Of a stretch of DNA of 64,000 nucleotides, positions 1 to 64,000 are shown piece by piece. The position numbers were made by a program, and so were the translations under genes. Origin of the DNA: an uncultured Acetatifactor sp. Its GTDB lineage: Bacteria > Bacillota > Clostridia > Lachnospirales > Lachnospiraceae. Within the stretch, counting starts at the first letter, position 1. Each line of letters starts with the position of its first letter. The notes below the pieces were generated by a model. That model had not been told where the DNA came from and ran no database searches. It was given only the letters and a program-made list of their open reading frames with translations. The DNA lies in NCBI GenBank assembly GCA_947625675.1, contig CANQPH010000009.1:3896-67895 (forward strand), in the 5' to 3' direction.

Positions 1-452
1 CGCCGATTCAGAGAACCATATGGGAAATCGTCTTGAAATGCGGGAGCGCACATCCTGCAGAAGATGCGAGATGCGTGTATGAGATGTTCTTCACCGTATC
101 CATGACTTCTTTGACGGAAGTGAATTCCGCCTTGAAGACCCTTATTGGCAACGAGGAAGGCAACGATATCTATCGGGAACTGAAGGAGCATCATGAATGC
201 AGGCAGGCGCTGGATGAACTGTATCTGCCCACGGCCAAGGAGAGGTTCCTGCGTTATGTGCAGATCGTCCTGGACAGAAGTGACCTGAAGGATATTTCTT
301 CGGAGGAACTGGGGAAATTCCTGCTTCGGATTCCCAGAAAGAACCTGAATTCCATTCGCTCTTCCATGCAGAAGGAATATGGGACGGAGTTGGGTTCTGT
401 GATTTATACGGTGTACAAGCCCCACATCAAAGTTTTGAACAAGATAATGTAA
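1..452 (+). CDS. Hypothetical protein, 5'-truncated by the window edge
   Basis: The frame is open from base 3 (PIQRTIWEIVLKCGSAH...) to TAA at 450-452. No family motif recognised. Confidence 0.6.
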   Translation, partial: PIQRTIWEIVLKCGSAHPAEDARCVYEMFFTVSMTSLTEVNSALKTLIGNEEGNDIYRELKEHHECRQALDELYLPTAKERFLRYVQIVLDRSDLKDISSEELGKFLLRIPRKNLNSIRSSMQKEYGTELGSVIYTVYKPHIKVLNKIM

Positions 453-482
453 ATGTTGTGATTAAGTGAAGGAAGAATATGG

Positions 483-540
483 CTGGCATTGAAGAAGGAC
501 CGGGAGCGGGAAATCGCTTCCGGTCCTTCTTCAATGCCAG
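483..540. terminator. Long inverted repeat (26-bp arms) between convergent genes
   Basis: CTGGCATTGAAGAAGGACCGGGAGCG-GGAAAT-CGCTTCCGGTCCTTCTTCAATGCCAG, with one G.T pair. No clear U-tract. Confidence 0.5.
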
Positions 541-791
541 GACTCTCGCAAAATACGGGTTACGATAGCGCAGGCCTTACGGAAATGCGTTTTTTTGCAA
601 AAAAGGATGCTGCGCTTTCGCACAACATCCCTATGTCAAAAAGGAGGGCCAGCAGACCTTGGGCCTGCTGGCAAGTTATGAAAAGAAAAAAGTTTTTAAA
701 AGGCATTGCTTTCTATATTTTGTATTCTACAATACATATATGGCTAATGTTTGAAGAGAATTTTAACATTTTGTATAAAAACTGTGTGATT

Positions 792-1325
792 TCATGTCTC
801 CCGAATCGTCTGTAAAATCCCGTCCGCTATGGCTTCGGCGATGTCATAAAAGCGGGCGTCGAAGAGGGCGTTGTCGGCGTCCGTATTGAGAAATCCCACC
901 TCCACCAGGACGGCGGGCATCCGGGTTTTGCGCAGCACCACCAGGTTGGGCCGTTCCTGGATTCCCAGGTTCCGGAAGCCGATCAGTTCCAGCTGTTCGT
1001 TGATGTTGCGGGCCAGGCGGGCGGCGGTTCCGTATTTATTGTAAACCAGGGTTTCCACGCCGCTGTACTGGTTGGGAATGGGGCTGGAGTTGCGGTGAAT
1101 GGAAACGAAATAATCCGCATCGGTCTGATTGCCTTCCTGGGCCTTGCGATAAGGCGATTCGTAGACATCCACCGTCCTGGTATAATGTACGTCCACGCCG
1201 TTTTTTTCCAGAATCTGCCCTACCTCCAGGGTGAGGGCCAGAACGTCGTCCTTTTCCTGGCGCCCCAGGTAGACGGCGCCGGGATTGGTCCCGCCGTGCC
1301 CTGCGTCAAGCACTATGAGTGCCAT
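792..1325 (-). CDS. N-acetylmuramoyl-L-alanine amidase (Amidase_3), catalytic domain only
   Basis: Motifs IVLDAGHGG, EKD, FVSIHRN and AVLVEVGF. ATG at 1325 is preceded by GGGAGG; the ORF-track upstream extension is not supported. Confidence 0.9.
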   Translation of the reverse strand: MALIVLDAGHGGTNPGAVYLGRQEKDDVLALTLEVGQILEKNGVDVHYTRTVDVYESPYRKAQEGNQTDADYFVSIHRNSSPIPNQYSGVETLVYNKYGTAARLARNINEQLELIGFRNLGIQERPNLVVLRKTRMPAVLVEVGFLNTDADNALFDARFYDIAEAIADGILQTIRET

Positions 1326-1392
1326 GTCTGAATACCTCCCTTTGATGATGGATAAGATGCCGCCGGGCACCTTTCTATCATGCATCTTTCTA

Positions 1393-1420
1393 TAATATAT
1401 GACCTGGGAGGGGATCCGTG
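1393..1420 (-). promoter_or_regulatory. Putative sigma-K-type promoter for the amidase
   Basis: Minus strand reads CAC-N16-CATATATTA, matching the B. subtilis sigK consensus. Confidence 0.4.
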
Positions 1421-1467
1421 ACGGTTTCCCGGAGGCCGCCATAAAAGCCGTTTTTAGACATAAAAAA

Positions 1468-1541
1468 TGGAAGCAAAGGGGCTCGAACCCTTGACCTCCC
1501 GCTAGTCAGGCGAGCGCTCATCCCAGCTGAGCTATGCTTCC
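1468..1541 (-). tRNA. tRNA-Val(GAC)
   Basis: Cloverleaf GGAAGCA/TGCTTCC acceptor, anticodon loop CT-GAC-TA, T-loop TTCGAGC. CCA not encoded. Confidence 0.95.
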
Positions 1542-1676
1542 AATGAAGTACATTATACTACGTCCCCCCGGAAAAAGCAAGAAAAAAATGAGAATAACTT
1601 GAAAAGCCCTCTCGCAAATGATATATTAGGAATGAAAGATTACTTTTCGGAGTTCGTTCCACGACAAGGGGTCATA

Positions 1677-3898
1677 ATGCCAAAGATAAAACTTTTAAAA
1701 GGAAAGTATGCGCTTTCTGGCAGTCACAAAATTTTAATCGCTATTTTGTTGTTCGTTGCGGTTCTATTGTTAGTCAATCCTTACATCTACAGAAAAGAGT
1801 TGGAAGGGGATTTGGCCGCAGTCAAATTCGATTTCCTCCAAGAGGGGGATTATATTCTGGAAATCGGATTTCAAAATTCTCCCGAAGGGAATGAAATCAT
1901 TATATGGTCGGACGATACCATTGGAACCGACAATATTCCGGGCGAGGAGTTTGCCAGGCTTCCCATAAAGGAAGGAGCGGGCATCGTTGCCATTCCCATA
2001 CATTTGGAAGAAGGGGTTCATAATGTAAGGGTTGGAACTCTGATGGACGGGGAAAAGGAACATTATTTTTTCTCGGTCGCCATTCAAAAAGCGCAGTTGT
2101 TGGGAAGGGATCGTTTTCTGCTGAGCGCCATTTGCCTTGGGCTCGCCCTTTTGATTTTTGGAGCGGTAAGTTATCTGCCGGAAGAAAAATACCGGGAACC
2201 GGCAATCCTTTTTCTCCTGGGTCTGGTGGCGAGCTTCCCCCTTTTTCCGATACTTTGATGGGGGCTGACGATGTGTATTATCATCTGGCCAGAATCGAGG
2301 GAATATATCAGGGCCTCAAAGCGGGAGAGTTTCCTGTCCGAATCAACAGTGTCCAAAATGGTGGGTTCGGGAATCTGTCGGCATCCATGTATCCGCAGTT
2401 GTTCTTGTACCTGGCCGCTTTCCTGAGGCTTGCGAGAGTTTCTTTGATTCTAAGCTATAAGCTTCTGGTGGCCGCCATGAATGTTGGAACCGCCTTTATC
2501 ACTTTCTATAGCATAAAAAACATATATAAGTCGGTTCCAATCGCATACCTTGCTTCGGCATTGTACACTTTTTCTACCTATAGGTTTATAAATATTTATT
2601 TTAGGGCCTCTCTTGGGGAAGCGCTGGCGATGACGTTTTTTCCGCTGCTTCTGTGGGGAGCCTATGAAGTGTTTTGGGGTAATCGGGACAAGTGGATTTT
2701 ACTTGTATTGGGTGTTGAGTGCATTCTCCAATCCCATGTCCTTTCCTTGGAAATCAGCCTGGGTTTTCTGCTCCTGGGAGGAATCCTCTGGCTTTTCTTT
2801 GGCAAACAATCTTTTCAAGAAAAACGGAGCCGCATCCTTTGCGGTCTCAAAGCCGTGCTGTCGGTATGTTTGCTGAGCGCTTCCTTTCTCATTCCCTTTT
2901 TCTTCTTTGCCAGGGACAATATGCAGGTGTTCTACATGAAATCAGAGGTGGCGGACTCGGTGGTTTATTTTTCCCAGATGTTCGCATTGTTTCCCGGGAT
3001 ATCCGGCACGCAGCTCCCTCCGGGGAGCACCGAGGGAGAAATGCCGTTGACGATCGGCCCGGTTCTCTTGTTGGGAGCCTGTGTGTTTTGTCTGGTTGAT
3101 ATGAGACGGGAGCGGGAAAATTCCATGGAAATGAAGCTGGGAAGGTATTGCCTTGGTTGTGGGGCTTTGGCGATCCTGGCCGCCTCCTGGCTGTTCCCCT
3201 GGGACGTGTTCAATCAGAATCCTATCTTTTTAAAGCTGACGGCTCCTTTGCAATTTGCCTGGAGACTGTTCGGCCCTGCCAGCTTTTTCCTGAGCGTCAC
3301 GGCGGCCATTGGATTGTATGCCTTTGCCTCCGGAACAAACTTTGACTTGCGGACAAAGGGAAGGACCTGGATTTATCCCGTGATGGCGGTACTGCTTATG
3401 TGCGGCACTTTCTATTATTTTGACCGCTCGGTGAACGATAAATTTTCCACCAACGATGAAATGACCCTGGAAGGGACCAACTGGTCAGACAGCATGTACA
3501 TGTATGGGGACGGCAAAGATTTTCTGGCATTGCATCTGAAATATAGGTTGGAAGACGCCTATGTTAAAACCTTGTACGGATCCGCTGCAAATTACAGCGA
3601 TTATCGGAAAAAAGCCACACAGATTTCCATTCACGTGGAACCGGCGGGAGAGAGCGTATCGGAAGAATATTTGCTGTTTCCTCTGTATTATGTGCCCGGT
3701 TACAGTATTTATGTCAACGGGGAAAAAGTGCCGACGGAGGAAAAGAACACTTTAGTGTCCTGCAGATTCCCGCAAGCGGAGTCGGATATTCAGGTGCGTT
3801 TCCAGGATCCCTGGTTTTTCAGGGCGGGAGACGTGATTTCCCTGTCCACGGTGGTCCTGTTGCTTTTTTATTATCTGAGGAAGAAAAAGAAGCGCTGA
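1677..3898 (+). pseudogene. GT-C-fold membrane glycosyltransferase-like protein (PTPS-related/YfhO-like), split by a 1-nt frameshift at about 2237-2246
   Basis: ORF1 ends ...ASFPLFPIL* at 2258 and the overlapping ORF2 continues SDTLMGADDVYYHLARIEG...FPVRI...MYPQLFLY with many TM segments. One extra base in C5T5 joins them. Confidence 0.65.
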
Positions 3899-3984
3899 AT
3901 TTACGTAAATTTCCCCTCGCCCGGTCATAAATTTCACATGGTTCAGATATAGTGATGGTGGGAAAAGATGGGCGAGGTGCGCAT

Positions 3985-5004
3985 ATGGATTTTTTTGATC
4001 TGCTGACCATGATCGGGGGACTGGCGCTTTTCTTATATGGAATGAATCTGTTGGGGGAGGGGTTGTCCCGGGCTTCCGGGGGAGGGCTGGAGCGCATCCT
4101 GGGGAAGCTGACCGGCAATCCCGTCAAGGCGGTGCTGGCGGGGGCCGGGGTCACGGCGGTGATTCAATCTTCCTCCGCCGTCACGGTGATGGTGGTGGGC
4201 TTCGTCAATTCCGGCATCATGAAGCTGCAGCAGGCGGCGGGCGTCATCATGGGGGCCAACATCGGCACCACGGCCACGGCCTGGATCCTGAGCCTGACCT
4301 CCCTGGAAAGCGACAGCGTCTTGGTGCGGCTGTGCAGACCGACTTCTTTTTCTCCCGTCCTCGCCATGACCGGCGTGCTGTTCCTCATGCTTTCCAAAAG
4401 TGAAAAATTGAAAAATGCGGCCTCAATCCTGCTGGGGTTTTCCATCCTCATGTTCGGCATGGACACCATGAGCGCCGCAGCAAAGCCCCTGGCCCAGGTG
4501 CCGGAATTCGTGAGCGCCCTGACCCGGTTTTCCAATCCGGTGCTGGGGATGCTGGCGGGGCTGGTCCTGACGGCGGTGATCCAGTCTTCCTCCGCTTCCG
4601 TGGGCATCCTGCAGGCCCTGTGCGCTACGGGGACGGTGGGGTACGGGGCGGCCGTTCCCATCATCCTGGGACAAAACATCGGCACCTGCGTCACGGCCAT
4701 GCTTTCCGCCATCGGCGCTTCCCGAAATGCCAAAAAGGCGGCCCTGGTGCATCTGTATTTCAATGTGATCGGGGTGTTTTTGTTCCTGGGGGTCTTCTAT
4801 GCCGCCGACGCCGTTGCGGGCTTTCCCTTCCTGGAGCGTGCGGCGGACGGCCGTGGGATCGCCGCCATACACAGCGCCTTCAACGTGCTGGCCACTTTAT
4901 GCCTTCTGCCCTTTTCCAATCTTTTGGTCAGGCTAGCCGACCTGACCGTGAGAGAGAAGGGCCCCGCCCGGAAAGCTCCGGCGAAGTCATGCGGGGAGTT
5001 CTAG
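3985..5004 (+). CDS. Na+/Pi cotransporter family protein (membrane part only)
   Basis: Two QSSSA repeats (VIQSSSAVT, VIQSSSASV) with GANIGTT and GQNIGTC. No C-terminal PhoU-like domain. Confidence 0.85.
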   Translation: MDFFDLLTMIGGLALFLYGMNLLGEGLSRASGGGLERILGKLTGNPVKAVLAGAGVTAVIQSSSAVTVMVVGFVNSGIMKLQQAAGVIMGANIGTTATAWILSLTSLESDSVLVRLCRPTSFSPVLAMTGVLFLMLSKSEKLKNAASILLGFSILMFGMDTMSAAAKPLAQVPEFVSALTRFSNPVLGMLAGLVLTAVIQSSSASVGILQALCATGTVGYGAAVPIILGQNIGTCVTAMLSAIGASRNAKKAALVHLYFNVIGVFLFLGVFYAADAVAGFPFLERAADGRGIAAIHSAFNVLATLCLLPFSNLLVRLADLTVREKGPARKAPAKSCGEF

Positions 5005-5137
5005 GGGTTGTCCTCCTCTCCGCTATCTTTCTCGGCAACCTTTTCCGTTTCCGGCGAAGTCATGCGGGGGTTTCTAGGAGTTGTTCTCCTCCCCGCCATC
5101 TTCTTCGGCAACCTTTTCCTTCTCCGGCAGAGTCATG
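4977..5137. repeat. 73-bp tandem repeat, about 2.2 copies, spanning the ends of two convergent genes
   Basis: TCCGGCGAAGTCATGCGGGG at 4977 and 5050, and TCCGGCAGAGTCATG at 5123. Confidence 0.9.
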
Positions 5138-6363
5138 AGCACCTTGGAGATCCGGTTCTGATCGATGCCCTGCACCTTCAAGGTCACGCCGTCGTCCAGG
5201 GTGACTTCCTCCCCGTCCTCCGGCAGCCGGTCCAATTTTTCGATGATGATGCCGCCGATGGAGTCATAGTCCTCGGAATCGAATTCCGTGCCCAGGGCGT
5301 CATTGATGTCGTCCAGCTTCATGCTGCCTTCCACCAGGTAGGTGCGGTCTCCCAGCTCCTGGATCAGCTTTTCTTCGTCCGCATCGTACTCGTCCCGGAT
5401 TTCTCCCACGATTTCTTCCAGCAGATCTTCCAGGGTGATCATGCCCTCGCAGGCCCCGTATTCATTGAGCACGAAGGTGAGATAGGCGGATTTCCGGCGC
5501 ATTTCCAGCATCAGATCGGCGGTTTTCTTGAACTCGTATGTATAATGGGCTTCCCTGAGGATATCCTTCACGGCGAAATGGGCCTCGTCGGCGACCATGA
5601 CGAAATCCTTGATGTTGATGAAGCCCACCATGTTGTCATTGTCCTCCTGATACACCGGCAGCCGGGTATACATGGATTTGCGGAAAACTTCCTGCACCTG
5701 TTCGTAGGTGGAGTCCATGCTGATGGTGGTCATGTTGACCCGGGGAATCATGATGTCCTTGGCCTTGGAGTCGGAGAAATCGAAGACGTTGATGATCATT
5801 TCCTTTTCTTCCGATTCGATGGCGCCGTCCTCGTGTCCCACGTCCATATAAGTGCGCAGATCCGTCTCCGTCAGGGTGGAGCGCTTGGTGGGGTCGATAT
5901 GCATCAGGCGCATGATTCCGCCGGAAAGCTTATCCACGATGAAAATAACGGGGGTCAGCAGGTGCATGAGCCACAGGATGACGTTGCAGTATGCCAGGGA
6001 AAGCTTTTCGTTGGAGACCATGGCCCAGTTCTTGGGGACGATTTCTCCGAACAGGAGGATGATCATGGTCAGGATTCCGGTGGCGATGCCCACGACCAGG
6101 TGGATCCGTATGGCCAGGGTGGTGGCCAGGGCGGAAGCCGACAGATTGACGATATTGTTGCCGATCAGGATTGTGCTCAGCATTTTGCTGTAGTCTTCCA
6201 GAATTTTATTGACCGTGGCGGCTCTCTTGTTGCCCTCTTCCTCCAGAGTGCGCATCCGCACCCGGTTCACCGTGGTGAGGGCGGTTTCGGCGGAAGAGAA
6301 AAAGCCGGACAGGACGACGAGAATCAGAATCGCAATAAATTGTATGGCACCAGGGGTATCCAA
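5074..6363 (-). CDS. HlyC/CorC family CNNM-type transporter (DUF21 + CBS pair + CorC_HlyC)
   Basis: FFSSAETALT, LFGEIVPK, YTRLPVY, GMITLEDLLEEIVGEIRDEYD, YDSIGG. Confidence 0.92.
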   Translation of the reverse strand: MDTPGAIQFIAILILVVLSGFFSSAETALTTVNRVRMRTLEEEGNKRAATVNKILEDYSKMLSTILIGNNIVNLSASALATTLAIRIHLVVGIATGILTMIILLFGEIVPKNWAMVSNEKLSLAYCNVILWLMHLLTPVIFIVDKLSGGIMRLMHIDPTKRSTLTETDLRTYMDVGHEDGAIESEEKEMIINVFDFSDSKAKDIMIPRVNMTTISMDSTYEQVQEVFRKSMYTRLPVYQEDNDNMVGFINIKDFVMVADEAHFAVKDILREAHYTYEFKKTADLMLEMRRKSAYLTFVLNEYGACEGMITLEDLLEEIVGEIRDEYDADEEKLIQELGDRTYLVEGSMKLDDINDALGTEFDSEDYDSIGGIIIEKLDRLPEDGEEVTLDDGVTLKVQGIDQNRISKVLMTLPEKEKVAEEDGGEENNS

Positions 6364-6496
6364 AAAAGTTCACTCCTTCATAAGATAATGTAAAATACAA
6401 ACAGTTTGAAAATTAATATACCTTAGGCCGAAGGGATTGTCAAGTTTTCTTCCCCCGCAACATATATTTTTATAAATTTTTAATAGAAGGAAAAGC

Positions 6497-6901
6497 ATGG
6501 AAAAGAAATTGCAGCCCAGAAAAACCAAGGAAGAGGAGGGAATCGGACTGTTTTCCCTTCTAAAATACCTGTTGCTTTCTTATCTTTGCACGGGGCTTGC
6601 GCTGATGGCGCTGGCTTTTGTCCTGTATCGGTTCCGGCTGTCCGGCCAGGTCGTTTCCATCGTCATCATCGTCATCTACGTGGCCGCCACGTTCCTGGCC
6701 GGCTTCCTGGCAGGGAGGAAGGCGGGCAGCCGCAGGTTCCTATGGGGACTTCTGGAGGGAAGCGCCTATTTCCTGGTCCTGGCGCTCTTGTCCCTCGCCA
6801 TCTATCATTCCGTGGGAGATCTGACCCACTCCTTCCTTACGACCCTTCTTTTATGCGCCTGCGGAGGGATGAGCGGGGGGATGTTCGGCGGGTCCAGATA
6901 A
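6497..6901 (+). CDS. TIGR04086-type four-TM membrane protein
   Basis: Four hydrophobic helices, GFLAG...FLWGLLEG pattern, and its usual position just upstream of scfA. Confidence 0.75.
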   Translation: MEKKLQPRKTKEEEGIGLFSLLKYLLLSYLCTGLALMALAFVLYRFRLSGQVVSIVIIVIYVAATFLAGFLAGRKAGSRRFLWGLLEGSAYFLVLALLSLAIYHSVGDLTHSFLTTLLLCACGGMSGGMFGGSR

Positions 6902-7012
6902 GAGTTTGAAAATAAAGTTCTTTTTTTTACAAAAAACTCTTTCCCAATCGGACATTTTATGCTATACTACAAAAAGTTCACCGGATTTCTATTCATGAAG
7001 GAGGTTATTACG

Positions 7013-7156
7013 ATGAAGCACATCAAGACTTTGACAACCAGAGATCTGAAGGAGTCCATGAAGAAAGGCGGATGCGGCGAATGCCAGACCTCTTGCCAAT
7101 CTGCATGTAAGACTTCCTGCACAGTCGGCAATCAGAGCTGTGAGAAAGTGAAATAA
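7013..7156 (+). CDS. scfA: SCIFF six-cysteine ranthipeptide precursor
   Basis: MKHIKTL...GGCGECQTSCQSACKTSCTVGNQSCE; AAGGAGG RBS. Confidence 0.97.
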   Translation: MKHIKTLTTRDLKESMKKGGCGECQTSCQSACKTSCTVGNQSCEKVK

Positions 7157-7162
7157 GACGAC

Positions 7163-7194
7163 AGTAAGCAGCGATCTTTCAGTCGCTGCTTATT
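7163..7194 (+). terminator. Stem-loop between scfA and scfB
   Basis: AGTAAGCAGCGAT / GTCGCTGCTTATT. Confidence 0.6.
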
Positions 7195-7270
7195 CAATGT
7201 CAGTGTCTCATGGGCGGCCCGGAAGGCTGCCTGGCGGCACCATCCGGGAATCACTAGAAAGGAAAGTTTC

Positions 7271-8656
7271 GTGATACATCAGTATATCAACAATGGTTAT
7301 CATATCGTGATGGATGTGAACAGCGGTTCCGTGCACGTGGTGGATGAGCTCACTTACCGCCTCATTCCTCTGGCCGAGGAGATGGTGGAAGGGGGAGAGA
7401 AGGACGGCGGGAAGATCCTTGCGGGACTTCTGGAAGCAGGGCTTCCTTATTCGGAAGAAGAAGTGCGGGAGGCCGGGGAGGAGATCCTGGAGCTTTGGCG
7501 GGCCGGACAGCTGTTTGCGCCGGATATCTATGAAAACTATATTTTTGATTTCAAAAAGCGGCAGACGGTGGTGAAGGCCCTGTGTCTCCACGTCGCCCAT
7601 GACTGCAACCTGGCCTGCCGGTATTGCTTCGCAGGAGAAGGGGAATACCACGGCAGGAGGGCCCTGATGAGCCTGGAAGTGGGGAAGAAGGCCCTGGATT
7701 TCCTGGTGGCCAATTCCGGGAACAGGGTGAACCTGGAGGTGGATTTTTTCGGCGGGGAACCTCTGATGAACTGGCAGGTGGTTAAGGACCTGGTGGCCTA
7801 CGGCAGGAGCCTGGAAAAGCCGCATAACAAGCGTTTTCGCTTCACCCTGACCACCAACGGAGTGCTCCTGGACGATGAGGTGATGGAATTCGTCAACCGG
7901 GAGATGAGCAACCTGGTCCTGAGCATCGACGGGCGGAAAGAGATCAATGACAAAATGCGCCCCTTCCGGGGAGGGCAGGGCAGCTACGACGTCATCGTCC
8001 CCAAGTTCCGGAAAGCGGCGGAGAGCCGGGGGCAGATGAACTATTACGTCCGAGGCACCTACACCCATTACAACCTGGACTTTGCGGAGGACGTGCTGCA
8101 TCTGGCGGACCTGGGCTTTGAACAGATTTCCGTGGAGCCGGTGGTGGCGGAGCCCTCGGATCCTTATGCCATACAGGAGGAGGATCTCCCCAAGCTTCTG
8201 GCGGAGTATGACTGGCTGGCGGCGGAGATGCTGAAGCGCAGGAAGGAAGGCAGGCCTTTCAACTTCTTCCACTTTATGATCGACCTGGAAGGGGGCCCCT
8301 GCGTGGCCAAGCGTCTGTCCGGCTGCGGCTCCGGCACGGAGTACCTGGCGGTGACGCCCTGGGGGGACTTGTATCCCTGCCATCAGTTCGTGGGAAATGA
8401 AGATTTCCTCATGGGCAACGTGGAGGAAGGGATCCTGCGCACGGACATCCGGGACGAATTCAAGGGCTGCAACGTGTACGCCAAGGAAAAGTGCAGGAAA
8501 TGCTTTGCGAAGTTCTACTGCAGCGGCGGCTGCGCCGCCAATTCCTATCATTTCCACGGCAGCATTAACGACGCCTATGACGTGGGATGCGAGCTGCAGC
8601 GCAAGCGCATCGAGTGCGCCATCATGCTGAAGGCGGCCCGGGCGGAGGAAGAATGA
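7271..8656 (+). CDS. scfB: SCIFF radical SAM/SPASM thioether maturase
   Basis: CNLACRYC motif, DFFGGEP, Cys-rich SPASM tail (CVAKRLSGCGSG, CRKCFAKFYCSGGCAAN), adjacent to scfA. Confidence 0.95.
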   Translation: MIHQYINNGYHIVMDVNSGSVHVVDELTYRLIPLAEEMVEGGEKDGGKILAGLLEAGLPYSEEEVREAGEEILELWRAGQLFAPDIYENYIFDFKKRQTVVKALCLHVAHDCNLACRYCFAGEGEYHGRRALMSLEVGKKALDFLVANSGNRVNLEVDFFGGEPLMNWQVVKDLVAYGRSLEKPHNKRFRFTLTTNGVLLDDEVMEFVNREMSNLVLSIDGRKEINDKMRPFRGGQGSYDVIVPKFRKAAESRGQMNYYVRGTYTHYNLDFAEDVLHLADLGFEQISVEPVVAEPSDPYAIQEEDLPKLLAEYDWLAAEMLKRRKEGRPFNFFHFMIDLEGGPCVAKRLSGCGSGTEYLAVTPWGDLYPCHQFVGNEDFLMGNVEEGILRTDIRDEFKGCNVYAKEKCRKCFAKFYCSGGCAANSYHFHGSINDAYDVGCELQRKRIECAIMLKAARAEEE

Positions 8657-8800
8657 GGCCCGGCGAGGGAGAAATCGAAGCCCCCCTGCGGGCGGACTGC
8701 GGAAGCGCAGGGCCCGGTGAGGGAAGGACGGAAGTCCCTGCGGGCGGCGGAAACGTCAGGCCCGATAAGAGAGAAAGAGTAAGGCCGCCGGATGCGGGAA
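8657..8800. repeat. Degenerate 48-54-bp tandem repeat in the scfB-secDF spacer
   Basis: GGCCCGGYGAGGGA...CCCTGCGGGCGG at 8657 and 8711; a weaker third copy at 8759. Confidence 0.6.
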
Positions 8801-8833
8801 GGATGTGTCCGGGCGGCGGAATGGAGAACAGAA

Positions 8834-11083
8834 ATGAAAAAGAGTAGAGCAATTTTGATCCTGCTTTTGCTTCTGGCTGTGCTGGCGGGAGTCACCTATG
8901 TGGATCTGGCCGGTACGGACGGCACGGGAGCGGGAAGCGCCTCGGACATCAAGCTGGGGCTGGATCTGGCCGGAGGCGTGAGCATCACCTACAAGGTGGT
9001 GGGAGACGGTACGCCCAGCAGCACGGACATGAGCGACACCATTTCCAAGCTGCAGCAGCGTGTTTACAACTATAGTACGGAGGCCATCGTGTACCAGGAA
9101 GGTCTGGACCGGATCAACATTGAGATCCCCGGCGTGCAGGACGCCAATGCCATCCTGCAGGAGCTGGGCAGACCCGGAACCCTGTATTTCATTGCGGAAA
9201 CGGACGATGAAGGAAATGATAATTATAGTCTCCAGGCGGATGCTTCCGGCAATTACTATTATGCCCTGAACCAGTCCATCGAGGAACTGCAGGCGGAGGG
9301 CTCCATTCCTTTAAGCGGCACGGACGTGGCCAATGCCCGGGCCGTGAGCTATACCAACGATTATGGCAACAGCGAATTCGCCGTGGAACTGACCATGACG
9401 GATGAGGGCCGGGACAAGTTCGCAGAGGCCACCAGAAGAGCCTACAACAACAACCAGGAATCCCTGGGGATCTACTATGACGGAAGCTTCGTCAGCGTGG
9501 CCAGGGTACAGGCGGTGCTGACGGACGGCACGGCCCTGATCTCCCCCATGGAATCCTTTGAACGGGCGGAAAGCCTGGCTTCCACTATCCGTATCGGCGG
9601 ACTGAAGGTGGAGCTGGAAGAGCTGCATTCCAAGGTGGTGGGCGCCCAGCTGGGCGTGGAGGCCATCGACACCAGCCTGAAGGCCGGCGTCATCGGTTTC
9701 GTCCTGGTGGCGGTATTTATGATCGCCGTATATTTCGCCATGGGCCTGGCTTCCGTGCTGGCCCTGAGCCTGTACGTGGCCCTGGTGGTGCTGCTTTTGA
9801 ACGGCTTTGACATGACTCTGACCCTGTCTGGCATCGCCGGCATCATTCTTTCCATCGGTATGGCGGTGGACGCCAACGTGATTATTTTTGCCCGTATCCG
9901 GGAGGAACTGGCCGCCGGAACCAGCGTCCGCACCGCTTTGAAGCTGGGCTATGACAAGGCCCTGTCCGCCATTATAGACGGCAACATTACCACCCTGATC
10001 GCAGCAGGCGTGCTTCTGATCCTGGCCCCGGGTTCCATCAAGGGCTTCGCTCAGACCCTGGCTCTGGGCATCGTGCTGTCCATGTTCACCGCCCTGGTGG
10101 TGACCAGGTGGGTGATGAACGCTTTTTACGCCCTGGGGCTGCGGGACGCCAAATGGTACGGCAAGGGCAAGACTTATAAGACCATCAACTTCCTGGGCAA
10201 ACAGAAGATCTTCTTCTGCGCATCCCTGGCGGTGATCGTGGCCGGGTTCATCGTGATGGGCGTGAACAAGGCGACCATCGGCGATTTCTTCAACCTGAGC
10301 CTGGAGTTCAAGGGCGGAACCGCCACGACCGTTACTTTCCAGGAGCACAGGACCCTGGAGGAGATCAATGCGGAGGTCGTGCCTCTGGTGGAAGACGTGA
10401 CCGGAGGGCCCGTGCAGATCCAGACGGTGCAGGATTCCAACGAGGTGATCTTCAAGAGCAACGCTTTGAACGTGGAGCAAAGAGAGGCGCTGGACGACAT
10501 GTTCCAGGAGAATTTCGGGGTGAGCGGACAAATGATCACTTCGGAGACCATCAGCTCCACCATCAGCGATGAGATGACCCGGGACACCATCCTGGCCGTG
10601 GTCGCGGCCATCGTGTGCATGCTGATCTACATCCGCATCCGGTTCAGTGACATCCGGTTCGGCATCAGCAGTGTGGCCGCCCTGACCCATGACGTGCTGG
10701 TGGTGCTGGCGTTCTATGCGGCTGTCAGGATCTCCGTGGGCAACACCTTCATCGCCTGCCTGCTGACCATCGTAGGTTACTCCATCAACGCCACCATCGT
10801 GATCTTCGACCGTGTGCGGGAAAACATGAGAAGCATGACCAAGAAGGATACCCTGGAGGAAGTGGTGAACAAGAGCGTTACCCAGACCCTTTCCAGAAGC
10901 ATCTTCACTTCCCTGACCACCTTCATCATGGTGGCGGTGCTTTACATCCTGGGCGTGACCAGCATCCGGGATTTCGCCCTGCCTTTGATGGTGGGCATCG
11001 TGTGCGGCGCTTATTCTTCCGTCTGCCTGACCGGCGCCATGTGGCTGTGGCTCCGTAAGAAGCTCCCTCAGAAGGCGGAGTAA
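8834..11083 (+). CDS. secDF: Fused protein translocase subunit SecDF
   Basis: IKLGLDLAGG, GMAVDANVIIFARIREE, SLEFKGGT, GYSINATIVIFDRVRE. Confidence 0.93.
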   Translation: MKKSRAILILLLLLAVLAGVTYVDLAGTDGTGAGSASDIKLGLDLAGGVSITYKVVGDGTPSSTDMSDTISKLQQRVYNYSTEAIVYQEGLDRINIEIPGVQDANAILQELGRPGTLYFIAETDDEGNDNYSLQADASGNYYYALNQSIEELQAEGSIPLSGTDVANARAVSYTNDYGNSEFAVELTMTDEGRDKFAEATRRAYNNNQESLGIYYDGSFVSVARVQAVLTDGTALISPMESFERAESLASTIRIGGLKVELEELHSKVVGAQLGVEAIDTSLKAGVIGFVLVAVFMIAVYFAMGLASVLALSLYVALVVLLLNGFDMTLTLSGIAGIILSIGMAVDANVIIFARIREELAAGTSVRTALKLGYDKALSAIIDGNITTLIAAGVLLILAPGSIKGFAQTLALGIVLSMFTALVVTRWVMNAFYALGLRDAKWYGKGKTYKTINFLGKQKIFFCASLAVIVAGFIVMGVNKATIGDFFNLSLEFKGGTATTVTFQEHRTLEEINAEVVPLVEDVTGGPVQIQTVQDSNEVIFKSNALNVEQREALDDMFQENFGVSGQMITSETISSTISDEMTRDTILAVVAAIVCMLIYIRIRFSDIRFGISSVAALTHDVLVVLAFYAAVRISVGNTFIACLLTIVGYSINATIVIFDRVRENMRSMTKKDTLEEVVNKSVTQTLSRSIFTSLTTFIMVAVLYILGVTSIRDFALPLMVGIVCGAYSSVCLTGAMWLWLRKKLPQKAE

Positions 11084-11106
11084 AGCTGCAGCATGGAAGA
11101 GAACAG

Positions 11107-11158
11107 GACACCCGTTTTCGGGGGCCGAACGGATCGGCCTTCGGAGGCGGGTGTTTTT
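11107..11158 (+). terminator. Rho-independent terminator after secDF
   Basis: GACACCCG...CGGGTGTT followed by a T-run. Confidence 0.6.
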
Positions 11159-11288
11159 GTCCCATTTGGAGACGGCGGCTTTTATTCTATCTTGCAAAAA
11201 AAGAATGCCGGATGTAAAATGAAATTAGTCATAAGTGTTGATTCATCGGTGCAATATCACAGGCAAGCCTGTGATATGCAGGGGTATA

Positions 11289-11397
11289 AGATTGGAAATA
11301 GCCTTTCGGCTATTTCCAATCTCGGGATTTGTGCTGCCGCACAAAGTCCCCTAAATTCAAATGCCGCCTGAACGGCGGCAGAATGAGAGGAAGAATG
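11289..11397 (+). repeat. Dispersed three-hairpin intergenic element, copy A (upstream of recJ)
   Basis: AGATTGGAAATAGCC/GGCTATTTCCAATCT; GGGATTTGTGC/GCACAAAGTCCC; TGCCGCC/GGCGGCA; then GAATGAGAGGAAGAATG. Confidence 0.85.
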
Positions 11398-13290
11398 GAA
11401 AAATGGTTTGTCAGCGCCAAGAAAGCGGATTTTAACGGTTGGGCCAGGGAATTCGGCATTTCGCCGGTCCTGGCCCGGATCATCCGGAACCGGGACGTGA
11501 CGGAGGAAGAGGACGTCAGGAAATTTTTGGAGGGAACCCTGGAGGACTGTCACAGTCCCTGGCTTCTGCATGGCATGGAAGAGGCGGTGAACCTGATTTT
11601 GGAGCGGGTTGCTGCGGGAGATGCCATTCGGGTCATCGGGGACTATGACGTGGACGGCATCTGTTCCTCCTATCTTTTGACCAGAGGGCTTTCCCTCCTG
11701 GGCGCCAGGGCGGATACGGCCATCCCTCACCGCATTCATGACGGATATGGGCTGAATGTGCATTTGATCGAGGAGGCGGCGAAGGACGGCATCCGCCTGA
11801 TTCTCACCTGTGACAACGGCATCGCCGCCTATGAGCAGATCGAGCTGGCGGGAAAGCTGGGAATGCAGGTGGTGGTGACGGATCACCACGAGGTGCCTTT
11901 CGTCATGGAGCAGGGTGTGCGGAAGGAGATCCTTCCCCCGGCGGCCGCCATCATCGACCCCAAGCAGCAGGAGTGCGCTTATCCACAGCCCAATATCTGC
12001 GGGGCGGTGGTGGCTTATAAGCTGGTGCAGGCCCTGTATGAGCGGGTTCGGCAGAACGAGGACTTCCGGGAGGAGGCGGCCGGCCGAAAGAGTTTTTCGG
12101 GAAATGCGGCTGAAGGGAAAGATTTTCGGGAAGATGCGAGCAGCCGAAAGAGTTTTTCGGAGAAGGAGGACGAGAGGAAAGACTTCCTGGAAGAGGCGCT
12201 GGAGTTCGCCGCCCTGGCCACCGTGTGCGATGTGATGGAGCTGCAGGGAGAGAACCGCATTCTGGTTCGGGAAGGATTGAGACGTCTGGCCAAAAGCCGC
12301 AATCCCGGACTGAAGGCCCTGATAGAGGTGAGCGGGATCGATCCGGTCAGGATCTCCGCCTATCACCTGGGGTTCGTGATCGGCCCCTGCCTGAACGCCA
12401 CGGGACGCCTGGATACCGCCCACCGGGCTCTGGAGCTTCTGCAGAGCCATTCCAGGGCGGAGGCTCTGAGGGCTGCCGAGGAGCTGAAGGAACTGAATGA
12501 CAGCCGCAAGAATATGACCAACCAGGGGGCAGAGCAGGCCCTTGCCTATGTAAAAGAGCATCATCTGGATCAGGATTCCGTGATGGTGGTTTATCTGCCG
12601 GAACTTCATGAGAGTCTGGCCGGCATCATTGCCGGGCGGGTGAGGGAAAGCTGCCATCATCCCGTGTTCGTCCTGACCTTGTCGGAGGAGGGGGTGAAGG
12701 GTTCCGGAAGGAGCATCGAAGCCTACCATATGTATGAACATTTGACCCTGATCAAGCAGTGCTTTGCCAAATTCGGGGGGCATAAAATGGCGGCGGGCCT
12801 GACCCTGGCGAAGCTTTTCGATACTCCGGAGGAGGACGTGGAGAATTTCCGGGAGCTTTTGAACCGGACGGCAGGGCTTGCGGCGGAAGATTTCATCCCC
12901 CGCATTCATATTGACATGGCGATGCCCCTGGATTATCCGGACATGGCGCTGGCGAAGGAACTGGAAAAGCTGGAACCCTTCGGGGCGGGCAACCCCAGGC
13001 CCTTGTTCGCTCACAAGAACCTGCATTTTGTCCGGGGATCCCTGATGGGGGCAAAGCAGAATTTCGCCAGGTATCGGGTACGGACGGAGCAGGGAAGGGA
13101 ACGGGAACTGGTATTTTTCGGGGAACTGGAGAAATTTCATGAGTTCTTGGAGGAAAAATTCGGTCCCTCCAGTGTCCGGAATCTATATGCGGGAAGCGGT
13201 GATTACTGCATCTCCATTACCTATCAGCTGGGAATCAATGTCTATCAGGGCCGGGAAAACCTACAGTTCATCTTACAAAATTATTGTTAA
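11395..13290 (+). CDS. recJ: Single-stranded-DNA-specific exonuclease RecJ
   Basis: GDYDVDG, TCDNG, TDHHE (DHH), GSGRS, GGHKMAAG, LEPFGAGNP. Confidence 0.95.
   Translation: MEKWFVSAKKADFNGWAREFGISPVLARIIRNRDVTEEEDVRKFLEGTLEDCHSPWLLHGMEEAVNLILERVAAGDAIRVIGDYDVDGICSSYLLTRGLSLLGARADTAIPHRIHDGYGLNVHLIEEAAKDGIRLILTCDNGIAAYEQIELAGKLGMQVVVTDHHEVPFVMEQGVRKEILPPAAAIIDPKQQECAYPQPNICGAVVAYKLVQALYERVRQNEDFREEAAGRKSFSGNAAEGKDFREDASSRKSFSEKEDERKDFLEEALEFAALATVCDVMELQGENRILVREGLRRLAKSRNPGLKALIEVSGIDPVRISAYHLGFVIGPCLNATGRLDTAHRALELLQSHSRAEALRAAEELKELNDSRKNMTNQGAEQALAYVKEHHLDQDSVMVVYLPELHESLAGIIAGRVRESCHHPVFVLTLSEEGVKGSGRSIEAYHMYEHLTLIKQCFAKFGGHKMAAGLTLAKLFDTPEEDVENFRELLNRTAGLAAEDFIPRIHIDMAMPLDYPDMALAKELEKLEPFGAGNPRPLFAHKNLHFVRGSLMGAKQNFARYRVRTEQGRERELVFFGELEKFHEFLEEKFGPSSVRNLYAGSGDYCISITYQLGINVYQGRENLQFILQNYC
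12061..12197 (+). repeat. In-frame 60-bp tandem repeat inside recJ
   Basis: Units at 12061, 12121 and a partial one at 12181; identical core GCCGAAAGAGTTTTTCGG at 12083 and 12143. Confidence 0.9.
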
Positions 13291-13560
13291 TCGCCGATTT
13301 TTAAAAACTTTATGGAAAGTTTACGATTTTTTTATAAAACGTACATACTATGGACATATTTAGGGGGTAATATGCAGTTAGATAGTTGATAAACTCACTA
13401 TCTCCCCCCTCATAAGAAAATCGCGAAAAGCTTCGGCATAGTTCCGGAGCTTTTTGCGGTGTAAAATGCGGTAGCGGCATAAAAGTGCATGAACAGCGGG
13501 GAGAGTGAGGAAAACGGTAACGGTATTGTGGGAATTTCCGCAATGTGGAAAACGAGGCAT

Positions 13561-13629
13561 AAGATTGAAAGTTGATATTTTCAATCTTAGATTGGCCGCC
13601 TGAGCGGCGGAGGAAGGCGAGGAAAGATG
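13561..13629 (+). repeat. Shortened variant of the dispersed hairpin element (upstream of the cyclophilin gene)
   Basis: AAGATTGAAA/TTTCAATCTT hairpin, then GCCGCCTGAGCGGCGG, then GAGGAAAGATG. The middle hairpin is absent. Confidence 0.6.
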
Positions 13630-14301
13630 AAAGCGATGAATTTGAAAAAGAAAAATCTGTGCGGTGTTTTGGCGTTGATTTTGTCAGGGGCGGTACTTCT
13701 GGCCGGATGCCAGGCGGATGACGCCTCCGCTCCGGAAGAGGAGGCCCACGACCAGATCGTGGAGGCTTCTGAGTCCGGGGAGAACGGAGAGGAGGAGCTG
13801 CTGAGCGGCCTGCACCATGTGGAGATCAAGATCAAGGATTTGGGCACCATATCCGTGGAACTGGATGCGGATCATGCGCCCATTACCGTGACCAATTTCG
13901 TGAAGTTGGCGGAATCCGGGTTCTATGACGGGCTGACCTTTCACAGGATTATGAAGGATTTCATGATGCAGGGCGGCGACCCGGAGGGAACCGGGATGGG
14001 AGGATCGGATACCGAGATCAAGGGAGAGTTTGCCGCCAACGGCGTGGAGAACCCTCTGTCCCACACCAGGGGAGCCATTTCCATGGCCCGTTCCAATCGG
14101 ATGGACAGCGCCAGCTCCCAGTTCTTCATCGTCCATCAGGACAGCACTTATCTGGACGGACAATATGCCTGCTTCGGTTATGTGACGGATGGCATGGATA
14201 TCGTGGATCAGATCTGCGAGAATACCACGGGGCAGGATGCCAACGGGATCGTGCCGGTGGAGAACAGGCCCGTGATCGAAAGCATCGTGGTGGTGGACTA
14301 A
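13627..14301 (+). CDS. Cyclophilin-type peptidyl-prolyl isomerase, lipoprotein
   Basis: Lipobox LLAG-C; FYDGLTFHRI, FMMQGGDP, GAISMAR, SQFFI, YACFGYV. Confidence 0.92.
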   Translation: MKAMNLKKKNLCGVLALILSGAVLLAGCQADDASAPEEEAHDQIVEASESGENGEEELLSGLHHVEIKIKDLGTISVELDADHAPITVTNFVKLAESGFYDGLTFHRIMKDFMMQGGDPEGTGMGGSDTEIKGEFAANGVENPLSHTRGAISMARSNRMDSASSQFFIVHQDSTYLDGQYACFGYVTDGMDIVDQICENTTGQDANGIVPVENRPVIESIVVVD

Positions 14302-14350
14302 AGCCTCTGGGGTTCCGACCAAAAGAGAAGAACCGGATGATTGCATGAGG

Positions 14351-14397
14351 AAGACTTCCTGTGCGCTCCGTAAATCGGTGCGGAAGGAAGTCTTTTT
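14351..14397 (+). terminator. Rho-independent terminator after the cyclophilin gene
   Basis: AAGACTTCCT...AGGAAGTCTT followed by T's. Confidence 0.7.
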
Positions 14398-14517
14398 AGT
14401 TTTTCTGAACTGTAATTTTTTTGAACTGTAAATAATAAATCTCGAAAAAGGGTGGTAGAATTTGCAAAAATGGAGTAAAATGGAAAGCAGAAAAACTGTG
14501 ATACGGGAGGTACGGAT

Positions 14518-15987
14518 ATGAAGCTGGTGAATCTGCTGAAGGGGTTGCGATATGAATGCCTGCAGGGAAACGTTGACCGGGACGTGACGGAAGTGGTCTA
14601 TGATTCCAGGAAGGTGACGAAGGGGTGTCTTTTCCTTTGTATCGTGGGCACGGTGTCAGACGGCCATGATTTCGCCAAGGATGCGGTGGAAAAAGGGGCC
14701 TGCGTGCTGGTGGTCTCCAGGGCGGTGGAAGGCCTGGAGGGAAAGGACGTGACGGTGATCCGGGTGGAGGATACCCGGTATGCCCTGGCCTTTATCTCGG
14801 CGGCCTATTTCGGCCACCCGGCGGAGAAGCTGCGGGTGATCGGCGTCACCGGCACCAAGGGCAAGACCACCACCACTTACCTGGTGAAGTCCATTCTGGA
14901 AAATGCGGGCTATCGGGTGGGGCTGGTGGGCACCATCGAGGTGGTCATCGGACAGGAACATATTCATGCGGAAAACACCACGCCGGAATCCTACATGCTG
15001 CAGAAGTATTTTGCCAAGATGGTGGAAGCGGGAATGGATATCGTGGTGATGGAGGTGTCTTCCCAGGCCCTGAAGATGCACAGGAGCCAGGGCTTTATCT
15101 TCGATTACGGTATTTTCACCAATCTGGAGCCGGATCACATCGCTCCGGGAGAACATGAGAGCTTCGAGGAATATCTGGCCTGCAAGAGCCTTCTGTTCCG
15201 CCAGTGCAGGGTGGGGATCGTCAACAGCGATGACGTCCATTGCGAACAGGTGATAGAAGGACATACCTGCAGCATAGAGAAATTCGGCCTGGGGGAGCAG
15301 GCGGATCTTCGTGCCAAAGATTTGACCCTGGTGAAGAAGCCCGGGGAATTGGGAGTGGCTTTCCGGGTGGAAGGCCTCCTGAACTTCGATGCGGAGGTGG
15401 CCACTCCCGGGCGCTTCAGCGTCTACAATGCCCTGGCGGCCATCGCCATCTGCAGACATTTCCGGATCCATACGGAAGATATTCGGGCGGCCCTGCTGCG
15501 GGCCCGGGTGAAGGGAAGGATCGAGCCGGTGAAGGTTTCCGACCAGTTCACCCTGCTCATCGACTATGCCCACAACGCCATGGCCCTGAAAAGCCTTTTG
15601 ACCACCCTGCGGGAGTACGAGCCTGGAAGGCTGGTCTGCCTGTTCGGATGCGGAGGCAACCGTTCCAGGCAGCGCCGTTTTGAAATGGGAGAGGTCAGCG
15701 GCAACCTGGCGGATCTGACGGTGATCACCTCGGACAATCCCCGCTATGAGGAACCCCAGGCCATCATCGAGGACATCAAAACGGGAATTGCGAAGACGAA
15801 GGGAAAATACGTGGAGATCTGCGACCGGAAGGAAGCCATCCGTTATTGTATCCTGCACGGCCAGCCGGGAGATCTCATCGTGCTGGCGGGAAAGGGACAT
15901 GAGGATTATCAGGAGATCAAGGGGGTAAAATATCCCATGGACGAAAGGGTCCTGATCCGGGAAATCCTTCAGGAAATGCGAGGGTAG
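14518..15987 (+). CDS. murE: UDP-N-acetylmuramoyl-L-alanyl-D-glutamate--diaminopimelate ligase
   Basis: GVTGTKGKTTT, TTPES, MEVSS, DYAHN, FGCGGNR, DNPR (DAP-type motif), AGKGHE. Confidence 0.95.
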   Translation: MKLVNLLKGLRYECLQGNVDRDVTEVVYDSRKVTKGCLFLCIVGTVSDGHDFAKDAVEKGACVLVVSRAVEGLEGKDVTVIRVEDTRYALAFISAAYFGHPAEKLRVIGVTGTKGKTTTTYLVKSILENAGYRVGLVGTIEVVIGQEHIHAENTTPESYMLQKYFAKMVEAGMDIVVMEVSSQALKMHRSQGFIFDYGIFTNLEPDHIAPGEHESFEEYLACKSLLFRQCRVGIVNSDDVHCEQVIEGHTCSIEKFGLGEQADLRAKDLTLVKKPGELGVAFRVEGLLNFDAEVATPGRFSVYNALAAIAICRHFRIHTEDIRAALLRARVKGRIEPVKVSDQFTLLIDYAHNAMALKSLLTTLREYEPGRLVCLFGCGGNRSRQRRFEMGEVSGNLADLTVITSDNPRYEEPQAIIEDIKTGIAKTKGKYVEICDRKEAIRYCILHGQPGDLIVLAGKGHEDYQEIKGVKYPMDERVLIREILQEMRG

Positions 15988-15991
15988 AGAA

Positions 15992-18235
15992 ATGTTTTTC
16001 GCAGACGTGATCGTGGACATTTCCCATGAGAAAGTGGACAGACCTTTTCAGTATCGGATCCCGGAGCGGCTCCAGGACCGTATCTCTATTGGAGTGTGCG
16101 TTTGGGTTCCTTTTGGACAAGGGAACAAAATGACCCAGGGCTATGTGATCGACGTCACGGAGGAATGCCATTTTGACCCGGCCAAAATGAAGGAGATTTC
16201 TTCTCTTTCCAAGGACGGGGTGACGGTGGAGTCCAGGCTGATCCAGCTGGCGGGCTGGATCCGGGAAAATTACGGTTCCACCATGATCCAGGCCCTGAAA
16301 ACCGTGCTGCCCGCCAAGCGGTCCGTGCAGAAGCTCCTGATCCGAAAGGTGGAGCGGAGGGCTTCCCGGGAGGCGGTGATCGCCGCCCTGGGGGAGGCGG
16401 GCAGAAAAAAGCAATACGCCAAGGAAAAGCTGTTGCGGGAGCTTTTGGACAATGAGGTGCTGCCCTATGAATGGATCGTGGGGAAGCTGGGAGTGTCGGC
16501 GGCGGCCGTGCGGAGCCTGGAGAAGGCGGAGATTTTGTCCGTGGTGACGGAAAGCGGCTACCGCAATCCCGTGGGAGAGCGGAAGAGAGAAGGAACTCGC
16601 AATCGCTTGAGTCCGGCTCAGCAGCACATCGTGGACAGCGTGCTGGAGGATTATGACAAAGGGATCAGGAAGACTTATCTGATCCATGGGATCACCGGAA
16701 GCGGCAAGACGGAGGTCTACATGTCCCTGATCGAGCAGGTGGTGGCCCGGGGAAAGCAGGCCATTTTCCTGATTCCGGAGATCTCCCTGACTTATCAGAC
16801 CCTGGTGCGTTTCTATCAGAGGTTCGGGGACCGGGTGAGTCTCATCAATTCCACCCTGTCCGCCGGAGAAAAGTATGACCAATGCCAGCGTGCCAGAAAC
16901 CGGGAAATCGACGTGATCATCGGGCCCAGGTCGGCTCTGTTTACTCCCTTCCCGGAGATCGGCCTGATCGTCATCGATGAGGAACACGAGGGCAGCTACA
17001 AAAGTGAGAACTCTCCCAAGTATCACGCCCGGGAGACCGCCGAAGAGGTGGCCAGGCTCCATGGGGCCAGCGTGGTGCTGGGCAGCGCCACCCCCTCCCT
17101 GGAAGCCTATTACCGGGCCAGAACCGGGAAATACGGGCTCTTCCAGCTGAATGAGCGCCTGACCGGGGGCAGCCTGCCCGAGGTGCATATGGTGGATCTG
17201 CGGGAGGAACTGAAGGCGGGCAACCGTTCCATTTTCAGCCGCCGTCTCCAGGAGCTTCTGGGGGACCGCCTGGAAAAGGGGGAGCAGAGCATGCTGTTTT
17301 TGAACCGCAGGGGATATGCGGGCTTTCTTTCCTGCCGTTCCTGCGGCTACGTGGTAAAATGTCCCCATTGCGACGTCTCCCTGTCGGAGCATGGAGGGGG
17401 CAGGATGGTCTGCCATTATTGCGGCTATGAGACCGCCAGGGTGACGGTCTGCCCCCAGTGCGGTTCCAGATACATCTCCGGTTTCCGGGCGGGAACCCAG
17501 CAGATCGAGGAAAAGCTGCAGGAACTGTTCCCAGCGGCCAGGATCCTGCGCATGGATGCGGATACCACCAGGACCAAGGGGAGCTATGAGAAAATTCTTT
17601 CCGCCTTTGCGGGCGGGGAGGCGGACGTCCTCATCGGAACCCAGATGATCGTGAAAGGCCATGATTTTCCCCGGGTGACCCTGGTGGGGATCATTGCGGC
17701 GGATCTGTCTCTGTCCGTGGGGGATTTCCGGGCGGGGGAGAGGACCTTCCAGCTTCTGACCCAGGCCGCCGGCCGGGCGGGCCGGGGGGAGAGCCCCGGA
17801 GAGGTGGTCATCCAGACCTATCAGCCGGAGCACTACGCCCTGGTGCACGCTTCCCATCAGGATTATGAGAGTTTTTACCAGGAAGAGATCCTGTACCGGG
17901 AGATGCTTTCCTATCCTCCGGTGGCCCATATGCTGGCGGTGCAGATTTTTGCCAGCCAGGAGGAAGCGGGCCTGGAACTGGCCGGGAAGCTGGCGGAGGC
18001 GGCCCGGGGATTCATTGACGAGAGGGAGAGCGTGGAAAAAAGGCTGCTATTAATGGGCCCGGCCCCGGCTTCCATCGGAAGAATTAATGATATTTTTAGA
18101 TTTGTTTTCTATCTTAAATACGCAGATTATGGTACACTGTTACAGATCAAGAATGCGCTGGAGAAGCTGCTGGAGGAACAGCCGCTGAAAAAAGAAAGCG
18201 TGCAGTTTGATTTTGATCCCATGAATACCATGTGA
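15992..18235 (+). CDS. priA: Primosomal protein N' (replication restart helicase)
   Basis: GITGSGKT, DEEH, four CxxC motifs, GTQMIVKGHDFP, QAAGRAGR. Confidence 0.96.
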   Translation: MFFADVIVDISHEKVDRPFQYRIPERLQDRISIGVCVWVPFGQGNKMTQGYVIDVTEECHFDPAKMKEISSLSKDGVTVESRLIQLAGWIRENYGSTMIQALKTVLPAKRSVQKLLIRKVERRASREAVIAALGEAGRKKQYAKEKLLRELLDNEVLPYEWIVGKLGVSAAAVRSLEKAEILSVVTESGYRNPVGERKREGTRNRLSPAQQHIVDSVLEDYDKGIRKTYLIHGITGSGKTEVYMSLIEQVVARGKQAIFLIPEISLTYQTLVRFYQRFGDRVSLINSTLSAGEKYDQCQRARNREIDVIIGPRSALFTPFPEIGLIVIDEEHEGSYKSENSPKYHARETAEEVARLHGASVVLGSATPSLEAYYRARTGKYGLFQLNERLTGGSLPEVHMVDLREELKAGNRSIFSRRLQELLGDRLEKGEQSMLFLNRRGYAGFLSCRSCGYVVKCPHCDVSLSEHGGGRMVCHYCGYETARVTVCPQCGSRYISGFRAGTQQIEEKLQELFPAARILRMDADTTRTKGSYEKILSAFAGGEADVLIGTQMIVKGHDFPRVTLVGIIAADLSLSVGDFRAGERTFQLLTQAAGRAGRGESPGEVVIQTYQPEHYALVHASHQDYESFYQEEILYREMLSYPPVAHMLAVQIFASQEEAGLELAGKLAEAARGFIDERESVEKRLLLMGPAPASIGRINDIFRFVFYLKYADYGTLLQIKNALEKLLEEQPLKKESVQFDFDPMNTM

Positions 18236-18279
18236 ATCGGAGGACATAGAAATAGAACAGGAAAGGCAGGAGCGAAGGC

Positions 18280-18762
18280 ATGGCAATCCGCAATATTCGG
18301 GAGCTTGGAGACGAGGTTTTGACCAAGAGATGCAAGGAAGTAAAGGAAATGACGCCCAGGACGAGGGAATTGATCGAGGATATGCTGGAGACGATGTATG
18401 AGGCCAACGGCGTGGGGCTGGCGGCCTGTCAGGTGGGCGTTTTGAAGCGCATCGTGGTGATCGATACCACGGGGGAGGATCCCCACATCCTCATCAATCC
18501 CAGGATCGTGGAGACCAGCGGGGAGCAGACGGGTCAGGAAGGGTGCCTGAGCGTGCCGGGGAAGACCGGGGTCGTCACCCGGCCCAATTACGTGAAATGC
18601 GTGGCCCTGGACCCGAATATGAGGCCTTTTGAGCTGGAAGGGACGGAGCTTCTGGCCAGGGCCATCTGTCACGAACTGGATCACCTGGACGGCCACGTCT
18701 ACGTGGAGAAGGTGGAAGGGGAACTGATGGATGCGGTAAACGACGAGGAAGAAGAGGAATAG
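18280..18762 (+). CDS. def: Peptide deformylase
   Basis: GVGLAACQVG, EGCLS, HELDH. Confidence 0.96.
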   Translation: MAIRNIRELGDEVLTKRCKEVKEMTPRTRELIEDMLETMYEANGVGLAACQVGVLKRIVVIDTTGEDPHILINPRIVETSGEQTGQEGCLSVPGKTGVVTRPNYVKCVALDPNMRPFELEGTELLARAICHELDHLDGHVYVEKVEGELMDAVNDEEEEE

Positions 18763-18768
18763 AAAAAT

Positions 18769-19878
18769 ATGAAGATCGTTTTTATGGGAACCCCGGACTT
18801 CGCCAGGGGAGCATTGGAGGCCCTGCTGGGGGCGGGACATGAGATCCTGGCCGTGGTGACGCAGCCGGACAGGGCCAGGGGAAGGAGCGGACGGCTCCAG
18901 CCTTCTCCCGTGAAGGAGTGCGCCCTGGCCGCCGGGATACCGGTTCTGCAGCCCGAGCGGATCAAGCGCCCGGAGGCCGTGGCGGAGTTGAAAAAATATG
19001 AAGCGGATCTCTTCGTGGTGGCGGCTTTCGGCCAGATTCTTTCCCAGGAGATCCTGGATCTGCCAAGGCTTGGCTGTCTGAACATTCACGCTTCCCTTCT
19101 CCCCAAATATCGGGGAGCTTCCCCTATCCAGCATGTGCTTCTCGATGGGGAGGAAAAGACGGGAATCACCGTGATGCAGATGAATGCCGGGCTGGATACG
19201 GGGGATATTATATACCAGAAGGAGATCCCTATTGAGGGAACGGACACTTTCGAGACCCTGCATGACAAGCTGATGGTCCTGGGGGGAGAAGCCATTGTGG
19301 AAGCCCTTCCGCTGCTGGAGGCGGGAAAGCTTGTGCCGGTGCCCCAGCGGGAGGAGGAGAGCTGCTACGCATCCCTGATCTCTAAAGAGATGGGCGAGTT
19401 GGACTTTCAGGCTTTTGGGACGGAGCTGGAGCGAAAGGTTCGGGCCCTGAATCCCTGGCCCGGCGCTTATACCTTTTTCCGGGGAAAGCAGCTGAAGATC
19501 TGGAAGGCGGCCCTGGCGGGCGGCGAAGCGGGGGCTGCGGCGGAAGGAACTGCGGCAAAAGCGGCGGCCGGAGCGGAAACGGAAGGGACTGCGGCGAAAA
19601 CGGCGGCTGGAACGGAAACAGCGGTCGAAGCGGAAACGGAAGGAACTGCGGAGGAAGGAGCTGCGGCGGAAACGACTGCCGCAACGGAGGAGGGGAATCT
19701 GGGAGGAACCTTCCTGCCGGGACAGGTGGAGGCCGTGGACAAGGATTCCCTGACGGTCAGGACCGGTGCCGGGAGTCTCCGCATTCTGGAGCTCCAGCTG
19801 GAAGGGAAAAAGAGGATGAGCGCCCACGATTTCCTTTTGGGAATGAAGGTTGCGCCGGGAGAAAGGTTGGGCAGATAG
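18769..19878 (+). CDS. fmt: Methionyl-tRNA formyltransferase with an Ala/Glu/Thr-rich insert
   Basis: MKIVFMGTPDF, NIHASLLPKYRG, LDTGD, WPGAY. Insert lies between LKIWKAAL and FLPGQV. Confidence 0.95.
   Translation: MKIVFMGTPDFARGALEALLGAGHEILAVVTQPDRARGRSGRLQPSPVKECALAAGIPVLQPERIKRPEAVAELKKYEADLFVVAAFGQILSQEILDLPRLGCLNIHASLLPKYRGASPIQHVLLDGEEKTGITVMQMNAGLDTGDIIYQKEIPIEGTDTFETLHDKLMVLGGEAIVEALPLLEAGKLVPVPQREEESCYASLISKEMGELDFQAFGTELERKVRALNPWPGAYTFFRGKQLKIWKAALAGGEAGAAAEGTAAKAAAGAETEGTAAKTAAGTETAVEAETEGTAEEGAAAETTAATEEGNLGGTFLPGQVEAVDKDSLTVRTGAGSLRILELQLEGKKRMSAHDFLLGMKVAPGERLGR
19541..19652 (+). repeat. In-frame 39-bp tandem repeat inside fmt
   Basis: CGGAAGGAACTGCGGCAAAAGCGGCGG... at 19541, CGGAAGGGACTGCGGCGAAAACGGCGG... 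at 19580, partial copy at 19637. Confidence 0.8.
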
Positions 19879-19879
19879 C

Positions 19880-20602
19880 ATGCTATATTTTTACGGCGGT
19901 TATTATGGAATGTATATGGATCCCACTTATTTGCTGGTGCTGATCGGACTGATGCTTTGCCTGGGGGCCAACGCCCTGGTGAACAGCACCATGGGAAAGT
20001 ACGGGCGGATCCGGAACATGCGGGGCCTGACGGGGGCGGAGGCGGCCCGGCGGATCCTGGACAGCGAGGGCCTTTATCAGGTGTCGGTGGAATGCGTGAG
20101 AGGCAATCAAGGGGATCATTACGATCCCAGGACCAACACGGTGCGGCTTTCCGAAAGCAATTATTCCCAGGCGTCGGTGACCGCAGTGGGCGTGGCGGCC
20201 CATGAGTGCGGCCATGCCATCCAGCATGCGAAGGGGTATGCGCCTCTGAAGATCCGGTCGTCTTTGGTTCCGGTGGTCAATATCGGGAGCAATCTGGGAA
20301 TTCCCCTGATCCTCCTGGGAGTGCTGCTGGGCTGGAACCAGGTCCTGATCCAGATCGGCATCTGGGCCTTTTCCCTGGCGGTGCTGTTCCAGCTGGTCAC
20401 CCTGCCGGTGGAATTCAACGCTTCCTTCAGGGCGGTGGAAAAGGTGCAGCAGTATGGCCTTTTGGGAGCCCAGGAGACGGAAGGGTGCAAAAAAGTGCTC
20501 CGGGCGGCGGCCCTGACCTACGTGGCGGCAGCGGCGTCCTCCATCCTGCAGCTGCTGAGGCTGGTTCTGCTGTTCGGAGGGAACCGGCGGAGCAGGGATT
20601 AG
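19880..20602 (+). CDS. Membrane zinc metallopeptidase (YugP-like)
   Basis: DHYDPR, AAHECGHAIQH, TLPVEFNASFRA, AAALTYVAA. Confidence 0.88.
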   Translation: MLYFYGGYYGMYMDPTYLLVLIGLMLCLGANALVNSTMGKYGRIRNMRGLTGAEAARRILDSEGLYQVSVECVRGNQGDHYDPRTNTVRLSESNYSQASVTAVGVAAHECGHAIQHAKGYAPLKIRSSLVPVVNIGSNLGIPLILLGVLLGWNQVLIQIGIWAFSLAVLFQLVTLPVEFNASFRAVEKVQQYGLLGAQETEGCKKVLRAAALTYVAAAASSILQLLRLVLLFGGNRRSRD

Positions 20603-21939
20603 TGGATACGAGAGAAATCGTCCTGGACGTGCTGCTGGAGCTGGAGCGGGGAAAGGAGTATTCCAATCGCTTGATCCGGTCCGTCCTGGATAAATACGAC
20701 TATCTGCCCAGGCAGGACAAGGCCTTCGTCAAGAGACTGACGGAAGGGGTCCTGGAGAGAGGCCTGGAGCTGGATTATATTCTGAATCTGTTTTCCAAAA
20801 CTCCGGTGGAAAAAATGAAGCCTCTGATCCGCTGTCTTTTGCGGATGGGGGTTTATCAGATTTGTTATATGGACAATGTGCCGGACGCCGCCGCCTGCAA
20901 CGAAGCGGTGAAGCTGGCGGGACGGAAGGGCTTCCGGAATTTGAAGGGATTCGTGAACGGCGTGCTCCGAAGCGTCTCCCGGGAAAAGGGGAGGATCCCC
21001 TATCCGGATCCGGAGAAGGAGCCGGTGCGGTTCCTGTCGGTGAAATATTCCGTGCCGGAATTCCTGGCGGGCCTGTGGCTGGAGGAATACGGCCGGGAAG
21101 AGACGGAAAGTCTGCTCGCCGCCCTCCTGGGAGTGCGGCCCGTGTCCATCCGATTCCGCACTTCCCTGGGAGAAGAGGAGCGGAAGGCCTATTTGGCCCG
21201 GATGGAAGAGCAGGGCGTGAAAGCCGTTCCTTCCCCTTATCTGGACTGTGCCTGGGAGCTGACGGGCCTGGAGGGCGTGCAGTCTCTGCCCGGTTTTCGG
21301 GAAGGGGCTTTTACGGTGCAGGACGTGAGCTCCATGCTGGCGGTGGAGGCGGCCGGGATCGGCCCGGAGGATTTCGTCCTGGATGTCTGCGCAGCTCCCG
21401 GGGGGAAAAGCCTGTTCGCTGCCGAGAAGGCGGCGAGGGTGCTGGCCCGGGACGTGAGCGCCCCGAAGCTGGAGCTGCTCCGGGAAAACATCGCCAGGAT
21501 GGGGGCGGAAAATATTTCCCTCCAGGAATGGGATGCCACCGGGACGGACGAGACCATGCTGGAGACGGCGGACGTGGTGCTGTTGGACGTGCCCTGTTCC
21601 GGCCTGGGAGTCCTGGGGAAAAAGCGGGACATCAAATATCATGTGACGGAGGAGAGCTTTCGCAAGCTGGAGGAGCTGCAGAAGCAGATCGTCGAACACA
21701 GCTGGCGCTATGTGAAGCCCGGAGGAATCCTGCTGTACAGCACCTGTACCATTCGTTGGGAAGAAAACGAAGAAATGTGCCGGTTTCTTTGTGAACATTA
21801 TCCCTTTGACCTGGAAAGCATGGAGCCTTTCCTGCCGGAGCCTTTGGCGGAAAGAGGCCTGGCCGGTTACCTGCAGCTTTTGCCGGGGAAGGACGCCTGC
21901 GACGGATTCTTTTTTGCCAGACTGCGCAGAAGGGCCTGA
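20602..21939 (+). CDS. rsmB: 16S rRNA m5C967 methyltransferase RsmB (Sun)
   Basis: NusB-like N-terminus, VQDVSS, DVCAAPGGKS, DVPCSGLG, YSTCT. GTG start overlaps the upstream stop. Confidence 0.93.
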   Translation: MDTREIVLDVLLELERGKEYSNRLIRSVLDKYDYLPRQDKAFVKRLTEGVLERGLELDYILNLFSKTPVEKMKPLIRCLLRMGVYQICYMDNVPDAAACNEAVKLAGRKGFRNLKGFVNGVLRSVSREKGRIPYPDPEKEPVRFLSVKYSVPEFLAGLWLEEYGREETESLLAALLGVRPVSIRFRTSLGEEERKAYLARMEEQGVKAVPSPYLDCAWELTGLEGVQSLPGFREGAFTVQDVSSMLAVEAAGIGPEDFVLDVCAAPGGKSLFAAEKAARVLARDVSAPKLELLRENIARMGAENISLQEWDATGTDETMLETADVVLLDVPCSGLGVLGKKRDIKYHVTEESFRKLEELQKQIVEHSWRYVKPGGILLYSTCTIRWEENEEMCRFLCEHYPFDLESMEPFLPEPLAERGLAGYLQLLPGKDACDGFFFARLRRRA

Positions 21940-23069
21940 TGAGCGGACCGTGGGAAAAAAGGAGAAGACTCAGCATCATGGATGAGAGGAAAGACAGAAT
22001 CGAAAAAGAAGGCCCAAAGGGAGAACGGGGTTTGGACATCAAAAGTCTGACGCTTCAGGAACTGAAGGAAGAGATGGTGTCCCGGGGAGAGAAAGCCTTC
22101 CGGGCAAAGCAGATGTACGAGTGGATGCATGGAAAGCTGGCCCGGAGCTTTGCGGAGATGACCAATCTCTCGGAGGATTTGCGGAAAAAGTGCGGGGAAT
22201 GGTATGAATACACCTGCCTGGAGCCCGTCCGCATCCAGGAATCCCGAATCGACGGAACGAAAAAATTTTTGTTCGCCCTGGGGGACGGAAACCTGGTGGA
22301 GAGCGTGTGGATGAAATATAAGCACGGTAATTCCGTGTGCATTTCCTCCCAGGTGGGGTGCCGCATGGGCTGCCGGTTCTGCGCTTCCGCCCTGGACGGC
22401 CTGGAGAGGAATCTGACTCCTTCCGAGATGCTGGACCAGGTCTATGCCATTACCCTCCTGACGGGGGAGCGGGTTTCCAACGTGGTGGTCATGGGAATGG
22501 GGGAGCCTTTGGACAATTATGAGAATCTCCTTCGGTTCCTGAAGCTTTTGACGGATGAAAACGGTCTTCACATCAGCCAGCGAAACGTGACGGTCTCCAC
22601 CTGCGGGCTGGTGCCCGAGATGAGGCGGCTGGCGGAGGAAGGGCTTCAGATCACGCTGGCCCTGTCCCTTCATGGGGCCACGGATGAAAAGCGCCGGAGC
22701 CTCATGCCCATCGCAAAGCGCTATTCCATTCGGGAGCTGATGGAGGCCTGCACTTATTATTTTGAACGGACGGGGAGAAGGATCACCCTGGAATACAGTT
22801 TGGTGGGCGGCGTCAACGACACTCCCGAGGATGCCCGGCTCCTAGGCGAACTGGCCGGAAAAGGGCGTTTTCATGTGAATCTGATCCCGGTCAATCCCGT
22901 CAAGGAGCGGAATTATGTGCAGTCCGGAAACGAAAAAATCCTTGCATTTAAAAATAAACTTGAAAAAAATCAGATTCATGTTACCATAAGAAGAGAGATG
23001 GGAAGGGACATTGACGGCGCCTGCGGCCAGCTGCGGCGACGTTACTCGGAAGGAGGGCGACATGCTTAA
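21939..23069 (+). CDS. rlmN: Dual-specificity RNA methyltransferase RlmN
   Basis: CISSQVGCRMGCRFC, MGMGEP, DGACGQL. Start could alternatively be the ATG at 21978. Confidence 0.94.
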   Translation: MSGPWEKRRRLSIMDERKDRIEKEGPKGERGLDIKSLTLQELKEEMVSRGEKAFRAKQMYEWMHGKLARSFAEMTNLSEDLRKKCGEWYEYTCLEPVRIQESRIDGTKKFLFALGDGNLVESVWMKYKHGNSVCISSQVGCRMGCRFCASALDGLERNLTPSEMLDQVYAITLLTGERVSNVVVMGMGEPLDNYENLLRFLKLLTDENGLHISQRNVTVSTCGLVPEMRRLAEEGLQITLALSLHGATDEKRRSLMPIAKRYSIRELMEACTYYFERTGRRITLEYSLVGGVNDTPEDARLLGELAGKGRFHVNLIPVNPVKERNYVQSGNEKILAFKNKLEKNQIHVTIRREMGRDIDGACGQLRRRYSEGGRHA

Positions 23070-23784
23070 GTCATTTTCCATTACGGATATCGGAAGAAAA
23101 CGAAAACTGAATCAGGATTATGTTTACACTTCTGAACAGCCCGTAGGGAAGCTGCCGAACTTGTTTCTCGTGGCGGACGGCATGGGAGGGCACAATGCGG
23201 GAGACATCGCTTCCCGGTGTGCGGTGGAGACCATTGTGCAGACGGTGTCCCAGAGCTCGGAGGGGGATCCAATCATCGTATTGCGGAAAGCCATAGAGGC
23301 CGCCAATGAAAGGGTTCGTACCAAGGCGGGGGAGGAAGAGTGCCTCTTTGGCATGGGGACCACGGTGGTGGCTGCCACCTATAGGGACGGCGTCCTGACC
23401 GTGGCCAACGTGGGGGACAGCCGGTTGTACGTGGCCGACGGGGAGCTTCGGCAGATCACGAAAGACCATTCCCTGGTAGAGGAAATGGTACAGTTAGGCG
23501 GTCTGGATCGGGCCGCAGCCAGAAATCACCCCAACAAAAACATCATCACCCGGGCGGTGGGAGCCGGAGATGCCATAGAAGCGGATTTTTTCACGGTGAA
23601 GCTGTCGGAAGGGGATCTCGTGCTGATGTGCACGGACGGCCTGACCAATATGTTGGAGGATGAACAGATTTACTCCATTCTGAAGGGGCAGAAGGTATTG
23701 TGCGACAAGGTTTCGGAATTGGTGAAAGCTGCGAATGACAACGGCGGCAGAGACAACATTGCGGTCGTACTGATTGAGTTGTAA
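23062..23784 (+). CDS. stp: PP2C-family Ser/Thr phosphatase (Stp1/PrpC)
   Basis: NQD, VADGMGGH, GMGTT, NVGDSR, CTDGL, GGRDN. Confidence 0.92.
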   Translation: MLKSFSITDIGRKRKLNQDYVYTSEQPVGKLPNLFLVADGMGGHNAGDIASRCAVETIVQTVSQSSEGDPIIVLRKAIEAANERVRTKAGEEECLFGMGTTVVAATYRDGVLTVANVGDSRLYVADGELRQITKDHSLVEEMVQLGGLDRAAARNHPNKNIITRAVGAGDAIEADFFTVKLSEGDLVLMCTDGLTNMLEDEQIYSILKGQKVLCDKVSELVKAANDNGGRDNIAVVLIEL

Positions 23785-23840
23785 TTCCGCCCGGGAACGG
23801 CGGCGGACGGAGGATCGGTTTTAGCAATAGAATGGAGAAA

Positions 23841-23941
23841 AGATTGAAAATTAAAATTTTCAATCTTGGGATTTGTGCTGTCGCACAAAGTCCCCTTGAG
23901 TCAAATGCCGCCTGATCGGCGGCAGAATGAGAGGAAGTATG
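23841..23941 (+). repeat. Dispersed three-hairpin intergenic element, copy B (upstream of pknB)
   Basis: 74 of 81 nt identical to copy A from CAATCT to the ATG; 5' hairpin AGATTGAAAAT/ATTTTCAATCT. Confidence 0.88.
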
Positions 23942-25858
23942 ATTAAGATAGGAATGATGATCGGAGACCGTTACGAAATACTGGAAAAAATTGGGAACGG
24001 CGGCATGTCTGACGTCTATAAGGCCAAATGCCATAAGCTGAACCGTTATGTGGCGATCAAGATATTGAAGCAGGAGTTCAACGAGAACGCCAATTTCGTG
24101 TCCAAATTTCGCACGGAGGCTCAGGCCGCTGCGGGCCTGATGCACCCCAATATCGTGAACGTGTATGACGTGGGCGAGGAAAACGGCATCTACTATATCG
24201 TCATGGAGATGGTGGACGGCATCACTCTGAAAAAATATATTGAAAAGAAGGCCAGGTTGTCTTACAAGGAGGCGGTGAGCATCGCCATCCAGGTGAGCAT
24301 GGGCATCGAGGCCGCCCACAAGAACCACATCATCCACAGGGACATCAAGCCCCAGAACATCATGATATCCAGGGATGGAAAGGTGAAGGTGACGGATTTC
24401 GGCATCGCCAAGGCCGCCACCAGCAACACCATCACCTCCAACGTGATGGGATCCGTGCATTATACTTCCCCGGAGCAGGCCAGGGGCGGCTACAGCGATG
24501 AAAAGAGCGATATTTATTCCTTGGGCATCACCCTGTTCGAGATGCTGACCGGCCGGGTTCCCTTTAACGGGGAGACCACGGTGGCCATCGCCATCAAACA
24601 TATCCAGGAACCTCTTCCCCTGCCTTCGGACTTCGTGCCGGAGATCCCGTACAGCGTGGAGCAGATCGTCCTGAAATGCTGTGAGAAATCGCCGGACCGC
24701 AGGTACCAGAGCATGGGAGAGCTGATTGCGGATCTGAAGCAGTCTCTGATCGATCCGGACGGGGATTTCGTGACGGGGGTAGAGGACGGAGTCCAGAATC
24801 CCACCAGGACCCTGTCCGACCTGGATGTGGTGCAGATTAAGAACAAGACCAGAGGAACGGTAAAACGGGAGCAAGAGGACTTGATGCGCCTTCAGCGGCA
24901 GGAGGAAGAGCCCAGGCAGGAAAAGAACAAGAAGCCCAAAGCCCGGAAGGACGAGGATGAGTATGATTATGATCCCGGCATGGACAGGCTGGCCACGGTG
25001 CTGGCGGTGCTGGGAGGAATCGTGGTCTGCGGCGTCGTGATCTTCCTTTTGCTGCAGGTTTTCGACGTGTTCAGCAATGATACGCTGAGGAATCCGGGAG
25101 AGGTCATCGAACAGGCGGGCTCTTCGGAACCGGAACTTTCCAGGCCGTCGCCCCAGGAAACGGAGTCTTCACAGGAGGAAAGCCAGGGCAACGAAGACCT
25201 GGTGGAAATGTATGATTTGAACGACTGGTACGTGGCGGACGCCAGGACCTGGCTTCTTCAGCATAATCTCTTTTGGGAAATGGAATCGGAAGAAAACGAG
25301 GAAGTGGAAAAGGACCACGTGATTTGGATGGGCCAATGGAGAGGGGACAATCTGGTGGTGATTGAAGGAGGAATGGAGGTGGAGAAGGGCAGCACCATCG
25401 TGCTGACCGTGAGCACCGGACCTTCGGCCACCCCGGCTCCGGAAACGGCGGGCAAAACCTATGACAGCGCATACGCCACTTTGACTGCGGCGGGCTTTGT
25501 CGTGCAGCGTCTGGAAGATTTCAGCGAAACTGTGGCGGATGGGCTGGTCATTTCCCAGAGTCCCGTGGCGGGAACTCCCCTGGAGGAGGGCGCCACGGTG
25601 TCGGTGACCGTAAGCGTGGGCCCTCAGAACGGCAGGGTCAGGGTCCCGAAACTGTTGGGACTGACCTTGGATGAGGTTTATACCGTATTGTGGCAAAACG
25701 GACTCACGCTGCGGCTTCATGAAGAGATGTACAATTCCAATTATCCTGCGGGACAGGTGTGTTATCAGAATTTTTCGGAGGGTTCCTATATCGATCCCAC
25801 GCAGAATCAGATGACGGTGAGCATCAGCCTGGGCCCGGCGCCGGAACCGGCGCAGTGA
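23939..25858 (+). CDS. pknB: Ser/Thr kinase with PASTA domains (PknB/PrkC)
   Basis: GNGGMSDV, VAIK, HRDIKPQN, DFGIA, YTSPE; one TM helix; about three PASTA-like repeats. Confidence 0.93.
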   Translation: MIKIGMMIGDRYEILEKIGNGGMSDVYKAKCHKLNRYVAIKILKQEFNENANFVSKFRTEAQAAAGLMHPNIVNVYDVGEENGIYYIVMEMVDGITLKKYIEKKARLSYKEAVSIAIQVSMGIEAAHKNHIIHRDIKPQNIMISRDGKVKVTDFGIAKAATSNTITSNVMGSVHYTSPEQARGGYSDEKSDIYSLGITLFEMLTGRVPFNGETTVAIAIKHIQEPLPLPSDFVPEIPYSVEQIVLKCCEKSPDRRYQSMGELIADLKQSLIDPDGDFVTGVEDGVQNPTRTLSDLDVVQIKNKTRGTVKREQEDLMRLQRQEEEPRQEKNKKPKARKDEDEYDYDPGMDRLATVLAVLGGIVVCGVVIFLLLQVFDVFSNDTLRNPGEVIEQAGSSEPELSRPSPQETESSQEESQGNEDLVEMYDLNDWYVADARTWLLQHNLFWEMESEENEEVEKDHVIWMGQWRGDNLVVIEGGMEVEKGSTIVLTVSTGPSATPAPETAGKTYDSAYATLTAAGFVVQRLEDFSETVADGLVISQSPVAGTPLEEGATVSVTVSVGPQNGRVRVPKLLGLTLDEVYTVLWQNGLTLRLHEEMYNSNYPAGQVCYQNFSEGSYIDPTQNQMTVSISLGPAPEPAQ

Positions 25859-25874
25859 GCCATGGGAGGGAATA

Positions 25875-26019
25875 GTATGAAAAATAAGCTCGATAGCTTA
25901 TTTTTCATACGGCGATTTGTGCCGGAGTGTCACAAATCGCCCTGATGGCAGATTAGAAATCGCATTCGCAATTTCTAATCGCCCCGTCGCATAAACGCTC
26001 CGGAATGAGGATTAAAATG
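25875..26019 (+). repeat. Related multi-hairpin element upstream of rsgA
   Basis: Perfect 16-bp stem 25875-25910, GGCGATTTGTG/CACAAATCGCC, GATTAGAAAT/ATTTCTAATC, tail GAATGAGGATTAAAATG. Confidence 0.6.
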
Positions 26020-26892
26020 CAGGGTAAGATTGTGAAGGGAATCGCCGGTTTCTACTATGTCCATGTCCCGGGACGGGGTGTGTATGAATGCAAGGCCCGG
26101 GGAATTTTCCGCAAGGAGAACCAGAAACCCCTGGTGGGAGACGACGTATGTCTGGAAGAGCTTCCGGAAGCCGGGAAAGGGAACATTACGGAGATTTTGG
26201 AGCGCAGAAGCGAGCTTCTGCGCCCTTCGGTGGCCAACGTGGATCAGGCCATGGTTATCTTTGCCATAGAAAAGCCCCAGCCCAATTTTAATTTGTTGGA
26301 TCGCTTTCTCGTCATGATGGGGCAGCAGAATTTGCCCTGCATCATCTGCTTTAATAAACTGGATCTCGATGAAAGGCGACAGGGAGAGGAATATTGCCGA
26401 ATCTATGAACGGTGCGGATACCGCTCCCTGGCGGTCAGCGCCAAAACGGGGCAGGGGCTGGAAGAGGTAAGGGCCCTGCTGACGGGGCACACTTCCACGG
26501 TGGCTGGGCCCAGCGGCGTGGGAAAATCCTCCCTCATCAACGGCCTGCAGACGGAAGTAGTCATGGAGACCGGGGAGATCAGCCGCAAAATAGAGCGGGG
26601 CCGTCATACCACCAGACATTCGGAACTCATTGCCCTGGGAAAGGATTCCTACATATTGGATACGCCGGGCTTCAGCTCTCTGGGGCTGTTTGACCTGGAA
26701 AAGGAGCAGCTGGCTTCTTTTTACCCGGAATTCGGCGCATATGAGGATCAGTGCCGCTTCGCCGGTTGTTCCCATGTGGCGGAGCCGGATTGCGGCGTGA
26801 AGCGGGCCCTGGCGGAAGGAAAACTGTCCCCCATCCGGTATGAGAACTATTGCCTGCTGTATGAAGAATTGAAAAATCGCAGGAAATATTGA
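26017..26892 (+). CDS. rsgA: Ribosome small subunit-dependent GTPase A
   Basis: NKLD, GPSGVGKSS, GRHTT, DTPG, and the C-terminal CRFAGCSHVAEPDC Zn site. Confidence 0.95.
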   Translation: MQGKIVKGIAGFYYVHVPGRGVYECKARGIFRKENQKPLVGDDVCLEELPEAGKGNITEILERRSELLRPSVANVDQAMVIFAIEKPQPNFNLLDRFLVMMGQQNLPCIICFNKLDLDERRQGEEYCRIYERCGYRSLAVSAKTGQGLEEVRALLTGHTSTVAGPSGVGKSSLINGLQTEVVMETGEISRKIERGRHTTRHSELIALGKDSYILDTPGFSSLGLFDLEKEQLASFYPEFGAYEDQCRFAGCSHVAEPDCGVKRALAEGKLSPIRYENYCLLYEELKNRRKY

Positions 26893-26973
26893 AGAGACAT
26901 AGAAAAAGATTTTGAAAAGACGTTGAAAAAAGATATTAAAAAGACATTGAAGAAAACATAGAAGGAGAAGATT

Positions 26974-28071
26974 ATGAAATTAGGCATCGTGGGCCTTCCC
27001 AACGTGGGGAAGAGCACCCTGTTCAACTCTTTGACGAAGGCGGGGGCGGAATCCGCCAATTATCCTTTTTGCACCATTGATCCCAACATCGGGATCGTGG
27101 CCGTGCCGGACGAGCGGTTAAAGCTCCTGGGGGACATGTATCATTCCAAAAAGGTGACGCCGGCCGTGATCGAGTTCGTGGACATCGCCGGGCTGGTCAA
27201 GGGAGCCTCCAAAGGGGAGGGGCTGGGCAACCAGTTTTTGAGCAACATCCGGGAGGTGGACGCCATCGTCCACGTGGTGCGGTGCTTCGAGGACTCCAAC
27301 GTGATCCATGTGGACGGGAGCGTGAATCCCATGCGGGACATCGAGACCATCAACCTGGAACTGATCTTTTCCGATCTGGAGATTTTGGAGAGACGGATTT
27401 CCCGGGTGTCCAAGGGTGCCCGGATGGATAAGGCCCTGGGCAAGGAGCTGGCGCTGCTGGAACGCATCAAAGAGCATCTGGAAAGCGGCAGGATGGCCAA
27501 GAGTCTTGTGGTGGAAGAGGAAGAAGAGCTGGCCCTGTTCCAGTCCTACAACCTTTTGACCGCCAAACCGGTGATCTATGCCGCCAACGTGTCGGAAGAG
27601 GATCTGGCGGACGATGGGGCGGGCAATCCCGGTGTGTGTGCGGTAAAGAAGTTTGCCGCCGAGGAAAACAGCGAAGTGTTCGTGATCTGCGCCCAGATCG
27701 AGCAGGAGATCGCAGAGCTGGAAGAGGACGAAAAGGCCATGTTCCTGGAGGATCTGGGCCTGAAGGAATCCGGTCTGGAGAAATTGATCAAGGCCAGCTA
27801 CCGTCTGCTCGGGTTGATGAGCTTCCTGACGGCTGGAGAGGACGAGACCAGGGCCTGGACCATCCGCATCGGGACAAAAGCGCCCCAGGCGGCGGGCAAG
27901 ATCCACTCTGATTTCGAGAGGGGCTTTATCAAGGCCGAAGTGGTCAATTACAAGGATCTTCTGAAGTACGGATCCCTGTCGGCGGCCAAGGAGAAGGGCG
28001 TGGTCGGAATAGAGGGCAAGGATTACGTGGTGAAGGACGGGGACGTGATCTTGTTCCGGTTCAATGTATGA
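26974..28071 (+). CDS. ychF: Redox-regulated ATPase YchF
   Basis: GIVGLPNVGKST, NYPFCTI, DIAGLVKGAS, KDGDVILFRFNV. Confidence 0.97.
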   Translation: MKLGIVGLPNVGKSTLFNSLTKAGAESANYPFCTIDPNIGIVAVPDERLKLLGDMYHSKKVTPAVIEFVDIAGLVKGASKGEGLGNQFLSNIREVDAIVHVVRCFEDSNVIHVDGSVNPMRDIETINLELIFSDLEILERRISRVSKGARMDKALGKELALLERIKEHLESGRMAKSLVVEEEEELALFQSYNLLTAKPVIYAANVSEEDLADDGAGNPGVCAVKKFAAEENSEVFVICAQIEQEIAELEEDEKAMFLEDLGLKESGLEKLIKASYRLLGLMSFLTAGEDETRAWTIRIGTKAPQAAGKIHSDFERGFIKAEVVNYKDLLKYGSLSAAKEKGVVGIEGKDYVVKDGDVILFRFNV

Positions 28072-28187
28072 CCTTCTTTGGAAACCGCTGCGCCAGCGGG
28101 CTACAGGGGGGCGCTATGCCGGACGGTTCCGAGGTGCAGGAACCATGCCATTGCCATATTTATGATTTTGGAGAGAGCGGGTAAGAA

Positions 28188-29120
28188 ATGATGCAGGATA
28201 TGATGGATGCCATGGACATCGCCTTTCCCCACTTGGGGATCTATCTGGAGAACGTTCCCAAGAACTTTTCCGTTTTTGGGTTCACCATCGCCTTTTACGG
28301 GGTGATCATCGGTCTGGGAGTGCTGGCGGGCTTGCTGCTGGCGGTGCACAATGCGAAGATTTCCGGACAGAATCCCGATGATTACTGGGACTTCGCCATT
28401 TACGCCATTATTTTCTCTATCATCGGGGCCAGGATTTATTACGTGGCCTTTGAATGGGACCGGTACAAGGGGGATCTCCTCGCCATCCTCAATACCAGGA
28501 ACGGGGGGATGGCCATTTACGGGGCCGTGATCGGGGCTTTCACCACTCTGTTCATCTACTGCGCCGTGAAAAAGAAGAACCCTTTCCAGATAGGGGACAC
28601 GGCGGTCCCGGGGTTGATCCTGGGCCAGGTCATCGGACGCTGGGGCAATTTCATGAACCGGGAGGCCTTCGGGCAATATACCGACAATCTGTTCGCCATG
28701 CGGCTTCCCATGGAGGCCGTGCGCCAGAGCGACATTTCCCCTTCCATCGCCGAGCATATTCTGGAGGGAACCAATTATATCCAGGTGCATCCCACTTTTC
28801 TCTATGAATCTGTCTGGAATCTGCTGGTTCTCTGTTTGATGCTGTTCTTTTTCAAACGGAAAAAATTTCACGGGGAGATCTGCCTCCTGTATTTCGGAGG
28901 ATACGGCCTGGGCCGCTTCCTCATCGAAGGCCTGCGGACGGATCAGCTCAAGATTCCCGGCACGAATCTGGCGGTGTCCCAGGTGCTGTCCCTGTGCCTT
29001 TTCGTAGCGTCCCTGACGGCGGTGTTTGCGGTGAGGGGCCTGCTGAAAAGAGGGAAGCTGCCCAGGCTCCGGTTGGAAGGAAGTTCGGATGCCGGGGGGA
29101 AGGAAGATCAGAATTCCTGA
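28188..29120 (+). CDS. lgt: Prolipoprotein diacylglyceryl transferase
   Basis: GARIYYV, GGMAIYGA, GRWGNFMNREAFG, HPTFLYES. Confidence 0.95.
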   Translation: MMQDMMDAMDIAFPHLGIYLENVPKNFSVFGFTIAFYGVIIGLGVLAGLLLAVHNAKISGQNPDDYWDFAIYAIIFSIIGARIYYVAFEWDRYKGDLLAILNTRNGGMAIYGAVIGAFTTLFIYCAVKKKNPFQIGDTAVPGLILGQVIGRWGNFMNREAFGQYTDNLFAMRLPMEAVRQSDISPSIAEHILEGTNYIQVHPTFLYESVWNLLVLCLMLFFFKRKKFHGEICLLYFGGYGLGRFLIEGLRTDQLKIPGTNLAVSQVLSLCLFVASLTAVFAVRGLLKRGKLPRLRLEGSSDAGGKEDQNS

Positions 29121-29235
29121 ATGGCGGAAAATCATCTGAAATGATTTGAAGCGATTTGTAACATTTTGAAGAAATTAAAAAAGTTGAAGAAACTTAAAGT
29201 GATTTGTAATGATTTGAAATAACGGAAAATGACAG

Positions 29236-29287
29236 AAAATCCTCTCTGAGGGAGCGCAGGAACGCATCCTCCGGGGAGGATTTTTTT
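29236..29287 (+). terminator. Rho-independent terminator between lgt and the dcw promoter
   Basis: AAAATCCTCTC...GGGAGGATTTT followed by T's. Confidence 0.65.
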
Positions 29288-29336
29288 GCGTGAAATATTT
29301 TGAGAAATATTTCTGAAATAAATTTCATAAAACCCC

Positions 29337-29365
29337 TTGTCAAATCCTTAAGAAAGTATTAAAAT
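29337..29365 (+). promoter_or_regulatory. Sigma-A promoter of the mraZ/dcw operon
   Basis: TTGTCA-N17-TAAAAT. Confidence 0.65.
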
Positions 29366-29374
29366 GTTCACTAA

Positions 29375-29410
29375 GTGGTGATTTGTGGTTCAAAGTGGGT
29401 GAAAGTGGTT
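29375..29410 (+). promoter_or_regulatory. MraZ-binding direct repeats
   Basis: GTGG(T/G) at 29375, 29385, 29395 and 29405, an exact 10-bp period, just downstream of the -10. Confidence 0.8.
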
Positions 29411-29503
29411 CACAAAAACGGTTTTTTGCCATGAAATGCCGCAATAAATCTTCATAGTTCTGTCATAATGGTGTTACGTCACAAAAGCAAGGCGGTGATT
29501 GCG

Positions 29504-29935
29504 ATGTTCATGAATCAGTACAATCATACGGTCGATGCGAAAGGCAGGCTGATAATCCCTTCCAAATTCCGGGATGTGCTGGGAGATGAATTCGTGGTCA
29601 CGAAGGGATTGGACGGCTGTCTGTTTGTCTATGACAATGAGGATTGGAACGAATTTGCGGAAAAGCTCACCAAGCTGCCGATCATCAACGACAACGCCAG
29701 AGACTTCGCCAGATTCTTTCTGGCGGGAGCCACCAACGTGGAAGTGGACAAGCAGGGAAGGATCTTGCTCCCCGCCAATCTGCGGGAATTCGCAGGGCTG
29801 GACAAGGACGTGGTCCTGGCTGGCGTGGGGAGCCGCATCGAGATTTGGAGCAAGTCCGCCTGGGATGAAAAGAACGAAGGAACGGACATCAGCAAAATTA
29901 CGGCGGGTATGAAGGACTTGGGACTGACGATTTGA
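29504..29935 (+). CDS. mraZ: Division/cell wall cluster repressor MraZ
   Basis: Two DAKGR/DKQGRI repeats; first gene of the dcw cluster. Confidence 0.95.
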
Positions 29936-30089
29936 CGCCGGGGCAGAATCTTCGATCTTGAAGCGGGAAGTTCGGATTGATTCCTGGTCCGGAAGCGGCA
30001 AAGAGAGAACCGGCAGGAAAAAGGAACCAGGAACTGGCCAAGAAGGAACCGAGAACCGGCAAGAAAGAGAAAAACGACAGGAGACCGCC

Positions 30090-31025
30090 ATGGATTTTCA
30101 ACATTATTCCGTGATGCTCCGGGAAACCATTGAGGAGCTTCAAGTCAAAGCGGACGGCATTTACGTGGACGGCACCCTGGGGGGAGGCGGACATGCCTTC
30201 GAGATATGCAGGAGACTGGGGGAGGGCCGTTTGTACGGCATCGATCAGGACGAGGACGCCATAGAGGCCGCCGGGGAAAGGCTTGCACCTTTTGGAGACA
30301 AGGTTCGGATCTTCCGGGACAACTACTGCAACATGAAGGCGCTGCTTTCCGGAGAAGGGGTTGACGGGGCGGACGGAATCCTGTTGGATTTGGGAGTTTC
30401 CTCCTATCAGCTGGATCATGGGGAACGAGGGTTTTCCTATCGCTTTGACGCCCCCCTGGATATGAGGATGGACACGAGGCAGACCCTGACGGCGGGAGAC
30501 ATCGTCAACCAGTATTCGGAGCAGCAGCTGTACCGCATGATTCGGGATTACGGAGAGGATCCCTTTGCAAAGAACATCGCCAGGCACATCGTGCAGGCCA
30601 GGGAGAGGAAACCGGTGGAGACCACCTTTGAGCTCAACGAGATCATCAAGGCGGCGGTTCCGGCCAAAATGCGGCAGAACGGGCATCCCTCCAAGCAGAC
30701 CTTCCAGGCCATCCGGATCGAATGCAACCGGGAGCTGGAGGTGCTCGAAAATTCCCTGGAGGACATGATCGAACTGCTGAAGCCGGGAGGAAGATTGTGC
30801 ATCATCACTTTCCATTCCCTGGAGGACCGGATCGTGAAATCGGCTTTTAAGAATGCGGAAAACCCCTGTACCTGCCCGCCGGAATTTCCAGTGTGCGTGT
30901 GCGGGAAAAAGCCCAAGGGCACGGTGATCACCAAAAAGCCCGTCCGGCCCGGGGAAGAGGAACTTGTGCAGAATCCCCGTTCCAAGAGCGCAAAACTGAG
31001 AGTATTTGAAAAAAAGAGCATTTAA
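30090..31025 (+). CDS. rsmH: 16S rRNA m4C1402 methyltransferase
   Basis: [52 protein letters not shown]. Confidence 0.96.
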
Positions 31026-31047
31026 TATTATAAAAGGAGTCAAATCC

Positions 31048-31560
31048 ATGGCCAGATATCAGAATGTATATCCTTATACCAGAACAGGAAGAGGAAACGG
31101 CGCCGCAGCCGGCGGCAGAAGGAGCACGGGGCGGAACGATTACGTCTACGGCAACGTGGCCCTGCAGCCGGATATCAGACGGCAGCTGGAGGAAGAGCCC
31201 AGGAGGAAATTGAGCAACGAAGCCAGGAAGAACCGGGACAAGGCCCATCATATGAGCCTCGGCTACGTGGCTTTTCTGGTGGCGGCTCTGTGCCTGGCGG
31301 GCCTGGTGCTGGTCAATTTCATCCAGCTTCAGTCGGAGATCACCAACATGGCGGAAACGGTGGCCGACAAGGAGCTTCAGCTGAACAGCCTGAAGGTGGA
31401 TAACGATGAAGTGCTGAACCGCATTAACGGCAGCATCAACATGGAGGAGATCCGGGAAATCGCCATCGGAGAGCTGGGGATGGTCTATGCCCAGGAGGGT
31501 CAGATCGAAAAATATTCCTTTGATGAATTTGATTATTTGAGATATGTAGGGCGGGATTAG
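31048..31560 (+). CDS. ftsL: Cell division protein FtsL-like
   Basis: Basic N-terminus, single TM helix, coiled coil and ELGMV motif; located between rsmH and the PBPs. Confidence 0.7.
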   Translation: MARYQNVYPYTRTGRGNGAAAGGRRSTGRNDYVYGNVALQPDIRRQLEEEPRRKLSNEARKNRDKAHHMSLGYVAFLVAALCLAGLVLVNFIQLQSEITNMAETVADKELQLNSLKVDNDEVLNRINGSINMEEIREIAIGELGMVYAQEGQIEKYSFDEFDYLRYVGRD

Positions 31561-31572
31561 GAGAATCGAAAC

Positions 31573-34005
31573 GTGAGCGATAGAAGAAACGGGAGAAACG
31601 TCAGACCGGCCGGGAGGGGGAAGAGCACGAGGGCCGCAGGCGCAACGAGGGAGAGGGGAACACAGCAGACGAACAAACCCAGGGCGGCGGCCCAGGGCGC
31701 CAGAAAGACGCCCGGATTTACCATAAAGATGCAAAAGAAGCTGGTGGTACTGTTTTTATGCGTACTGCTGGCTTTTGCCGGGTTATGTGTCCGAATGAGC
31801 TGGATTGTCACGGAGGACGGGGAAAAGTACGCCAAGCAGGTGCTCTCTCAAAGAGGGTATGACAGCCAGACCATTCCTTTTCGCCGGGGGGACATCGTGG
31901 ATTCCCAGGGCAACATCCTGGCCACCAGCGAGAAGGTTTATAATCTGGTGACGGATTCCACCGTCATGCTTTATTCGAAAGAGAAAGAGAGCGGACAGCC
32001 CGTGAACCTGGAACCCACCGTGGAGGCTTTGGGAAGATATTTTGGGGAGCTGGGCCTGAATGCGGACGAGGTGCGCCAATATACGGTGGATCATCCTAAT
32101 TCCGCCTGGAAGGTATGGCTGAAGCAGCTGACCTACGACCAGATCAAGGATTTCCAGGAAGAGGTGAACGCCAAGGGCAGTAAAATCAAAGGCGTTTGGT
32201 TTGAAGAGGAGTATAAGCGGAAATACCCCAACGGCTCCCTGGCCAGCGACGTGATCGGATTTACCACCCGGGACAACGTGGGCAGCTACGGCCTGGAGGA
32301 ATATTACAATGACATCCTGAACGGGACCACGGGCCGGGAATACGGATATCTGAATGAAAATTCTACCCTGGAGCGGAAGGTGAAGCCAGCCGTGGACGGA
32401 TACACCATCCACAGCACCATCGACGCCAACATCCAGAAAATCATGGAAAAATACATCAACCAGTTCATGGAGGAGCATGCCAACAAGGCCAGGACCGGGG
32501 ATGGCGCCCAGAATATCGGGGCCATCATCATGGAGCTGGATACCGGAAGGATCCTGGGCATGGCTAGTTCTTCCCAGTATGATTTGAACAACCCCAGGGA
32601 CTACAGCGTCCTTTTGGGGAACGTTTGCGTGGACGAGTACGAGAACGCCAACGGCTATATCGAGATCCGCAAGACCGGGGAGGTATTCACCGAGGAAAAG
32701 CTGGCCCAGCTCACGGATCCGAACGTGGACGAGGCCACCCGCACCGCCAACGAACATTTTTTGTATGTGAATTTGAATTATCTGTGGAAAAATTTCTGCA
32801 TTTCCGATACCTATGAGCCCGGCTCCACGGCGAAGCCCTTCACGGTGGCCGCAGCCCTGGAGACCGGCGCCATCACCGGAAATGAGTGGTATACCTGCAA
32901 CGGGGCCCTGACCAGGGGCGGCTTCACCATCAAATGCCACGGCGGCAACGGGCACGGTTCCGTCAATGTCCAGAATTCCATCGCCTGGTCCTGCAACATG
33001 GCCCTGATCCAGATAGGGGAGACCCTGGGCGTGGATGATTTCGTGAGATTTCAGCAGATTTTCAATTTCGGTCTGAAGACTAACGTGGATTTGACCGGAG
33101 AGGCCAGAACGGCCAGCCTGGTGTTCTCGGCGGACGCCATGAAGGCGGACGGCTCTGCGCTGGCCACCAACGCTTTCGGCCAGGGCTTCAACGTGACCAT
33201 GATCGAGATGATCACCGCCTACAGCGCATTGATCAACGGGGGATATTATTATGAACCCCATATGGTGGACAAGATCACCAACGCCGCCGGGGCCACCGTG
33301 GCCAGCATCGAGCCCAGGGTGTTGAAACAGGTGGTTTCGGAATCCACTTCCGAAAAACTCAGACAGTACACCAGGGCCACGGTAATGGAAGAGGGCGGCG
33401 CCAACCGGACCGGTAAAACCGCCAGGCCTGCGGGCTACGCCATCAGCGGCAAGACGGGAACGGCCCAGACCCAGCCCAGAGGAAACGGAGAATACGTGGT
33501 ATCCTTCATCGGTCACGCCCCGGCGGATGATCCCAAGATCGCCTTTTACGTGGTGGTGGACCGTGCCAACGAGGCGGTTCAGGCGGATGCCAAATATGCC
33601 ACGGGCATCGTGCGCAATATCCTAACGGAGGTTCTGCCCTATCTGCAGATCTTCATGACGGAAGAACTGTCGGATGCGGAGCGGAAGGAACTGGAAGACA
33701 GAAAGCTGGCCATTACCAACGAATACACCCAGAAGGTGGAGGACGAAGGCCTGGAGAATCCGGAGGGCGGGGAGGAAACGCCGCCGGAGTCTCAGGAGCC
33801 CGAAGAGGAACCCTGGAAAAGCTATCCCGTGGATCCGGAGACCGGTTATCTGAAGAATCCTGACACGGGAGAACTGGTGGATCCGGAGACCGGCGATATC
33901 GTCAACGCTTCCGGAGACGTCACGGACGATAATTTCGAGGCCCTGACCGGCGAGCCCATCACCCAGCCGGACGGGAACGGGGAACCGCCGGACAGCCCTA
34001 TGTAA
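31573..34005 (+). CDS. Class B penicillin-binding protein (FtsI-like) with an acidic C-terminal tail
   Basis: RGDIVD, STAK, SCN, KTGT; GTG start. Confidence 0.9.
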   Translation: MSDRRNGRNVRPAGRGKSTRAAGATRERGTQQTNKPRAAAQGARKTPGFTIKMQKKLVVLFLCVLLAFAGLCVRMSWIVTEDGEKYAKQVLSQRGYDSQTIPFRRGDIVDSQGNILATSEKVYNLVTDSTVMLYSKEKESGQPVNLEPTVEALGRYFGELGLNADEVRQYTVDHPNSAWKVWLKQLTYDQIKDFQEEVNAKGSKIKGVWFEEEYKRKYPNGSLASDVIGFTTRDNVGSYGLEEYYNDILNGTTGREYGYLNENSTLERKVKPAVDGYTIHSTIDANIQKIMEKYINQFMEEHANKARTGDGAQNIGAIIMELDTGRILGMASSSQYDLNNPRDYSVLLGNVCVDEYENANGYIEIRKTGEVFTEEKLAQLTDPNVDEATRTANEHFLYVNLNYLWKNFCISDTYEPGSTAKPFTVAAALETGAITGNEWYTCNGALTRGGFTIKCHGGNGHGSVNVQNSIAWSCNMALIQIGETLGVDDFVRFQQIFNFGLKTNVDLTGEARTASLVFSADAMKADGSALATNAFGQGFNVTMIEMITAYSALINGGYYYEPHMVDKITNAAGATVASIEPRVLKQVVSESTSEKLRQYTRATVMEEGGANRTGKTARPAGYAISGKTGTAQTQPRGNGEYVVSFIGHAPADDPKIAFYVVVDRANEAVQADAKYATGIVRNILTEVLPYLQIFMTEELSDAERKELEDRKLAITNEYTQKVEDEGLENPEGGEETPPESQEPEEEPWKSYPVDPETGYLKNPDTGELVDPETGDIVNASGDVTDDNFEALTGEPITQPDGNGEPPDSPM

Positions 34006-34131
34006 GGCGGCACCGCCGTCCGCACTGAGGACGATTCTCCCGGGACGGCGGGCATGTTTCCTTATAAATGATGGTCTAAGCTTTCCTTTTTCGGAATACA
34101 GTGTAATGATCATTGCCGGAAGGGGGCCATC

Positions 34132-35877
34132 ATGCTCACCAACAGCAATCGCATTGCACACCGGAAAAAGATCACCGTCATCACGGTGATGTTCGCCCTG
34201 TTGCTGGGGGCGCTGTTCGTCAGACTCGTCTATCTGATGATATGGAAGGCCGACTATTATGAAGAACAGGCGGTGGAGCTCCATGAAAGGGAGCGCAGCA
34301 TCAAAGCCGCCAGGGGCCGCATCCTGGATTGTAACGGCCTGGTGATAGCGGACAATAGGACGGTCTGCACGGTTTCCGTGATCCACAACCAGATCGAGGA
34401 TCCGGAACGGGTGATACAGGTTCTATGCGGGGAACTGGGACTCTCGGAGGAATTCGTGAGAGGACGGGTGGAAAAATACAGCTCCATCGAGCGCATTCGG
34501 AGCAACGTGGATAAGGAAATCGGCGACCGCATCCGGGAATATGACCTGGCGGGCGTGAAGGTGGATGAGGACTATAAGAGGTATTATCCCTTCGGGGACC
34601 TGGCCAGCAAGGTGCTGGGCTTTACCGGAGCGGACAATCAGGGCATCATCGGCCTGGAGGTGGTCTACGAGGAAACCCTGCAGGGAAAAGCGGGGAACAT
34701 CCTGACCATGACGGACGCCCGGGGCATCGAGGTGGAGGAAGCCGGGGAGCGGAGACAGGAGCCCGTAAAGGGCAAAGACCTGGTATTGAGCCTGGATATG
34801 AACATCCAGTCCTACGCCACCCAGCTGGCCCTGCAGGCCATGAAGACCAAGGAGGCGGAGAGCGTCTCCATCCTGGTCATGAATCCCCAAAACGGGGAGA
34901 TGCTGGCCATGGTCAACGTGCCGGAATTCGACCTGAACGCCCCCTACGAACTGCCGGAGGGCACTACATACGCCACCCAGGAGGAATACCAGAACCTCTT
35001 GAACGCCATGTGGCGCAACGGCTGCATCAACGACACTTACGAACCAGGTTCCACCTTCAAGATCATCACGGCGGCCGCCGGACTGGAGGAAGGGGTGGTC
35101 ACCCCGGAAAGCGCTTTCAGCTGTCCAGGCTATATCATCGTGGATGACCGGAAGATCCGGTGCCACAAGGTCGGAGGCCACGGAGGGGAGGATTTCGTCC
35201 ATGCCACCATGAATTCCTGCAACCCGGTGTTCATCACCGTGGGGCTGCGGCTGGGCGTGGACCGTTACTATAAATATTTTGAACAATTCGGTCTGAAGAA
35301 AAAGACGGGGATCGACCTTCCGGGGGAGGCCTCCACCATCATGCACGAGAAAGAGAACATGGGCAACGTGGAACTGGCCACGGTATCCTTCGGCCAGTCC
35401 TTCCAGATCACCCCCATCCAGCTGCTCACCACGGCGGCTTCCATCGTCAACGGAGGCAGGCGCATCACGCCCCACTTTGGGGTGAAGGTCCTCGGGGAGG
35501 ACGGCGGGGAGGAGATCCTGGAATATCCCGTGGAGGAAGGGATCGTTTCGGAAGAAACCTCCGCCACCCTGCGGGGGATCCTGGAGCTGGTGGTCTCGGA
35601 GGGCACCGGCAAAAACGGCAAGGTGGAGGGATTCCGGGTGGGAGGCAAGACGGCCACCAGTCAGACCCTGCCCCGGGGAAGCGGCAGATACATCGCTTCT
35701 TTTCTGGGCTTTGCGCCGGCGGAGGAGCCTCAGGTGATCGCCCTGGCCATCATCAACAATCCCCAGGGAGTTTACTACGGGGGACAGGTGGCGGCCCCCA
35801 TCGTCAGACAGCTCTATGAAAACATATTGCCGTACCTTGGAATCGCAAATGAGAAAGTTCCGGAAGCTGCAGAATGA
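34132..35877 (+). CDS. spoVD: Class B penicillin-binding protein, SpoVD-like
   Basis: RGRILD, EPGSTFK, paired Cys (CPG...IRCH), SCN, KTAT; directly upstream of mraY. Confidence 0.75.
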   Translation: MLTNSNRIAHRKKITVITVMFALLLGALFVRLVYLMIWKADYYEEQAVELHERERSIKAARGRILDCNGLVIADNRTVCTVSVIHNQIEDPERVIQVLCGELGLSEEFVRGRVEKYSSIERIRSNVDKEIGDRIREYDLAGVKVDEDYKRYYPFGDLASKVLGFTGADNQGIIGLEVVYEETLQGKAGNILTMTDARGIEVEEAGERRQEPVKGKDLVLSLDMNIQSYATQLALQAMKTKEAESVSILVMNPQNGEMLAMVNVPEFDLNAPYELPEGTTYATQEEYQNLLNAMWRNGCINDTYEPGSTFKIITAAAGLEEGVVTPESAFSCPGYIIVDDRKIRCHKVGGHGGEDFVHATMNSCNPVFITVGLRLGVDRYYKYFEQFGLKKKTGIDLPGEASTIMHEKENMGNVELATVSFGQSFQITPIQLLTTAASIVNGGRRITPHFGVKVLGEDGGEEILEYPVEEGIVSEETSATLRGILELVVSEGTGKNGKVEGFRVGGKTATSQTLPRGSGRYIASFLGFAPAEEPQVIALAIINNPQGVYYGGQVAAPIVRQLYENILPYLGIANEKVPEAAE

Positions 35878-35910
35878 CACAAACTTTTATGAAAAAATGG
35901 AAGGTGTGCT

Positions 35911-36864
35911 ATGGGCAGAATAGGTATCCTGTCGGTGATGATCTCATTTGCCTTGAGCGTAGGGCTGGGGCCGGTCGTCATCCCTTTTTTACGAAAGCTG
36001 AAAGTAGGGCAGACTGTGCGGGAGGACGGCCCCCGGACGCATTTGAAAAAAACGGGGACCCCTACTATGGGCGGCCTTTTGATCCTGGTCAGCGTGGCGG
36101 TCACCTCCCTGTTGTACTTGAAGGATTTCCCGGCCATGACGCCGGTGCTGTTTTTGACCTTCGGTTTCGGGCTCATCGGGTTCCTGGATGATTATATCAA
36201 GGTGGTGCTCCATCGCTCCATGGGGCTTAAGGCCTGGCAGAAGTTTGGAGGACAATTCCTGGTGACGGGGATTTTTGCCTATTATCTGGTACGTTACACG
36301 GAGGTGTCCCTGGCCCTGCCCATTCCCTTTTGGAAAGGACATTGCCTGGACCTCGGGGTCTGGAACCTGGCCGCTTTGTTTTTCATCGTGCTGGGGACGG
36401 CCAACGGTGCCAATTTCACGGACGGCCTGGACGGCCTGGCGGCCAGCGTGACGGTGATCATCGCCGTGTTCTTCAGCGTCATGGCCATCGGCACCGGCAG
36501 CGGGATCGCCCCCGTCACCTGTGCGGTGACCGGAGCCCTCATGGGTTTCCTGCTGTTCAACGTCCATCCCGCCAGCGTGTTCATGGGGGATACCGGTTCC
36601 CTGGCCCTGGGAGGGTTCGTGGCGGCCAGCGCTTATGTGCTGGAAATGCCTCTGTACATAGGGATTGTGGGATTGATTTACCTGGCGGAGGTGATTTCGG
36701 TCATCCTGCAGGTGACGTACTTTAAATGCAGCGGAGGAAAACGACTCCTGAAAATGGCCCCGCTGCACCATCACTTTGAATTATGCGGCTGGTCGGAGAC
36801 CAGGATCGTGGCGCTGTTCGCCATGCTGACTGCGTTGATGTGCCTGCTGGCCATGCTGGGATAG
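35911..36864 (+). CDS. mraY: Phospho-N-acetylmuramoyl-pentapeptide transferase
   Basis: KKTGTPTMGG, GFLDD, NFTDGLDGL, FMGDTGS, MAPLHHHFE. Confidence 0.97.
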   Translation: MGRIGILSVMISFALSVGLGPVVIPFLRKLKVGQTVREDGPRTHLKKTGTPTMGGLLILVSVAVTSLLYLKDFPAMTPVLFLTFGFGLIGFLDDYIKVVLHRSMGLKAWQKFGGQFLVTGIFAYYLVRYTEVSLALPIPFWKGHCLDLGVWNLAALFFIVLGTANGANFTDGLDGLAASVTVIIAVFFSVMAIGTGSGIAPVTCAVTGALMGFLLFNVHPASVFMGDTGSLALGGFVAASAYVLEMPLYIGIVGLIYLAEVISVILQVTYFKCSGGKRLLKMAPLHHHFELCGWSETRIVALFAMLTALMCLLAMLG

Positions 36865-36952
36865 AAAGTAAGCGTTCGGCGTCGCACTGATGCGCCCGCT
36901 GGCTGCGGCGGATCGTCAGGCGATACCGGAGTAAGGGAGGGAAAAAGAAAAA

Positions 36953-38314
36953 ATGTTCATGGATCAAAGATGTCTCGTGGTGGGAAGCGGAATCAGCGGC
37001 ATCGCCGCCACGGAACTGTTGGAGCGGATGGGGGCCCGGGTGCTTCTCTATGACAGCAACGAGAAGCTTATGGCGGAGGAAGTGAAGAAAAAGCTTCCCC
37101 CGGATTCCAAGGCGGAATGCGTGACGGGAGCCTTGCCGGAAAAATTGGAAGAGAAGGTGGATCAGGTGATCTTAAGCCCCGGCGTTCCTACGGACCTTCC
37201 CTGGGTGAACGCTCTGCGGGAGGCGGGAATCCCGATCCTGGGAGAAATCGAGCTGGGTTTCCTGGTGGAAAAAGGACAGGTGATCGCCATCACCGGCACC
37301 AACGGCAAGACCACCACCACCACCCTGGTGGGAGAGATCATGAAGGCCCATTTGGGCAGCGAGAAGGTCTTCGTGGTGGGCAACATCGGCAATCCCTATA
37401 CCCTGGAGGCCTCCAAAACCGCCCCGGATACCGTGACGGTGGGGGAGATCAGCTCTTTCCAGCTGGAAACCATTCATACCTTCCGGCCCAAGGTGTCCGC
37501 CATCCTGAACATCACCCCGGATCATCTGAACCGGCACCATACCATGGAGGCCTACGTGGCCGCCAAGCAGGACATCGCCCGGAACCAGACGAAGGAAGAC
37601 GTCTGCGTGCTCAACGACAACGACCCCTATACGGAAGAATTCGCCGCCCGGTGCGGCGCCAGGGTGGTGCTTTTTTCCTCCCAGAGGGAGCTGTCCGAAG
37701 GATATTTCCTGCTGGGGGACAAAATCTGTAAGGCTGAGGGAGGCTGCGTGGAGGAACTCCTGGACATTCATAAGGACATGAACCTGGTGGGAATGTGCAA
37801 CGTGGAAAACGTGATGGCGGCCATCGCCATTGCGGAGGGAATGGGAGTCCCCAGGGAGACCATTTTGCGGGTGATCGCAGCTTTCCATGCGGTGGAGCAC
37901 AGGATCGAATTCGTGGCCACCAAGAACGGGGTGGACTATTACAACGATTCCAAGGGAACCAATCCGGATGCGGCCATCCAGGGGATCCGGGCCATGAGCA
38001 AGCCCACGGTCCTCATCGGCGGAGGATATGACAAACAGAGCGAATATGACGAGTGGATCGAAAGCTTTGGCGGAAAGGTGAAGTGGCTGGTGCTCATCGG
38101 CCAGACCCGGGAGAAGATCGCCGCCTGCGCCAGGGCCCACGGTTTTGAGAAAATCAAGTTTGCGGATACCTTTGAGGAATGCCTGAAGCTGTGCACCAGC
38201 CTGGCGGAAAAAGGGGATGCGGTATTGCTTTCCCCGGCCTGCGCCAGCTGGGGGATGTTCCCCAATTATGAAGTCCGGGGAAAAATTTTCAAAGAATATG
38301 TGAACGGATTGTAA
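36953..38314 (+). CDS. murD: UDP-N-acetylmuramoyl-L-alanine--D-glutamate ligase
   Basis: SPGVP, GTNGKTTT, EISSFQLE, NDSKGTN, LLSPACAS. Confidence 0.96.
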   Translation: MFMDQRCLVVGSGISGIAATELLERMGARVLLYDSNEKLMAEEVKKKLPPDSKAECVTGALPEKLEEKVDQVILSPGVPTDLPWVNALREAGIPILGEIELGFLVEKGQVIAITGTNGKTTTTTLVGEIMKAHLGSEKVFVVGNIGNPYTLEASKTAPDTVTVGEISSFQLETIHTFRPKVSAILNITPDHLNRHHTMEAYVAAKQDIARNQTKEDVCVLNDNDPYTEEFAARCGARVVLFSSQRELSEGYFLLGDKICKAEGGCVEELLDIHKDMNLVGMCNVENVMAAIAIAEGMGVPRETILRVIAAFHAVEHRIEFVATKNGVDYYNDSKGTNPDAAIQGIRAMSKPTVLIGGGYDKQSEYDEWIESFGGKVKWLVLIGQTREKIAACARAHGFEKIKFADTFEECLKLCTSLAEKGDAVLLSPACASWGMFPNYEVRGKIFKEYVNGL

Positions 38315-38333
38315 GACATTAAGGAGAGAAAAG

Positions 38334-39500
38334 ATGGCAGCCCGCACGAGGACGAAATCCAAACGAAAAGAACAATCGGAATTTTATTTTGATTACAGCC
38401 TGCTGTTTATCCTGCTGTTTTTGCTGGGCTTCGGTCTGCTCATGATCTATTCCACCAGTTCTTACGAAGCCTTTCAGGAATACGGGGATTCCGCCCATTT
38501 CCTGAAAACGCAGTTGGCTGCGGTCATATTGGGTCTGGTGGCCATGATCGTGGTGTCCAACATTCCCTATCATTTCTGGGAGCATTTTGCGCTGCTGGGC
38601 TACGTCGTGTCCTTTGGGATGCTTTTCCTGGTGAAGACCCCCCTGGGGGTGGAGAGCCATCACGCCAGAAGATGGTTCCGGATTCCCGGCGTGCCCTTTA
38701 ACGTCCAGCCTGCGGAGATCGCCAAGCTGTGTATGATCCTGTTTTTGGCCTGCCTGGTCTGCAAGCTGGGCAGAAATGTGAGAAAGTGGAAGGGGATCAT
38801 CGTCATGGGGGCGGCAGCGCTGCCTCACGTGCTGGCCATCTATCTGGTGACCTCCAACCTGAGCTCCGCCATCATCGTCATGGGCATTGCGGCCCTGATG
38901 GTTTTCGTGGCGGATCCTCATTATAAAAAATATATCGTGGCGGTTACCCTGGTGGGAATTGCGGTGGCGGGGCTGGTCTTCATGATCATGTCCATGGACG
39001 CTTCCGAGATGACCTTCCGCATGACTCGAATCAACACCTGGCTCCATCCGGAGTCGGATCCCACGGATACCGGTTTCCAGACCCTGCAGGCCCTCTACGC
39101 CATCGGGTCCGGCGGCATCTGGGGCAAGGGCCTGGGCCAGAGCATGCAGAAGCTGGGATACATTCCCGAAGCCCAGAACGACATGATTTTTTCCATCATC
39201 TGCGAGGAACTGGGACTTTTCGGGGCGGTATCCATCATCCTCATGTTCCTGATTCTGCTGTGGCGGCTCATGATCATCGCCAACAATGCGCCGGATCTGT
39301 TCGGCTCCATGCTGGTGGTGGGCGTGATCGGCCATATCGCCATCCAGGTGGTGCTCAATATCGCCGTGGTGACCAACAGCATTCCCAACACGGGAATTTC
39401 CTTACCCTTCATCAGTTACGGAGGGTCCTCCGTCATGTTCCTGCTCATCGAGTTCGGCCTGGTTCTAAGCGTGGCCAAGCGGATTCAGCTGCGGGAGTAG
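38334..39500 (+). CDS. ftsW: SEDS family peptidoglycan glycosyltransferase FtsW/SpoVE
   Basis: RRW, QPAEIAK, SGGIWGKG, PEAQNDMIF, PFISYGGSS. Confidence 0.9.
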   Translation: MAARTRTKSKRKEQSEFYFDYSLLFILLFLLGFGLLMIYSTSSYEAFQEYGDSAHFLKTQLAAVILGLVAMIVVSNIPYHFWEHFALLGYVVSFGMLFLVKTPLGVESHHARRWFRIPGVPFNVQPAEIAKLCMILFLACLVCKLGRNVRKWKGIIVMGAAALPHVLAIYLVTSNLSSAIIVMGIAALMVFVADPHYKKYIVAVTLVGIAVAGLVFMIMSMDASEMTFRMTRINTWLHPESDPTDTGFQTLQALYAIGSGGIWGKGLGQSMQKLGYIPEAQNDMIFSIICEELGLFGAVSIILMFLILLWRLMIIANNAPDLFGSMLVVGVIGHIAIQVVLNIAVVTNSIPNTGISLPFISYGGSSVMFLLIEFGLVLSVAKRIQLRE

Positions 39501-39560
39501 GCACGGGAGAGGCATCGCTTACATAGAATAGAATAGCTTGAAACGAAAAGGTGTTGACAG

Positions 39561-40817
39561 ATGGATTCTATTCATATTTACGGCGGTGTCTGCTTACAGG
39601 GAGATGTCAGGATCCAGGGGTCCAAGAATGCGGCCCTTCCCATCCTGGCGGCCACATTGCTGACAAAGGGGACAAACGTGATCTGTAATTGCCCCAGAAT
39701 CGCTGATGTGTATCGGATGCTGGATCTGCTTTCCAGCCTGGGATGTCTGGTCGTCTGGGAGAAGGACGGGGTCAGGATAAACGCCGACAATGCCGGACTT
39801 CATGAAATGCCCGGAGACGCCATTCGGGGAATGCGTTCTTCCCTTTGTCTCCTGGGAGCGCTCCTGGGCAGGACGGGGCAGGTGAGCATGGAGCATCCCG
39901 GAGGCTGCGTGATCGGAGCCAGGCCCGTTGATCTGCACCTGAAAGCCCTCGAGTGTCTGGGGGCGGTTTTCCGGGAGGAAGAGGGTCTGATCGTCGGGAA
40001 TGCGGGGACGGGCCTGCGGGGAACCCATGTGGCGCTGGCCAGGCCCAGCGTGGGAGCCACGGAAAACGCCCTGCTGGCCGCAGTGGCCGCCGAAGGGGAG
40101 ACCTGCCTGTCCGGTGCGGCCCTGGAACCGGAGATTGAAGCCTTGTGCGAATATTTGCGGGACTGCGGAGCCTGGATCGAGGGAATTGGGACCAGCACGC
40201 TGCGGATACGGGGCGGCAGGAGACTGCTGGGCACCCGGTACCGTATTCCTTCGGACCGGATCGTGGCGGGAACCTATCTCCTGGGATGTCTGGGAACCGG
40301 CGGAAGTGTGCTGCTGAAACAAGCCCCCGTGGAGCATATGGGGGCGGTGATCGATTTGGCGGAAAGACTGGGGGCGGAATGCCAGCAGGGACGGGAAGGA
40401 CTTTTTGTCCAGGCTCCCCGGGATCTGAAGCCCTGTGGCAGGATTATAACGGCCGTCTATCCGGGATTCCCCACGGATCTGCAGTCCGTGGCCCTGGTGG
40501 TGGAAACCGCTGCGGCCGGAAAATGCCTGGTCGAGGAGAGGATTTTCGAGAATCGGTTCCGAATCCTGGAACCCCTGTCCCGGATGGGGGCCAGGGTCAG
40601 GCAGATGGATGCGGGCAGGGTCGAAGTGGAGGGGATCACTCCTTTGCGGGGCTGCCAGGTGGAAGCGAGGGAACTCCGGGGAGGGGCCGCCCTGGTCGTG
40701 GCCGGGCTGATGGCGGAAGGAGAAACCGTTCTGCGGGGCTGCGAGTTCATTGAACGGGGTTATGAAAACATTTGTCGGGACTTTAGAGAGTTAGGAGCGA
40801 GGATATACGGTGTTTGA
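39561..40817 (+). CDS. murA: UDP-N-acetylglucosamine 1-carboxyvinyltransferase
   Basis: GSKNAALP, PGGCVIGARPVDLH (catalytic Cys), PGFPTDLQ, ENRF, ERGYE. Confidence 0.92.
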   Translation: MDSIHIYGGVCLQGDVRIQGSKNAALPILAATLLTKGTNVICNCPRIADVYRMLDLLSSLGCLVVWEKDGVRINADNAGLHEMPGDAIRGMRSSLCLLGALLGRTGQVSMEHPGGCVIGARPVDLHLKALECLGAVFREEEGLIVGNAGTGLRGTHVALARPSVGATENALLAAVAAEGETCLSGAALEPEIEALCEYLRDCGAWIEGIGTSTLRIRGGRRLLGTRYRIPSDRIVAGTYLLGCLGTGGSVLLKQAPVEHMGAVIDLAERLGAECQQGREGLFVQAPRDLKPCGRIITAVYPGFPTDLQSVALVVETAAAGKCLVEERIFENRFRILEPLSRMGARVRQMDAGRVEVEGITPLRGCQVEARELRGGAALVVAGLMAEGETVLRGCEFIERGYENICRDFRELGARIYGV

Positions 40818-41553
40818 AGAAAAGAAAAAGGGAAAGATAAAATGGATCATTCTGGTGGCGTCCCTGTTGGCGATGGCGGGAGTCGCAGCCTTCGTCCTGC
40901 AGAAATATACCGTTACCTCGGTCACGGTGATAGGAAATCTTCACTATTCGGAAGAAGAGATCCGGAATTTCGTCATGACTGGCCCCCTGGGGAACAATTC
41001 CCTTTATCTTTCCCTGAAATACCGAAACAAGGGAGTGGAAGACATTCCTTTCGTGGATGCCATGGACGTGAACATCCTGTCTCCGGATTCCATCGAGATC
41101 GCGGTGTACGAGAAGGCCCTGGCCGGTTTCGTCCGATGCATGGACACGTACATGTATTTTGACAAGGACGGCTACGTGGTGGAATGTTCCGACGAGGTCA
41201 CGGAGGGGGTGCCCCAGATCACCGGCCTGAATTTTGATTACGTGGTGCTGGGGGAACGGCTGCCGGTGGAGAATCCGGAAATTTTCGACAGCGTCATGGA
41301 TATCACAAAGCTGTTGGATAAATATGACCTGAAAGCGGACAAGATTTTTTTCCATTCCTCGGAAGAAATCACGATTTATTTCGGAAACGTCAAAGTCGCC
41401 CTGGGCAATGACAGGGCGGAGCTGGAGAACAAGGTCATGCGTCTGCCGGAGCTTTTGTCCATGGTGGACGGGGAGACGGGCACGTTCAGGATGGAAACCC
41501 TGACGGAGGACCGGACGGGAGTGACGTTCCAGAAGGGCGAAACGTCTAATTGA
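40810..41553 (+). CDS. ftsQ: Cell division protein FtsQ/DivIB
   Basis: Single N-terminal TM, POTRA-like VxGN...segment, position before ftsZ. Confidence 0.8.
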   Translation: MFEEKKKGKIKWIILVASLLAMAGVAAFVLQKYTVTSVTVIGNLHYSEEEIRNFVMTGPLGNNSLYLSLKYRNKGVEDIPFVDAMDVNILSPDSIEIAVYEKALAGFVRCMDTYMYFDKDGYVVECSDEVTEGVPQITGLNFDYVVLGERLPVENPEIFDSVMDITKLLDKYDLKADKIFFHSSEEITIYFGNVKVALGNDRAELENKVMRLPELLSMVDGETGTFRMETLTEDRTGVTFQKGETSN

Positions 41554-41665
41554 ATTGTAAGAATTACGAAAAAAATGAAAAATCTTTGCAAATAGGGTTG
41601 ATAAATTTTAAAAATGATTATATGATATTAAAAGTGAGGAAAATGCATAAAAGGAGGACAAACCT

Positions 41666-42835
41666 TTGCTGGAGATCAAGACGAACGAAGCGGAATCCGG
41701 CGCCAGAATCATCGTGGTAGGCGTGGGCGGCGCCGGCAACAATGCCGTTAATAGAATGATAGATGAGAAGATCGAGGGAGTGGAATTCATCGGTATCAAT
41801 ACGGACAAGCAGGCCCTGCAGCTTTGCAAGGCGCCCAGGCTGATCCAGATCGGCGAGAAGCTGACCAAGGGTCTGGGAGCCGGGGCCAAGCCGGAGGTGG
41901 GAGAGAAGGCCGCTGAAGAGAGTGCGGAGGAGATCACCGCCGCCCTGAAGGGAGCGGACATGGTATTCGTCACCTGCGGCATGGGAGGCGGAACCGGAAC
42001 CGGTGCGGCGCCCGTGGTGGCGAGGATTTCCAAGGAAATGGGGATCCTGACCGTGGGCGTGGTGACCAAGCCCTTCCGTTTTGAAGCCAAGGTGCGCATG
42101 GCCAACGCCTTGGCCGGTATCGAGAAGATCAAGGAGCACGTGGACACCCTGATCGTGATTCCCAACGATAAGCTGTTGGAAATCGTGGATCGCCGGACCA
42201 CCATGCCGGAAGCCCTGAAGAAGGCGGACGAGGTGCTGCAGCAGGCGGTGCAGGGCATCACCGATCTGATCAACGTTCCCGCCATTATCAATCTGGACTT
42301 TGCGGACGTGCAGACCATCATGAAGGACAAGGGCATCGCCCATATCGGCATCGGCAGCGGCAAGGGCGACGACAAGGCTCTGGAAGCCGTGAAGATAGCC
42401 GTGGAGAGTCCTCTGCTGGAGACCACCATTTCCGGTGCGACCCACATCCTGATCAACATTTCCGGCGATATCGCCCTGGGCGACGCCCGGGATGCCGTGG
42501 ATTACATACAGGAACTGACCGGAGAGGACGTGAACGTGATCTTCGGCGCCAAGTACGATGAGACCATGTCCGATACCTGTATGATCACCGTGATCGCCAC
42601 GGGGCTGGCGGAGAACATGCAGGCCGCCCCCCAGGGAAGGGTGCCGCAGACCAACTTCGGTTACCGTCCCAACAATCTGCAGAGCATGAACAGCGGGAAG
42701 CCTTCTTCCCAGACCGGTTACAATCCTTCCGTAAGCCCTGCGAAGCCCCTGACCGGCATCAGCCGCCCGGGAGACATCCGCAGCTCCGTGGAGGAAAAGA
42801 CCTTGAATATTCCGACCTTCTTACAGCGTAAATAA
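41666..42835 (+). CDS. ftsZ: Cell division protein FtsZ
   Basis: [26 protein letters not shown]-terminal IPTFL. TTG start. Confidence 0.98.
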
Positions 42836-42915
42836 AAGACCCATAATGAAGGACCTTAGATATGCCGTACTGACGGGAATTCCTGTCGGTACGGCTTTTT
42901 TGTGTGTGCCCGGCG

Positions 42916-42991
42916 TGTCGAAAATTTTGGATAAAAATAGGCGGAAGCCTGACCTGTTCCGACAAATTCCAAAGGAGAAAAGGCTTATACT
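42916..42991 (+). promoter_or_regulatory. Spo0A-dependent spoIIG promoter region
   Basis: Perfect 0A box TGTCGAA at 42916-42922, a reverse one-mismatch box (TCCGACA) near 42958-42964, and -10 TATACT upstream of spoIIGA. Confidence 0.6.
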
Positions 42992-43041
42992 GTTTGTGAA
43001 GCGGGAAGCGCAGGAGGTGCGGAATCGGGGGAGGTGTTCAG

Positions 43042-43854
43042 ATGTATTATGAAGTGTACCTGGACAGTCTGTTTTTGGTGAATTTCGTGATGAACCTTCT
43101 TTGCCTGGAGATCGCCAATTTCACCTTCCTGAAAGCGGCCTCCCGGCGAAGGATCATAGGAGGTGCCGCCCTGGGAGCTTTTTTTTATTTACTTCCCTTT
43201 CTGACACCCGGCCCGGCAGGGCCCAAAAGTCTTGCTGGTCTCTTCCTGTCCGCCGCAGGAATGATCCTGGTGACCTTCCGCACCCGGAGCCTTCGGGCGT
43301 TCTGGATGGTTTTCCAGAGACTGCTGCTGTCTTCTTTCCTGCTGGGAGGCTGTCTGCTTTTCCTGATCAGGCTGTTTCCGGCCCTGAGGGAGACGCTGAC
43401 CAGCGTTCTGGGGGTGTTGGGAATCGGTCTCCTTCTCTTTATGGAGGTTTCTTTTTTGGTGGGAAAAAGTGGGGAACGCAAGGGAATCTGCCAGGTAAAG
43501 CTGCAGGGGAACGGTCCTGCGGTGGAGGTGAGGGCCCTTTTGGACAGCGGAAACAGTCTGGTGGAACCCATCAGTGGGAAGCCGGTGTGCATCCTGGACC
43601 GTTCCGTGTTTGAAAAGCTATGGGAAAAGGGGAAGCCGGACCACTTCCGGGCCATTCCCTATCACAGTTTGGGCAGGACGGCGGGGATCCTGGCCGGATA
43701 CCTGATCCCGAAAATGGAAATTGATCTGGACGGAACGGTGAAGAGCCGCCGGAACGTCTATGTGGGAGTCAGTGAGGAAAGAATTGCGGCCGGGGGAGGG
43801 TATGAGATGATCCTGAACCCTGGCGTGCTGAAGGAGGATGAAAATGATCATTAA
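43042..43854 (+). CDS. spoIIGA: Pro-sigma-E processing aspartic peptidase
   Basis: [13 protein letters not shown], five TM helices, ALLDSGN, IPYHSLG. Confidence 0.93.
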
Positions 43855-44584
43855 GGTGGCGCTGCCCGGGAGGCTCCATTTCAAAATGGTGCGGAGGGAG
43901 AACATACTGCTGCAGAAAAAAGGGGACATTCATTATATCGGCGGGAGCGAGGTCCTGCCCCCGCCTTTGGAAACGGAAAAGGAGAATCAGGTGATCAGCG
44001 ACCTGGGCACGGAATATGAGGACGAGGCCAAATCCATTCTCATCGAGCACAATCTGCGCCTGGTGGTATACATAGCCAAGAAATTCGACAACACGGGGGT
44101 GGGGGTGGAGGATCTGATTTCCATCGGCACCATCGGCCTGATCAAGTCCATCAACACTTTCAACCCCCAGAAAAACATCAAGCTGGCCACTTATGCCTCC
44201 CGATGTATCGAAAACGAGATTTTGATGTATCTGCGCAGGAACAACAAGACCAGGCTGGAGGTGTCCATAGACGAACCCCTGAACGTGGACTGGGACGGCA
44301 ACGAGCTTCTGTTGTCGGACATCCTGGGGACGGACGAGGACGTGATCTACCGGGATCTGGAGAACGAGGTGGAGCGTAAACTCCTGTTAAAGGCCGTGGG
44401 CAGTCTGTCCGACCGGGAGAAGACCATCATCAGCCTGCGCTTCGGCCTGGGGAGCCGGGACGGCCGGGAAATGACCCAGAAGGAGGTGGCCGGTCTCCTG
44501 GGGATTTCCCAGTCCTACATTTCCAGGCTGGAAAAAAAGATCATGAAGCAGCTGAAAAAGGAGATGAGCAGCAGTATCGGGTGA
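43844..44584 (+). CDS. sigE: Sporulation sigma factor SigE
   Basis: Pro-sequence, [47 protein letters not shown]. Confidence 0.96.
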
Positions 44585-44595
44585 GGAAGGAAAGC

Positions 44596-44636
44596 GAAAA
44601 GAGGGTGGCTGTAAATTTTGCAGCAGCCCTCTTTTC
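44596..44636. terminator. Terminator after sigE
   Basis: GAAAAGAGGG-TGGCTGTAAA / TTTGCAGCA-GCCCTCTTTTC. Confidence 0.7.
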
Positions 44637-44738
44637 AAATGGGGAAGAATAGGATATACTTATAGGGCGTCCATCAAAAAGCGGAGTGCGAACGGCGAAT
44701 AAAAGACGGAAGGTGAAGGTTGAAAGGGAGGGCTGCCC

Positions 44739-45047
44739 ATGATTTTGCGGGAAGACATTTTATCCATGGAATTTTTGAAAAAATCGGAATATACGGGAAG
44801 CCACCAGGGAATGCGTTACCGTTTGGAAGGAATTGCGGAAGGGGACGGCAAGGTGTTAAAGGCGACGGTCTGGCCGGAGCCCTTCAATTTTTTCCGGACG
44901 CCGGAGGAAAAGAAGATCAGCGCTACCTTTCTTTTTTCGGAGGAAGGCGTGACGGAGGCGGTGGATTGGATGAACCGGCGTCTTGTGGAGGACGCCGCCC
45001 TCTGGGACCGGGCCTGGGATGCCTGGGATGATGATCATATGGAGTAG
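44739..45047 (+). CDS. Small conserved-looking hypothetical protein
   Basis: 102 aa, GGGAGG RBS; sequence starts MILREDILSMEFLKKSEYTGS. No family assigned with confidence. Confidence 0.7.
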   Translation: MILREDILSMEFLKKSEYTGSHQGMRYRLEGIAEGDGKVLKATVWPEPFNFFRTPEEKKISATFLFSEEGVTEAVDWMNRRLVEDAALWDRAWDAWDDDHME

Positions 45048-45057
45048 GAAACATTCG

Positions 45058-45591
45058 ATGCTAAGTTACTTGTTACGGGATTTGTACGGAGCGCTGCGGT
45101 TCGGACCGGTGGGAGCGGCGGTGGGACTGGCGGCCTTCGTGGGCTTGAAAATATGGAACGGGGAGAGAAGCAGGAAGGGGAAAATGGCGGTTCCAGCGGC
45201 TCCCGCCGTTGGATTCTGCGTCTGTGCCGCCATCATTCTGGCCATGACCCTGGGCTCCCGGGAGAGCGGGGGAAGCGGCAGTCTCGACCTGGAGCTTTTT
45301 TCCAGCTTCGGGATCAATGACAGGAACAATGCCTATGTGGTGGAGAACGTGCTGTTGTTTCTGCCCTTCGGATTTTTCGGAGCCTGGAATTTTAAAAGGC
45401 TGCGGAATTTTTTCGCATGTGCCGGAACGGGGCTTTTGACCAGCCTGGGGATAGAGACTCTGCAGTATCTGACCCGCCGTGGAATCTTTCAGATCGACGA
45501 TATCCTGACCAACGGCTGCGGCATGGCGCTGGGCTGGCTGGTGTTTGTGGTTTGGAATCGATTGGCAAAGAGCATGAGGAGCAAAGGATGA
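45058..45591 (+). CDS. VanZ family membrane protein
   Basis: ENVLLFLPFG, SLGIETLQ, IDDILTNGCG. Confidence 0.85.
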   Translation: MLSYLLRDLYGALRFGPVGAAVGLAAFVGLKIWNGERSRKGKMAVPAAPAVGFCVCAAIILAMTLGSRESGGSGSLDLELFSSFGINDRNNAYVVENVLLFLPFGFFGAWNFKRLRNFFACAGTGLLTSLGIETLQYLTRRGIFQIDDILTNGCGMALGWLVFVVWNRLAKSMRSKG

Positions 45592-45635
45592 GATTTGGAA
45601 ATCTTATTTGACTGCTTTAAGTCCAAGCTCCCGGC

Positions 45636-46415
45636 TTACGCCGTCAGGTAATTGCGCATGGTCTTTAACGCATTTTTCTCCAGACGGGAGACCTGGGCCT
45701 GGGAAATGCCGATGATCTGGGCCACTTCCATCTGAGTCTTACCTTCGAAAAAACGCAGGGAGATGATTTCGTTTTCCCGGTTCCCCAGCTTTTTCATGGC
45801 TTCGCTTAAGGAGAGACGTTCCACCCAGTTCTCTTCCTTGTTTTTCTTGTCGCTGATCTGATCCATGACGTAGAGAGTGTCGCCGCCGTCGGTGTAGATG
45901 GGCTCATAGAGACTCATGGGGTTCTGAATGGCATCCATGGCGTAGACAATGTCCTCCTTGGAGATTCCGATCTCTGTGGAAATCTCTTCGATGGAGGGTT
46001 CCTTCAGATTTTTGCGGGTCAGGTTTTCCCGGGCATAGATGGCCTTGTAGGCGGTGTCCTTCAGGGACCTGGAGACCCGGATGCTGTTGTTGTCCCGCAG
46101 AAACCTGCGGATCTCCCCGATGATCATGGGGACGGCGTAGGTGGAAAATTTGACGTTCAGGGAGGCGTCGAAGTTGTCGATGGCCTTGATGAGCCCGATG
46201 CAGCCGATCTGAAACAGATCGTCCACGTTCTCGCTGCTGGAGGCGAAGCGTTTGATGACGCTGAGCACCAGACGCAGATTTCCCTTGATATACTGTTCTC
46301 TGGCCTCCATGTCTCCGGCCTCGATTCGCTGGAACAGTTCTTCCTTTTCTTCGGCCTTCAACAGGGGAAGCCTGGATGTGTTCACCCCGCAGATCTCTAC
46401 CTTGCCCTGTGCCAT
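45636..46415 (-). CDS. sigG: Sporulation sigma factor SigG
   Basis: KVEICGVNTSRLP, DDLFQIGCIGL, YAVPMIIGEIRRFLRD, TQMEVA; GGAGGTG RBS. Confidence 0.96.
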   Translation of the reverse strand: MAQGKVEICGVNTSRLPLLKAEEKEELFQRIEAGDMEAREQYIKGNLRLVLSVIKRFASSSENVDDLFQIGCIGLIKAIDNFDASLNVKFSTYAVPMIIGEIRRFLRDNNSIRVSRSLKDTAYKAIYARENLTRKNLKEPSIEEISTEIGISKEDIVYAMDAIQNPMSLYEPIYTDGGDTLYVMDQISDKKNKEENWVERLSLSEAMKKLGNRENEIISLRFFEGKTQMEVAQIIGISQAQVSRLEKNALKTMRNYLTA

Positions 46416-46452
46416 ATGGCTCACCTCCGGTTTCCTTGTTTCTCTACGTTGG

Positions 46453-46481
46453 AGTATGCACCGAAAAAAGGGAAGATATTC
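46453..46481 (-). promoter_or_regulatory. Putative sigma-G-type promoter of sigG
   Basis: Minus strand GAATA-N18-CATACT. Confidence 0.45.
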
Positions 46482-46654
46482 TTTCCTGCGGCCGCCAATT
46501 TTTGGAAACGGAGTTGCCGTGCAAAACGGCAGTCATGTTTCATAATGGTCGCAGCAACTTAAAACGACAGCTGTATTTTAAAACAGCCGCAGTGTTCCGA
46601 AAGCAGTCACAGATCCGGTGCAGCCGCATATATTGATAGCAGGAGGGTAGACTT

Positions 46655-46891
46655 ATGCTGCTGTATTCGGAACTGAAATGCAAGGACGTCATCAATATCA
46701 GGGACTGCAAACGTTTGGGACGGGTGGAGGATTTGGAAATCGATGAGTGCAGCGGGTGCATCTGCAAGATCATCGTGCCGGGCTGCAGTCGGTTCTTTTC
46801 CTTCCTCCACACGGAGCCGGACGTGGTGATCCCCTACAAGGATATCCGCCAGATCGGCCCGGACATCATCCTGGTGGACGTCAAGGCCTAG
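46655..46891 (+). CDS. ylmC: YlmC/YmxH family sporulation protein (PRC barrel)
   Basis: SELKCKDVINI, LGRVEDLEID, IPYKDIRQIGPDIILV. Confidence 0.9.
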   Translation: MLLYSELKCKDVINIRDCKRLGRVEDLEIDECSGCICKIIVPGCSRFFSFLHTEPDVVIPYKDIRQIGPDIILVDVKA

Positions 46892-46992
46892 GGGGATCAA
46901 GGCTTTTCATCTTGGACTTGACGTTTCCCGATGGGATGCGCTACAATAAGTGGAAGAGAGGCCCGCTGGAAGCGGGGCGGAGGGAGGAACGC

Positions 46993-47442
46993 ATGAGGTG
47001 TCCTTATTGCAACCATGAAAATACCAGGGTTATCGATTCCCGGCCGGTGGAGGAATCCAACTCTATCAAGCGCAGGCGGGCCTGCGATGAGTGCGGCAAA
47101 CGGTTCACCACCTTTGAGAAGGTGGAGACCATTCCGCTGATCATCATCAAGAAGGATGACAAGAGGGAGCCCTATGATCGGTCCAAAATTGAGCAGGGGG
47201 TTCTGCGGGCCTGCTATAAACGTCCGGTGAGTGCGGAGCAGATTTCCGATTTGGTGAATCAGGTGGAAAATGAGATCTTCAACCTGGAGGCTTCAGAGCT
47301 GCCCAGCCGCACCGTGGGGGAGCTGGTCATGAGCCGCCTGAAAGAGCTGGACGGGGTGGCATATGTCCGTTTCGCTTCCGTCTACCGGGAATTCAAGGAT
47401 GTGAACACCTTCCTGGAGGAATTGAAAAATTTCCTGCAGTAG
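46993..47442 (+). CDS. nrdR: Transcriptional repressor NrdR
   Basis: CPYC...RVIDSR...RRRACDECGKRFTTFE, AYVRFASVY. Confidence 0.97.
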   Translation: MRCPYCNHENTRVIDSRPVEESNSIKRRRACDECGKRFTTFEKVETIPLIIIKKDDKREPYDRSKIEQGVLRACYKRPVSAEQISDLVNQVENEIFNLEASELPSRTVGELVMSRLKELDGVAYVRFASVYREFKDVNTFLEELKNFLQ

Positions 47443-47466
47443 GAGAAAGTACGAGGCTTGACGCAT

Positions 47467-47976
47467 ATGCTGGAACGATTCTACCCGGACAGTGAGGTGG
47501 ACAGCGCCTACGAGATCGATTATGAGGGCTTGTACGCCGAAGGTTTCCGGGGAATCATTTTTGACATCGACAATACCCTGGTGCCCCATGGGGCACCGGC
47601 GGATGAGCGGGCCATGGAGCTGTTCGCCCGTCTGCACCGGATCGGTTTTCATACTCTGCTTCTGTCCAACAACAAGGAGCCCCGGGTGAAAATGTTCAAT
47701 GACTCCGTGGGGTCTCAGTATATTTTCAGAGCGAACAAGCCCGCCAGAAGAGGTTATGAGGAAGCCATGGAGCGGATGGGAACGGATCCCGGGACCACCG
47801 TCTTCGTGGGGGACCAGCTGTTTACGGACGTCTGGGGGGCCAAGAAGGCGGGGATCCGCACTTTTTTGACCAAGCCCATCCATCCCAAGGAGGAGATCCA
47901 GATCGTGCTGAAGCGCAGATTGGAATGGATCGTGCTGTATTTTTACCATAAGAGACAGAAGTCTACAGGTACGTGA
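47467..47976 (+). CDS. yqeG: YqeG family HAD IIIA phosphatase
   Basis: DIDNTL, LSNN, KP, GDQLFTDVWGA. Confidence 0.92.
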   Translation: MLERFYPDSEVDSAYEIDYEGLYAEGFRGIIFDIDNTLVPHGAPADERAMELFARLHRIGFHTLLLSNNKEPRVKMFNDSVGSQYIFRANKPARRGYEEAMERMGTDPGTTVFVGDQLFTDVWGAKKAGIRTFLTKPIHPKEEIQIVLKRRLEWIVLYFYHKRQKSTGT

Positions 47977-48025
47977 GGCATACCTGACAATGGGGGCGAA
48001 TCGTGCGGAAAACGAGCGCAGCTGT

Positions 48026-48082
48026 ACAAAGTCCCTTTGAGTCAAATGCCGCCTGATCGGCGGCAGAATGCGAGGAAACATG
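48026..48082 (+). repeat. Dispersed hairpin element, copy C (3' half), upstream of aroE
   Basis: ACAAAGTCCCTTTGAGTCAAATGCCGCCTGATCGGCGGCAGAATGCGAGGAAACATG, nearly identical to copy B. Confidence 0.85.
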
Positions 48083-48976
48083 AGAATAGACGGCTATACC
48101 CGGGTCTGCGGGGTGATGGGCAATCCGGTGGAGCATACCATGTCGCCGGTGATTCACAATACTTTGGCGGAGAAGTTGGGGGACAATCTGGTCTACGTGC
48201 CCCTCCACGTGGAGAAGGGGAGGGCGGCGGAGGCCGCAAAAGGGGCCTATGCCCTGAATTTCCTGGGCCTGAACGTGACGGTGCCCTTTAAAAGCGAGGT
48301 GCTTCCGGCCCTGACGAAGATCGATCCCCTGGCGGAGCGGATCGGGGCGGTGAACACCCTGGTGCGGGACGAGGAGGGCTTCAAGGGCTATAATACGGAC
48401 ATGCCGGGGCTTTACCGGGCCATGGAGAGCGACGGCGTCCGGATAGAGGGAGAGGAAGTGCTTCTCCTGGGAGCGGGAGGCGTGGCCAGGGCCGTGGCCG
48501 TCCTGTTGGCGGAAAAAGGGGCTTCCCGCATCCATATTTTGAACCGGACCCTGGAAAAGGCCCGGGCCATTGCCGGAGAGGTGAACGGCTATGCCGGACG
48601 GGAATTGGTTCTGGCCCATGGTCTGGAGGATTGGAAGAACCTTTTGTATCCGGAAGGAGAAGGCGTTCGGCCGGAGAAAAAATATCTGGCCATCCAGTGC
48701 ACCAACTGCGGGATGTTCCCCCGGACGGATCAGGTGCCGATTGCGGATCCGGCTTTTTACGAGGGAATCCATACGGGCTATGATCTGATTTTCAACCCTT
48801 CCAGAACCCGGTTCATGGAACTGACGGCCCGGGCGGGCGGACGTTCCTTCGGCGGGCTCAAGATGCTTCTCTACCAGGGAGTCATCGCCTATGAGCTCTG
48901 GACCGGCAAGCGGGTGGAGGAGGATCTGGCCCGGGAGGTGTACGGCAGGATGAAGGAGGCCATGGGGATCGAATGA
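48080..48976 (+). CDS. aroE: Shikimate dehydrogenase
   Basis: SPVIHN, NVTVPFK, GAVNT, NTD, GAGGVA, MLLYQG. Confidence 0.93.
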   Translation: MRIDGYTRVCGVMGNPVEHTMSPVIHNTLAEKLGDNLVYVPLHVEKGRAAEAAKGAYALNFLGLNVTVPFKSEVLPALTKIDPLAERIGAVNTLVRDEEGFKGYNTDMPGLYRAMESDGVRIEGEEVLLLGAGGVARAVAVLLAEKGASRIHILNRTLEKARAIAGEVNGYAGRELVLAHGLEDWKNLLYPEGEGVRPEKKYLAIQCTNCGMFPRTDQVPIADPAFYEGIHTGYDLIFNPSRTRFMELTARAGGRSFGGLKMLLYQGVIAYELWTGKRVEEDLAREVYGRMKEAMGIE

Positions 48977-49977
48977 ACAGGAAATATCGGGAAGAAAAGG
49001 AAAACGTGGTGCTGACCGGCTTCATGGGAAGCGGCAAGACTTCCGTGGGAATCCGGTTGTCTTACAGGCTCCAGAAGGCCGTCCTGGATACGGACAAGAT
49101 GATCGAGAGCCGGGAAGGGCGGAGCATCAGCGATATTTTTGCAGCGGAGGGGGAGCCCTATTTCCGGGATTTGGAGACGGCCCTTTTGAGGGAGCTTGCC
49201 GAGGGGCTGAGCAACCAGATCCTTTCCGTGGGAGGAGGGCTGCCGCTGCGGGAGGAAAACCGCACCCTGCTTCGGAAGATCGGCACCGTGGTTTATCTGC
49301 GGGTCCGGCCCGAGACGGTGTATGAACGGCTGAAAAATGATACCACGAGACCTCTTTTGCAGGGCCCGGATCCCCTGGAAAAGATCAGAAACCTTCTGGA
49401 GGCTCGAAGGGACTGCTATGAGTCGGGGGCGGATCTCATCGTGGACGTGGACAACAAGAACATGGAAGAGGTGCTGGCCGATATCCGGGAAGGGTTGGAA
49501 CGGCTGCATGAGAAAAGGAAAGGAGCGTCGGCGGAGGGCATGAAACTATTGGTCATCAACGGCCCGAACCTGAATTTCCTGGGGATTCGGGAGAAAAACA
49601 TTTACGGCACCCAGGATTATCAATATCTCTGCGACATGATTCGGGAAAAGGGAGAAAAAGAGAACCTGAAGGTGGATATTTTCCAGAGCAATCATGAGGG
49701 GGCCATCATCGACCGGATCCAGGAAGCTTATTTTGACGGAACGGAGGGGATCGTCATCAATCCCGGCGCTTATACTCATTACAGCTATGCCATCCGGGAC
49801 GCCCTGGCCAGCATCACCGTGCCCAAGGTGGAGGTCCATATCTCCGATATCACCAGCCGGGAAGAGTTCCGCAAGGTGTCCGTGACCGCTCCGGTCTGCG
49901 ACAAACAGATCTACGGACGGGGGTTTGGGGGATATCTCGAAGCCATGGACTTCATCTGCGGGCTCCGGAAAGGCTGA
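48973..49977 (+). CDS. Fused shikimate kinase / type II 3-dehydroquinate dehydratase
   Basis: N-half GFMGSGKT...SVGGG...RPLL; C-half from Met 49540: INGPNLNFLG.RE..IYG, QSNHEG, INPGAYTH, EVHIS. Confidence 0.88.
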   Translation: MNRKYREEKENVVLTGFMGSGKTSVGIRLSYRLQKAVLDTDKMIESREGRSISDIFAAEGEPYFRDLETALLRELAEGLSNQILSVGGGLPLREENRTLLRKIGTVVYLRVRPETVYERLKNDTTRPLLQGPDPLEKIRNLLEARRDCYESGADLIVDVDNKNMEEVLADIREGLERLHEKRKGASAEGMKLLVINGPNLNFLGIREKNIYGTQDYQYLCDMIREKGEKENLKVDIFQSNHEGAIIDRIQEAYFDGTEGIVINPGAYTHYSYAIRDALASITVPKVEVHISDITSREEFRKVSVTAPVCDKQIYGRGFGGYLEAMDFICGLRKG

Positions 49978-50083
49978 CCCACATTCTTCCTGATTTTTGC
50001 AAAAAGGTGTTGAAAAAATATTCATTTTGTTATACACTGTTAGGGAATCAGAATGCGAACACACAATTTTAGGAGGAGTTTTT

Positions 50084-50641
50084 ATGATTTCTGCAGGTGA
50101 TTTCAGAAATGGTATTACCATTGAGGTGGATGGCAACGTTTACCAGATCGTGGAATTTCAGCATGTGAAGCCCGGCAAGGGAGCTGCCTTCGTCAGGACC
50201 AAGCTGAAGAACATCATCAACGGGGGCGTTGTGGAGAAGACCTTCCGCCCCACTGAGAAGTATCCTCAGGCACGTATTGATAGAAAAGATATGCAGTATT
50301 TGTATGCGGACGGGGATCTGTATTGCTTCATGGATACGGAGACCTATGAGCAGCTGGATCTGAACAGCGATACCGTTGGTTCCGCCCTGAAGTTCGTGAA
50401 GGAGAACGAGATCTGCAAGATTTGTTCTTATAACGGCAGCGTGTTTTCCGTGGAGCCTCCCCTTTTCGTGGAGCTGGAGGTTACCGATACCGAGCCCGGC
50501 TTCAAGGGAGATACCGCAACCGGCGCTTCCAAGCCGGCGGTGGTGGAGACCGGTGCGACGGTGGCCGTTCCCCTTTTCGTGAATCAGGGAGATCGGATCA
50601 AGATCGACACCAGAACCGGCGAATATCTGTCCAGAGCATAA
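50084..50641 (+). CDS. efp: Elongation factor P
   Basis: [32 protein letters not shown]. Confidence 0.97.
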
Positions 50642-50712
50642 TCTGAAAAGCCTGTCAGACCTGAATGTACCTTACTCATATGTCACTTGAGGTTGTCGAT
50701 GAGGAGGTCAAT

Positions 50713-51648
50713 ATGGGTAAGCAGGAATTTGCGGAAAAAGTAAGAAGACATGTATCCACCAGGCTGGGAAGCGATTGCAGCGTGAGTCTGGAGGAGGTGC
50801 GCAAGAATAACGGCGTGATGTTTTTGGGACTGAAGATCCGCTGCAAGAACCGGAACGTTTTTCCCCTGATTTATCTGGAAAGCTTTCTGGAGAGCTATGA
50901 GGAGGGGACTCCCATGGGCCAGATCGTGGATCAGATTCAGTTTCTATATGAAAAGGGGATGCCGGACAACAATTTGAAAATGGATTTCTTTCAGGATTTT
51001 GAACAGGTGAAGGACAGGATCCTCTACCGCCTGGTCAATGCCGCCAAGAATGAGAAAATGCTGGAAGAGGTGCCCCATATCAGGTTTTTGGACCTGGCGG
51101 TTTGTTTTTATTATTCTTTTTATGAAAAAACACTTGGAATCGGGAGCATTATGGTGTATAATACCCATGTTGCCGCCTGGAAGACCAACGTGGAGGAGCT
51201 GATGAGGCTGGCGGCGGAGAACACGCCGAGGCTCTGCGGGCTCAAGGTCATGCGGATGGACGAGCTTTTCCCGGAACTGTTGGAAGGAACGGGCGGAGAT
51301 GATTCCCCGGAAGGAATTCCCGAGGAGGGCTTGGAACCGCAGGCGGGGGTTGATCCATCGGTTTCTTTTGAGATTTTGAGCAACCGCCAGGGAGTCTACG
51401 GGGCTTCCGCCATCCTATATCCCGGCGTCCTGCAGGGGATCGCCGAGCGGTACGGCGGGGACGTGTATCTGCTCCCCAGTTCCGTGCATGAGATGATCCT
51501 TCTACCGGCGGAACGGGAAGAGGATGCCGACGCTTTCCGGAGGATGGTCTGTCAGGTCAACGAGGAAGTGGTTTCGCCGGAGGACGTTCTTTCCCAGAAC
51601 GTATATCGGTATGACTCCCGCCAGGGGAGGCTTCTTATAATTTCATAG
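50713..51648 (+). CDS. Hypothetical protein, DUF5688-like
   Basis: KNNGV, PLIYLE, RLVNAAKN..L...PH..FLDLAV, SN...YGA, LPSSVHE. Family assignment from recall only. Confidence 0.6.
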   Translation: MGKQEFAEKVRRHVSTRLGSDCSVSLEEVRKNNGVMFLGLKIRCKNRNVFPLIYLESFLESYEEGTPMGQIVDQIQFLYEKGMPDNNLKMDFFQDFEQVKDRILYRLVNAAKNEKMLEEVPHIRFLDLAVCFYYSFYEKTLGIGSIMVYNTHVAAWKTNVEELMRLAAENTPRLCGLKVMRMDELFPELLEGTGGDDSPEGIPEEGLEPQAGVDPSVSFEILSNRQGVYGASAILYPGVLQGIAERYGGDVYLLPSSVHEMILLPAEREEDADAFRRMVCQVNEEVVSPEDVLSQNVYRYDSRQGRLLIIS

Positions 51649-51729
51649 ATTTTTTTCAAAAAATTTATGGACAGATGTTAACATTTATGATATTATAATC
51701 AGGGTGATGTAATAATTTTGTAATAATTT

Positions 51730-51801
51730 GCATCCGTAGTCTAATGGATAGAACGAAGGCCTCCGACGCCTTTAATGCAGGTTCGATTCCTGTCGGATGC
51801 A
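51730..51801 (+). tRNA. tRNA-Arg(CCG)
   Basis: GCATCCG/CGGATGC acceptor, AAGGC/GCCTT anticodon stem with CT-CCG-AC, TTCGATT loop. Confidence 0.93.
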
Positions 51802-51854
51802 TTTTACATCACCCTGATTTTAATTTACCCATTTTTGAGAGAAAGGTGTATGAC

Positions 51855-53237
51855 ATGTGGAAGGATAAACTGAAAACGGTACAAAGCTTTATGGTGAAGC
51901 ATTGTATGGTTGTGTTCCCTTTTGTCGTGATCGTGGCGGTGGCCGCCACGGTGGCCATAGCGCTGGGAGCGGATAATCCGGATGAATCGGAGATTGAAGA
52001 GCTTCTGGCGGCGGAGAGCCACGTGGAGACGACGGAGGAGACGGTTCCGGAAGCCCCCCATATTCCCGATGCGGAAGAGATCGAGGCCAATCCTCAGGAT
52101 TATCAGCTGACGGTCAGCGAGGATCCCGCACTGCGGACGTTGTTGGAGACCTATTATGGTTCCCTGGCTTCCGGAGACGTGGAGACGATACAGACCCTGA
52201 GCAACTTCGTGAAGGACACGGAGGTGGTCCGCATCCAGGAACTGAGCAAGTATATTTCCAGCTATTCCGTCCTGGAGATTTACACGAAGCCTGGCCCCGT
52301 GGAGAATTCCTGGATCGCCTATGTGTATACCAAGGTGAAGTTTAACGGACATGAGGAAGAAGTGCCCGGATACTCCACTTTTTACGTCTGCGCGGATGAG
52401 AACGGGCAGCTGTATTTCAATGACGGCAAGAATGAAGAAGAGGTTTTGGAATATATCAGAACCGTGAATCTGATGCAGGACGTGGTGGATCTGAACAATC
52501 GGGTGACGGCGGAATACAATGAGCTGATGAAATCGGAAAAGCAGATTTTCGATTATATCGTGGAGCTGCAGAGGGAAGTGGGCATAGCGGCCGGTGAGGC
52601 CATCGCTTCCAGGGTCTCCGGCGAGAACGGCGCCGGGGAAGGCGAGAATGCGGATGAGGGAAGCCCGGAGGGACTTTCCGAAGGAACCGATGAGGGAAGC
52701 GGGGACGGAGAGCCTGCGCAGCCTGCCGACAGTTCTTCCGTGAGCAATTCCCAGAATGCGGATTTGACCGGAACCGCCACTACCACGGTGAACGTGCGGG
52801 TCTCCGACAGCGAGCAGGCTGATAAGATGGGTAAGCTGTCTGCCGGGCAGCAGGTGAAGGTGCTGGAGCAGATGATTAACGGCTGGACCAAGGTCATTTA
52901 TGATGGGCAGGAAGGATATGTGAAGTCGGAATACCTTCTGGTCACCGGGGGAGAGGGAGGATCTGCGGATGGCTCCGCCTCCGACGGGCAATCTCCGGCA
53001 AATGACACATCTTCTGCAGACGGTTCCTCTGCGACACCGTCTGATTCCGGAACGGCCACAAGGACCGCCGTGGCCACCACTAATGTCAATATCCGAGCCA
53101 CTGCCAGTGAAAAAGCGGAGAGATTGGGCAAGGTGGTAGGCGGCGATCAGGTGGAAGTGCTGTCCGAGTCCGGCGAGTGGAGCCAGATCCGGTACAAAGA
53201 CATCGTGGGCTATGTGAAGTCCGAGTATCTGAGATGA
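51855..53237 (+). CDS. Membrane-anchored protein with two C-terminal SH3b domains
   Basis: N-terminal TM, acidic linker, TVNVRVS...GWTKV...EGYVKSEYL and NVNIRAT...WSQI...VGYVKSEYL. Confidence 0.85.
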   Translation: MWKDKLKTVQSFMVKHCMVVFPFVVIVAVAATVAIALGADNPDESEIEELLAAESHVETTEETVPEAPHIPDAEEIEANPQDYQLTVSEDPALRTLLETYYGSLASGDVETIQTLSNFVKDTEVVRIQELSKYISSYSVLEIYTKPGPVENSWIAYVYTKVKFNGHEEEVPGYSTFYVCADENGQLYFNDGKNEEEVLEYIRTVNLMQDVVDLNNRVTAEYNELMKSEKQIFDYIVELQREVGIAAGEAIASRVSGENGAGEGENADEGSPEGLSEGTDEGSGDGEPAQPADSSSVSNSQNADLTGTATTTVNVRVSDSEQADKMGKLSAGQQVKVLEQMINGWTKVIYDGQEGYVKSEYLLVTGGEGGSADGSASDGQSPANDTSSADGSSATPSDSGTATRTAVATTNVNIRATASEKAERLGKVVGGDQVEVLSESGEWSQIRYKDIVGYVKSEYLR

Positions 53238-53277
53238 GGATTCCGGGAGATTGTTTTCCCGTCTGGCAAATTGACCG

Positions 53278-53359
53278 TCTGAAATACTGGATGCTGCAAT
53301 ACTGAACGCCGAAGCATTGAGTGCTGCAATATTGAACGCTGAATACTGAAATGTTGAAT
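53278..53359. repeat. 15-bp degenerate tandem array (about 5.5 units)
   Basis: TCTGAAATACTGGAT, GCTGCAATACTGAAC, GCCGAAGCATTGAGT, GCTGCAATATTGAAC, GCTGAATACTGAAAT, GTTGAAT. Confidence 0.75.
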
Positions 53360-53519
53360 TTCGATGTTTTCCTGACAGCTATAAATGGGATCGAATTTCC
53401 AGCCGGGGCGAATAATCCGGCGCAAGATGAGCATACTAGGGAAGGAAACATGCTACTGAAAGAAACGTACTATTGAAAAAAAGCACTGCTGAAAGAGAAA
53501 CGAATATCAATAGGATAGG

Positions 53520-53548
53520 AAAAAGAGATACTTCGGTATCTCTTTTTT
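53520..53548. terminator. Perfect 12-bp hairpin with a TTCG loop and T-tail
   Basis: AAAAAGAGATAC-TTCG-GTATCTCTTTTT-T. Confidence 0.75.
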
Positions 53549-53565
53549 GTACGGGAGGGATTCGG

Positions 53566-53997
53566 ATGAGGTCACAGGAGATTGCGCTGTATCGGGAAAT
53601 TCAGAAAAGCACGGAGAACGCCATGACGGTTCTGGACACGATGTCAGAGAAGATTTATGACGACCAGCTGGCGCTGCAGACCTCCAGACAGGCGCTGCAG
53701 TATTCGGAGATTCACAATCAGGCGGTGGAAAGGCTGCTGCGGGCCAAGGCGGAGCTTTACCATGGGAACCGCCTGAATGACTTGGCCCTGAAAGGCGGGG
53801 TGCACTACAACACCCTGTTGAACAATAGCACCGGCCACATTGCGGAGCTGCTGATCCGGGAGAGCAACGAGGGGATCCTTTCCATGAATCGGGCGCTGAA
53901 CCATAATGAGGAGGCGGGGGAATCTTCCTCCGCATTGGCCAAGAGGCTGATCGATCTGGAAGAAAAAAGCATCGCTAGGCTGACCAGATATTTGTAA
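53566..53997 (+). CDS. Hypothetical all-helical protein (possibly ferritin-like bundle)
   Basis: GGAGGG RBS, 143 aa, helical pattern with E..N...RL end. Fold is inferred. Confidence 0.7.
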   Translation: MRSQEIALYREIQKSTENAMTVLDTMSEKIYDDQLALQTSRQALQYSEIHNQAVERLLRAKAELYHGNRLNDLALKGGVHYNTLLNNSTGHIAELLIRESNEGILSMNRALNHNEEAGESSSALAKRLIDLEEKSIARLTRYL

Positions 53998-54224
53998 TAA
54001 TTGTATACATGTATATTGTTTGTGCAAATTATCTAAAAAACGCCGTGAAACTTTTCCAATTTACTACGAAAAAGTGTGTTGTGAAATTGAAAAAATCGTT
54101 ATATAATGAGACGTGGACAAGGGCGTCGCAAGGCATAGGTGGGATACCCCGTGCCTTTTCTTTTTGTCCGGCGTCCTGGAGTATTTGTTCGACAGGTATA
54201 TTATATATGAAGGAGGACATGTAG

Positions 54225-55571
<1,347 letters not shown>

Positions 55572-55647
55572 GCGGGCGGTTTGTATAGGCAAGTGAATTG
55601 AACTGGATCTTTACGGGATTGTGCCTGTGGATGGATCCGGAGATTAT

Positions 55648-55695
55648 AAGGGATCGTTGCTTGGTTGGCAATATGCGGCCAGGCAATGATCCTTT
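55648..55695 (+). terminator. 20-bp hairpin downstream of gdhA
   Basis: All five non-Watson-Crick positions are G.U pairs on the + strand, followed by TTTTACATTT. Confidence 0.6.
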
Positions 55696-55807
55696 TACAT
55701 TTATAGAAATCGTGCTTTTTCATTGATATTTCCTCTTGTAAGGGAGAAAGATTGCAATTATACTTTACATATAAACTGTTAATCCGGCAACGAAAAAGGA
55801 GGAACCG

Positions 55808-56686
55808 ATGAACAAGCTGGGAATTTTCATGAATTTTTGGGAACAAAACTGGAATGCGGATTACTACAAATATATCAAAAAAGCTTCCGATCTGGGCTTT
55901 GACGTTCTGGAATTCCAGGCGCAGCCGCTGTTGAACATTCCAGACGAGGAACTGAGGAATATCAAAAAGGCGGCGGATGACTGCGGTATTGAACTCACCT
56001 ATAGCCTCGGGCTGGATAAACGATATGATATTTCTTCTGACGATCCCTATATTCGGGGAGCGGGGGTGGTTTATCTGACGGACATTCTGAAAAAAGTGGC
56101 TGTACAGGAAGGAAAGATCATTTCGGGCGTGAGTTACGCCGGTTGGGGCGTCCCGGAAGGTGAGATCAATAAAAAGAGGAGGACCGCCAACAGCATCGGC
56201 TCCATGAAACAGCTGGTAAAAGTGGCCAATTCTCTGGGAATCCAATATGCGGTGGAAGTGGTGAACCGCTTTGAAGGAGTGGTCCTGAACACCGCCAAGG
56301 AGGCCGTGGCCTATGTGGAAGAGGTGGACAGCCCCAATATTGGAGTCCTTCTGGACACCTATCATATGAATATCGAGGAGCCGTCGATCCGTGACGCCAT
56401 CCATACCGCCGGTAAATATCTGATCGGTTTCCACGTGGGAGAAAACAACCGCACCGCACCGGGGAGAGGACATCTGAACTGGGACGAGATCTTTGATGCG
56501 CTGAAGGACGTGAACTATAGAGGAAGGATCGTGGCGGAGCTGTTCGTGAAGGCCGGAGGCGAAGTGGGACGGGACATTTACGTGTGGAAGGATCTGATCG
56601 AAGAGGAAGGCGAGGAAGTGCTGGATGCGGAAGCCAGGTATATGCTGGCCTTTGAGAGAAAAATGCTGGAAGCCAGGGGCATGTGA
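55808..56686 (+). CDS. Ketose 3-epimerase (D-psicose/D-tagatose/L-ribulose 3-epimerase family)
   Basis: FWEQNWNADY N-terminus, EVVNRFE, DTYHMNIEE, HVGENNR, PGRG..W, and VAELF carrying the second catalytic Glu. Confidence 0.88.
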   Translation: MNKLGIFMNFWEQNWNADYYKYIKKASDLGFDVLEFQAQPLLNIPDEELRNIKKAADDCGIELTYSLGLDKRYDISSDDPYIRGAGVVYLTDILKKVAVQEGKIISGVSYAGWGVPEGEINKKRRTANSIGSMKQLVKVANSLGIQYAVEVVNRFEGVVLNTAKEAVAYVEEVDSPNIGVLLDTYHMNIEEPSIRDAIHTAGKYLIGFHVGENNRTAPGRGHLNWDEIFDALKDVNYRGRIVAELFVKAGGEVGRDIYVWKDLIEEEGEEVLDAEARYMLAFERKMLEARGM

Positions 56687-56829
56687 AATACGAATTGCTG
56701 AAAGATTCCCACTATATTGAGGGAAAGACTTTGGATGCAACAATGGTGCAGCCTCACAAGGCGGTTGATTTCCGCCTTGTGAGGCTTTTTGTAGAGAACA
56801 GGTCTCTTCATGGTTAGCTGTTTCATGCA

Positions 56830-58440
56830 CTATAGATTGTAGTTTCGTCGGTATTCGGACGGAGTGGTTCCATATTGCTTTTTAAATAACCTTGAAAAAT
56901 AGTTGGCATTGTCATAACCGGTAAGAGAAGATATTTCCAAAATGTTTTTATTGGAACTTTTCAAAAGTCTGGCCGCTTCGTACATTTTAATATTGGTAAT
57001 GTATTCTGATAAACGAGTCCCCGTTTCTGCCTTAAATATAGCGCTTAAATAGTTGGGGCTGATACACAGTTTCTGTGCGATCATTTGAACATTGACAGGT
57101 TCATGGAGTTCTTCCAGTATGATCTTTTGCACGTTTGAAATTAATTTCCCCGTCTTCTTTTTTAGTATATGACGAGAAGTAACCAGCAGATTCCGCAGAT
57201 TTTTCTTGATATTGGATTCAAGCAATGGAAGACTTTCTGCGCTTAGAATATCGTTCAAAAGCCTGGAATAAATATCAGGCCGTTCTGAAATAACAGATAG
57301 CTTGTTGGATAAATCCATCAAGAAAATGATGAGGTCAACCTTCAAGGCTATAACGTTTTCCTTTGTAGCCAGGCCGAGTTGAATGATATTGTTAAATTCT
57401 TCCCCCAACAATTTGTCTATCTCAGTAAAATTATTTTGATACAGACATTGCGTGATTTTTTCTTTTACCTTGGGCGATAATTGAAATCGCTGGAAATCTT
57501 TTTCATGCAGATCGCAGAAGAAGCAAACAAAACTATTTCCAAAAAAATTACCCTGATTTAGAGCATCACACGCTTGTCTGTAACTGTTTCCGATATCTGT
57601 GATGGCGTCACAAGCCAGACCGACTCCTGCACTGATCTTCACATTATATTCTTTGAAAGCCCTTTTTTCTATGACTTCCAAAGCTTTTTCCAGTTCATAT
57701 CGGAACAGGCCTTCCGGTTCTTTCATCAATAATAAGCATGAAAGCATTCCCGCATCGCGCACGTAAGACCGCATGGGGGCTATTTTATGGATCTCATATT
57801 GGACGATGGATTGCACTGATAAAGTTTTTTTCCATATTTCATCTTTTTTCGCATTATGGCCAGAGGGCGGATTAAAAGAAATAACAAAAGCAAGGTAGTA
57901 TTGATTCGTGTCCGAAGCGAGTCCCAGGAAATGCATGGTGTTGTCAATATCCTGGGGGAAACAATGATTCTCTAATAGGTTATTGAAAAGAAGGTCTTGT
58001 AATTTGGACAAATTCTGACGTTCTTCTTCTTTTGTCTGTGCTTCTTTGATATGTTTCTTTTCTATCTGTCTGCTGAGAGACTGAGCTGCCATCCCTTCCG
58101 GAGTGGGAAATATCTTTCCCAATTTTTGGGGAGTTATGGGAGATTCCAATATGGCAACGGATTTTGTAAGAAAAGTTTTGAGTTTTATCGCATGCTCCGC
58201 ATGCGTGATTATGGTCAATAATCTGACAGACTGGCATATGGCAATCAGATGAAGCCAACCATTGGGAACGTTTTCCAAAAGATCCTCATTGACAATTACG
58301 ATATCATTTTTGCCAGGACTTTCGATTTCAAAAAAATGAATGTTTTCCGAAATTTCCAGCGTCATATGCGGATAATGGCGGTTGAAGTATTGACTGATTA
58401 TCACCAAGTTATCAGGGTTATTGTCTAAGATCTTTATCAT
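56830..58440 (-). CDS. YesN-like AraC-family regulator with a degenerate receiver domain
   Basis: C-terminal SPNYLS..FK, GYDNANYFSRLFKKQYGTTPSEYR; central CdaR/GGDEF-like region (ISAGVG); N-terminal REC-like region lacks canonical residues. Confidence 0.85.
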   Translation of the reverse strand: MIKILDNNPDNLVIISQYFNRHYPHMTLEISENIHFFEIESPGKNDIVIVNEDLLENVPNGWLHLIAICQSVRLLTIITHAEHAIKLKTFLTKSVAILESPITPQKLGKIFPTPEGMAAQSLSRQIEKKHIKEAQTKEEERQNLSKLQDLLFNNLLENHCFPQDIDNTMHFLGLASDTNQYYLAFVISFNPPSGHNAKKDEIWKKTLSVQSIVQYEIHKIAPMRSYVRDAGMLSCLLLMKEPEGLFRYELEKALEVIEKRAFKEYNVKISAGVGLACDAITDIGNSYRQACDALNQGNFFGNSFVCFFCDLHEKDFQRFQLSPKVKEKITQCLYQNNFTEIDKLLGEEFNNIIQLGLATKENVIALKVDLIIFLMDLSNKLSVISERPDIYSRLLNDILSAESLPLLESNIKKNLRNLLVTSRHILKKKTGKLISNVQKIILEELHEPVNVQMIAQKLCISPNYLSAIFKAETGTRLSEYITNIKMYEAARLLKSSNKNILEISSLTGYDNANYFSRLFKKQYGTTPSEYRRNYNL

Positions 58441-58862
58441 TTTACTTCCTCCCTTTTGAATGAGCAAAACAGTTCTCTTGTATCATGGGGATTTGCTCAT
58501 GCCCTCAAAGTTAATCGTGTAACAATATAATTATACCAGAAAACGGATGAAATGTCTTGTTTTTCACTAAAAATTATGCTTTTTGTGGTTCTTAATGATT
58601 ATTGTCCGACAACATGGAGACTATTTAATAGAAATAGTGTTGTTTTGTTGATATTTATTCTTGTTATGTGAATGGGATATACATCATAATATAGTTAAAG
58701 AATTGCAAATCGGATATCCGTAGAATTATTGAAATATTTTGAAAGGTGGTGGATGAATTGAAAATCGGTTAAACGAAATCGTGTATTGGTTGTGAGTTGT
58801 CGGTAAAAACTAATTTGCGCATGGTTACTGCTTGCGCCCCCAAAGAAAAAGGAAGGATGAAA

Positions 58863-60587
58863 ATGATGAAGAGGTTAAAGAAATGGACGGCGTTGTATCT
58901 TGTTATGTGTATGCTTTTGGTGCTTTGTGCTGGATGCGGTTCGGATGCTGATGAAAATGACGGCTCACTGAATGGCAGTGTGGGGCAGGAGAATGTGAAT
59001 GGAAGTACAGGGTCCGACACTGCGAAACCTGATTCTGCTGACGGCCCGTTGGTTCCCTATGAGGATACCCTTACGGTAACATTGGTAAAAAGTGATCCGG
59101 AGGCCGTTACCTATTTGGAGGGAGAAGGACCGGAACATAATTTCATAACTGATTTTTACAAAGATAAGCTTAATATTGAATATAAAATTCTTTGGAATTC
59201 AACGGATTATACAACAAAGTTAAATCTGGATATTGCCAGCAATGAACTCCCGGATATGTTCATGGTGGATGCGTCACAGTTGAATACATTAATTGAAAAC
59301 GGACAAATTGAGGATTTGACAGGTTACTTTGATGATTATACGTCTGATATTCTGAAAAAACAATTAGAGTATGACGATGGACTTTTGCTGCAAGGTTGTA
59401 CGGTGGATGGTTCTATCTATGGAATTCCTCGTCCGTTGGGTCTGTTGGATTGTACTACTTTTATGTGGATACGTACTGATTGGATGGAACAGCTTGGTTT
59501 AAGCGTTCCTACCACATGGCAGGAATTTTGGGATTATGTCAAGGCGCTGAAGGAAAGCGGATTATGTGCTTTTGGCAGCTCCGGATTGAATTTCTCCAGC
59601 GAACAGGGAGGATATGATGTCGGAATAAACAATGATGCCTTTAATGCGATTGCTCAGATGTTTGGTGCATATCTCGGCTTTTTTGTTGAGGATGAGGCTA
59701 CAGGAGAGTTGGTTTATTCGCCCGTTACGGAAAACATGAGAAATGCCCTTTTGGCAATGCAGGACATGTATAAGGCTGGACTCATTGACGCCGACTGGAC
59801 TTCTAAAGGACAGACTCAAGCGGAGTTAATCGCTTCGGGGGCTTATGGTATCACTTTTGGAAACTGGGCAATGCCATATTATTTGGTAGGAAGCATGTCA
59901 AATGATTCAAATTCCAAATGGGAATGCTATCCGTTACCTTCTTACGACAGTACTGAGAAAAGTCATCCGAAAGCGGCCGTGCCCTGCGGAGGATATTTCG
60001 TGGTCAGAAAGGGGTTCGAGCATCCGGAAAGTCTGTTTAAAACGGTAAATCTGTGGTTGGAATTGAACTGTGCTGGCGGACAGTATGTGGACTGGTGGGT
60101 AGATAAGATCAGCGGTGATTACAGTACGCAAAGCTTGGTTGGAAACTATTATCCATTTACGATGGAAGGTATCACAACTGCTTCAGATATTGCGAAAGGT
60201 CTTAACGCTGCTTACGCTTCGGATAATCCGGATGAAGAAATACAGAAATATCCCATTGCCACGTTTACTTATGGAAATATAAAAGATTGGGATGGGGAAT
60301 CGCCCACTATGGGATTTATCAATTATATGGCATATGTGCGCTGCGCCGGTGAGGTTTATCCCGCTTATGAGGAAAGAGGTCTTCAATATAATCTTTTCCA
60401 GGGGATTCTTTCAGAAGAGGCCCAATTTAATAATAGTATTCTTGGCACTACTTTGACGGAAACCTTTGTTAATATCATTATGGATGTGGAACCTATTGAA
60501 ACCTTCGATTCTTTTGTGGAACAGTGGTACGAACAGGGAGGGGAAGAGATCACGAAAGAAGTGAACGAATGGTATTCCAGTCATTGA
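58863..60587 (+). CDS. Carbohydrate ABC transporter solute-binding lipoprotein (family 1, LplA-like)
   Basis: Lipobox LCAG-C, LNLDIASNELPDMF, DGSIYGIP, FDSFVEQWYEQGGEEI. Confidence 0.88.
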   Translation: MMKRLKKWTALYLVMCMLLVLCAGCGSDADENDGSLNGSVGQENVNGSTGSDTAKPDSADGPLVPYEDTLTVTLVKSDPEAVTYLEGEGPEHNFITDFYKDKLNIEYKILWNSTDYTTKLNLDIASNELPDMFMVDASQLNTLIENGQIEDLTGYFDDYTSDILKKQLEYDDGLLLQGCTVDGSIYGIPRPLGLLDCTTFMWIRTDWMEQLGLSVPTTWQEFWDYVKALKESGLCAFGSSGLNFSSEQGGYDVGINNDAFNAIAQMFGAYLGFFVEDEATGELVYSPVTENMRNALLAMQDMYKAGLIDADWTSKGQTQAELIASGAYGITFGNWAMPYYLVGSMSNDSNSKWECYPLPSYDSTEKSHPKAAVPCGGYFVVRKGFEHPESLFKTVNLWLELNCAGGQYVDWWVDKISGDYSTQSLVGNYYPFTMEGITTASDIAKGLNAAYASDNPDEEIQKYPIATFTYGNIKDWDGESPTMGFINYMAYVRCAGEVYPAYEERGLQYNLFQGILSEEAQFNNSILGTTLTETFVNIIMDVEPIETFDSFVEQWYEQGGEEITKEVNEWYSSH

Positions 60588-60636
60588 ACGGCTGTAGAAA
60601 CCTGCCGGAAAATGATCAAGTTTAATAGCTGATTAA

Positions 60637-60683
60637 TTGGAAGAAGCGGACGGTTGTTCGTAATGTCTGTCCGCTTCTTCTAA
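60637..60683 (+). terminator. Stem-loop between the SBP and permease genes
   Basis: TTGGAAGAAGCGGACGG / CTGTCCGCTTCTTCTAA. Confidence 0.65.
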
Positions 60684-60721
60684 ATTTGTTAATCATCAAT
60701 ATTTAACGGGAGGATGGGATT

Positions 60722-61624
60722 ATGTCGGTATTATCTAAGATGAAAAAAGGGAAACAGCTTTATTTGATTATTCTTCCTGCCTGTGCAGCAACATTTGTGT
60801 TCAACTATATTCCGTTGTATGGAGTGGTATTGGCGTTTCAAAAGTATAATCCGACGAAAAACATGTTTCAGCAGGACTGGGTGGGGCTGCGGTATTTTAA
60901 ACAGCTGTTTGGAAGCGATGATTTTGTGCGGATAATATCCAATACTTTGACGATTGCATCTATAAAGATTGTTTCGTTATTGATTACCGCTCTTTTGTTG
61001 GCGCTTTTGATTACGGAAATAAGAAGCAGGAAAGTGAAAACGGCAGTACAATCATTGCTGATATTTCCCCATTTCTTATCATGGGTTGTTTTGGGGAGCG
61101 TGGTACGTTCGCTTCTGGATCAAAATGGTTTTGTGAACCAATTTCTGATGTTTTTGGGGATGCGGGAACCGATATTTTTCATGCAGGATGGTTTTTGGTT
61201 TCGTGTTGTGTTGGTCGTTTCTGAATTGTGGAAGGAAGCCGGATTCTCCGGGATGATATATATGGCGGCGATAAGCGGCGTGGATTCCACATTATATGAG
61301 GCGGCCAAGATTGATGGTGCGAACCGTCTCCAGTTGGTTTGGCATATTACTCTTAAGTGTATTATGCCATTTGTGGTTTTAAATGTCATACTGAATATGC
61401 CAAATGTGTTAAATGCCGGTTTTGATCAAGTATTTATTCTTTATAATTACGTGGTCTTGCATTCGGCGGATATTATTGACACTTATGTGTATCGCGTAGG
61501 TCTTGCAGGCGGACAGTATGCTTACGGTACAGCAGTTGGACTCTTTAAATCGGTAGTATCCAGTATTTTAATCGGCAGTTCCTATTTTATTGCGGATAAG
61601 AAACTTGGGTTTAAGGTGTTTTAA
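60722..61624 (+). CDS. Carbohydrate ABC permease (LplB/YteP-like)
   Basis: YIPLYG, WVGLRYF, PHFLSWV, EAA loop LYEAAKIDGANRLQ. Confidence 0.92.
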   Translation: MSVLSKMKKGKQLYLIILPACAATFVFNYIPLYGVVLAFQKYNPTKNMFQQDWVGLRYFKQLFGSDDFVRIISNTLTIASIKIVSLLITALLLALLITEIRSRKVKTAVQSLLIFPHFLSWVVLGSVVRSLLDQNGFVNQFLMFLGMREPIFFMQDGFWFRVVLVVSELWKEAGFSGMIYMAAISGVDSTLYEAAKIDGANRLQLVWHITLKCIMPFVVLNVILNMPNVLNAGFDQVFILYNYVVLHSADIIDTYVYRVGLAGGQYAYGTAVGLFKSVVSSILIGSSYFIADKKLGFKVF

Positions 61625-61635
61625 GGAGGAGATGC

Positions 61636-62511
61636 ATGAAAAGGAATAAATCTATTTCTTATTGGGTCTTTCAAATTGTAAATACTTCTTTTTTGGTCTT
61701 GTTGGCAATAACCTGTGTCCTCCCTTTTTTGCACATAGTGGCTGTCTCTTTTAGTGATTCCGCATCAACGAGTGCCGGAACCGTGGGTTTATTGCCGATT
61801 GGGTTTCAATGGAATGCTTATGAAAGAATTATAGACGAAAGAGACGTTTTTGTTTCTTTGTTTGTAACGGTTATCAGGATGTTTTTCGGAACTATATGGC
61901 TTATGGTTATCACCATTTCAGCGGCTTATCCGCTTTCTTTAAGCAGGCAGGAATTTTATGGTAGACGAATATTTGTGGGCTTCTTTTTCGTTTCCATGTT
62001 GTTTAGCGGAGGAATTATTCCATATTATATTTTGATCAAAGATTTGGGCTTAATGAATTCTATCTGGGCGTTGATTGTAGGAGGAACCCCTGTTTTTAAT
62101 GCGATAATTTTGATGAACTTTTTTCGAAGCATACCGCATGGTTTATACGAGGCTGCTGCGATTGATGGCGCAAGCCATTGGAAGATACTTACAAGGATTT
62201 ATTTGCCCTTATCAAAGCCATCTTTGGCAACACTTAGTTTGTTTTGCGTGGTAGCCCACTGGAATGACTGGTTTTCCGGCCTGGTATATATGAAGGATAA
62301 AACAAAGTATCCCCTTCAGACCTATATTTATAGTTTTACGCAATATTCGGCAACTTATTTTAAAAGTGAAATGTACCATGAAACCGCACCCAGGATGGCG
62401 ATTATTTCTGCGTTAAATGTGTGTGCCTTTATTCCGGTTATTGTAATTTTCCCGTTGCTTTTAAAATATGTTGCAAGACGAGGTATCATGATAGGTTCTG
62501 TAAAGGAATAA
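61636..62511 (+). CDS. Carbohydrate ABC permease (LplC-like)
   Basis: AYPLS, FSGGIIP, LYEAAAIDGAS, PLSKP, HWNDWF, PLQTY. Confidence 0.92.
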   Translation: MKRNKSISYWVFQIVNTSFLVLLAITCVLPFLHIVAVSFSDSASTSAGTVGLLPIGFQWNAYERIIDERDVFVSLFVTVIRMFFGTIWLMVITISAAYPLSLSRQEFYGRRIFVGFFFVSMLFSGGIIPYYILIKDLGLMNSIWALIVGGTPVFNAIILMNFFRSIPHGLYEAAAIDGASHWKILTRIYLPLSKPSLATLSLFCVVAHWNDWFSGLVYMKDKTKYPLQTYIYSFTQYSATYFKSEMYHETAPRMAIISALNVCAFIPVIVIFPLLLKYVARRGIMIGSVKE

Positions 62512-62540
62512 TATTAATTTGTTAGAAAGGAAAATTGCAT

Positions 62541-64000
62541 ATGATAGTTAATTTGAAAAAGGGATGGAGCGTTATTCAGGATGTTTTTGAATTGGGGGAA
62601 ATCCATGGGATTTATAAAAGAAATTTTGATCCCACATTGTTTGGCTTAGGCATTGAACCCTGGCATCCGATTGAACGGCTGGAGCATTTGCAGTTGACAT
62701 TGGCGGCAAATCCATATTATGGTTTTGGCCTTAGACAATTTAATACGTCGCCTTGGTGGTATCGAAACCAATTTGACGTGCAGGGGGGAGATGGATACGC
62801 TACCCTTACCTTTAAGGGAGTTGATTATTATGCGGATGTATGGCTCAATGAAACTTATATTGGCAGCCATGAAGGATATCAAAATCCTTTTACTTTTGAT
62901 GTGAGTGGCATTTTGAAAGAGAAGGATAACCTTTTGGTCGTAAAGGTGAGTGCGCCCTGGGAGACCGATGTCATGGCGGGGCAAGAGCATGATCGGGGTC
63001 TTTTTGTGCTGCGTAATCAGGTGAAAGGGACTTATGAACATAACGATACATTTATTCCGCGAGACGTAAATCCGATTGGAATCTGGAATGACGTAGAGGT
63101 GGAGGTGCATAGTGGTATCCGTATGATGGAGACACCGTGGATCCCGTATGAACTGGAGAATGATTATAAAAAAGCGATTATACGGCCGACCTATCAACTT
63201 TTCTGTCACTATGACAAAGAGGTGGAATATTCAATCACCGTAAGGTTGGAGGGAGATGTTCGGCAGGTCGCCAGAGTAAATGGTAAGATGTGTCTAAAAG
63301 AAGGGGAAAATGAATTAAGAGCGGAATTGGAGATTATGAATCCGCAGTTATGGACGGTTTGGGAACGAGGATATCCTTACCGCTACTCTTTTGAATTGCA
63401 GTTGGTATCAAACGGAACTGTTTTGTTGGAAGATACTCATAGTGTTGGAATTAGAAAGATTGAATTAGTTCGAAATGAGAAAGAAATGTACTTTGTACTC
63501 AATGGGGAGAAACTTTACTTGCGAGGAGCGACTTATTTCCCGGATGTTTATGTTTCTGCAAACTTTACCGACCTTTATCGGCGGGATATCAGTAATGCGA
63601 AGTTGTGCGGCCTCAATTCCTGGAGGATTCACGTTCATACGGAAAAAGAAGAGCTGTATGATTTGTGTGATAGGGAAGGAATCTTACTGATACAGGATTC
63701 TGATTTTAACTGGATACATCCTATTGAGGAAGAGTGGTCTGAAAAGGCGGTAGAGATATTTGCAGAAACAATAAAGCGTTTGAGGAATCATCCGTCCTTA
63801 TTCTGTTGGGTACTGTTGAATGAGCCAAGATTGGATATTTATTTGACAGAGCGGCCTGGGCCTCAGATGATTGGGACGCTGAACATACTGGATCCGGGGA
63901 GGGCGTTTATTCTCAGCTCCTGGTCTGAGAATGAGCCCATGAGCGGAGATAGTCATAATTACACTGGATCGTTGATTGGAGTCCATACGCATTATACAGA
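62541..64000 (+). CDS. Glycoside hydrolase family 2 (beta-mannosidase-like), 3'-truncated by the window edge
   Basis: Translated by hand with no stop to the end: WWYR, FKGVDYYADVWLN, HEGYQNPF, LNGEKLYLRG, RIHVH, LYDLCDREGI, RLRNHPSLFCW..LNEP. Absent from the ORF track because it has no stop in the window. Confidence 0.88.
   Translation, partial: MIVNLKKGWSVIQDVFELGEIHGIYKRNFDPTLFGLGIEPWHPIERLEHLQLTLAANPYYGFGLRQFNTSPWWYRNQFDVQGGDGYATLTFKGVDYYADVWLNETYIGSHEGYQNPFTFDVSGILKEKDNLLVVKVSAPWETDVMAGQEHDRGLFVLRNQVKGTYEHNDTFIPRDVNPIGIWNDVEVEVHSGIRMMETPWIPYELENDYKKAIIRPTYQLFCHYDKEVEYSITVRLEGDVRQVARVNGKMCLKEGENELRAELEIMNPQLWTVWERGYPYRYSFELQLVSNGTVLLEDTHSVGIRKIELVRNEKEMYFVLNGEKLYLRGATYFPDVYVSANFTDLYRRDISNAKLCGLNSWRIHVHTEKEELYDLCDREGILLIQDSDFNWIHPIEEEWSEKAVEIFAETIKRLRNHPSLFCWVLLNEPRLDIYLTERPGPQMIGTLNILDPGRAFILSSWSENEPMSGDSHNYTGSLIGVHTHYT

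Follow-up and report, generated by a model that had tools for sequence, protein, structure and literature searches.

Repeat elements at start codons in the window

The window analysed here is the whole stretch of 64,000 nt at C9:3896-67895 (contig CANQPH010000009.1, assembly GCA_947625675.1) of an uncultured Acetatifactor sp. The assembly is an Acetatifactor-like MAG of 3.10 Mb (101 contigs, 53.6% GC), which is 94% complete; the gene calls made on it here are crude. In front of recJ, three hairpins (H1, H2 and H3) are followed by a tail that carries a Shine-Dalgarno (SD) sequence and stops 2 nt short of the ATG. The region upstream contains a terminator (11108-11154) and a candidate promoter (11192-11220); as the latter precedes the element, the element is placed in the 5' UTR. 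No promoter-like site was found inside the element in the two copies scanned. The features of the recJ copy and the other copies present in the window are the following:

11280..11288, + strand: 5' flank of the recJ copy, SD-like AGGGG and spacer TATA directly 5' of the element (read from the sequence)
11289..11322, + strand: H1 of the recJ copy, long variant with a 15-bp stem
11324..11350, + strand: H2 of the recJ copy, GGGATTTGTGC/GCACAAAGTCCC, with loop CTGCCGC complementary to GCGGCAG at 11375-11381
11362..11380, + strand: H3 of the recJ copy, TGCCGCC-TGAAC-GGCGGCA
11381..11394, + strand: tail and spacer of the recJ copy, GAATGAGAGGAA at 11381-11392, SD GAGG at 11387-11390, 2-nt spacer GA
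11395..13290, + strand: recJ; ATG at 11395, the native start, conserved in congeners
13562..13626, + strand: copy with H1 and H3, without H2, and with the diverged tail GGAGGAAGGCGAGGAAAG
23841..23938, + strand: pknB copy, short H1 at 23841-23866, H2 at 23868-23894, H3 and tail to 23936, 2-nt spacer; ATG at 23939
25876..26016, + strand: family 2 copy before an ORF termed rsgA (ATG at 26017), H1', H2' with loop CCGGAGTG, H3' and CGCTCCGG-AATG-AGGA
48024..48079, + strand: aroE copy, 5'-truncated, 3' half of H2, linker, H3, tail and 2-nt spacer; native ATG at 48080

The AGGGG run 5' of the recJ copy is probably the orphaned native SD of recJ. Just upstream of it, the recJ leader also contains a perfect 10-bp hairpin (ATATCACAGG-CAAG-CCTGTGATAT, 11253-11276) unrelated to the repeat family. 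The 13562 copy, located upstream of a 224-aa ORF starting at 13627, has an SD-like GAGG on its 5' side (13554-13557), and the 5' flank of the pknB copy, AGAATGGAGAAA (23829-23840), is SD-like and also resembles an element tail. The family 2 copy opens H1' with ATG instead of the TTG of other copies and has compensating stem changes; its H2' loop, CCGGAGTG, pairs with CGCTCCGG directly upstream of AATG-AGGA. The H3-plus-tail pattern occurs three times in the window and the H2 pattern twice, for 0 expected from dinucleotide-preserving shuffles. On the minus strand, H3 (11362-11380) with TTTGAATTT, a T-rich linker, scores as intrinsic-terminator-like, and the element might block antisense transcription. 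A previous sequence-only reading of this DNA had described three clear copies, at recJ, pknB and aroE, whose hairpins and tails lie where it claimed, and two variants. One of these, at 13561, does belong to the family but is made of H1 and H3 only, while the other, at 25875 before rsgA, is a member of a separate sister family with its own H3 and tail.

Genome census and geometry of family 1

Family 1, to which the recJ copy belongs, is a repeat of ~105 nt with about 75 copies in the genome. A search with nhmmer and a model of H3 plus tail gave 75 matches at E<=0.03, and a degenerate pattern of the H3 3' arm and tail found 74 sites, so that the many copies predicted genome-wide from the window do exist. 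The invariant 3' part consists of the hairpin GCCGCC-loop-GGCGGC followed by AGAATG-N-GAGGAA, where N can be any of the four bases. For 62 of the 74 pattern sites, the spacing between GAGGAA and ATG is exactly 2 nt (54 sites), 3 nt (7) or 4 nt (1), and the bases of the 2-nt spacer are free to vary. The ATG following the tail is the start of an ORF of at least 90 aa at 54 of the 74 sites, and every family 1 copy is co-oriented with the downstream ORF. The placement and the direction of this repeated family with respect to the ATG are strict. The few copies with no gene behind them have ATA instead of ATG, or ORFs of 2-3 codons. According to the crude gene calls, 31 of 68 copies lie at most 200 nt from an upstream co-directional stop. 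A Pfam scan of ten downstream genes returned phosphoesterase, TrmB, HisD, RNase III, Dxr, IspA, RsmG, DnaJ, a LysR regulator and NifU; the genes downstream of family 1 are unrelated and share no common function.

Only nine copies are full-length (H1-H2-H3, 104 nt), with pairwise identities of 92-99% (mean 95%). The remaining ones are devoid of 5' modules, and most lack any H1. The points where homology starts on the 5' side are clustered: at H1, in its long or short variant, at the foot of H1, in the 3' half of H2 and, most often, in the linker or H3. Starts at the H1 foot correspond to deletion of the hairpin interior (AAGA|AATCTC). Five contigs of the genome (C8, C18, C39, C66 and C87) end inside an element, which implies that the true copy number is higher than counted. 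Together, the near-identical full-length copies and these contig ends indicate that family 1 was amplified recently.

Two copies have an unusual organization. Upstream of dnaJ (C3:72603-72722, minus strand), a tandem arrangement consists of an H2-H3-tail copy, a 22-codon ORF and a second hairpin and tail directly before dnaJ. On contig C16 (minus strand, about 26034-26095), a decayed H1-H2 copy has its H3 and tail replaced by unrelated sequence; this relic lies in an AT-rich spacer, with ~360 nt between it and the start codon of a large ORF downstream, and is among the few copies that do not abut a start codon.

A sister family with the same layout

Family 2 is built as AGATTG-H1', H2' (TTTGTG-CCGGAGCGT-CACAAA), TGATGGC, H3' and CGCTCCGG-AATG-SD. 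About 10 copies are present in this genome. Of 131 congeners sampled, 23 have the family, the maximum being 19 copies in one genome. The two families have the same layout with unrelated pairing sequences; GAAUG-N-GAGG is conserved across both families and across species.

The start codons are native and a second SD-like run lies upstream

The recJ orthologues of 29 + 29 congeneric genomes all begin with ATGGA(A/G)AA(A/G)TGG preceded by an ordinary SD, and none carries the element. In a search of 269 genomes of the genus, nucleotide homology of recJ begins at the ATG or within about 20 nt upstream of it in about 240 genomes. Likewise, the aroE orthologues (n=22) keep the same ATG and have no family 1 copy. 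Judged by these orthologues, family 1 is absent from both loci in related species, and the ATG of recJ and aroE is a native host start, not one borne by the element. Because this ATG is conserved in element-free orthologues, the element came in upstream of pre-existing starts and supplies the SD but not the ATG. The proposal that the element delivers both ribosome-binding site and start codon thus stands for its first half, the SD being at a fixed distance, and falls for its second. In the nearest congener (G009:C142; L234/L212), a family 2 element precedes aroE at the same place as the truncated family 1 copy here, so that a single site is occupied by different families in two species.

Directly before AGATTG, a variable purine run is followed by a spacer of 3-5 nt (GAGGTATA, GGAGAAA, GAGGTGAA etc.). 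One of the 4-mers GGAG, GAGG or AGGA is found within the 13 nt 5' of H1 in 16 of 21 copies, compared to 9.8% of random intergenic positions (p=1e-12). An SD-like run is also present 5' of family 2 in 12 of 13 copies from 8 genomes, and copies in other species have similar purine runs at their 5' edge. Since these bases vary from copy to copy, in copies with about 95% identity elsewhere, they belong to the flank and not to the element. When the 5' flank is joined to NN-ATG, the geometry of an ordinary ribosome-binding site is obtained, including in one operon a coupled junction, GAGG-TGA(stop)-AGT-ATG. With a second SD-like run directly on its 5' side, the element would occupy the spacer between SD and ATG, and we infer that it was inserted there. 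Some flanks resemble element tails (AGAATGGAGAAA at pknB, TCCGGAACGGAGG at C53), which suggests nesting into older copies.

We saw no empty site: the nearest RecJ among 5.8 billion proteins is 68% identical, a joined-flank query for the operon junction on C35 gave no alignable orthologous junction, and an exact-protein look-up of AroE returned no record. Logan contigs of rabbit-gut runs are fragmented and broken at the repeat.

Distribution across species

The 109-nt composite is absent from 30 relatives, and a metagenome scan for H2 gave no match. Lachnospiraceae MAGs of rabbit and mouse gut, with the labels Acetatifactor, Roseburia or Eisenbergiella, have the 3' arm with tail, GGCGGCAGAATGNGAGGAANNATG, at more than 105 loci. 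This genome has 40 exact tails and three other species have 33, 39 and 48; among 250 other Lachnospiraceae genomes, 10 have 1-4 each (they represent 9 of 249 other genera, plus one congener). Reversed-pattern controls gave 0. The other species have their own concerted variants of linker and loops, and H1 and H2 modules are present there too. Among 97 element-bearing genes elsewhere, 48 have an orthologue here and only 3 of these 48 carry the element in this genome. Insertion sites are, to judge from this comparison, independent between species. In some pairs of related species, H3 and tail are found at the same locus with diverged flanks.

RNA folding and covariation

Family 1 RNA is predicted to fold into three hairpins (z=-5.1 and -5.5) with the SD and the AUG unpaired; the fold of family 2 has z=-5.2. 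Paired cells make up 91% of an alignment of 20 family 1 sequences; compensatory changes occur at 4 pairs of H2, and the only variation in H3 is by G.U. In family 2 (29 sequences, >15 genomes), 93.5% of the cells are paired compared to 82% in shuffles, 13 of 29 pairs change on both sides and the observed covariation was reached by 0 of 500 shuffles. Covariation therefore supports the hairpins predicted for both families, for H3 of family 1 by G.U changes only, and shows that selection acts on the folds.

A longer-range contact was also found. In family 2 the H2' loop pairs with 8 nt ending in the GG of GGAAUG. This pairing has variants (CCGGAGCG with CGCUCCGG, CCGAAGCG with CGCUUCGG) and G.U intermediates, with no A.C mismatches; 96% of the 8 bp are paired, and loop position 4 with its partner is GC in 14 sequences, AU in 11 and GU in 4, with 0 mismatches. 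Covariation hence supports a pseudoknot that joins the H2' loop to the bases directly preceding AATG-SD. The counterpart in family 1, CUGCCGC with GCGGCAG, is 95% paired with only G.U variation and no double changes, and it competes with H3. A single-stranded fold, including its contact to the bases next to the SD, is therefore under selection, and the covariation of the pseudoknot suggests that the element does more than insulate passively.

Relation to known RNA and mobile element families

At gathering score, Rfam 15 detected two tRNAs only in the whole window, and E-value scans with both families gave chance-level matches only, in line with the initial reading, which could assign the element to no named family. 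The best resemblance is to the aspS RNA RF02930, which likewise has a hairpin, a GC hairpin (GCCGCCC..GGGCGGC) and then GAGAGGA. With the window copy at 17.3 bits and the best copy of the genome at 32.5 bits, membership was rejected against the gathering threshold of 42.5 bits. Among 40 relatives, no aspS RNA scored above cut-off; 300 Clostridia genomes had no match either, which says little because the control genomes of that scan were without match too. A riboswitch was also rejected, as had been anticipated from the sequence: the family is dispersed and modular, the downstream genes are unrelated and the element is common to only 3 of 48 orthologous genes.

Membership of a REP- or MITE-like class, which had been proposed, did not hold. 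No Y1 (HUH)/RAYT transposase (PF01797) is encoded in the 94% complete assembly, with control genomes positive. Terminal inverted repeats are lacking: the element starts with AAGATTGG, which is no inverted copy of the GAGGAA at its 3' end, and the palindromes are internal only. As for target-site duplications or att-like repeats, flank-to-tail similarity within a copy is not above that between copies (permutation p=0.27). A MITE was rejected for the lack of terminal inverted repeats and target-site duplication, and a REP/REPIN for the absence of RAYT and for the single orientation and fixed ATG distance, unlike palindromes found in either orientation or as inverted pairs. A mini element derived from IS110/IS1111 was discarded because the assembly contains no DEDD transposase (PF01548); IS copies are often lost from MAGs, and such an enzyme may be supplied in trans from unassembled DNA. 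The search for an autonomous master copy led only to the C16 locus, the sole H2 without a following H3, which is a decayed relic. A conserved leader peptide was ruled out, since subfamilies use different frames. With respect to the REP2 type of repeat, the element is dispersed, lacks terminal inverted repeats, has internal stem-loops, lies immediately upstream of ORFs and carries a ribosome-binding site, a likeness of kind and not of homology. The element-borne promoter and ATG of REP2 were rejected here, given the two scanned copies without promoter-like site and the ATG conserved in element-free orthologues.

A repeat that would substitute its own SD

On balance, the data favour a lineage-specific, non-autonomous repeat of modular hairpins that sits in the SD-to-ATG spacer and substitutes its own SD for that of the host gene. 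The element would insert at SD-ATG spacers, or survive only there, and compensate with its own SD. A position in the spacer would uncouple the native SD from the ATG, hence the need for a replacement. This role would be played by the unpaired GAGGAA 2 nt before the host ATG, behind the conserved GAAUG and a GC-clamp hairpin. The host gene would then be translated from the element's SD, with the old SD left stranded at the 5' edge. Spread may proceed by site-directed insertion at SD-ATG spacers using a partner enzyme. As RNA, the hairpins could insulate the message, add to its stability and prevent the new SD from pairing; where neighbouring genes are co-directional, protection may extend to the cistron upstream. 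Contact between the H2 loop and the bases before the SD may modulate how accessible the SD is. The 5'-shortened copies are probably decay products, which would survive because only the 3' SD module is needed. Counting against this reading, H3 and tail kept at orthologous loci of some species pairs also fit a selected cis-element. The search that saw no empty site, the lack of a Y1/RAYT or IS110 DEDD gene, of terminal inverted repeats and of target-site duplications, and the covarying pseudoknot weigh against it as well.

A bolder version, which we put forward tentatively as a possibility, is that of a self-propagating pseudoknotted RNA leader homing to ribosome-binding sites. It would recognise SD-ATG spacers and put dozens of unrelated genes per genome under shared post-transcriptional control, with at least two sister families in turnover among Acetatifactor-like gut bacteria.

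The retention of H3 and tail at some orthologous loci would also be expected of a cis-regulatory RNA leader exerting global translational control in response to a protein, a small molecule or a physical signal, kept by selection with mobility secondary, where pairing of the H2 loop switches the SD. The covarying family 2 pseudoknot (8 bp, 96% paired, 0 of 500 shuffles), the same layout achieved by two families with unrelated pairing sequences and the conservation of GAAUG-N-GAGG across families and species all speak for such a leader; in family 2, CUCC in the pre-AAUG segment has the SD's GGAG as an alternative pairing partner. However, the downstream genes have no function in common, the sites are unconserved between species (3 of 48), neither recJ nor aroE orthologues have family 1, recent amplification is indicated by near-identical copies and by breaks in the assembly, and the family 1 loop pairing varies by G.U only. 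We also know of no ligand or binding protein for the element, which weighs against this explanation. Altogether we consider it unlikely.

The stranded SD could alternatively drive a short ORF from the TTG of AGATTG (ATG in the window's family 2 copy), running through H1-H2 and stopping before the gene, with reinitiation at the element SD, so that the old link between ribosome-binding site and gene is restored. The SD-like run is indeed 4-8 nt before the TTG, the ORFs have 12-40 codons, and 27 of 28 measured stop within the interval from 79 nt before the gene ATG to 5 nt after it, the exception being one family 2 copy whose ORF stops 101 nt short of the ATG. For 11 of 14 family 2 copies, H2' is followed by the stop within 0-6 nt, and one copy has changed TTG to ATG with compensating stem changes. 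This coupling cassette nevertheless appears improbable: the peptide is unconserved and subfamilies read different frames, the TTG is buried in a very stable stem, most copies lack H1, and the stops could be due to chance in an AU-rich linker. A DNA-level site like REP/BIME, for nucleoid or topoisomerase binding or for recombination, whose relation to ribosome-binding sites is a by-product of where such DNA is tolerated, is very improbable. In its favour, hairpins would form in single-stranded DNA too and H3 with the T-rich linker is terminator-like on the opposite strand; against it, the one-orientation rule, the exact 2-nt distance to the ATG and an SD within the element exactly where the ribosome needs it would be unexplained, and there is no RAYT.

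Consequences for annotation and genome biology

In the copies with a 2-nt spacer, including the one at 11383-11397 of the window, the ATG within the tail (AGAATG) shares the reading frame of the gene ATG; the exception is N=T, which creates ATG-TGA. The database RecJ has 635 aa compared to 631 aa from the conserved start, i.e. it is 4 residues longer. This points to a systematic annotation artefact, in which gene callers choose the tail ATG. Assembly is affected as well, as contigs break at repeat copies. If the substitution of SDs by the repeat is true, about 3% of the genes in several gut Lachnospiraceae would be translated from a repeat-borne SD, and selfish DNA could persist in compact genomes by repairing the site that it disrupts. 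The element would then also be a natural, portable and insulated ribosome-binding-site cassette for organisms without genetic tools, and its covarying pseudoknot a candidate new class of structured RNA, absent from Rfam.

Comparison with known systems

REP/BIME, REPINs (mobilised by RAYT), the pneumococcal BOX, RUP and SPRITE, Correia elements and mycobacterial MIRUs are likewise short, structured, high-copy and intergenic, and BOX (A/B/C) is modular as the present element is. MIRUs sit at operon junctions and affect translational coupling. Unlike the element, none of these repeats is known to keep a fixed distance to a start codon or to carry an SD; moreover REP needs RAYT, and the MITE-type members have terminal inverted repeats and target-site duplications, both absent here.

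The IS900 group of the IS110 family reportedly targets translation-initiation signals, and IS900 is said to insert between ribosome-binding site and ATG in one orientation, without terminal inverted repeats or target-site duplication. The element shares with IS900, so described, the SD-to-ATG spacer, the fixed orientation, the lack of inverted repeats and the lack of target duplication. IS900 itself is autonomous, 1.4 kb long and equipped with a DEDD transposase, whereas the element has about 105 nt, finds no DEDD transposase in the assembly and brings a new SD.

The TAACTGA direct repeats of Beggiatoaceae are found a few nt from the start codons of unrelated genes and are suspected of translational control (PMC4679880). 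They resemble the element in being dispersed, short and close to the starts of unrelated genes, but they are arrays of an unstructured heptamer with neither hairpins nor SD.

Neisseria REP2 (CREN) and Borrelia IR-A/IR-B are dispersed repeats of 100-150 nt without terminal inverted repeats and with internal stem-loops (Delihas 2011, PMC3184786). Always oriented the same way, they directly precede unrelated ORFs and contain the ribosome-binding site; Neisseria REP2 also carries promoter and ATG (PMC3184786). Compared to REP2, the element has no promoter or ATG of its own and an about 3-fold higher copy number, and the phyla are unrelated; it also has a loop-to-pre-SD pseudoknot and a stranded second SD, which are undescribed for REP2, and two co-existing families. 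By kind and not by homology, Neisseria REP2, with Borrelia IR-A/B, appears to be the closest precedent: repeats that carry a ribosome-binding site in this manner are rare, with precedents.

Follow-up and report, generated by a model that had tools for sequence, protein, structure and literature searches.

What does a rare-sugar ketose 3-epimerase do in the bacterium that encodes it? These enzymes are industrially important for allulose production, and the literature that we searched assigns them no natural pathway. A gene for one such protein lies near the 3' end of the 64,000-nucleotide stretch of DNA analyzed here (the window; contig CANQPH010000009.1 of an uncultured Acetatifactor sp.). The initial annotation of this stretch had listed, downstream of gdhA, a ketose 3-epimerase, an orphan AraC-type regulator, a solute-binding lipoprotein (SBP), two permeases, and a beta-mannosidase-like GH2 enzyme, and profile searches agree with that gene set. 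We consider it likely that the ~9-kb segment from 55.6 to ~64.7 kb arrived by horizontal transfer and forms a self-contained sugar utilization regulon in which the epimerase is co-controlled with the importer and the GH2. It would comprise three transcription units: a monocistronic epimerase gene, the AraC-type regulator gene, and a divergent SBP-permease-permease-GH2 operon (Table 1).

Table 1. Features of the segment downstream of gdhA (window coordinates)
Feature	Coordinates	Strand	Description
Stem-loop 3' of gdhA, then TTTTAC	55651..55692	+	RNAfold -28.8 kcal/mol, 17-bp stem
Operator-like element 1 (ATAGAAATCGTGCTTTTTCATTGATATTTCCTCTTGT)	55703..55739	+	Overlaps -35 of epimerase promoter
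Ketose 3-epimerase (D-psicose/D-tagatose 3-epimerase family; predicted), 292 aa, monocistronic	55808..56686	+	NF051856, AP_endonuc_2
Intrinsic terminator, strong	56750..56786	+	Perfect 15-bp stem, then TTTTGT (inverted repeat I3)
AraC-type regulator	56830..58440	-	GGDEF_2-like middle domain and C-terminal HTH_18
Operator-like element 2 (ATAGAAATAGTGTTGTTTTGTTGATATTTATTCTTGT)	58628..58664	+	Overlaps -35 of transporter-GH2 operon promoter
Solute-binding lipoprotein, large, extracellular, ~576 aa	58857..60587	+	SBP_bac_1, SBP_bac_8
Stem-loop between SBP and permease 1 genes	60637..60683	+	Inverted repeat I7, 15-nt arms, 93% complementary
ABC permease 1, 300 aa	60722..61624	+	BPD_transp_1; 74% identical to L025
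ABC permease 2, 291 aa	61636..62511	+	BPD_transp_1; 62% identical to L025
GH2 glycosidase, cytoplasmic, 713 aa in full	62541..64000 (runs on to window-equivalent 64682)	+	

On profile and alignment evidence, the 292-residue protein is a member of the ketose 3-epimerase family, with the corresponding activity predicted. It scores 372 bits against NF051856 (D-psicose 3-epimerase family; cutoff, 300) and 114 bits against PF01261, and its top PDB matches are 7x7w and 3vni (E ~1e-73). Alignment to both structures keeps all of the residues E, D, H, and E and E, H, and R, carried by the motifs EVVNRFE, LDTYHMN, FHVGENNR, and AELF; following the literature on 3vni, we take the first set to serve metal binding and catalysis and the second to hold O1 to O3 of the ketose. 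The pocket motifs differ from those of 3vni (GHG to SLG, MEPF to AELF, Tyr to Phe, and Ala to Val), and residues around C4 to C6, several of which are among these changes, would set the ketohexose preference. In a phylogenetic tree, the protein falls within a monophyletic, cluster-linked clade (support, 100/99) that long branches part from 7x7w, 3vni, and two homologs of the same genus. Its nearest placeable relative is encoded at a locus in a different genome, L025 (88% identity), which also supplies the nearest homolog of the GH2 (71%).

Base composition divides the segment. GC content is ~53% before and ~40% after gdhA in the window, and in 1-kb steps it falls from 0.49 to 0.60 at 40 to 56 kb to 0.37 to 0.44 at 56.5 to 64 kb; the mean of the whole genome is 0.536. 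When GC3 was compared with that of 1,576 same-genome open reading frames (ORFs) of at least 250 aa (mean, 0.67; standard deviation, 0.10), the regulator (0.41), SBP (0.42), permeases (0.44 and 0.39), and GH2 (0.41) fell at percentiles 1.8 to 3.0 (z, -2.2 to -2.75), between host-like flanks formed by gdhA (0.74) and a downstream PD-(D/E)XK gene (0.70). The epimerase gene has a host-like GC3 of 0.63 (31st percentile of the 1,576 ORFs) and thus lies compositionally outside the AT-rich block. This contrast places a sharp switch at ~56.7 to 56.8 kb, coinciding with the strong terminator that separates the epimerase gene from the convergent regulator gene. The shift that the initial annotation had reported after gdhA, strongest from about 56700, is therefore borne out by both the 1-kb GC and the per-gene GC3 values.

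Three lines of evidence, namely atypical GC3, a lack of close homologs in relatives, and a break in synteny at gdhA, indicate that the regulator-SBP-permease-GH2 block is foreign to this genome. Within 40 relatives, no SBP homolog exceeds 30% identity (best match, 30%) and no GH2 homolog exceeds 32% (best match, 32%); for the epimerase, the only substantial homologs are the two from the same genus (39 to 42%). When the four closest same-genus genomes that carry gdhA were examined, their DNA homology to the window broke off at the gdhA stop (55571). The stem-loop beyond it, which delimits the variable segment on the left, is probably the gdhA terminator and went undetected in a simple terminator scan. 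On the right, the GH2 stops 682 bp past the window end and is followed by a multicopy PD-(D/E)XK (PDDEXK_2) gene of host-like composition; a repeat element begins 72 bp 3' of the GH2 stop, and other contigs of this genome carry copies of the PD-(D/E)XK gene with 73 to 92% nucleotide identity. The contig ends 1,532 bp past the window. The locus thus does not continue as had been anticipated, and neither the isomerase nor the kinase gene sought 3' of the GH2 is present up to the contig end. A search for mobility signatures of a genomic island found no tRNA and no flanking repeats, with only the PD-(D/E)XK gene at the right edge. The host-like flanks, gdhA on the left and the multicopy gene on the right, argue against a chimeric contig. 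The proposal of an acquired AT-rich locus therefore stands for the regulator, SBP, permeases, and GH2 and fails for the epimerase, as far as composition is concerned.

The epimerase gene differs from its five partners by 0.2 in GC3, and this gap, together with a gene order unlike that of L025, gives the locus a mosaic look, and its two parts may have arrived separately. An extension of this idea is that two independent acquisitions merely abut, the epimerase being an older resident or derived from a GC-richer donor and the AT-rich cassette being a later arrival, with no functional coupling. Saturation of synonymous sites in all genes leaves room for such a history, as does the organization of the epimerase gene as its own unit, convergent with the regulator, with no operon partner here and a strong terminator in between. 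We nevertheless judge uncoupled acquisition improbable. Where its members can be placed in context, the epimerase clade is found only inside the ABC-GH2 cluster type, the same locus (L025) is the closest placeable relative for both the epimerase and the GH2, and the two same-genus epimerase homologs from the 40 relatives fall outside the clade. Stepwise arrival, for example by part-replacement of an older cluster, would still predict coupling through the regulator.

That coupling is what the promoters suggest. The two 37-bp operator-like elements are identical at 30 of 37 positions. One overlaps the -35 box of the epimerase promoter (TTGTAA at 55736 to 55741, a 17-nt spacer, and TATACT at 55759 to 55764) and the other that of the transporter-GH2 operon promoter (TTGTTA, 18 nt, and CATAAT; 58661 to 58690). 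With three mismatches allowed, the 28-nt core of the element has exactly two sites in the 3.1-Mb genome, 5' of the epimerase and SBP genes, an arrangement that weighs directly against unrelated neighbors. The element is also found 5' of the epimerase in L025, and degenerate copies, ~20 bp ahead of TATAAT, precede operon-first genes at six related loci (L028, L030, L032, L033, L110, and L111). The AraC-type activator encoded here most likely binds at this element, and the epimerase is very probably under the same regulator as the ABC-GH2 genes, since the element is unique to the two promoters. With a shared putative operator, the epimerase would be induced together with the importer and glycosidase. 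The regulator itself is ~536 aa long from its first ATG (a 545-aa ORF reaches 58467 from a TTG) and carries a C-terminal double helix-turn-helix matching HTH_18 and HTH_AraC. Neither a receiver domain nor a transmembrane segment nor a kinase partner was found for it. Its identity is 64% with the divergently encoded regulator of L025 and 46% with the L026 counterpart; the response-regulator-type AraC protein of a Blautia locus aligns with it in the helix-turn-helix region only.

A search for the same cluster in other genomes, as the initial annotation had suggested, revealed co-inheritance. Epimerases of the same clade (75 to 90% identity) lie within homologous ABC-GH2 operons in other gut Clostridia metagenome-assembled genomes (MAGs), and all epimerases of 75% identity or more whose context can be established are within such a cluster. 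Among 13 informative loci (GH2 at least 53% identical), 9 have the epimerase within 10 kb and 9 have an isomerase. The full form of the locus adds a FucI/AraA-like isomerase adjoining the epimerase and one or two extracellular clan GH-A lipoproteins, along with LPXTG or choice-of-anchor surface proteins and sometimes a GH43. L025 holds the same minimal set as the window (regulator, epimerase, SBP, two permeases, and GH2), its epimerase gene lying between the regulator and SBP genes rather than beyond the 3' end of the regulator gene. Co-inheritance in MAGs and the shared element together indicate that the epimerase and the ABC-GH2 block are genuinely paired. By gene content, the window locus is a reduced version of a conserved gut Clostridia locus not characterized before, and the occurrence of the same minimal architecture in a different genome makes the reduced form a natural variant.

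The initial annotation had invoked an isomerization ahead of the epimerase; in relatives, a FucI/AraA-like gene does adjoin the epimerase, whereas the window locus has no isomerase. The source genome as a whole encodes no cluster-type isomerase, only paralogs of 25% identity away from the locus, and the window locus lacks the extracellular glycosidases and surface proteins of the full form; an incomplete pathway in this host may be the consequence. With these genes missing and a repeat element only 72 bp from the GH2 stop, one could read the locus as a decaying fragment of a full cluster, perhaps truncated by the PD-(D/E)XK element and supporting no growth. This seems very unlikely to us: all six ORFs of the segment are intact with catalytic residues kept, the epimerase has a dN/dS of ~0.03 relative to L025, both promoters and their operator-like elements are preserved, and L025 carries the same minimal set in another genome.

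The importer fits the CUT1 type, with a family 1 SBP lipoprotein and two BPD_transp_1 permeases. The SBP begins with a signal peptide and a lipobox (...LVLCAGC); its identity to SBPs encoded at related loci is only 44 to 48%, and its matches in the PDB are distant and uninformative on the ligand. The stem-loop behind its gene may make the SBP portion of the mRNA more stable or dampen transcription into the permease genes. No ABC ATPase gene lies within the locus; an ATPase encoded elsewhere and shared is common among Firmicutes ABC importers.

The GH2, which has no signal peptide, comprises the N, Ig, and TIM domains and a Mannosidase_ig domain by Pfam. Across 32 homologs, residues N427-E428 and E498 do not vary; the Asn-Glu acid/base and the nucleophile Glu were assigned from motif position, without superposition. 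The AF2 model (pLDDT, 89; pTM, 0.91) gave beta-mannosidases 5n6u and 2vjx as top Foldseek folds (TM, 0.82; 20 to 21% identity), with the exo-beta-glucosaminidase CsxA nearly as good. At ~20% identity to any characterized enzyme, the fold match gives no specificity. The subfamily counts 445 proteins at E < 1e-30, from Clostridia, Paenibacillus, Chloroflexota, Acidobacteriota, and Planctomycetota, and its annotated recurrent neighbors are GH51 (5 loci), a FucI-like isomerase (13 loci), the epimerase (9 loci), GH43, and GH53/GH39-like clan GH-A lipoproteins. Beta-mannosidase specificity of the window enzyme is supported neither by sequence similarity (~20% identity) nor by the gene context annotated for its subfamily (GH51, GH43, GH-A-like proteins, the isomerase, and the epimerase).

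These data bear on whether the locus is an ordinary one for beta-mannosides or the N-glycan core (Man-beta-1,4-GlcNAc or manno-oligosaccharides), with the GH2 a plain beta-mannosidase and the epimerase unrelated or accessory. The top sequence and fold matches are all beta-mannosidases (BtMan2A, 2vjx; DtMan, 5n6u; XacMan2A, 6byc; and CapGH2b, 9nfe, reported as a beta-mannosidase [PMC12770490]), and the Mannosidase_ig domain is in keeping with them. We regard this as an unlikely explanation, since the identity is low, CsxA matches nearly equally, the shared operator-like element ties the epimerase to the operon, and the annotated recurrent neighbors include none of the families typical of characterized mannan or N-glycan loci. 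A match to such a locus would, by the initial annotation, have refuted its proposal; the annotated neighbors give no such refutation.

Under the preferred reading of a sugar utilization regulon, gene content alone is observed, and each mechanistic step is stated conditionally. The SBP would capture a short oligosaccharide, which for this reduced version other members of the community probably set free, and the permeases would import it with an ATPase that is shared and encoded outside the locus. The cytoplasmic GH2, presumably a retaining enzyme of the beta-mannosidase-like branch, would cleave a beta-linked (equatorial) residue from the nonreducing end. One released sugar would be converted from aldose to ketose and then epimerized at C3, yielding a ketose that the cell can phosphorylate. 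The GH43, GH51, and GH53/GH39-like genes of relatives hint weakly at arabinose- or galactose-bearing plant oligosaccharides. More tentatively, the locus family might represent the first physiological role of the D-psicose/D-tagatose 3-epimerase family: a glycan is imported, an uncommon aldose is freed by a new GH2 subfamily, and a FucI-like isomerase and the 3-epimerase lead it to a mainstream ketose. Possible routes would be D-altrose or D-allose to D-psicose to D-fructose or D-arabinose to D-ribulose to D-xylulose. In the isomerase-less window form, the substrate could already yield a ketose, or a paralogous isomerase could be borrowed. If true, this would be an aldose-ketose-3-epimer shunt in nature that has not yet been described.

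Synteny in many gut Clostridia and the shared control element here tie an epimerase clade to an importer and a glycosidase, giving a natural context for finding what rare-sugar ketose 3-epimerases do. This tie makes the natural-substrate question tractable, as there is a single protein of each kind (SBP, GH2, epimerase, and regulator) to express. The unclassified clan GH-A lipoprotein family and the uncharacterized GH2 subfamily are candidates for new CAZy activities.

Compared with known D-psicose and D-tagatose 3-epimerases (Clostridium cellulolyticum 3vni; 7x7w; Agrobacterium 2hk0; and Pseudomonas cichorii 2qul), the window protein is alike over its full length (E ~1e-73 to 1e-67), exceeds the NCBIfam equivalog cutoff, and keeps the E/D/H/E and E/H/R residues; it differs in its long branch relative to the two structural enzymes in the tree, in its pocket motifs, and in its probable membership of a regulon alongside a transporter and a glycosidase. 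To our knowledge, work on the known enzymes has dealt almost exclusively with isolated biocatalysts. The GH2 shares with beta-mannosidases (2vjx/2je8, 5n6u, 6byc, and 9nfe) and CsxA (2vzs) a multidomain architecture, the fold (TM, 0.82), the proposed Asn-Glu acid/base and nucleophile Glu, and Mannosidase_ig. It differs from them in its ~20% identity, in being ~100 to 130 residues shorter, and in belonging to a large uncharacterized subfamily whose neighbors are not mannan enzymes. A stand-alone cassette of regulator, ketose 3-epimerase, and FucI/AraA-like isomerase occurs at L109; contig C77 of the same genome carries it together with a GH-D-like gene. Its epimerases belong to the same superclade (61 to 72% identity), and it shares epimerase-isomerase adjacency with the full-form loci; the cassette is without transporter and GH2, whereas the window has both and no isomerase.

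The mannan loci of Roseburia and Faecalibacterium (PMC6385246 and PMC8262883) and the arabinan loci of Bifidobacterium (PMC10970622) are, in the portions of those reports available to us, Gram-positive glycan loci centered on ABC transporters. To the extent covered there, the window locus resembles them in its SBP lipoprotein, two permeases, cytoplasmic glycosidase, and divergent AraC-type regulator and, as proposed here given that the locus has no such gene, in an ATPase encoded outside the locus. Families typical of the characterized loci, as those portions describe them, turned up neither at the window locus nor among the annotated recurrent neighbors at related loci. Set against the same descriptions, the window locus differs in its ketose 3-epimerase, and the full forms differ further in their FucI-like isomerase, unclassified clan GH-A lipoprotein, and surface proteins. 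The window locus is thus a Gram-positive glycan utilization locus of new composition, one that includes a ketose 3-epimerase.

The ketose 3-epimerase gene to the right of gdhA forms a real, acquired unit with the ABC importer and GH2 genes, and this unit is probably co-regulated, judging from the DNA upstream of its genes. All of the genes named in the initial annotation (epimerase, AraC-type regulator, solute-binding lipoprotein or SBP, two permeases, and GH2) were backed by Pfam and NCBIfam. The proposed pairing of the epimerase with the ABC-GH2 block also held up, on the evidence of synteny, phylogeny, and a shared cis-element. The closest GH2 homologue (71% identity) lies on a Logan contig, locus L025, where the order is regulator (reverse strand), epimerase, SBP, permease, permease, and GH2, and where the epimerase is 88% identical to that of the window. 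A consistent locus is found in MAGs of Lachnospiraceae, Oscillospiraceae, and Eubacteriales: a reverse-strand regulator is followed by GH43 and one or two clan GH-A-like lipoproteins (where present), the epimerase (75 to 87% identical to that of the window), a FucI-like isomerase, one or two SBPs, two permeases, GH2, and surface proteins. Among 13 informative loci (GH2 at least 53% identical), the epimerase and the isomerase are each present in 9.

In the epimerase tree, the genes linked to this cluster make up one clade (100/99 support), inside which the window gene groups with that of L025. A very long branch separates this clade from the structurally characterised epimerases 7x7w and 3vni, with which two same-genus homologues (39 to 42% identical) group; the window epimerase was thus not inherited vertically in this host, its host-like composition notwithstanding. 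The best matches in a set of 40 relatives, of which 24 belong to the same genus, reached 32% identity for GH2 and 30% for the SBP. For gdhA, identity across the genus is 85 to 96%; going by names in the 90%-identity cluster that contains this gdhA, the host is probably from the Lachnospiraceae. DNA homology to the four nearest genomes examined that carry gdhA ends at the gdhA stop codon, and in the closest genome an ADP-ribosylglycohydrolase gene and others occupy the site that follows. Because what follows gdhA differs between genomes of the genus, the search for an "empty site" in relatives yielded no clean insertion scar. No tRNA genes, integrase, or flanking repeats were found at the locus.

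The shift from GC-rich to AT-rich sequence, described initially as strongest from about 56,700, was reproduced accurately both in 1-kb windows (GC of 0.49 to 0.60 at 40 to 56 kb and 0.37 to 0.44 from 56.5 kb to the window end; genome mean, 0.536 over 3.1 Mb) and in GC3 per gene (see the table). Ranked against 1,576 long open reading frames of the same genome, the five AT-rich genes fall in the 2nd to 3rd GC3 percentile and the epimerase in the 31st, which places the sharp boundary in the epimerase-regulator intergenic region, where a perfect terminator is also located. A contig chimera could in principle produce such a switch but is unlikely, as the flanks are host-like on both sides. In L025 and in a related cluster, L024, epimerase GC3 is not markedly above that of neighbouring genes. 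Given the compositional mismatch between the host-like epimerase and its five strongly AT-rich partners, together with an epimerase position relative to the regulator that differs from L025, the locus looks mosaic; one possibility is that an AT-rich donor allele replaced the regulator-to-GH2 part of an older cluster. Elsewhere in the genome, where GC3 averages 0.67, several other runs with GC3 of <0.45 look like further AT-rich acquired blocks.

Coordinates of the features discussed (window positions unless a contig or locus is named)
Feature	Position	Strand	GC3
gdhA			0.74
Element 1	55703-55739		
Ketose 3-epimerase	55808-56686	+	0.63
Terminator, 15-bp stem	~56.75 kb		
AraC-type regulator	56830-58440	-	0.41
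Element 2	58628-58664		
3' 16 nt of element 2, TCTTGTTATGTGAATG	58659-58674		
Recurrence of these 16 nt, one mismatch	58898-58913		
SBP	58857-60587	+	0.42
Stem-loop, 15-bp arms	60637-60683		
First permease	60722-61624	+	0.44
Second permease	61636-62511	+	0.39
GH2	62541 to 682 bp past window end	+	0.41
PDDEXK_2, PD-(D/E)XK gene	window-equivalent 64754 to contig end (L001, 10650-11428)		0.70
AT-rich runs, own genome (examples)	C100, 0.3-9.7 kb and 16.5-26.8 kb; C49, 16.5-23.3 kb; C33, 12.2-20.0 kb		<0.45
FucI-like isomerase, full-form locus (example)	L024, 3310-4719		
GH-A lipoproteins, related loci (examples)	L024, 23-1195 and 1238-2395; L026, 3882-5054; L108, 8261-9478; L110, 6330-7445; L025, 8792-9934		
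Own-genome module: KDG-kinase-like PfkB, DUF885, LacI (-), FucI-like isomerase (473 aa), second epimerase, 708-aa protein	C77 (locus L107), 1-9231		
Stand-alone cassette: cupin-type AraC regulator (-), epimerase (71% identical), FucI-like isomerase, DUF4867	L109, 10001-12910		

Contrary to the initial expectation that the locus continues beyond the window (positions 3896 to 67895 of the 69,427-bp contig C9), it ends with GH2. The GH2 stop is separated by 72 bp from a PDDEXK_2 gene (Rpn-like nuclease/transposase), and C9 itself runs out ~1.5 kb past the window. Copies of this gene with 73 to 92% nucleotide identity are present on five other contigs of the genome (C74, C47, C19, C99, and C59), several of them at contig ends; the gene probably caused the assembly break and may have mediated rearrangement at the right edge of the island. 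The likely continuation is C59, which overlaps the last 77 bases of C9 and is host-like in composition. The suggested downstream isomerase and kinase are absent between GH2 and the contig end, and inspection of open reading frames in the first 9 kb of C59 revealed neither these nor anything else recognisably sugar-related.

The window carries a reduced form of the cluster. Missing from it, and from the rest of the genome, are the cluster-type isomerase, GH-A lipoprotein enzyme(s), surface proteins, and GH43. The genome encodes only three FucI-like paralogues, at ~25% identity. All open reading frames of the locus are intact, and a dN of 0.07 versus saturated dS shows strong purifying selection on the epimerase. 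Since L025 shares the same minimal architecture, the reduced form recurs in nature. One of the three paralogues adjoins a second epimerase on C77 (61% identical to that of the window; 381 bits on NF051856), next to a 708-aa protein with only a faint alpha-galactosidase-fold (Melibiase_2) match, so the genome has two epimerase systems with different glycosidases. An isomerase-epimerase cassette is found both on C77 and in the stand-alone locus L109. In the searched literature, the DUF4867 protein family of the latter is discussed only with sulfoquinovose degradation and not with this locus.

Evidence for co-regulation comes from a 37-bp element located 69 bp upstream of the epimerase ATG (element 1) and, with 30 of 37 positions identical, upstream of the SBP gene (element 2). 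Both copies overlap the -35-like hexamer of a promoter-like site, and a search of the genome with the 28-nt core returned just these two copies, even when 3 mismatches were allowed. In L025, the epimerase likewise has this element upstream, and degenerate copies, each with TATAAT ~20 bp further on, lie upstream of operon-first genes in related loci (L028, L032, and L033 and, twice each, L030, L110, and L111). The simplest reading is that the element is a putative operator of the AraC-type activator of the cluster, which would place the epimerase in its regulon. The recurrence of the end of element 2 within the SBP signal-peptide coding region is probably due to chance. The regulator itself combines a GGDEF_2-like domain with an AraC helix-turn-helix (HTH) and has no receiver domain, membrane segment, or kinase partner. 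Its interpretation as a degenerate YesN-type response regulator was dropped, as the BLAST alignment was confined to the HTH region.

The epimerase clears the cutoff of the D-psicose 3-epimerase equivalog model (372 versus 300 bits) and aligns over its full length with the Clostridium cellulolyticum DPEase, retaining by alignment the four metal/catalytic residues and the Glu/His/Arg residues that bind O1 to O3. The pocket motifs differ, with SLG in place of GHG and AELF in place of MEPF. The SBP, ~576 aa long, carries the lipobox of a lipoprotein; its ligand could not be deduced from solved structures, as the matches were distant and mixed (proteins binding GAG, arabino-oligosaccharide, RG-I, alginate, and FOS). 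The 134 bp that separate the SBP gene from the first permease gene contain a stem-loop, placed where it would fit a difference in stability between the SBP portion of the transcript and the rest.

GH2 (713 residues, without a signal peptide) is a member of a large, uncharacterised subfamily in which the Asn-Glu and the Glu are invariant. Its confident AF2 model (pLDDT of 89) best matches beta-mannosidases (TM of 0.82; 20 to 21% identity), with exo-beta-glucosaminidase close behind; on this predicted structure, "beta-mannosidase-like" is a description of fold and not of function. Across 80 loci of the GH2 subfamily, the recurring neighbours are permeases, SBP, and a histidine kinase with an AraC-type response regulator, along with a FucI-like isomerase in 13, an epimerase in 9, and a GH51 alpha-L-arabinofuranosidase in 5. 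No annotated recurrent neighbour is from a family that typifies characterised mannan or N-glycan loci, a match that would have spoken against the initial proposal. The GH-A lipoproteins of related loci (370 to 405 aa) have invariant clan GH-A Asn-Glu and Thr-Glu motifs. As none scores above threshold for a Pfam family and no structure resembles them closely, they may represent an unclassified glycoside hydrolase family; structural comparison gave a generic clan GH-A barrel and no clue to family, the top TM-score among the matches listed being 0.61 (GH53 galactanase). The cluster FucI-like isomerase matches only the sulfoquinovose-isomerase model, at 142 bits versus a cutoff of 700, and has no relative in the PDB by sequence.

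In the pathway we propose, the SBP would bind an oligosaccharide, and the two permeases, energized by an ATPase encoded elsewhere, would import it. The cytoplasmic, retaining GH2 would then cut off a beta-linked terminal residue, and a released sugar would be isomerised to a ketose and C3-epimerised to one that a kinase can phosphorylate. L-Fucose, D-arabinose, D-altrose, and L-galactose are substrates of FucI-type enzymes. As a lead rather than a result, only D-arabinose (to D-xylulose) or D-altrose (to D-fructose) would give a central ketose after 3-epimerisation. The neighbouring GH43, GH51, and GH53/GH39-like families are a weak hint that the substrate is a plant oligosaccharide containing arabinose or galactose.

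Full-text searches of the literature returned no description of an epimerase-importer-GH2 cluster. Taken singly, the proteins all fall into known superfamilies, and in layout the locus is a typical ABC-centred glycan locus of Gram-positive bacteria. The novelty lies in how these parts are combined: such a locus here includes a ketose 3-epimerase clade, joined in full forms by a FucI-like isomerase, as well as an uncharacterised GH2 subfamily and a GH-A lipoprotein that is unclassified.
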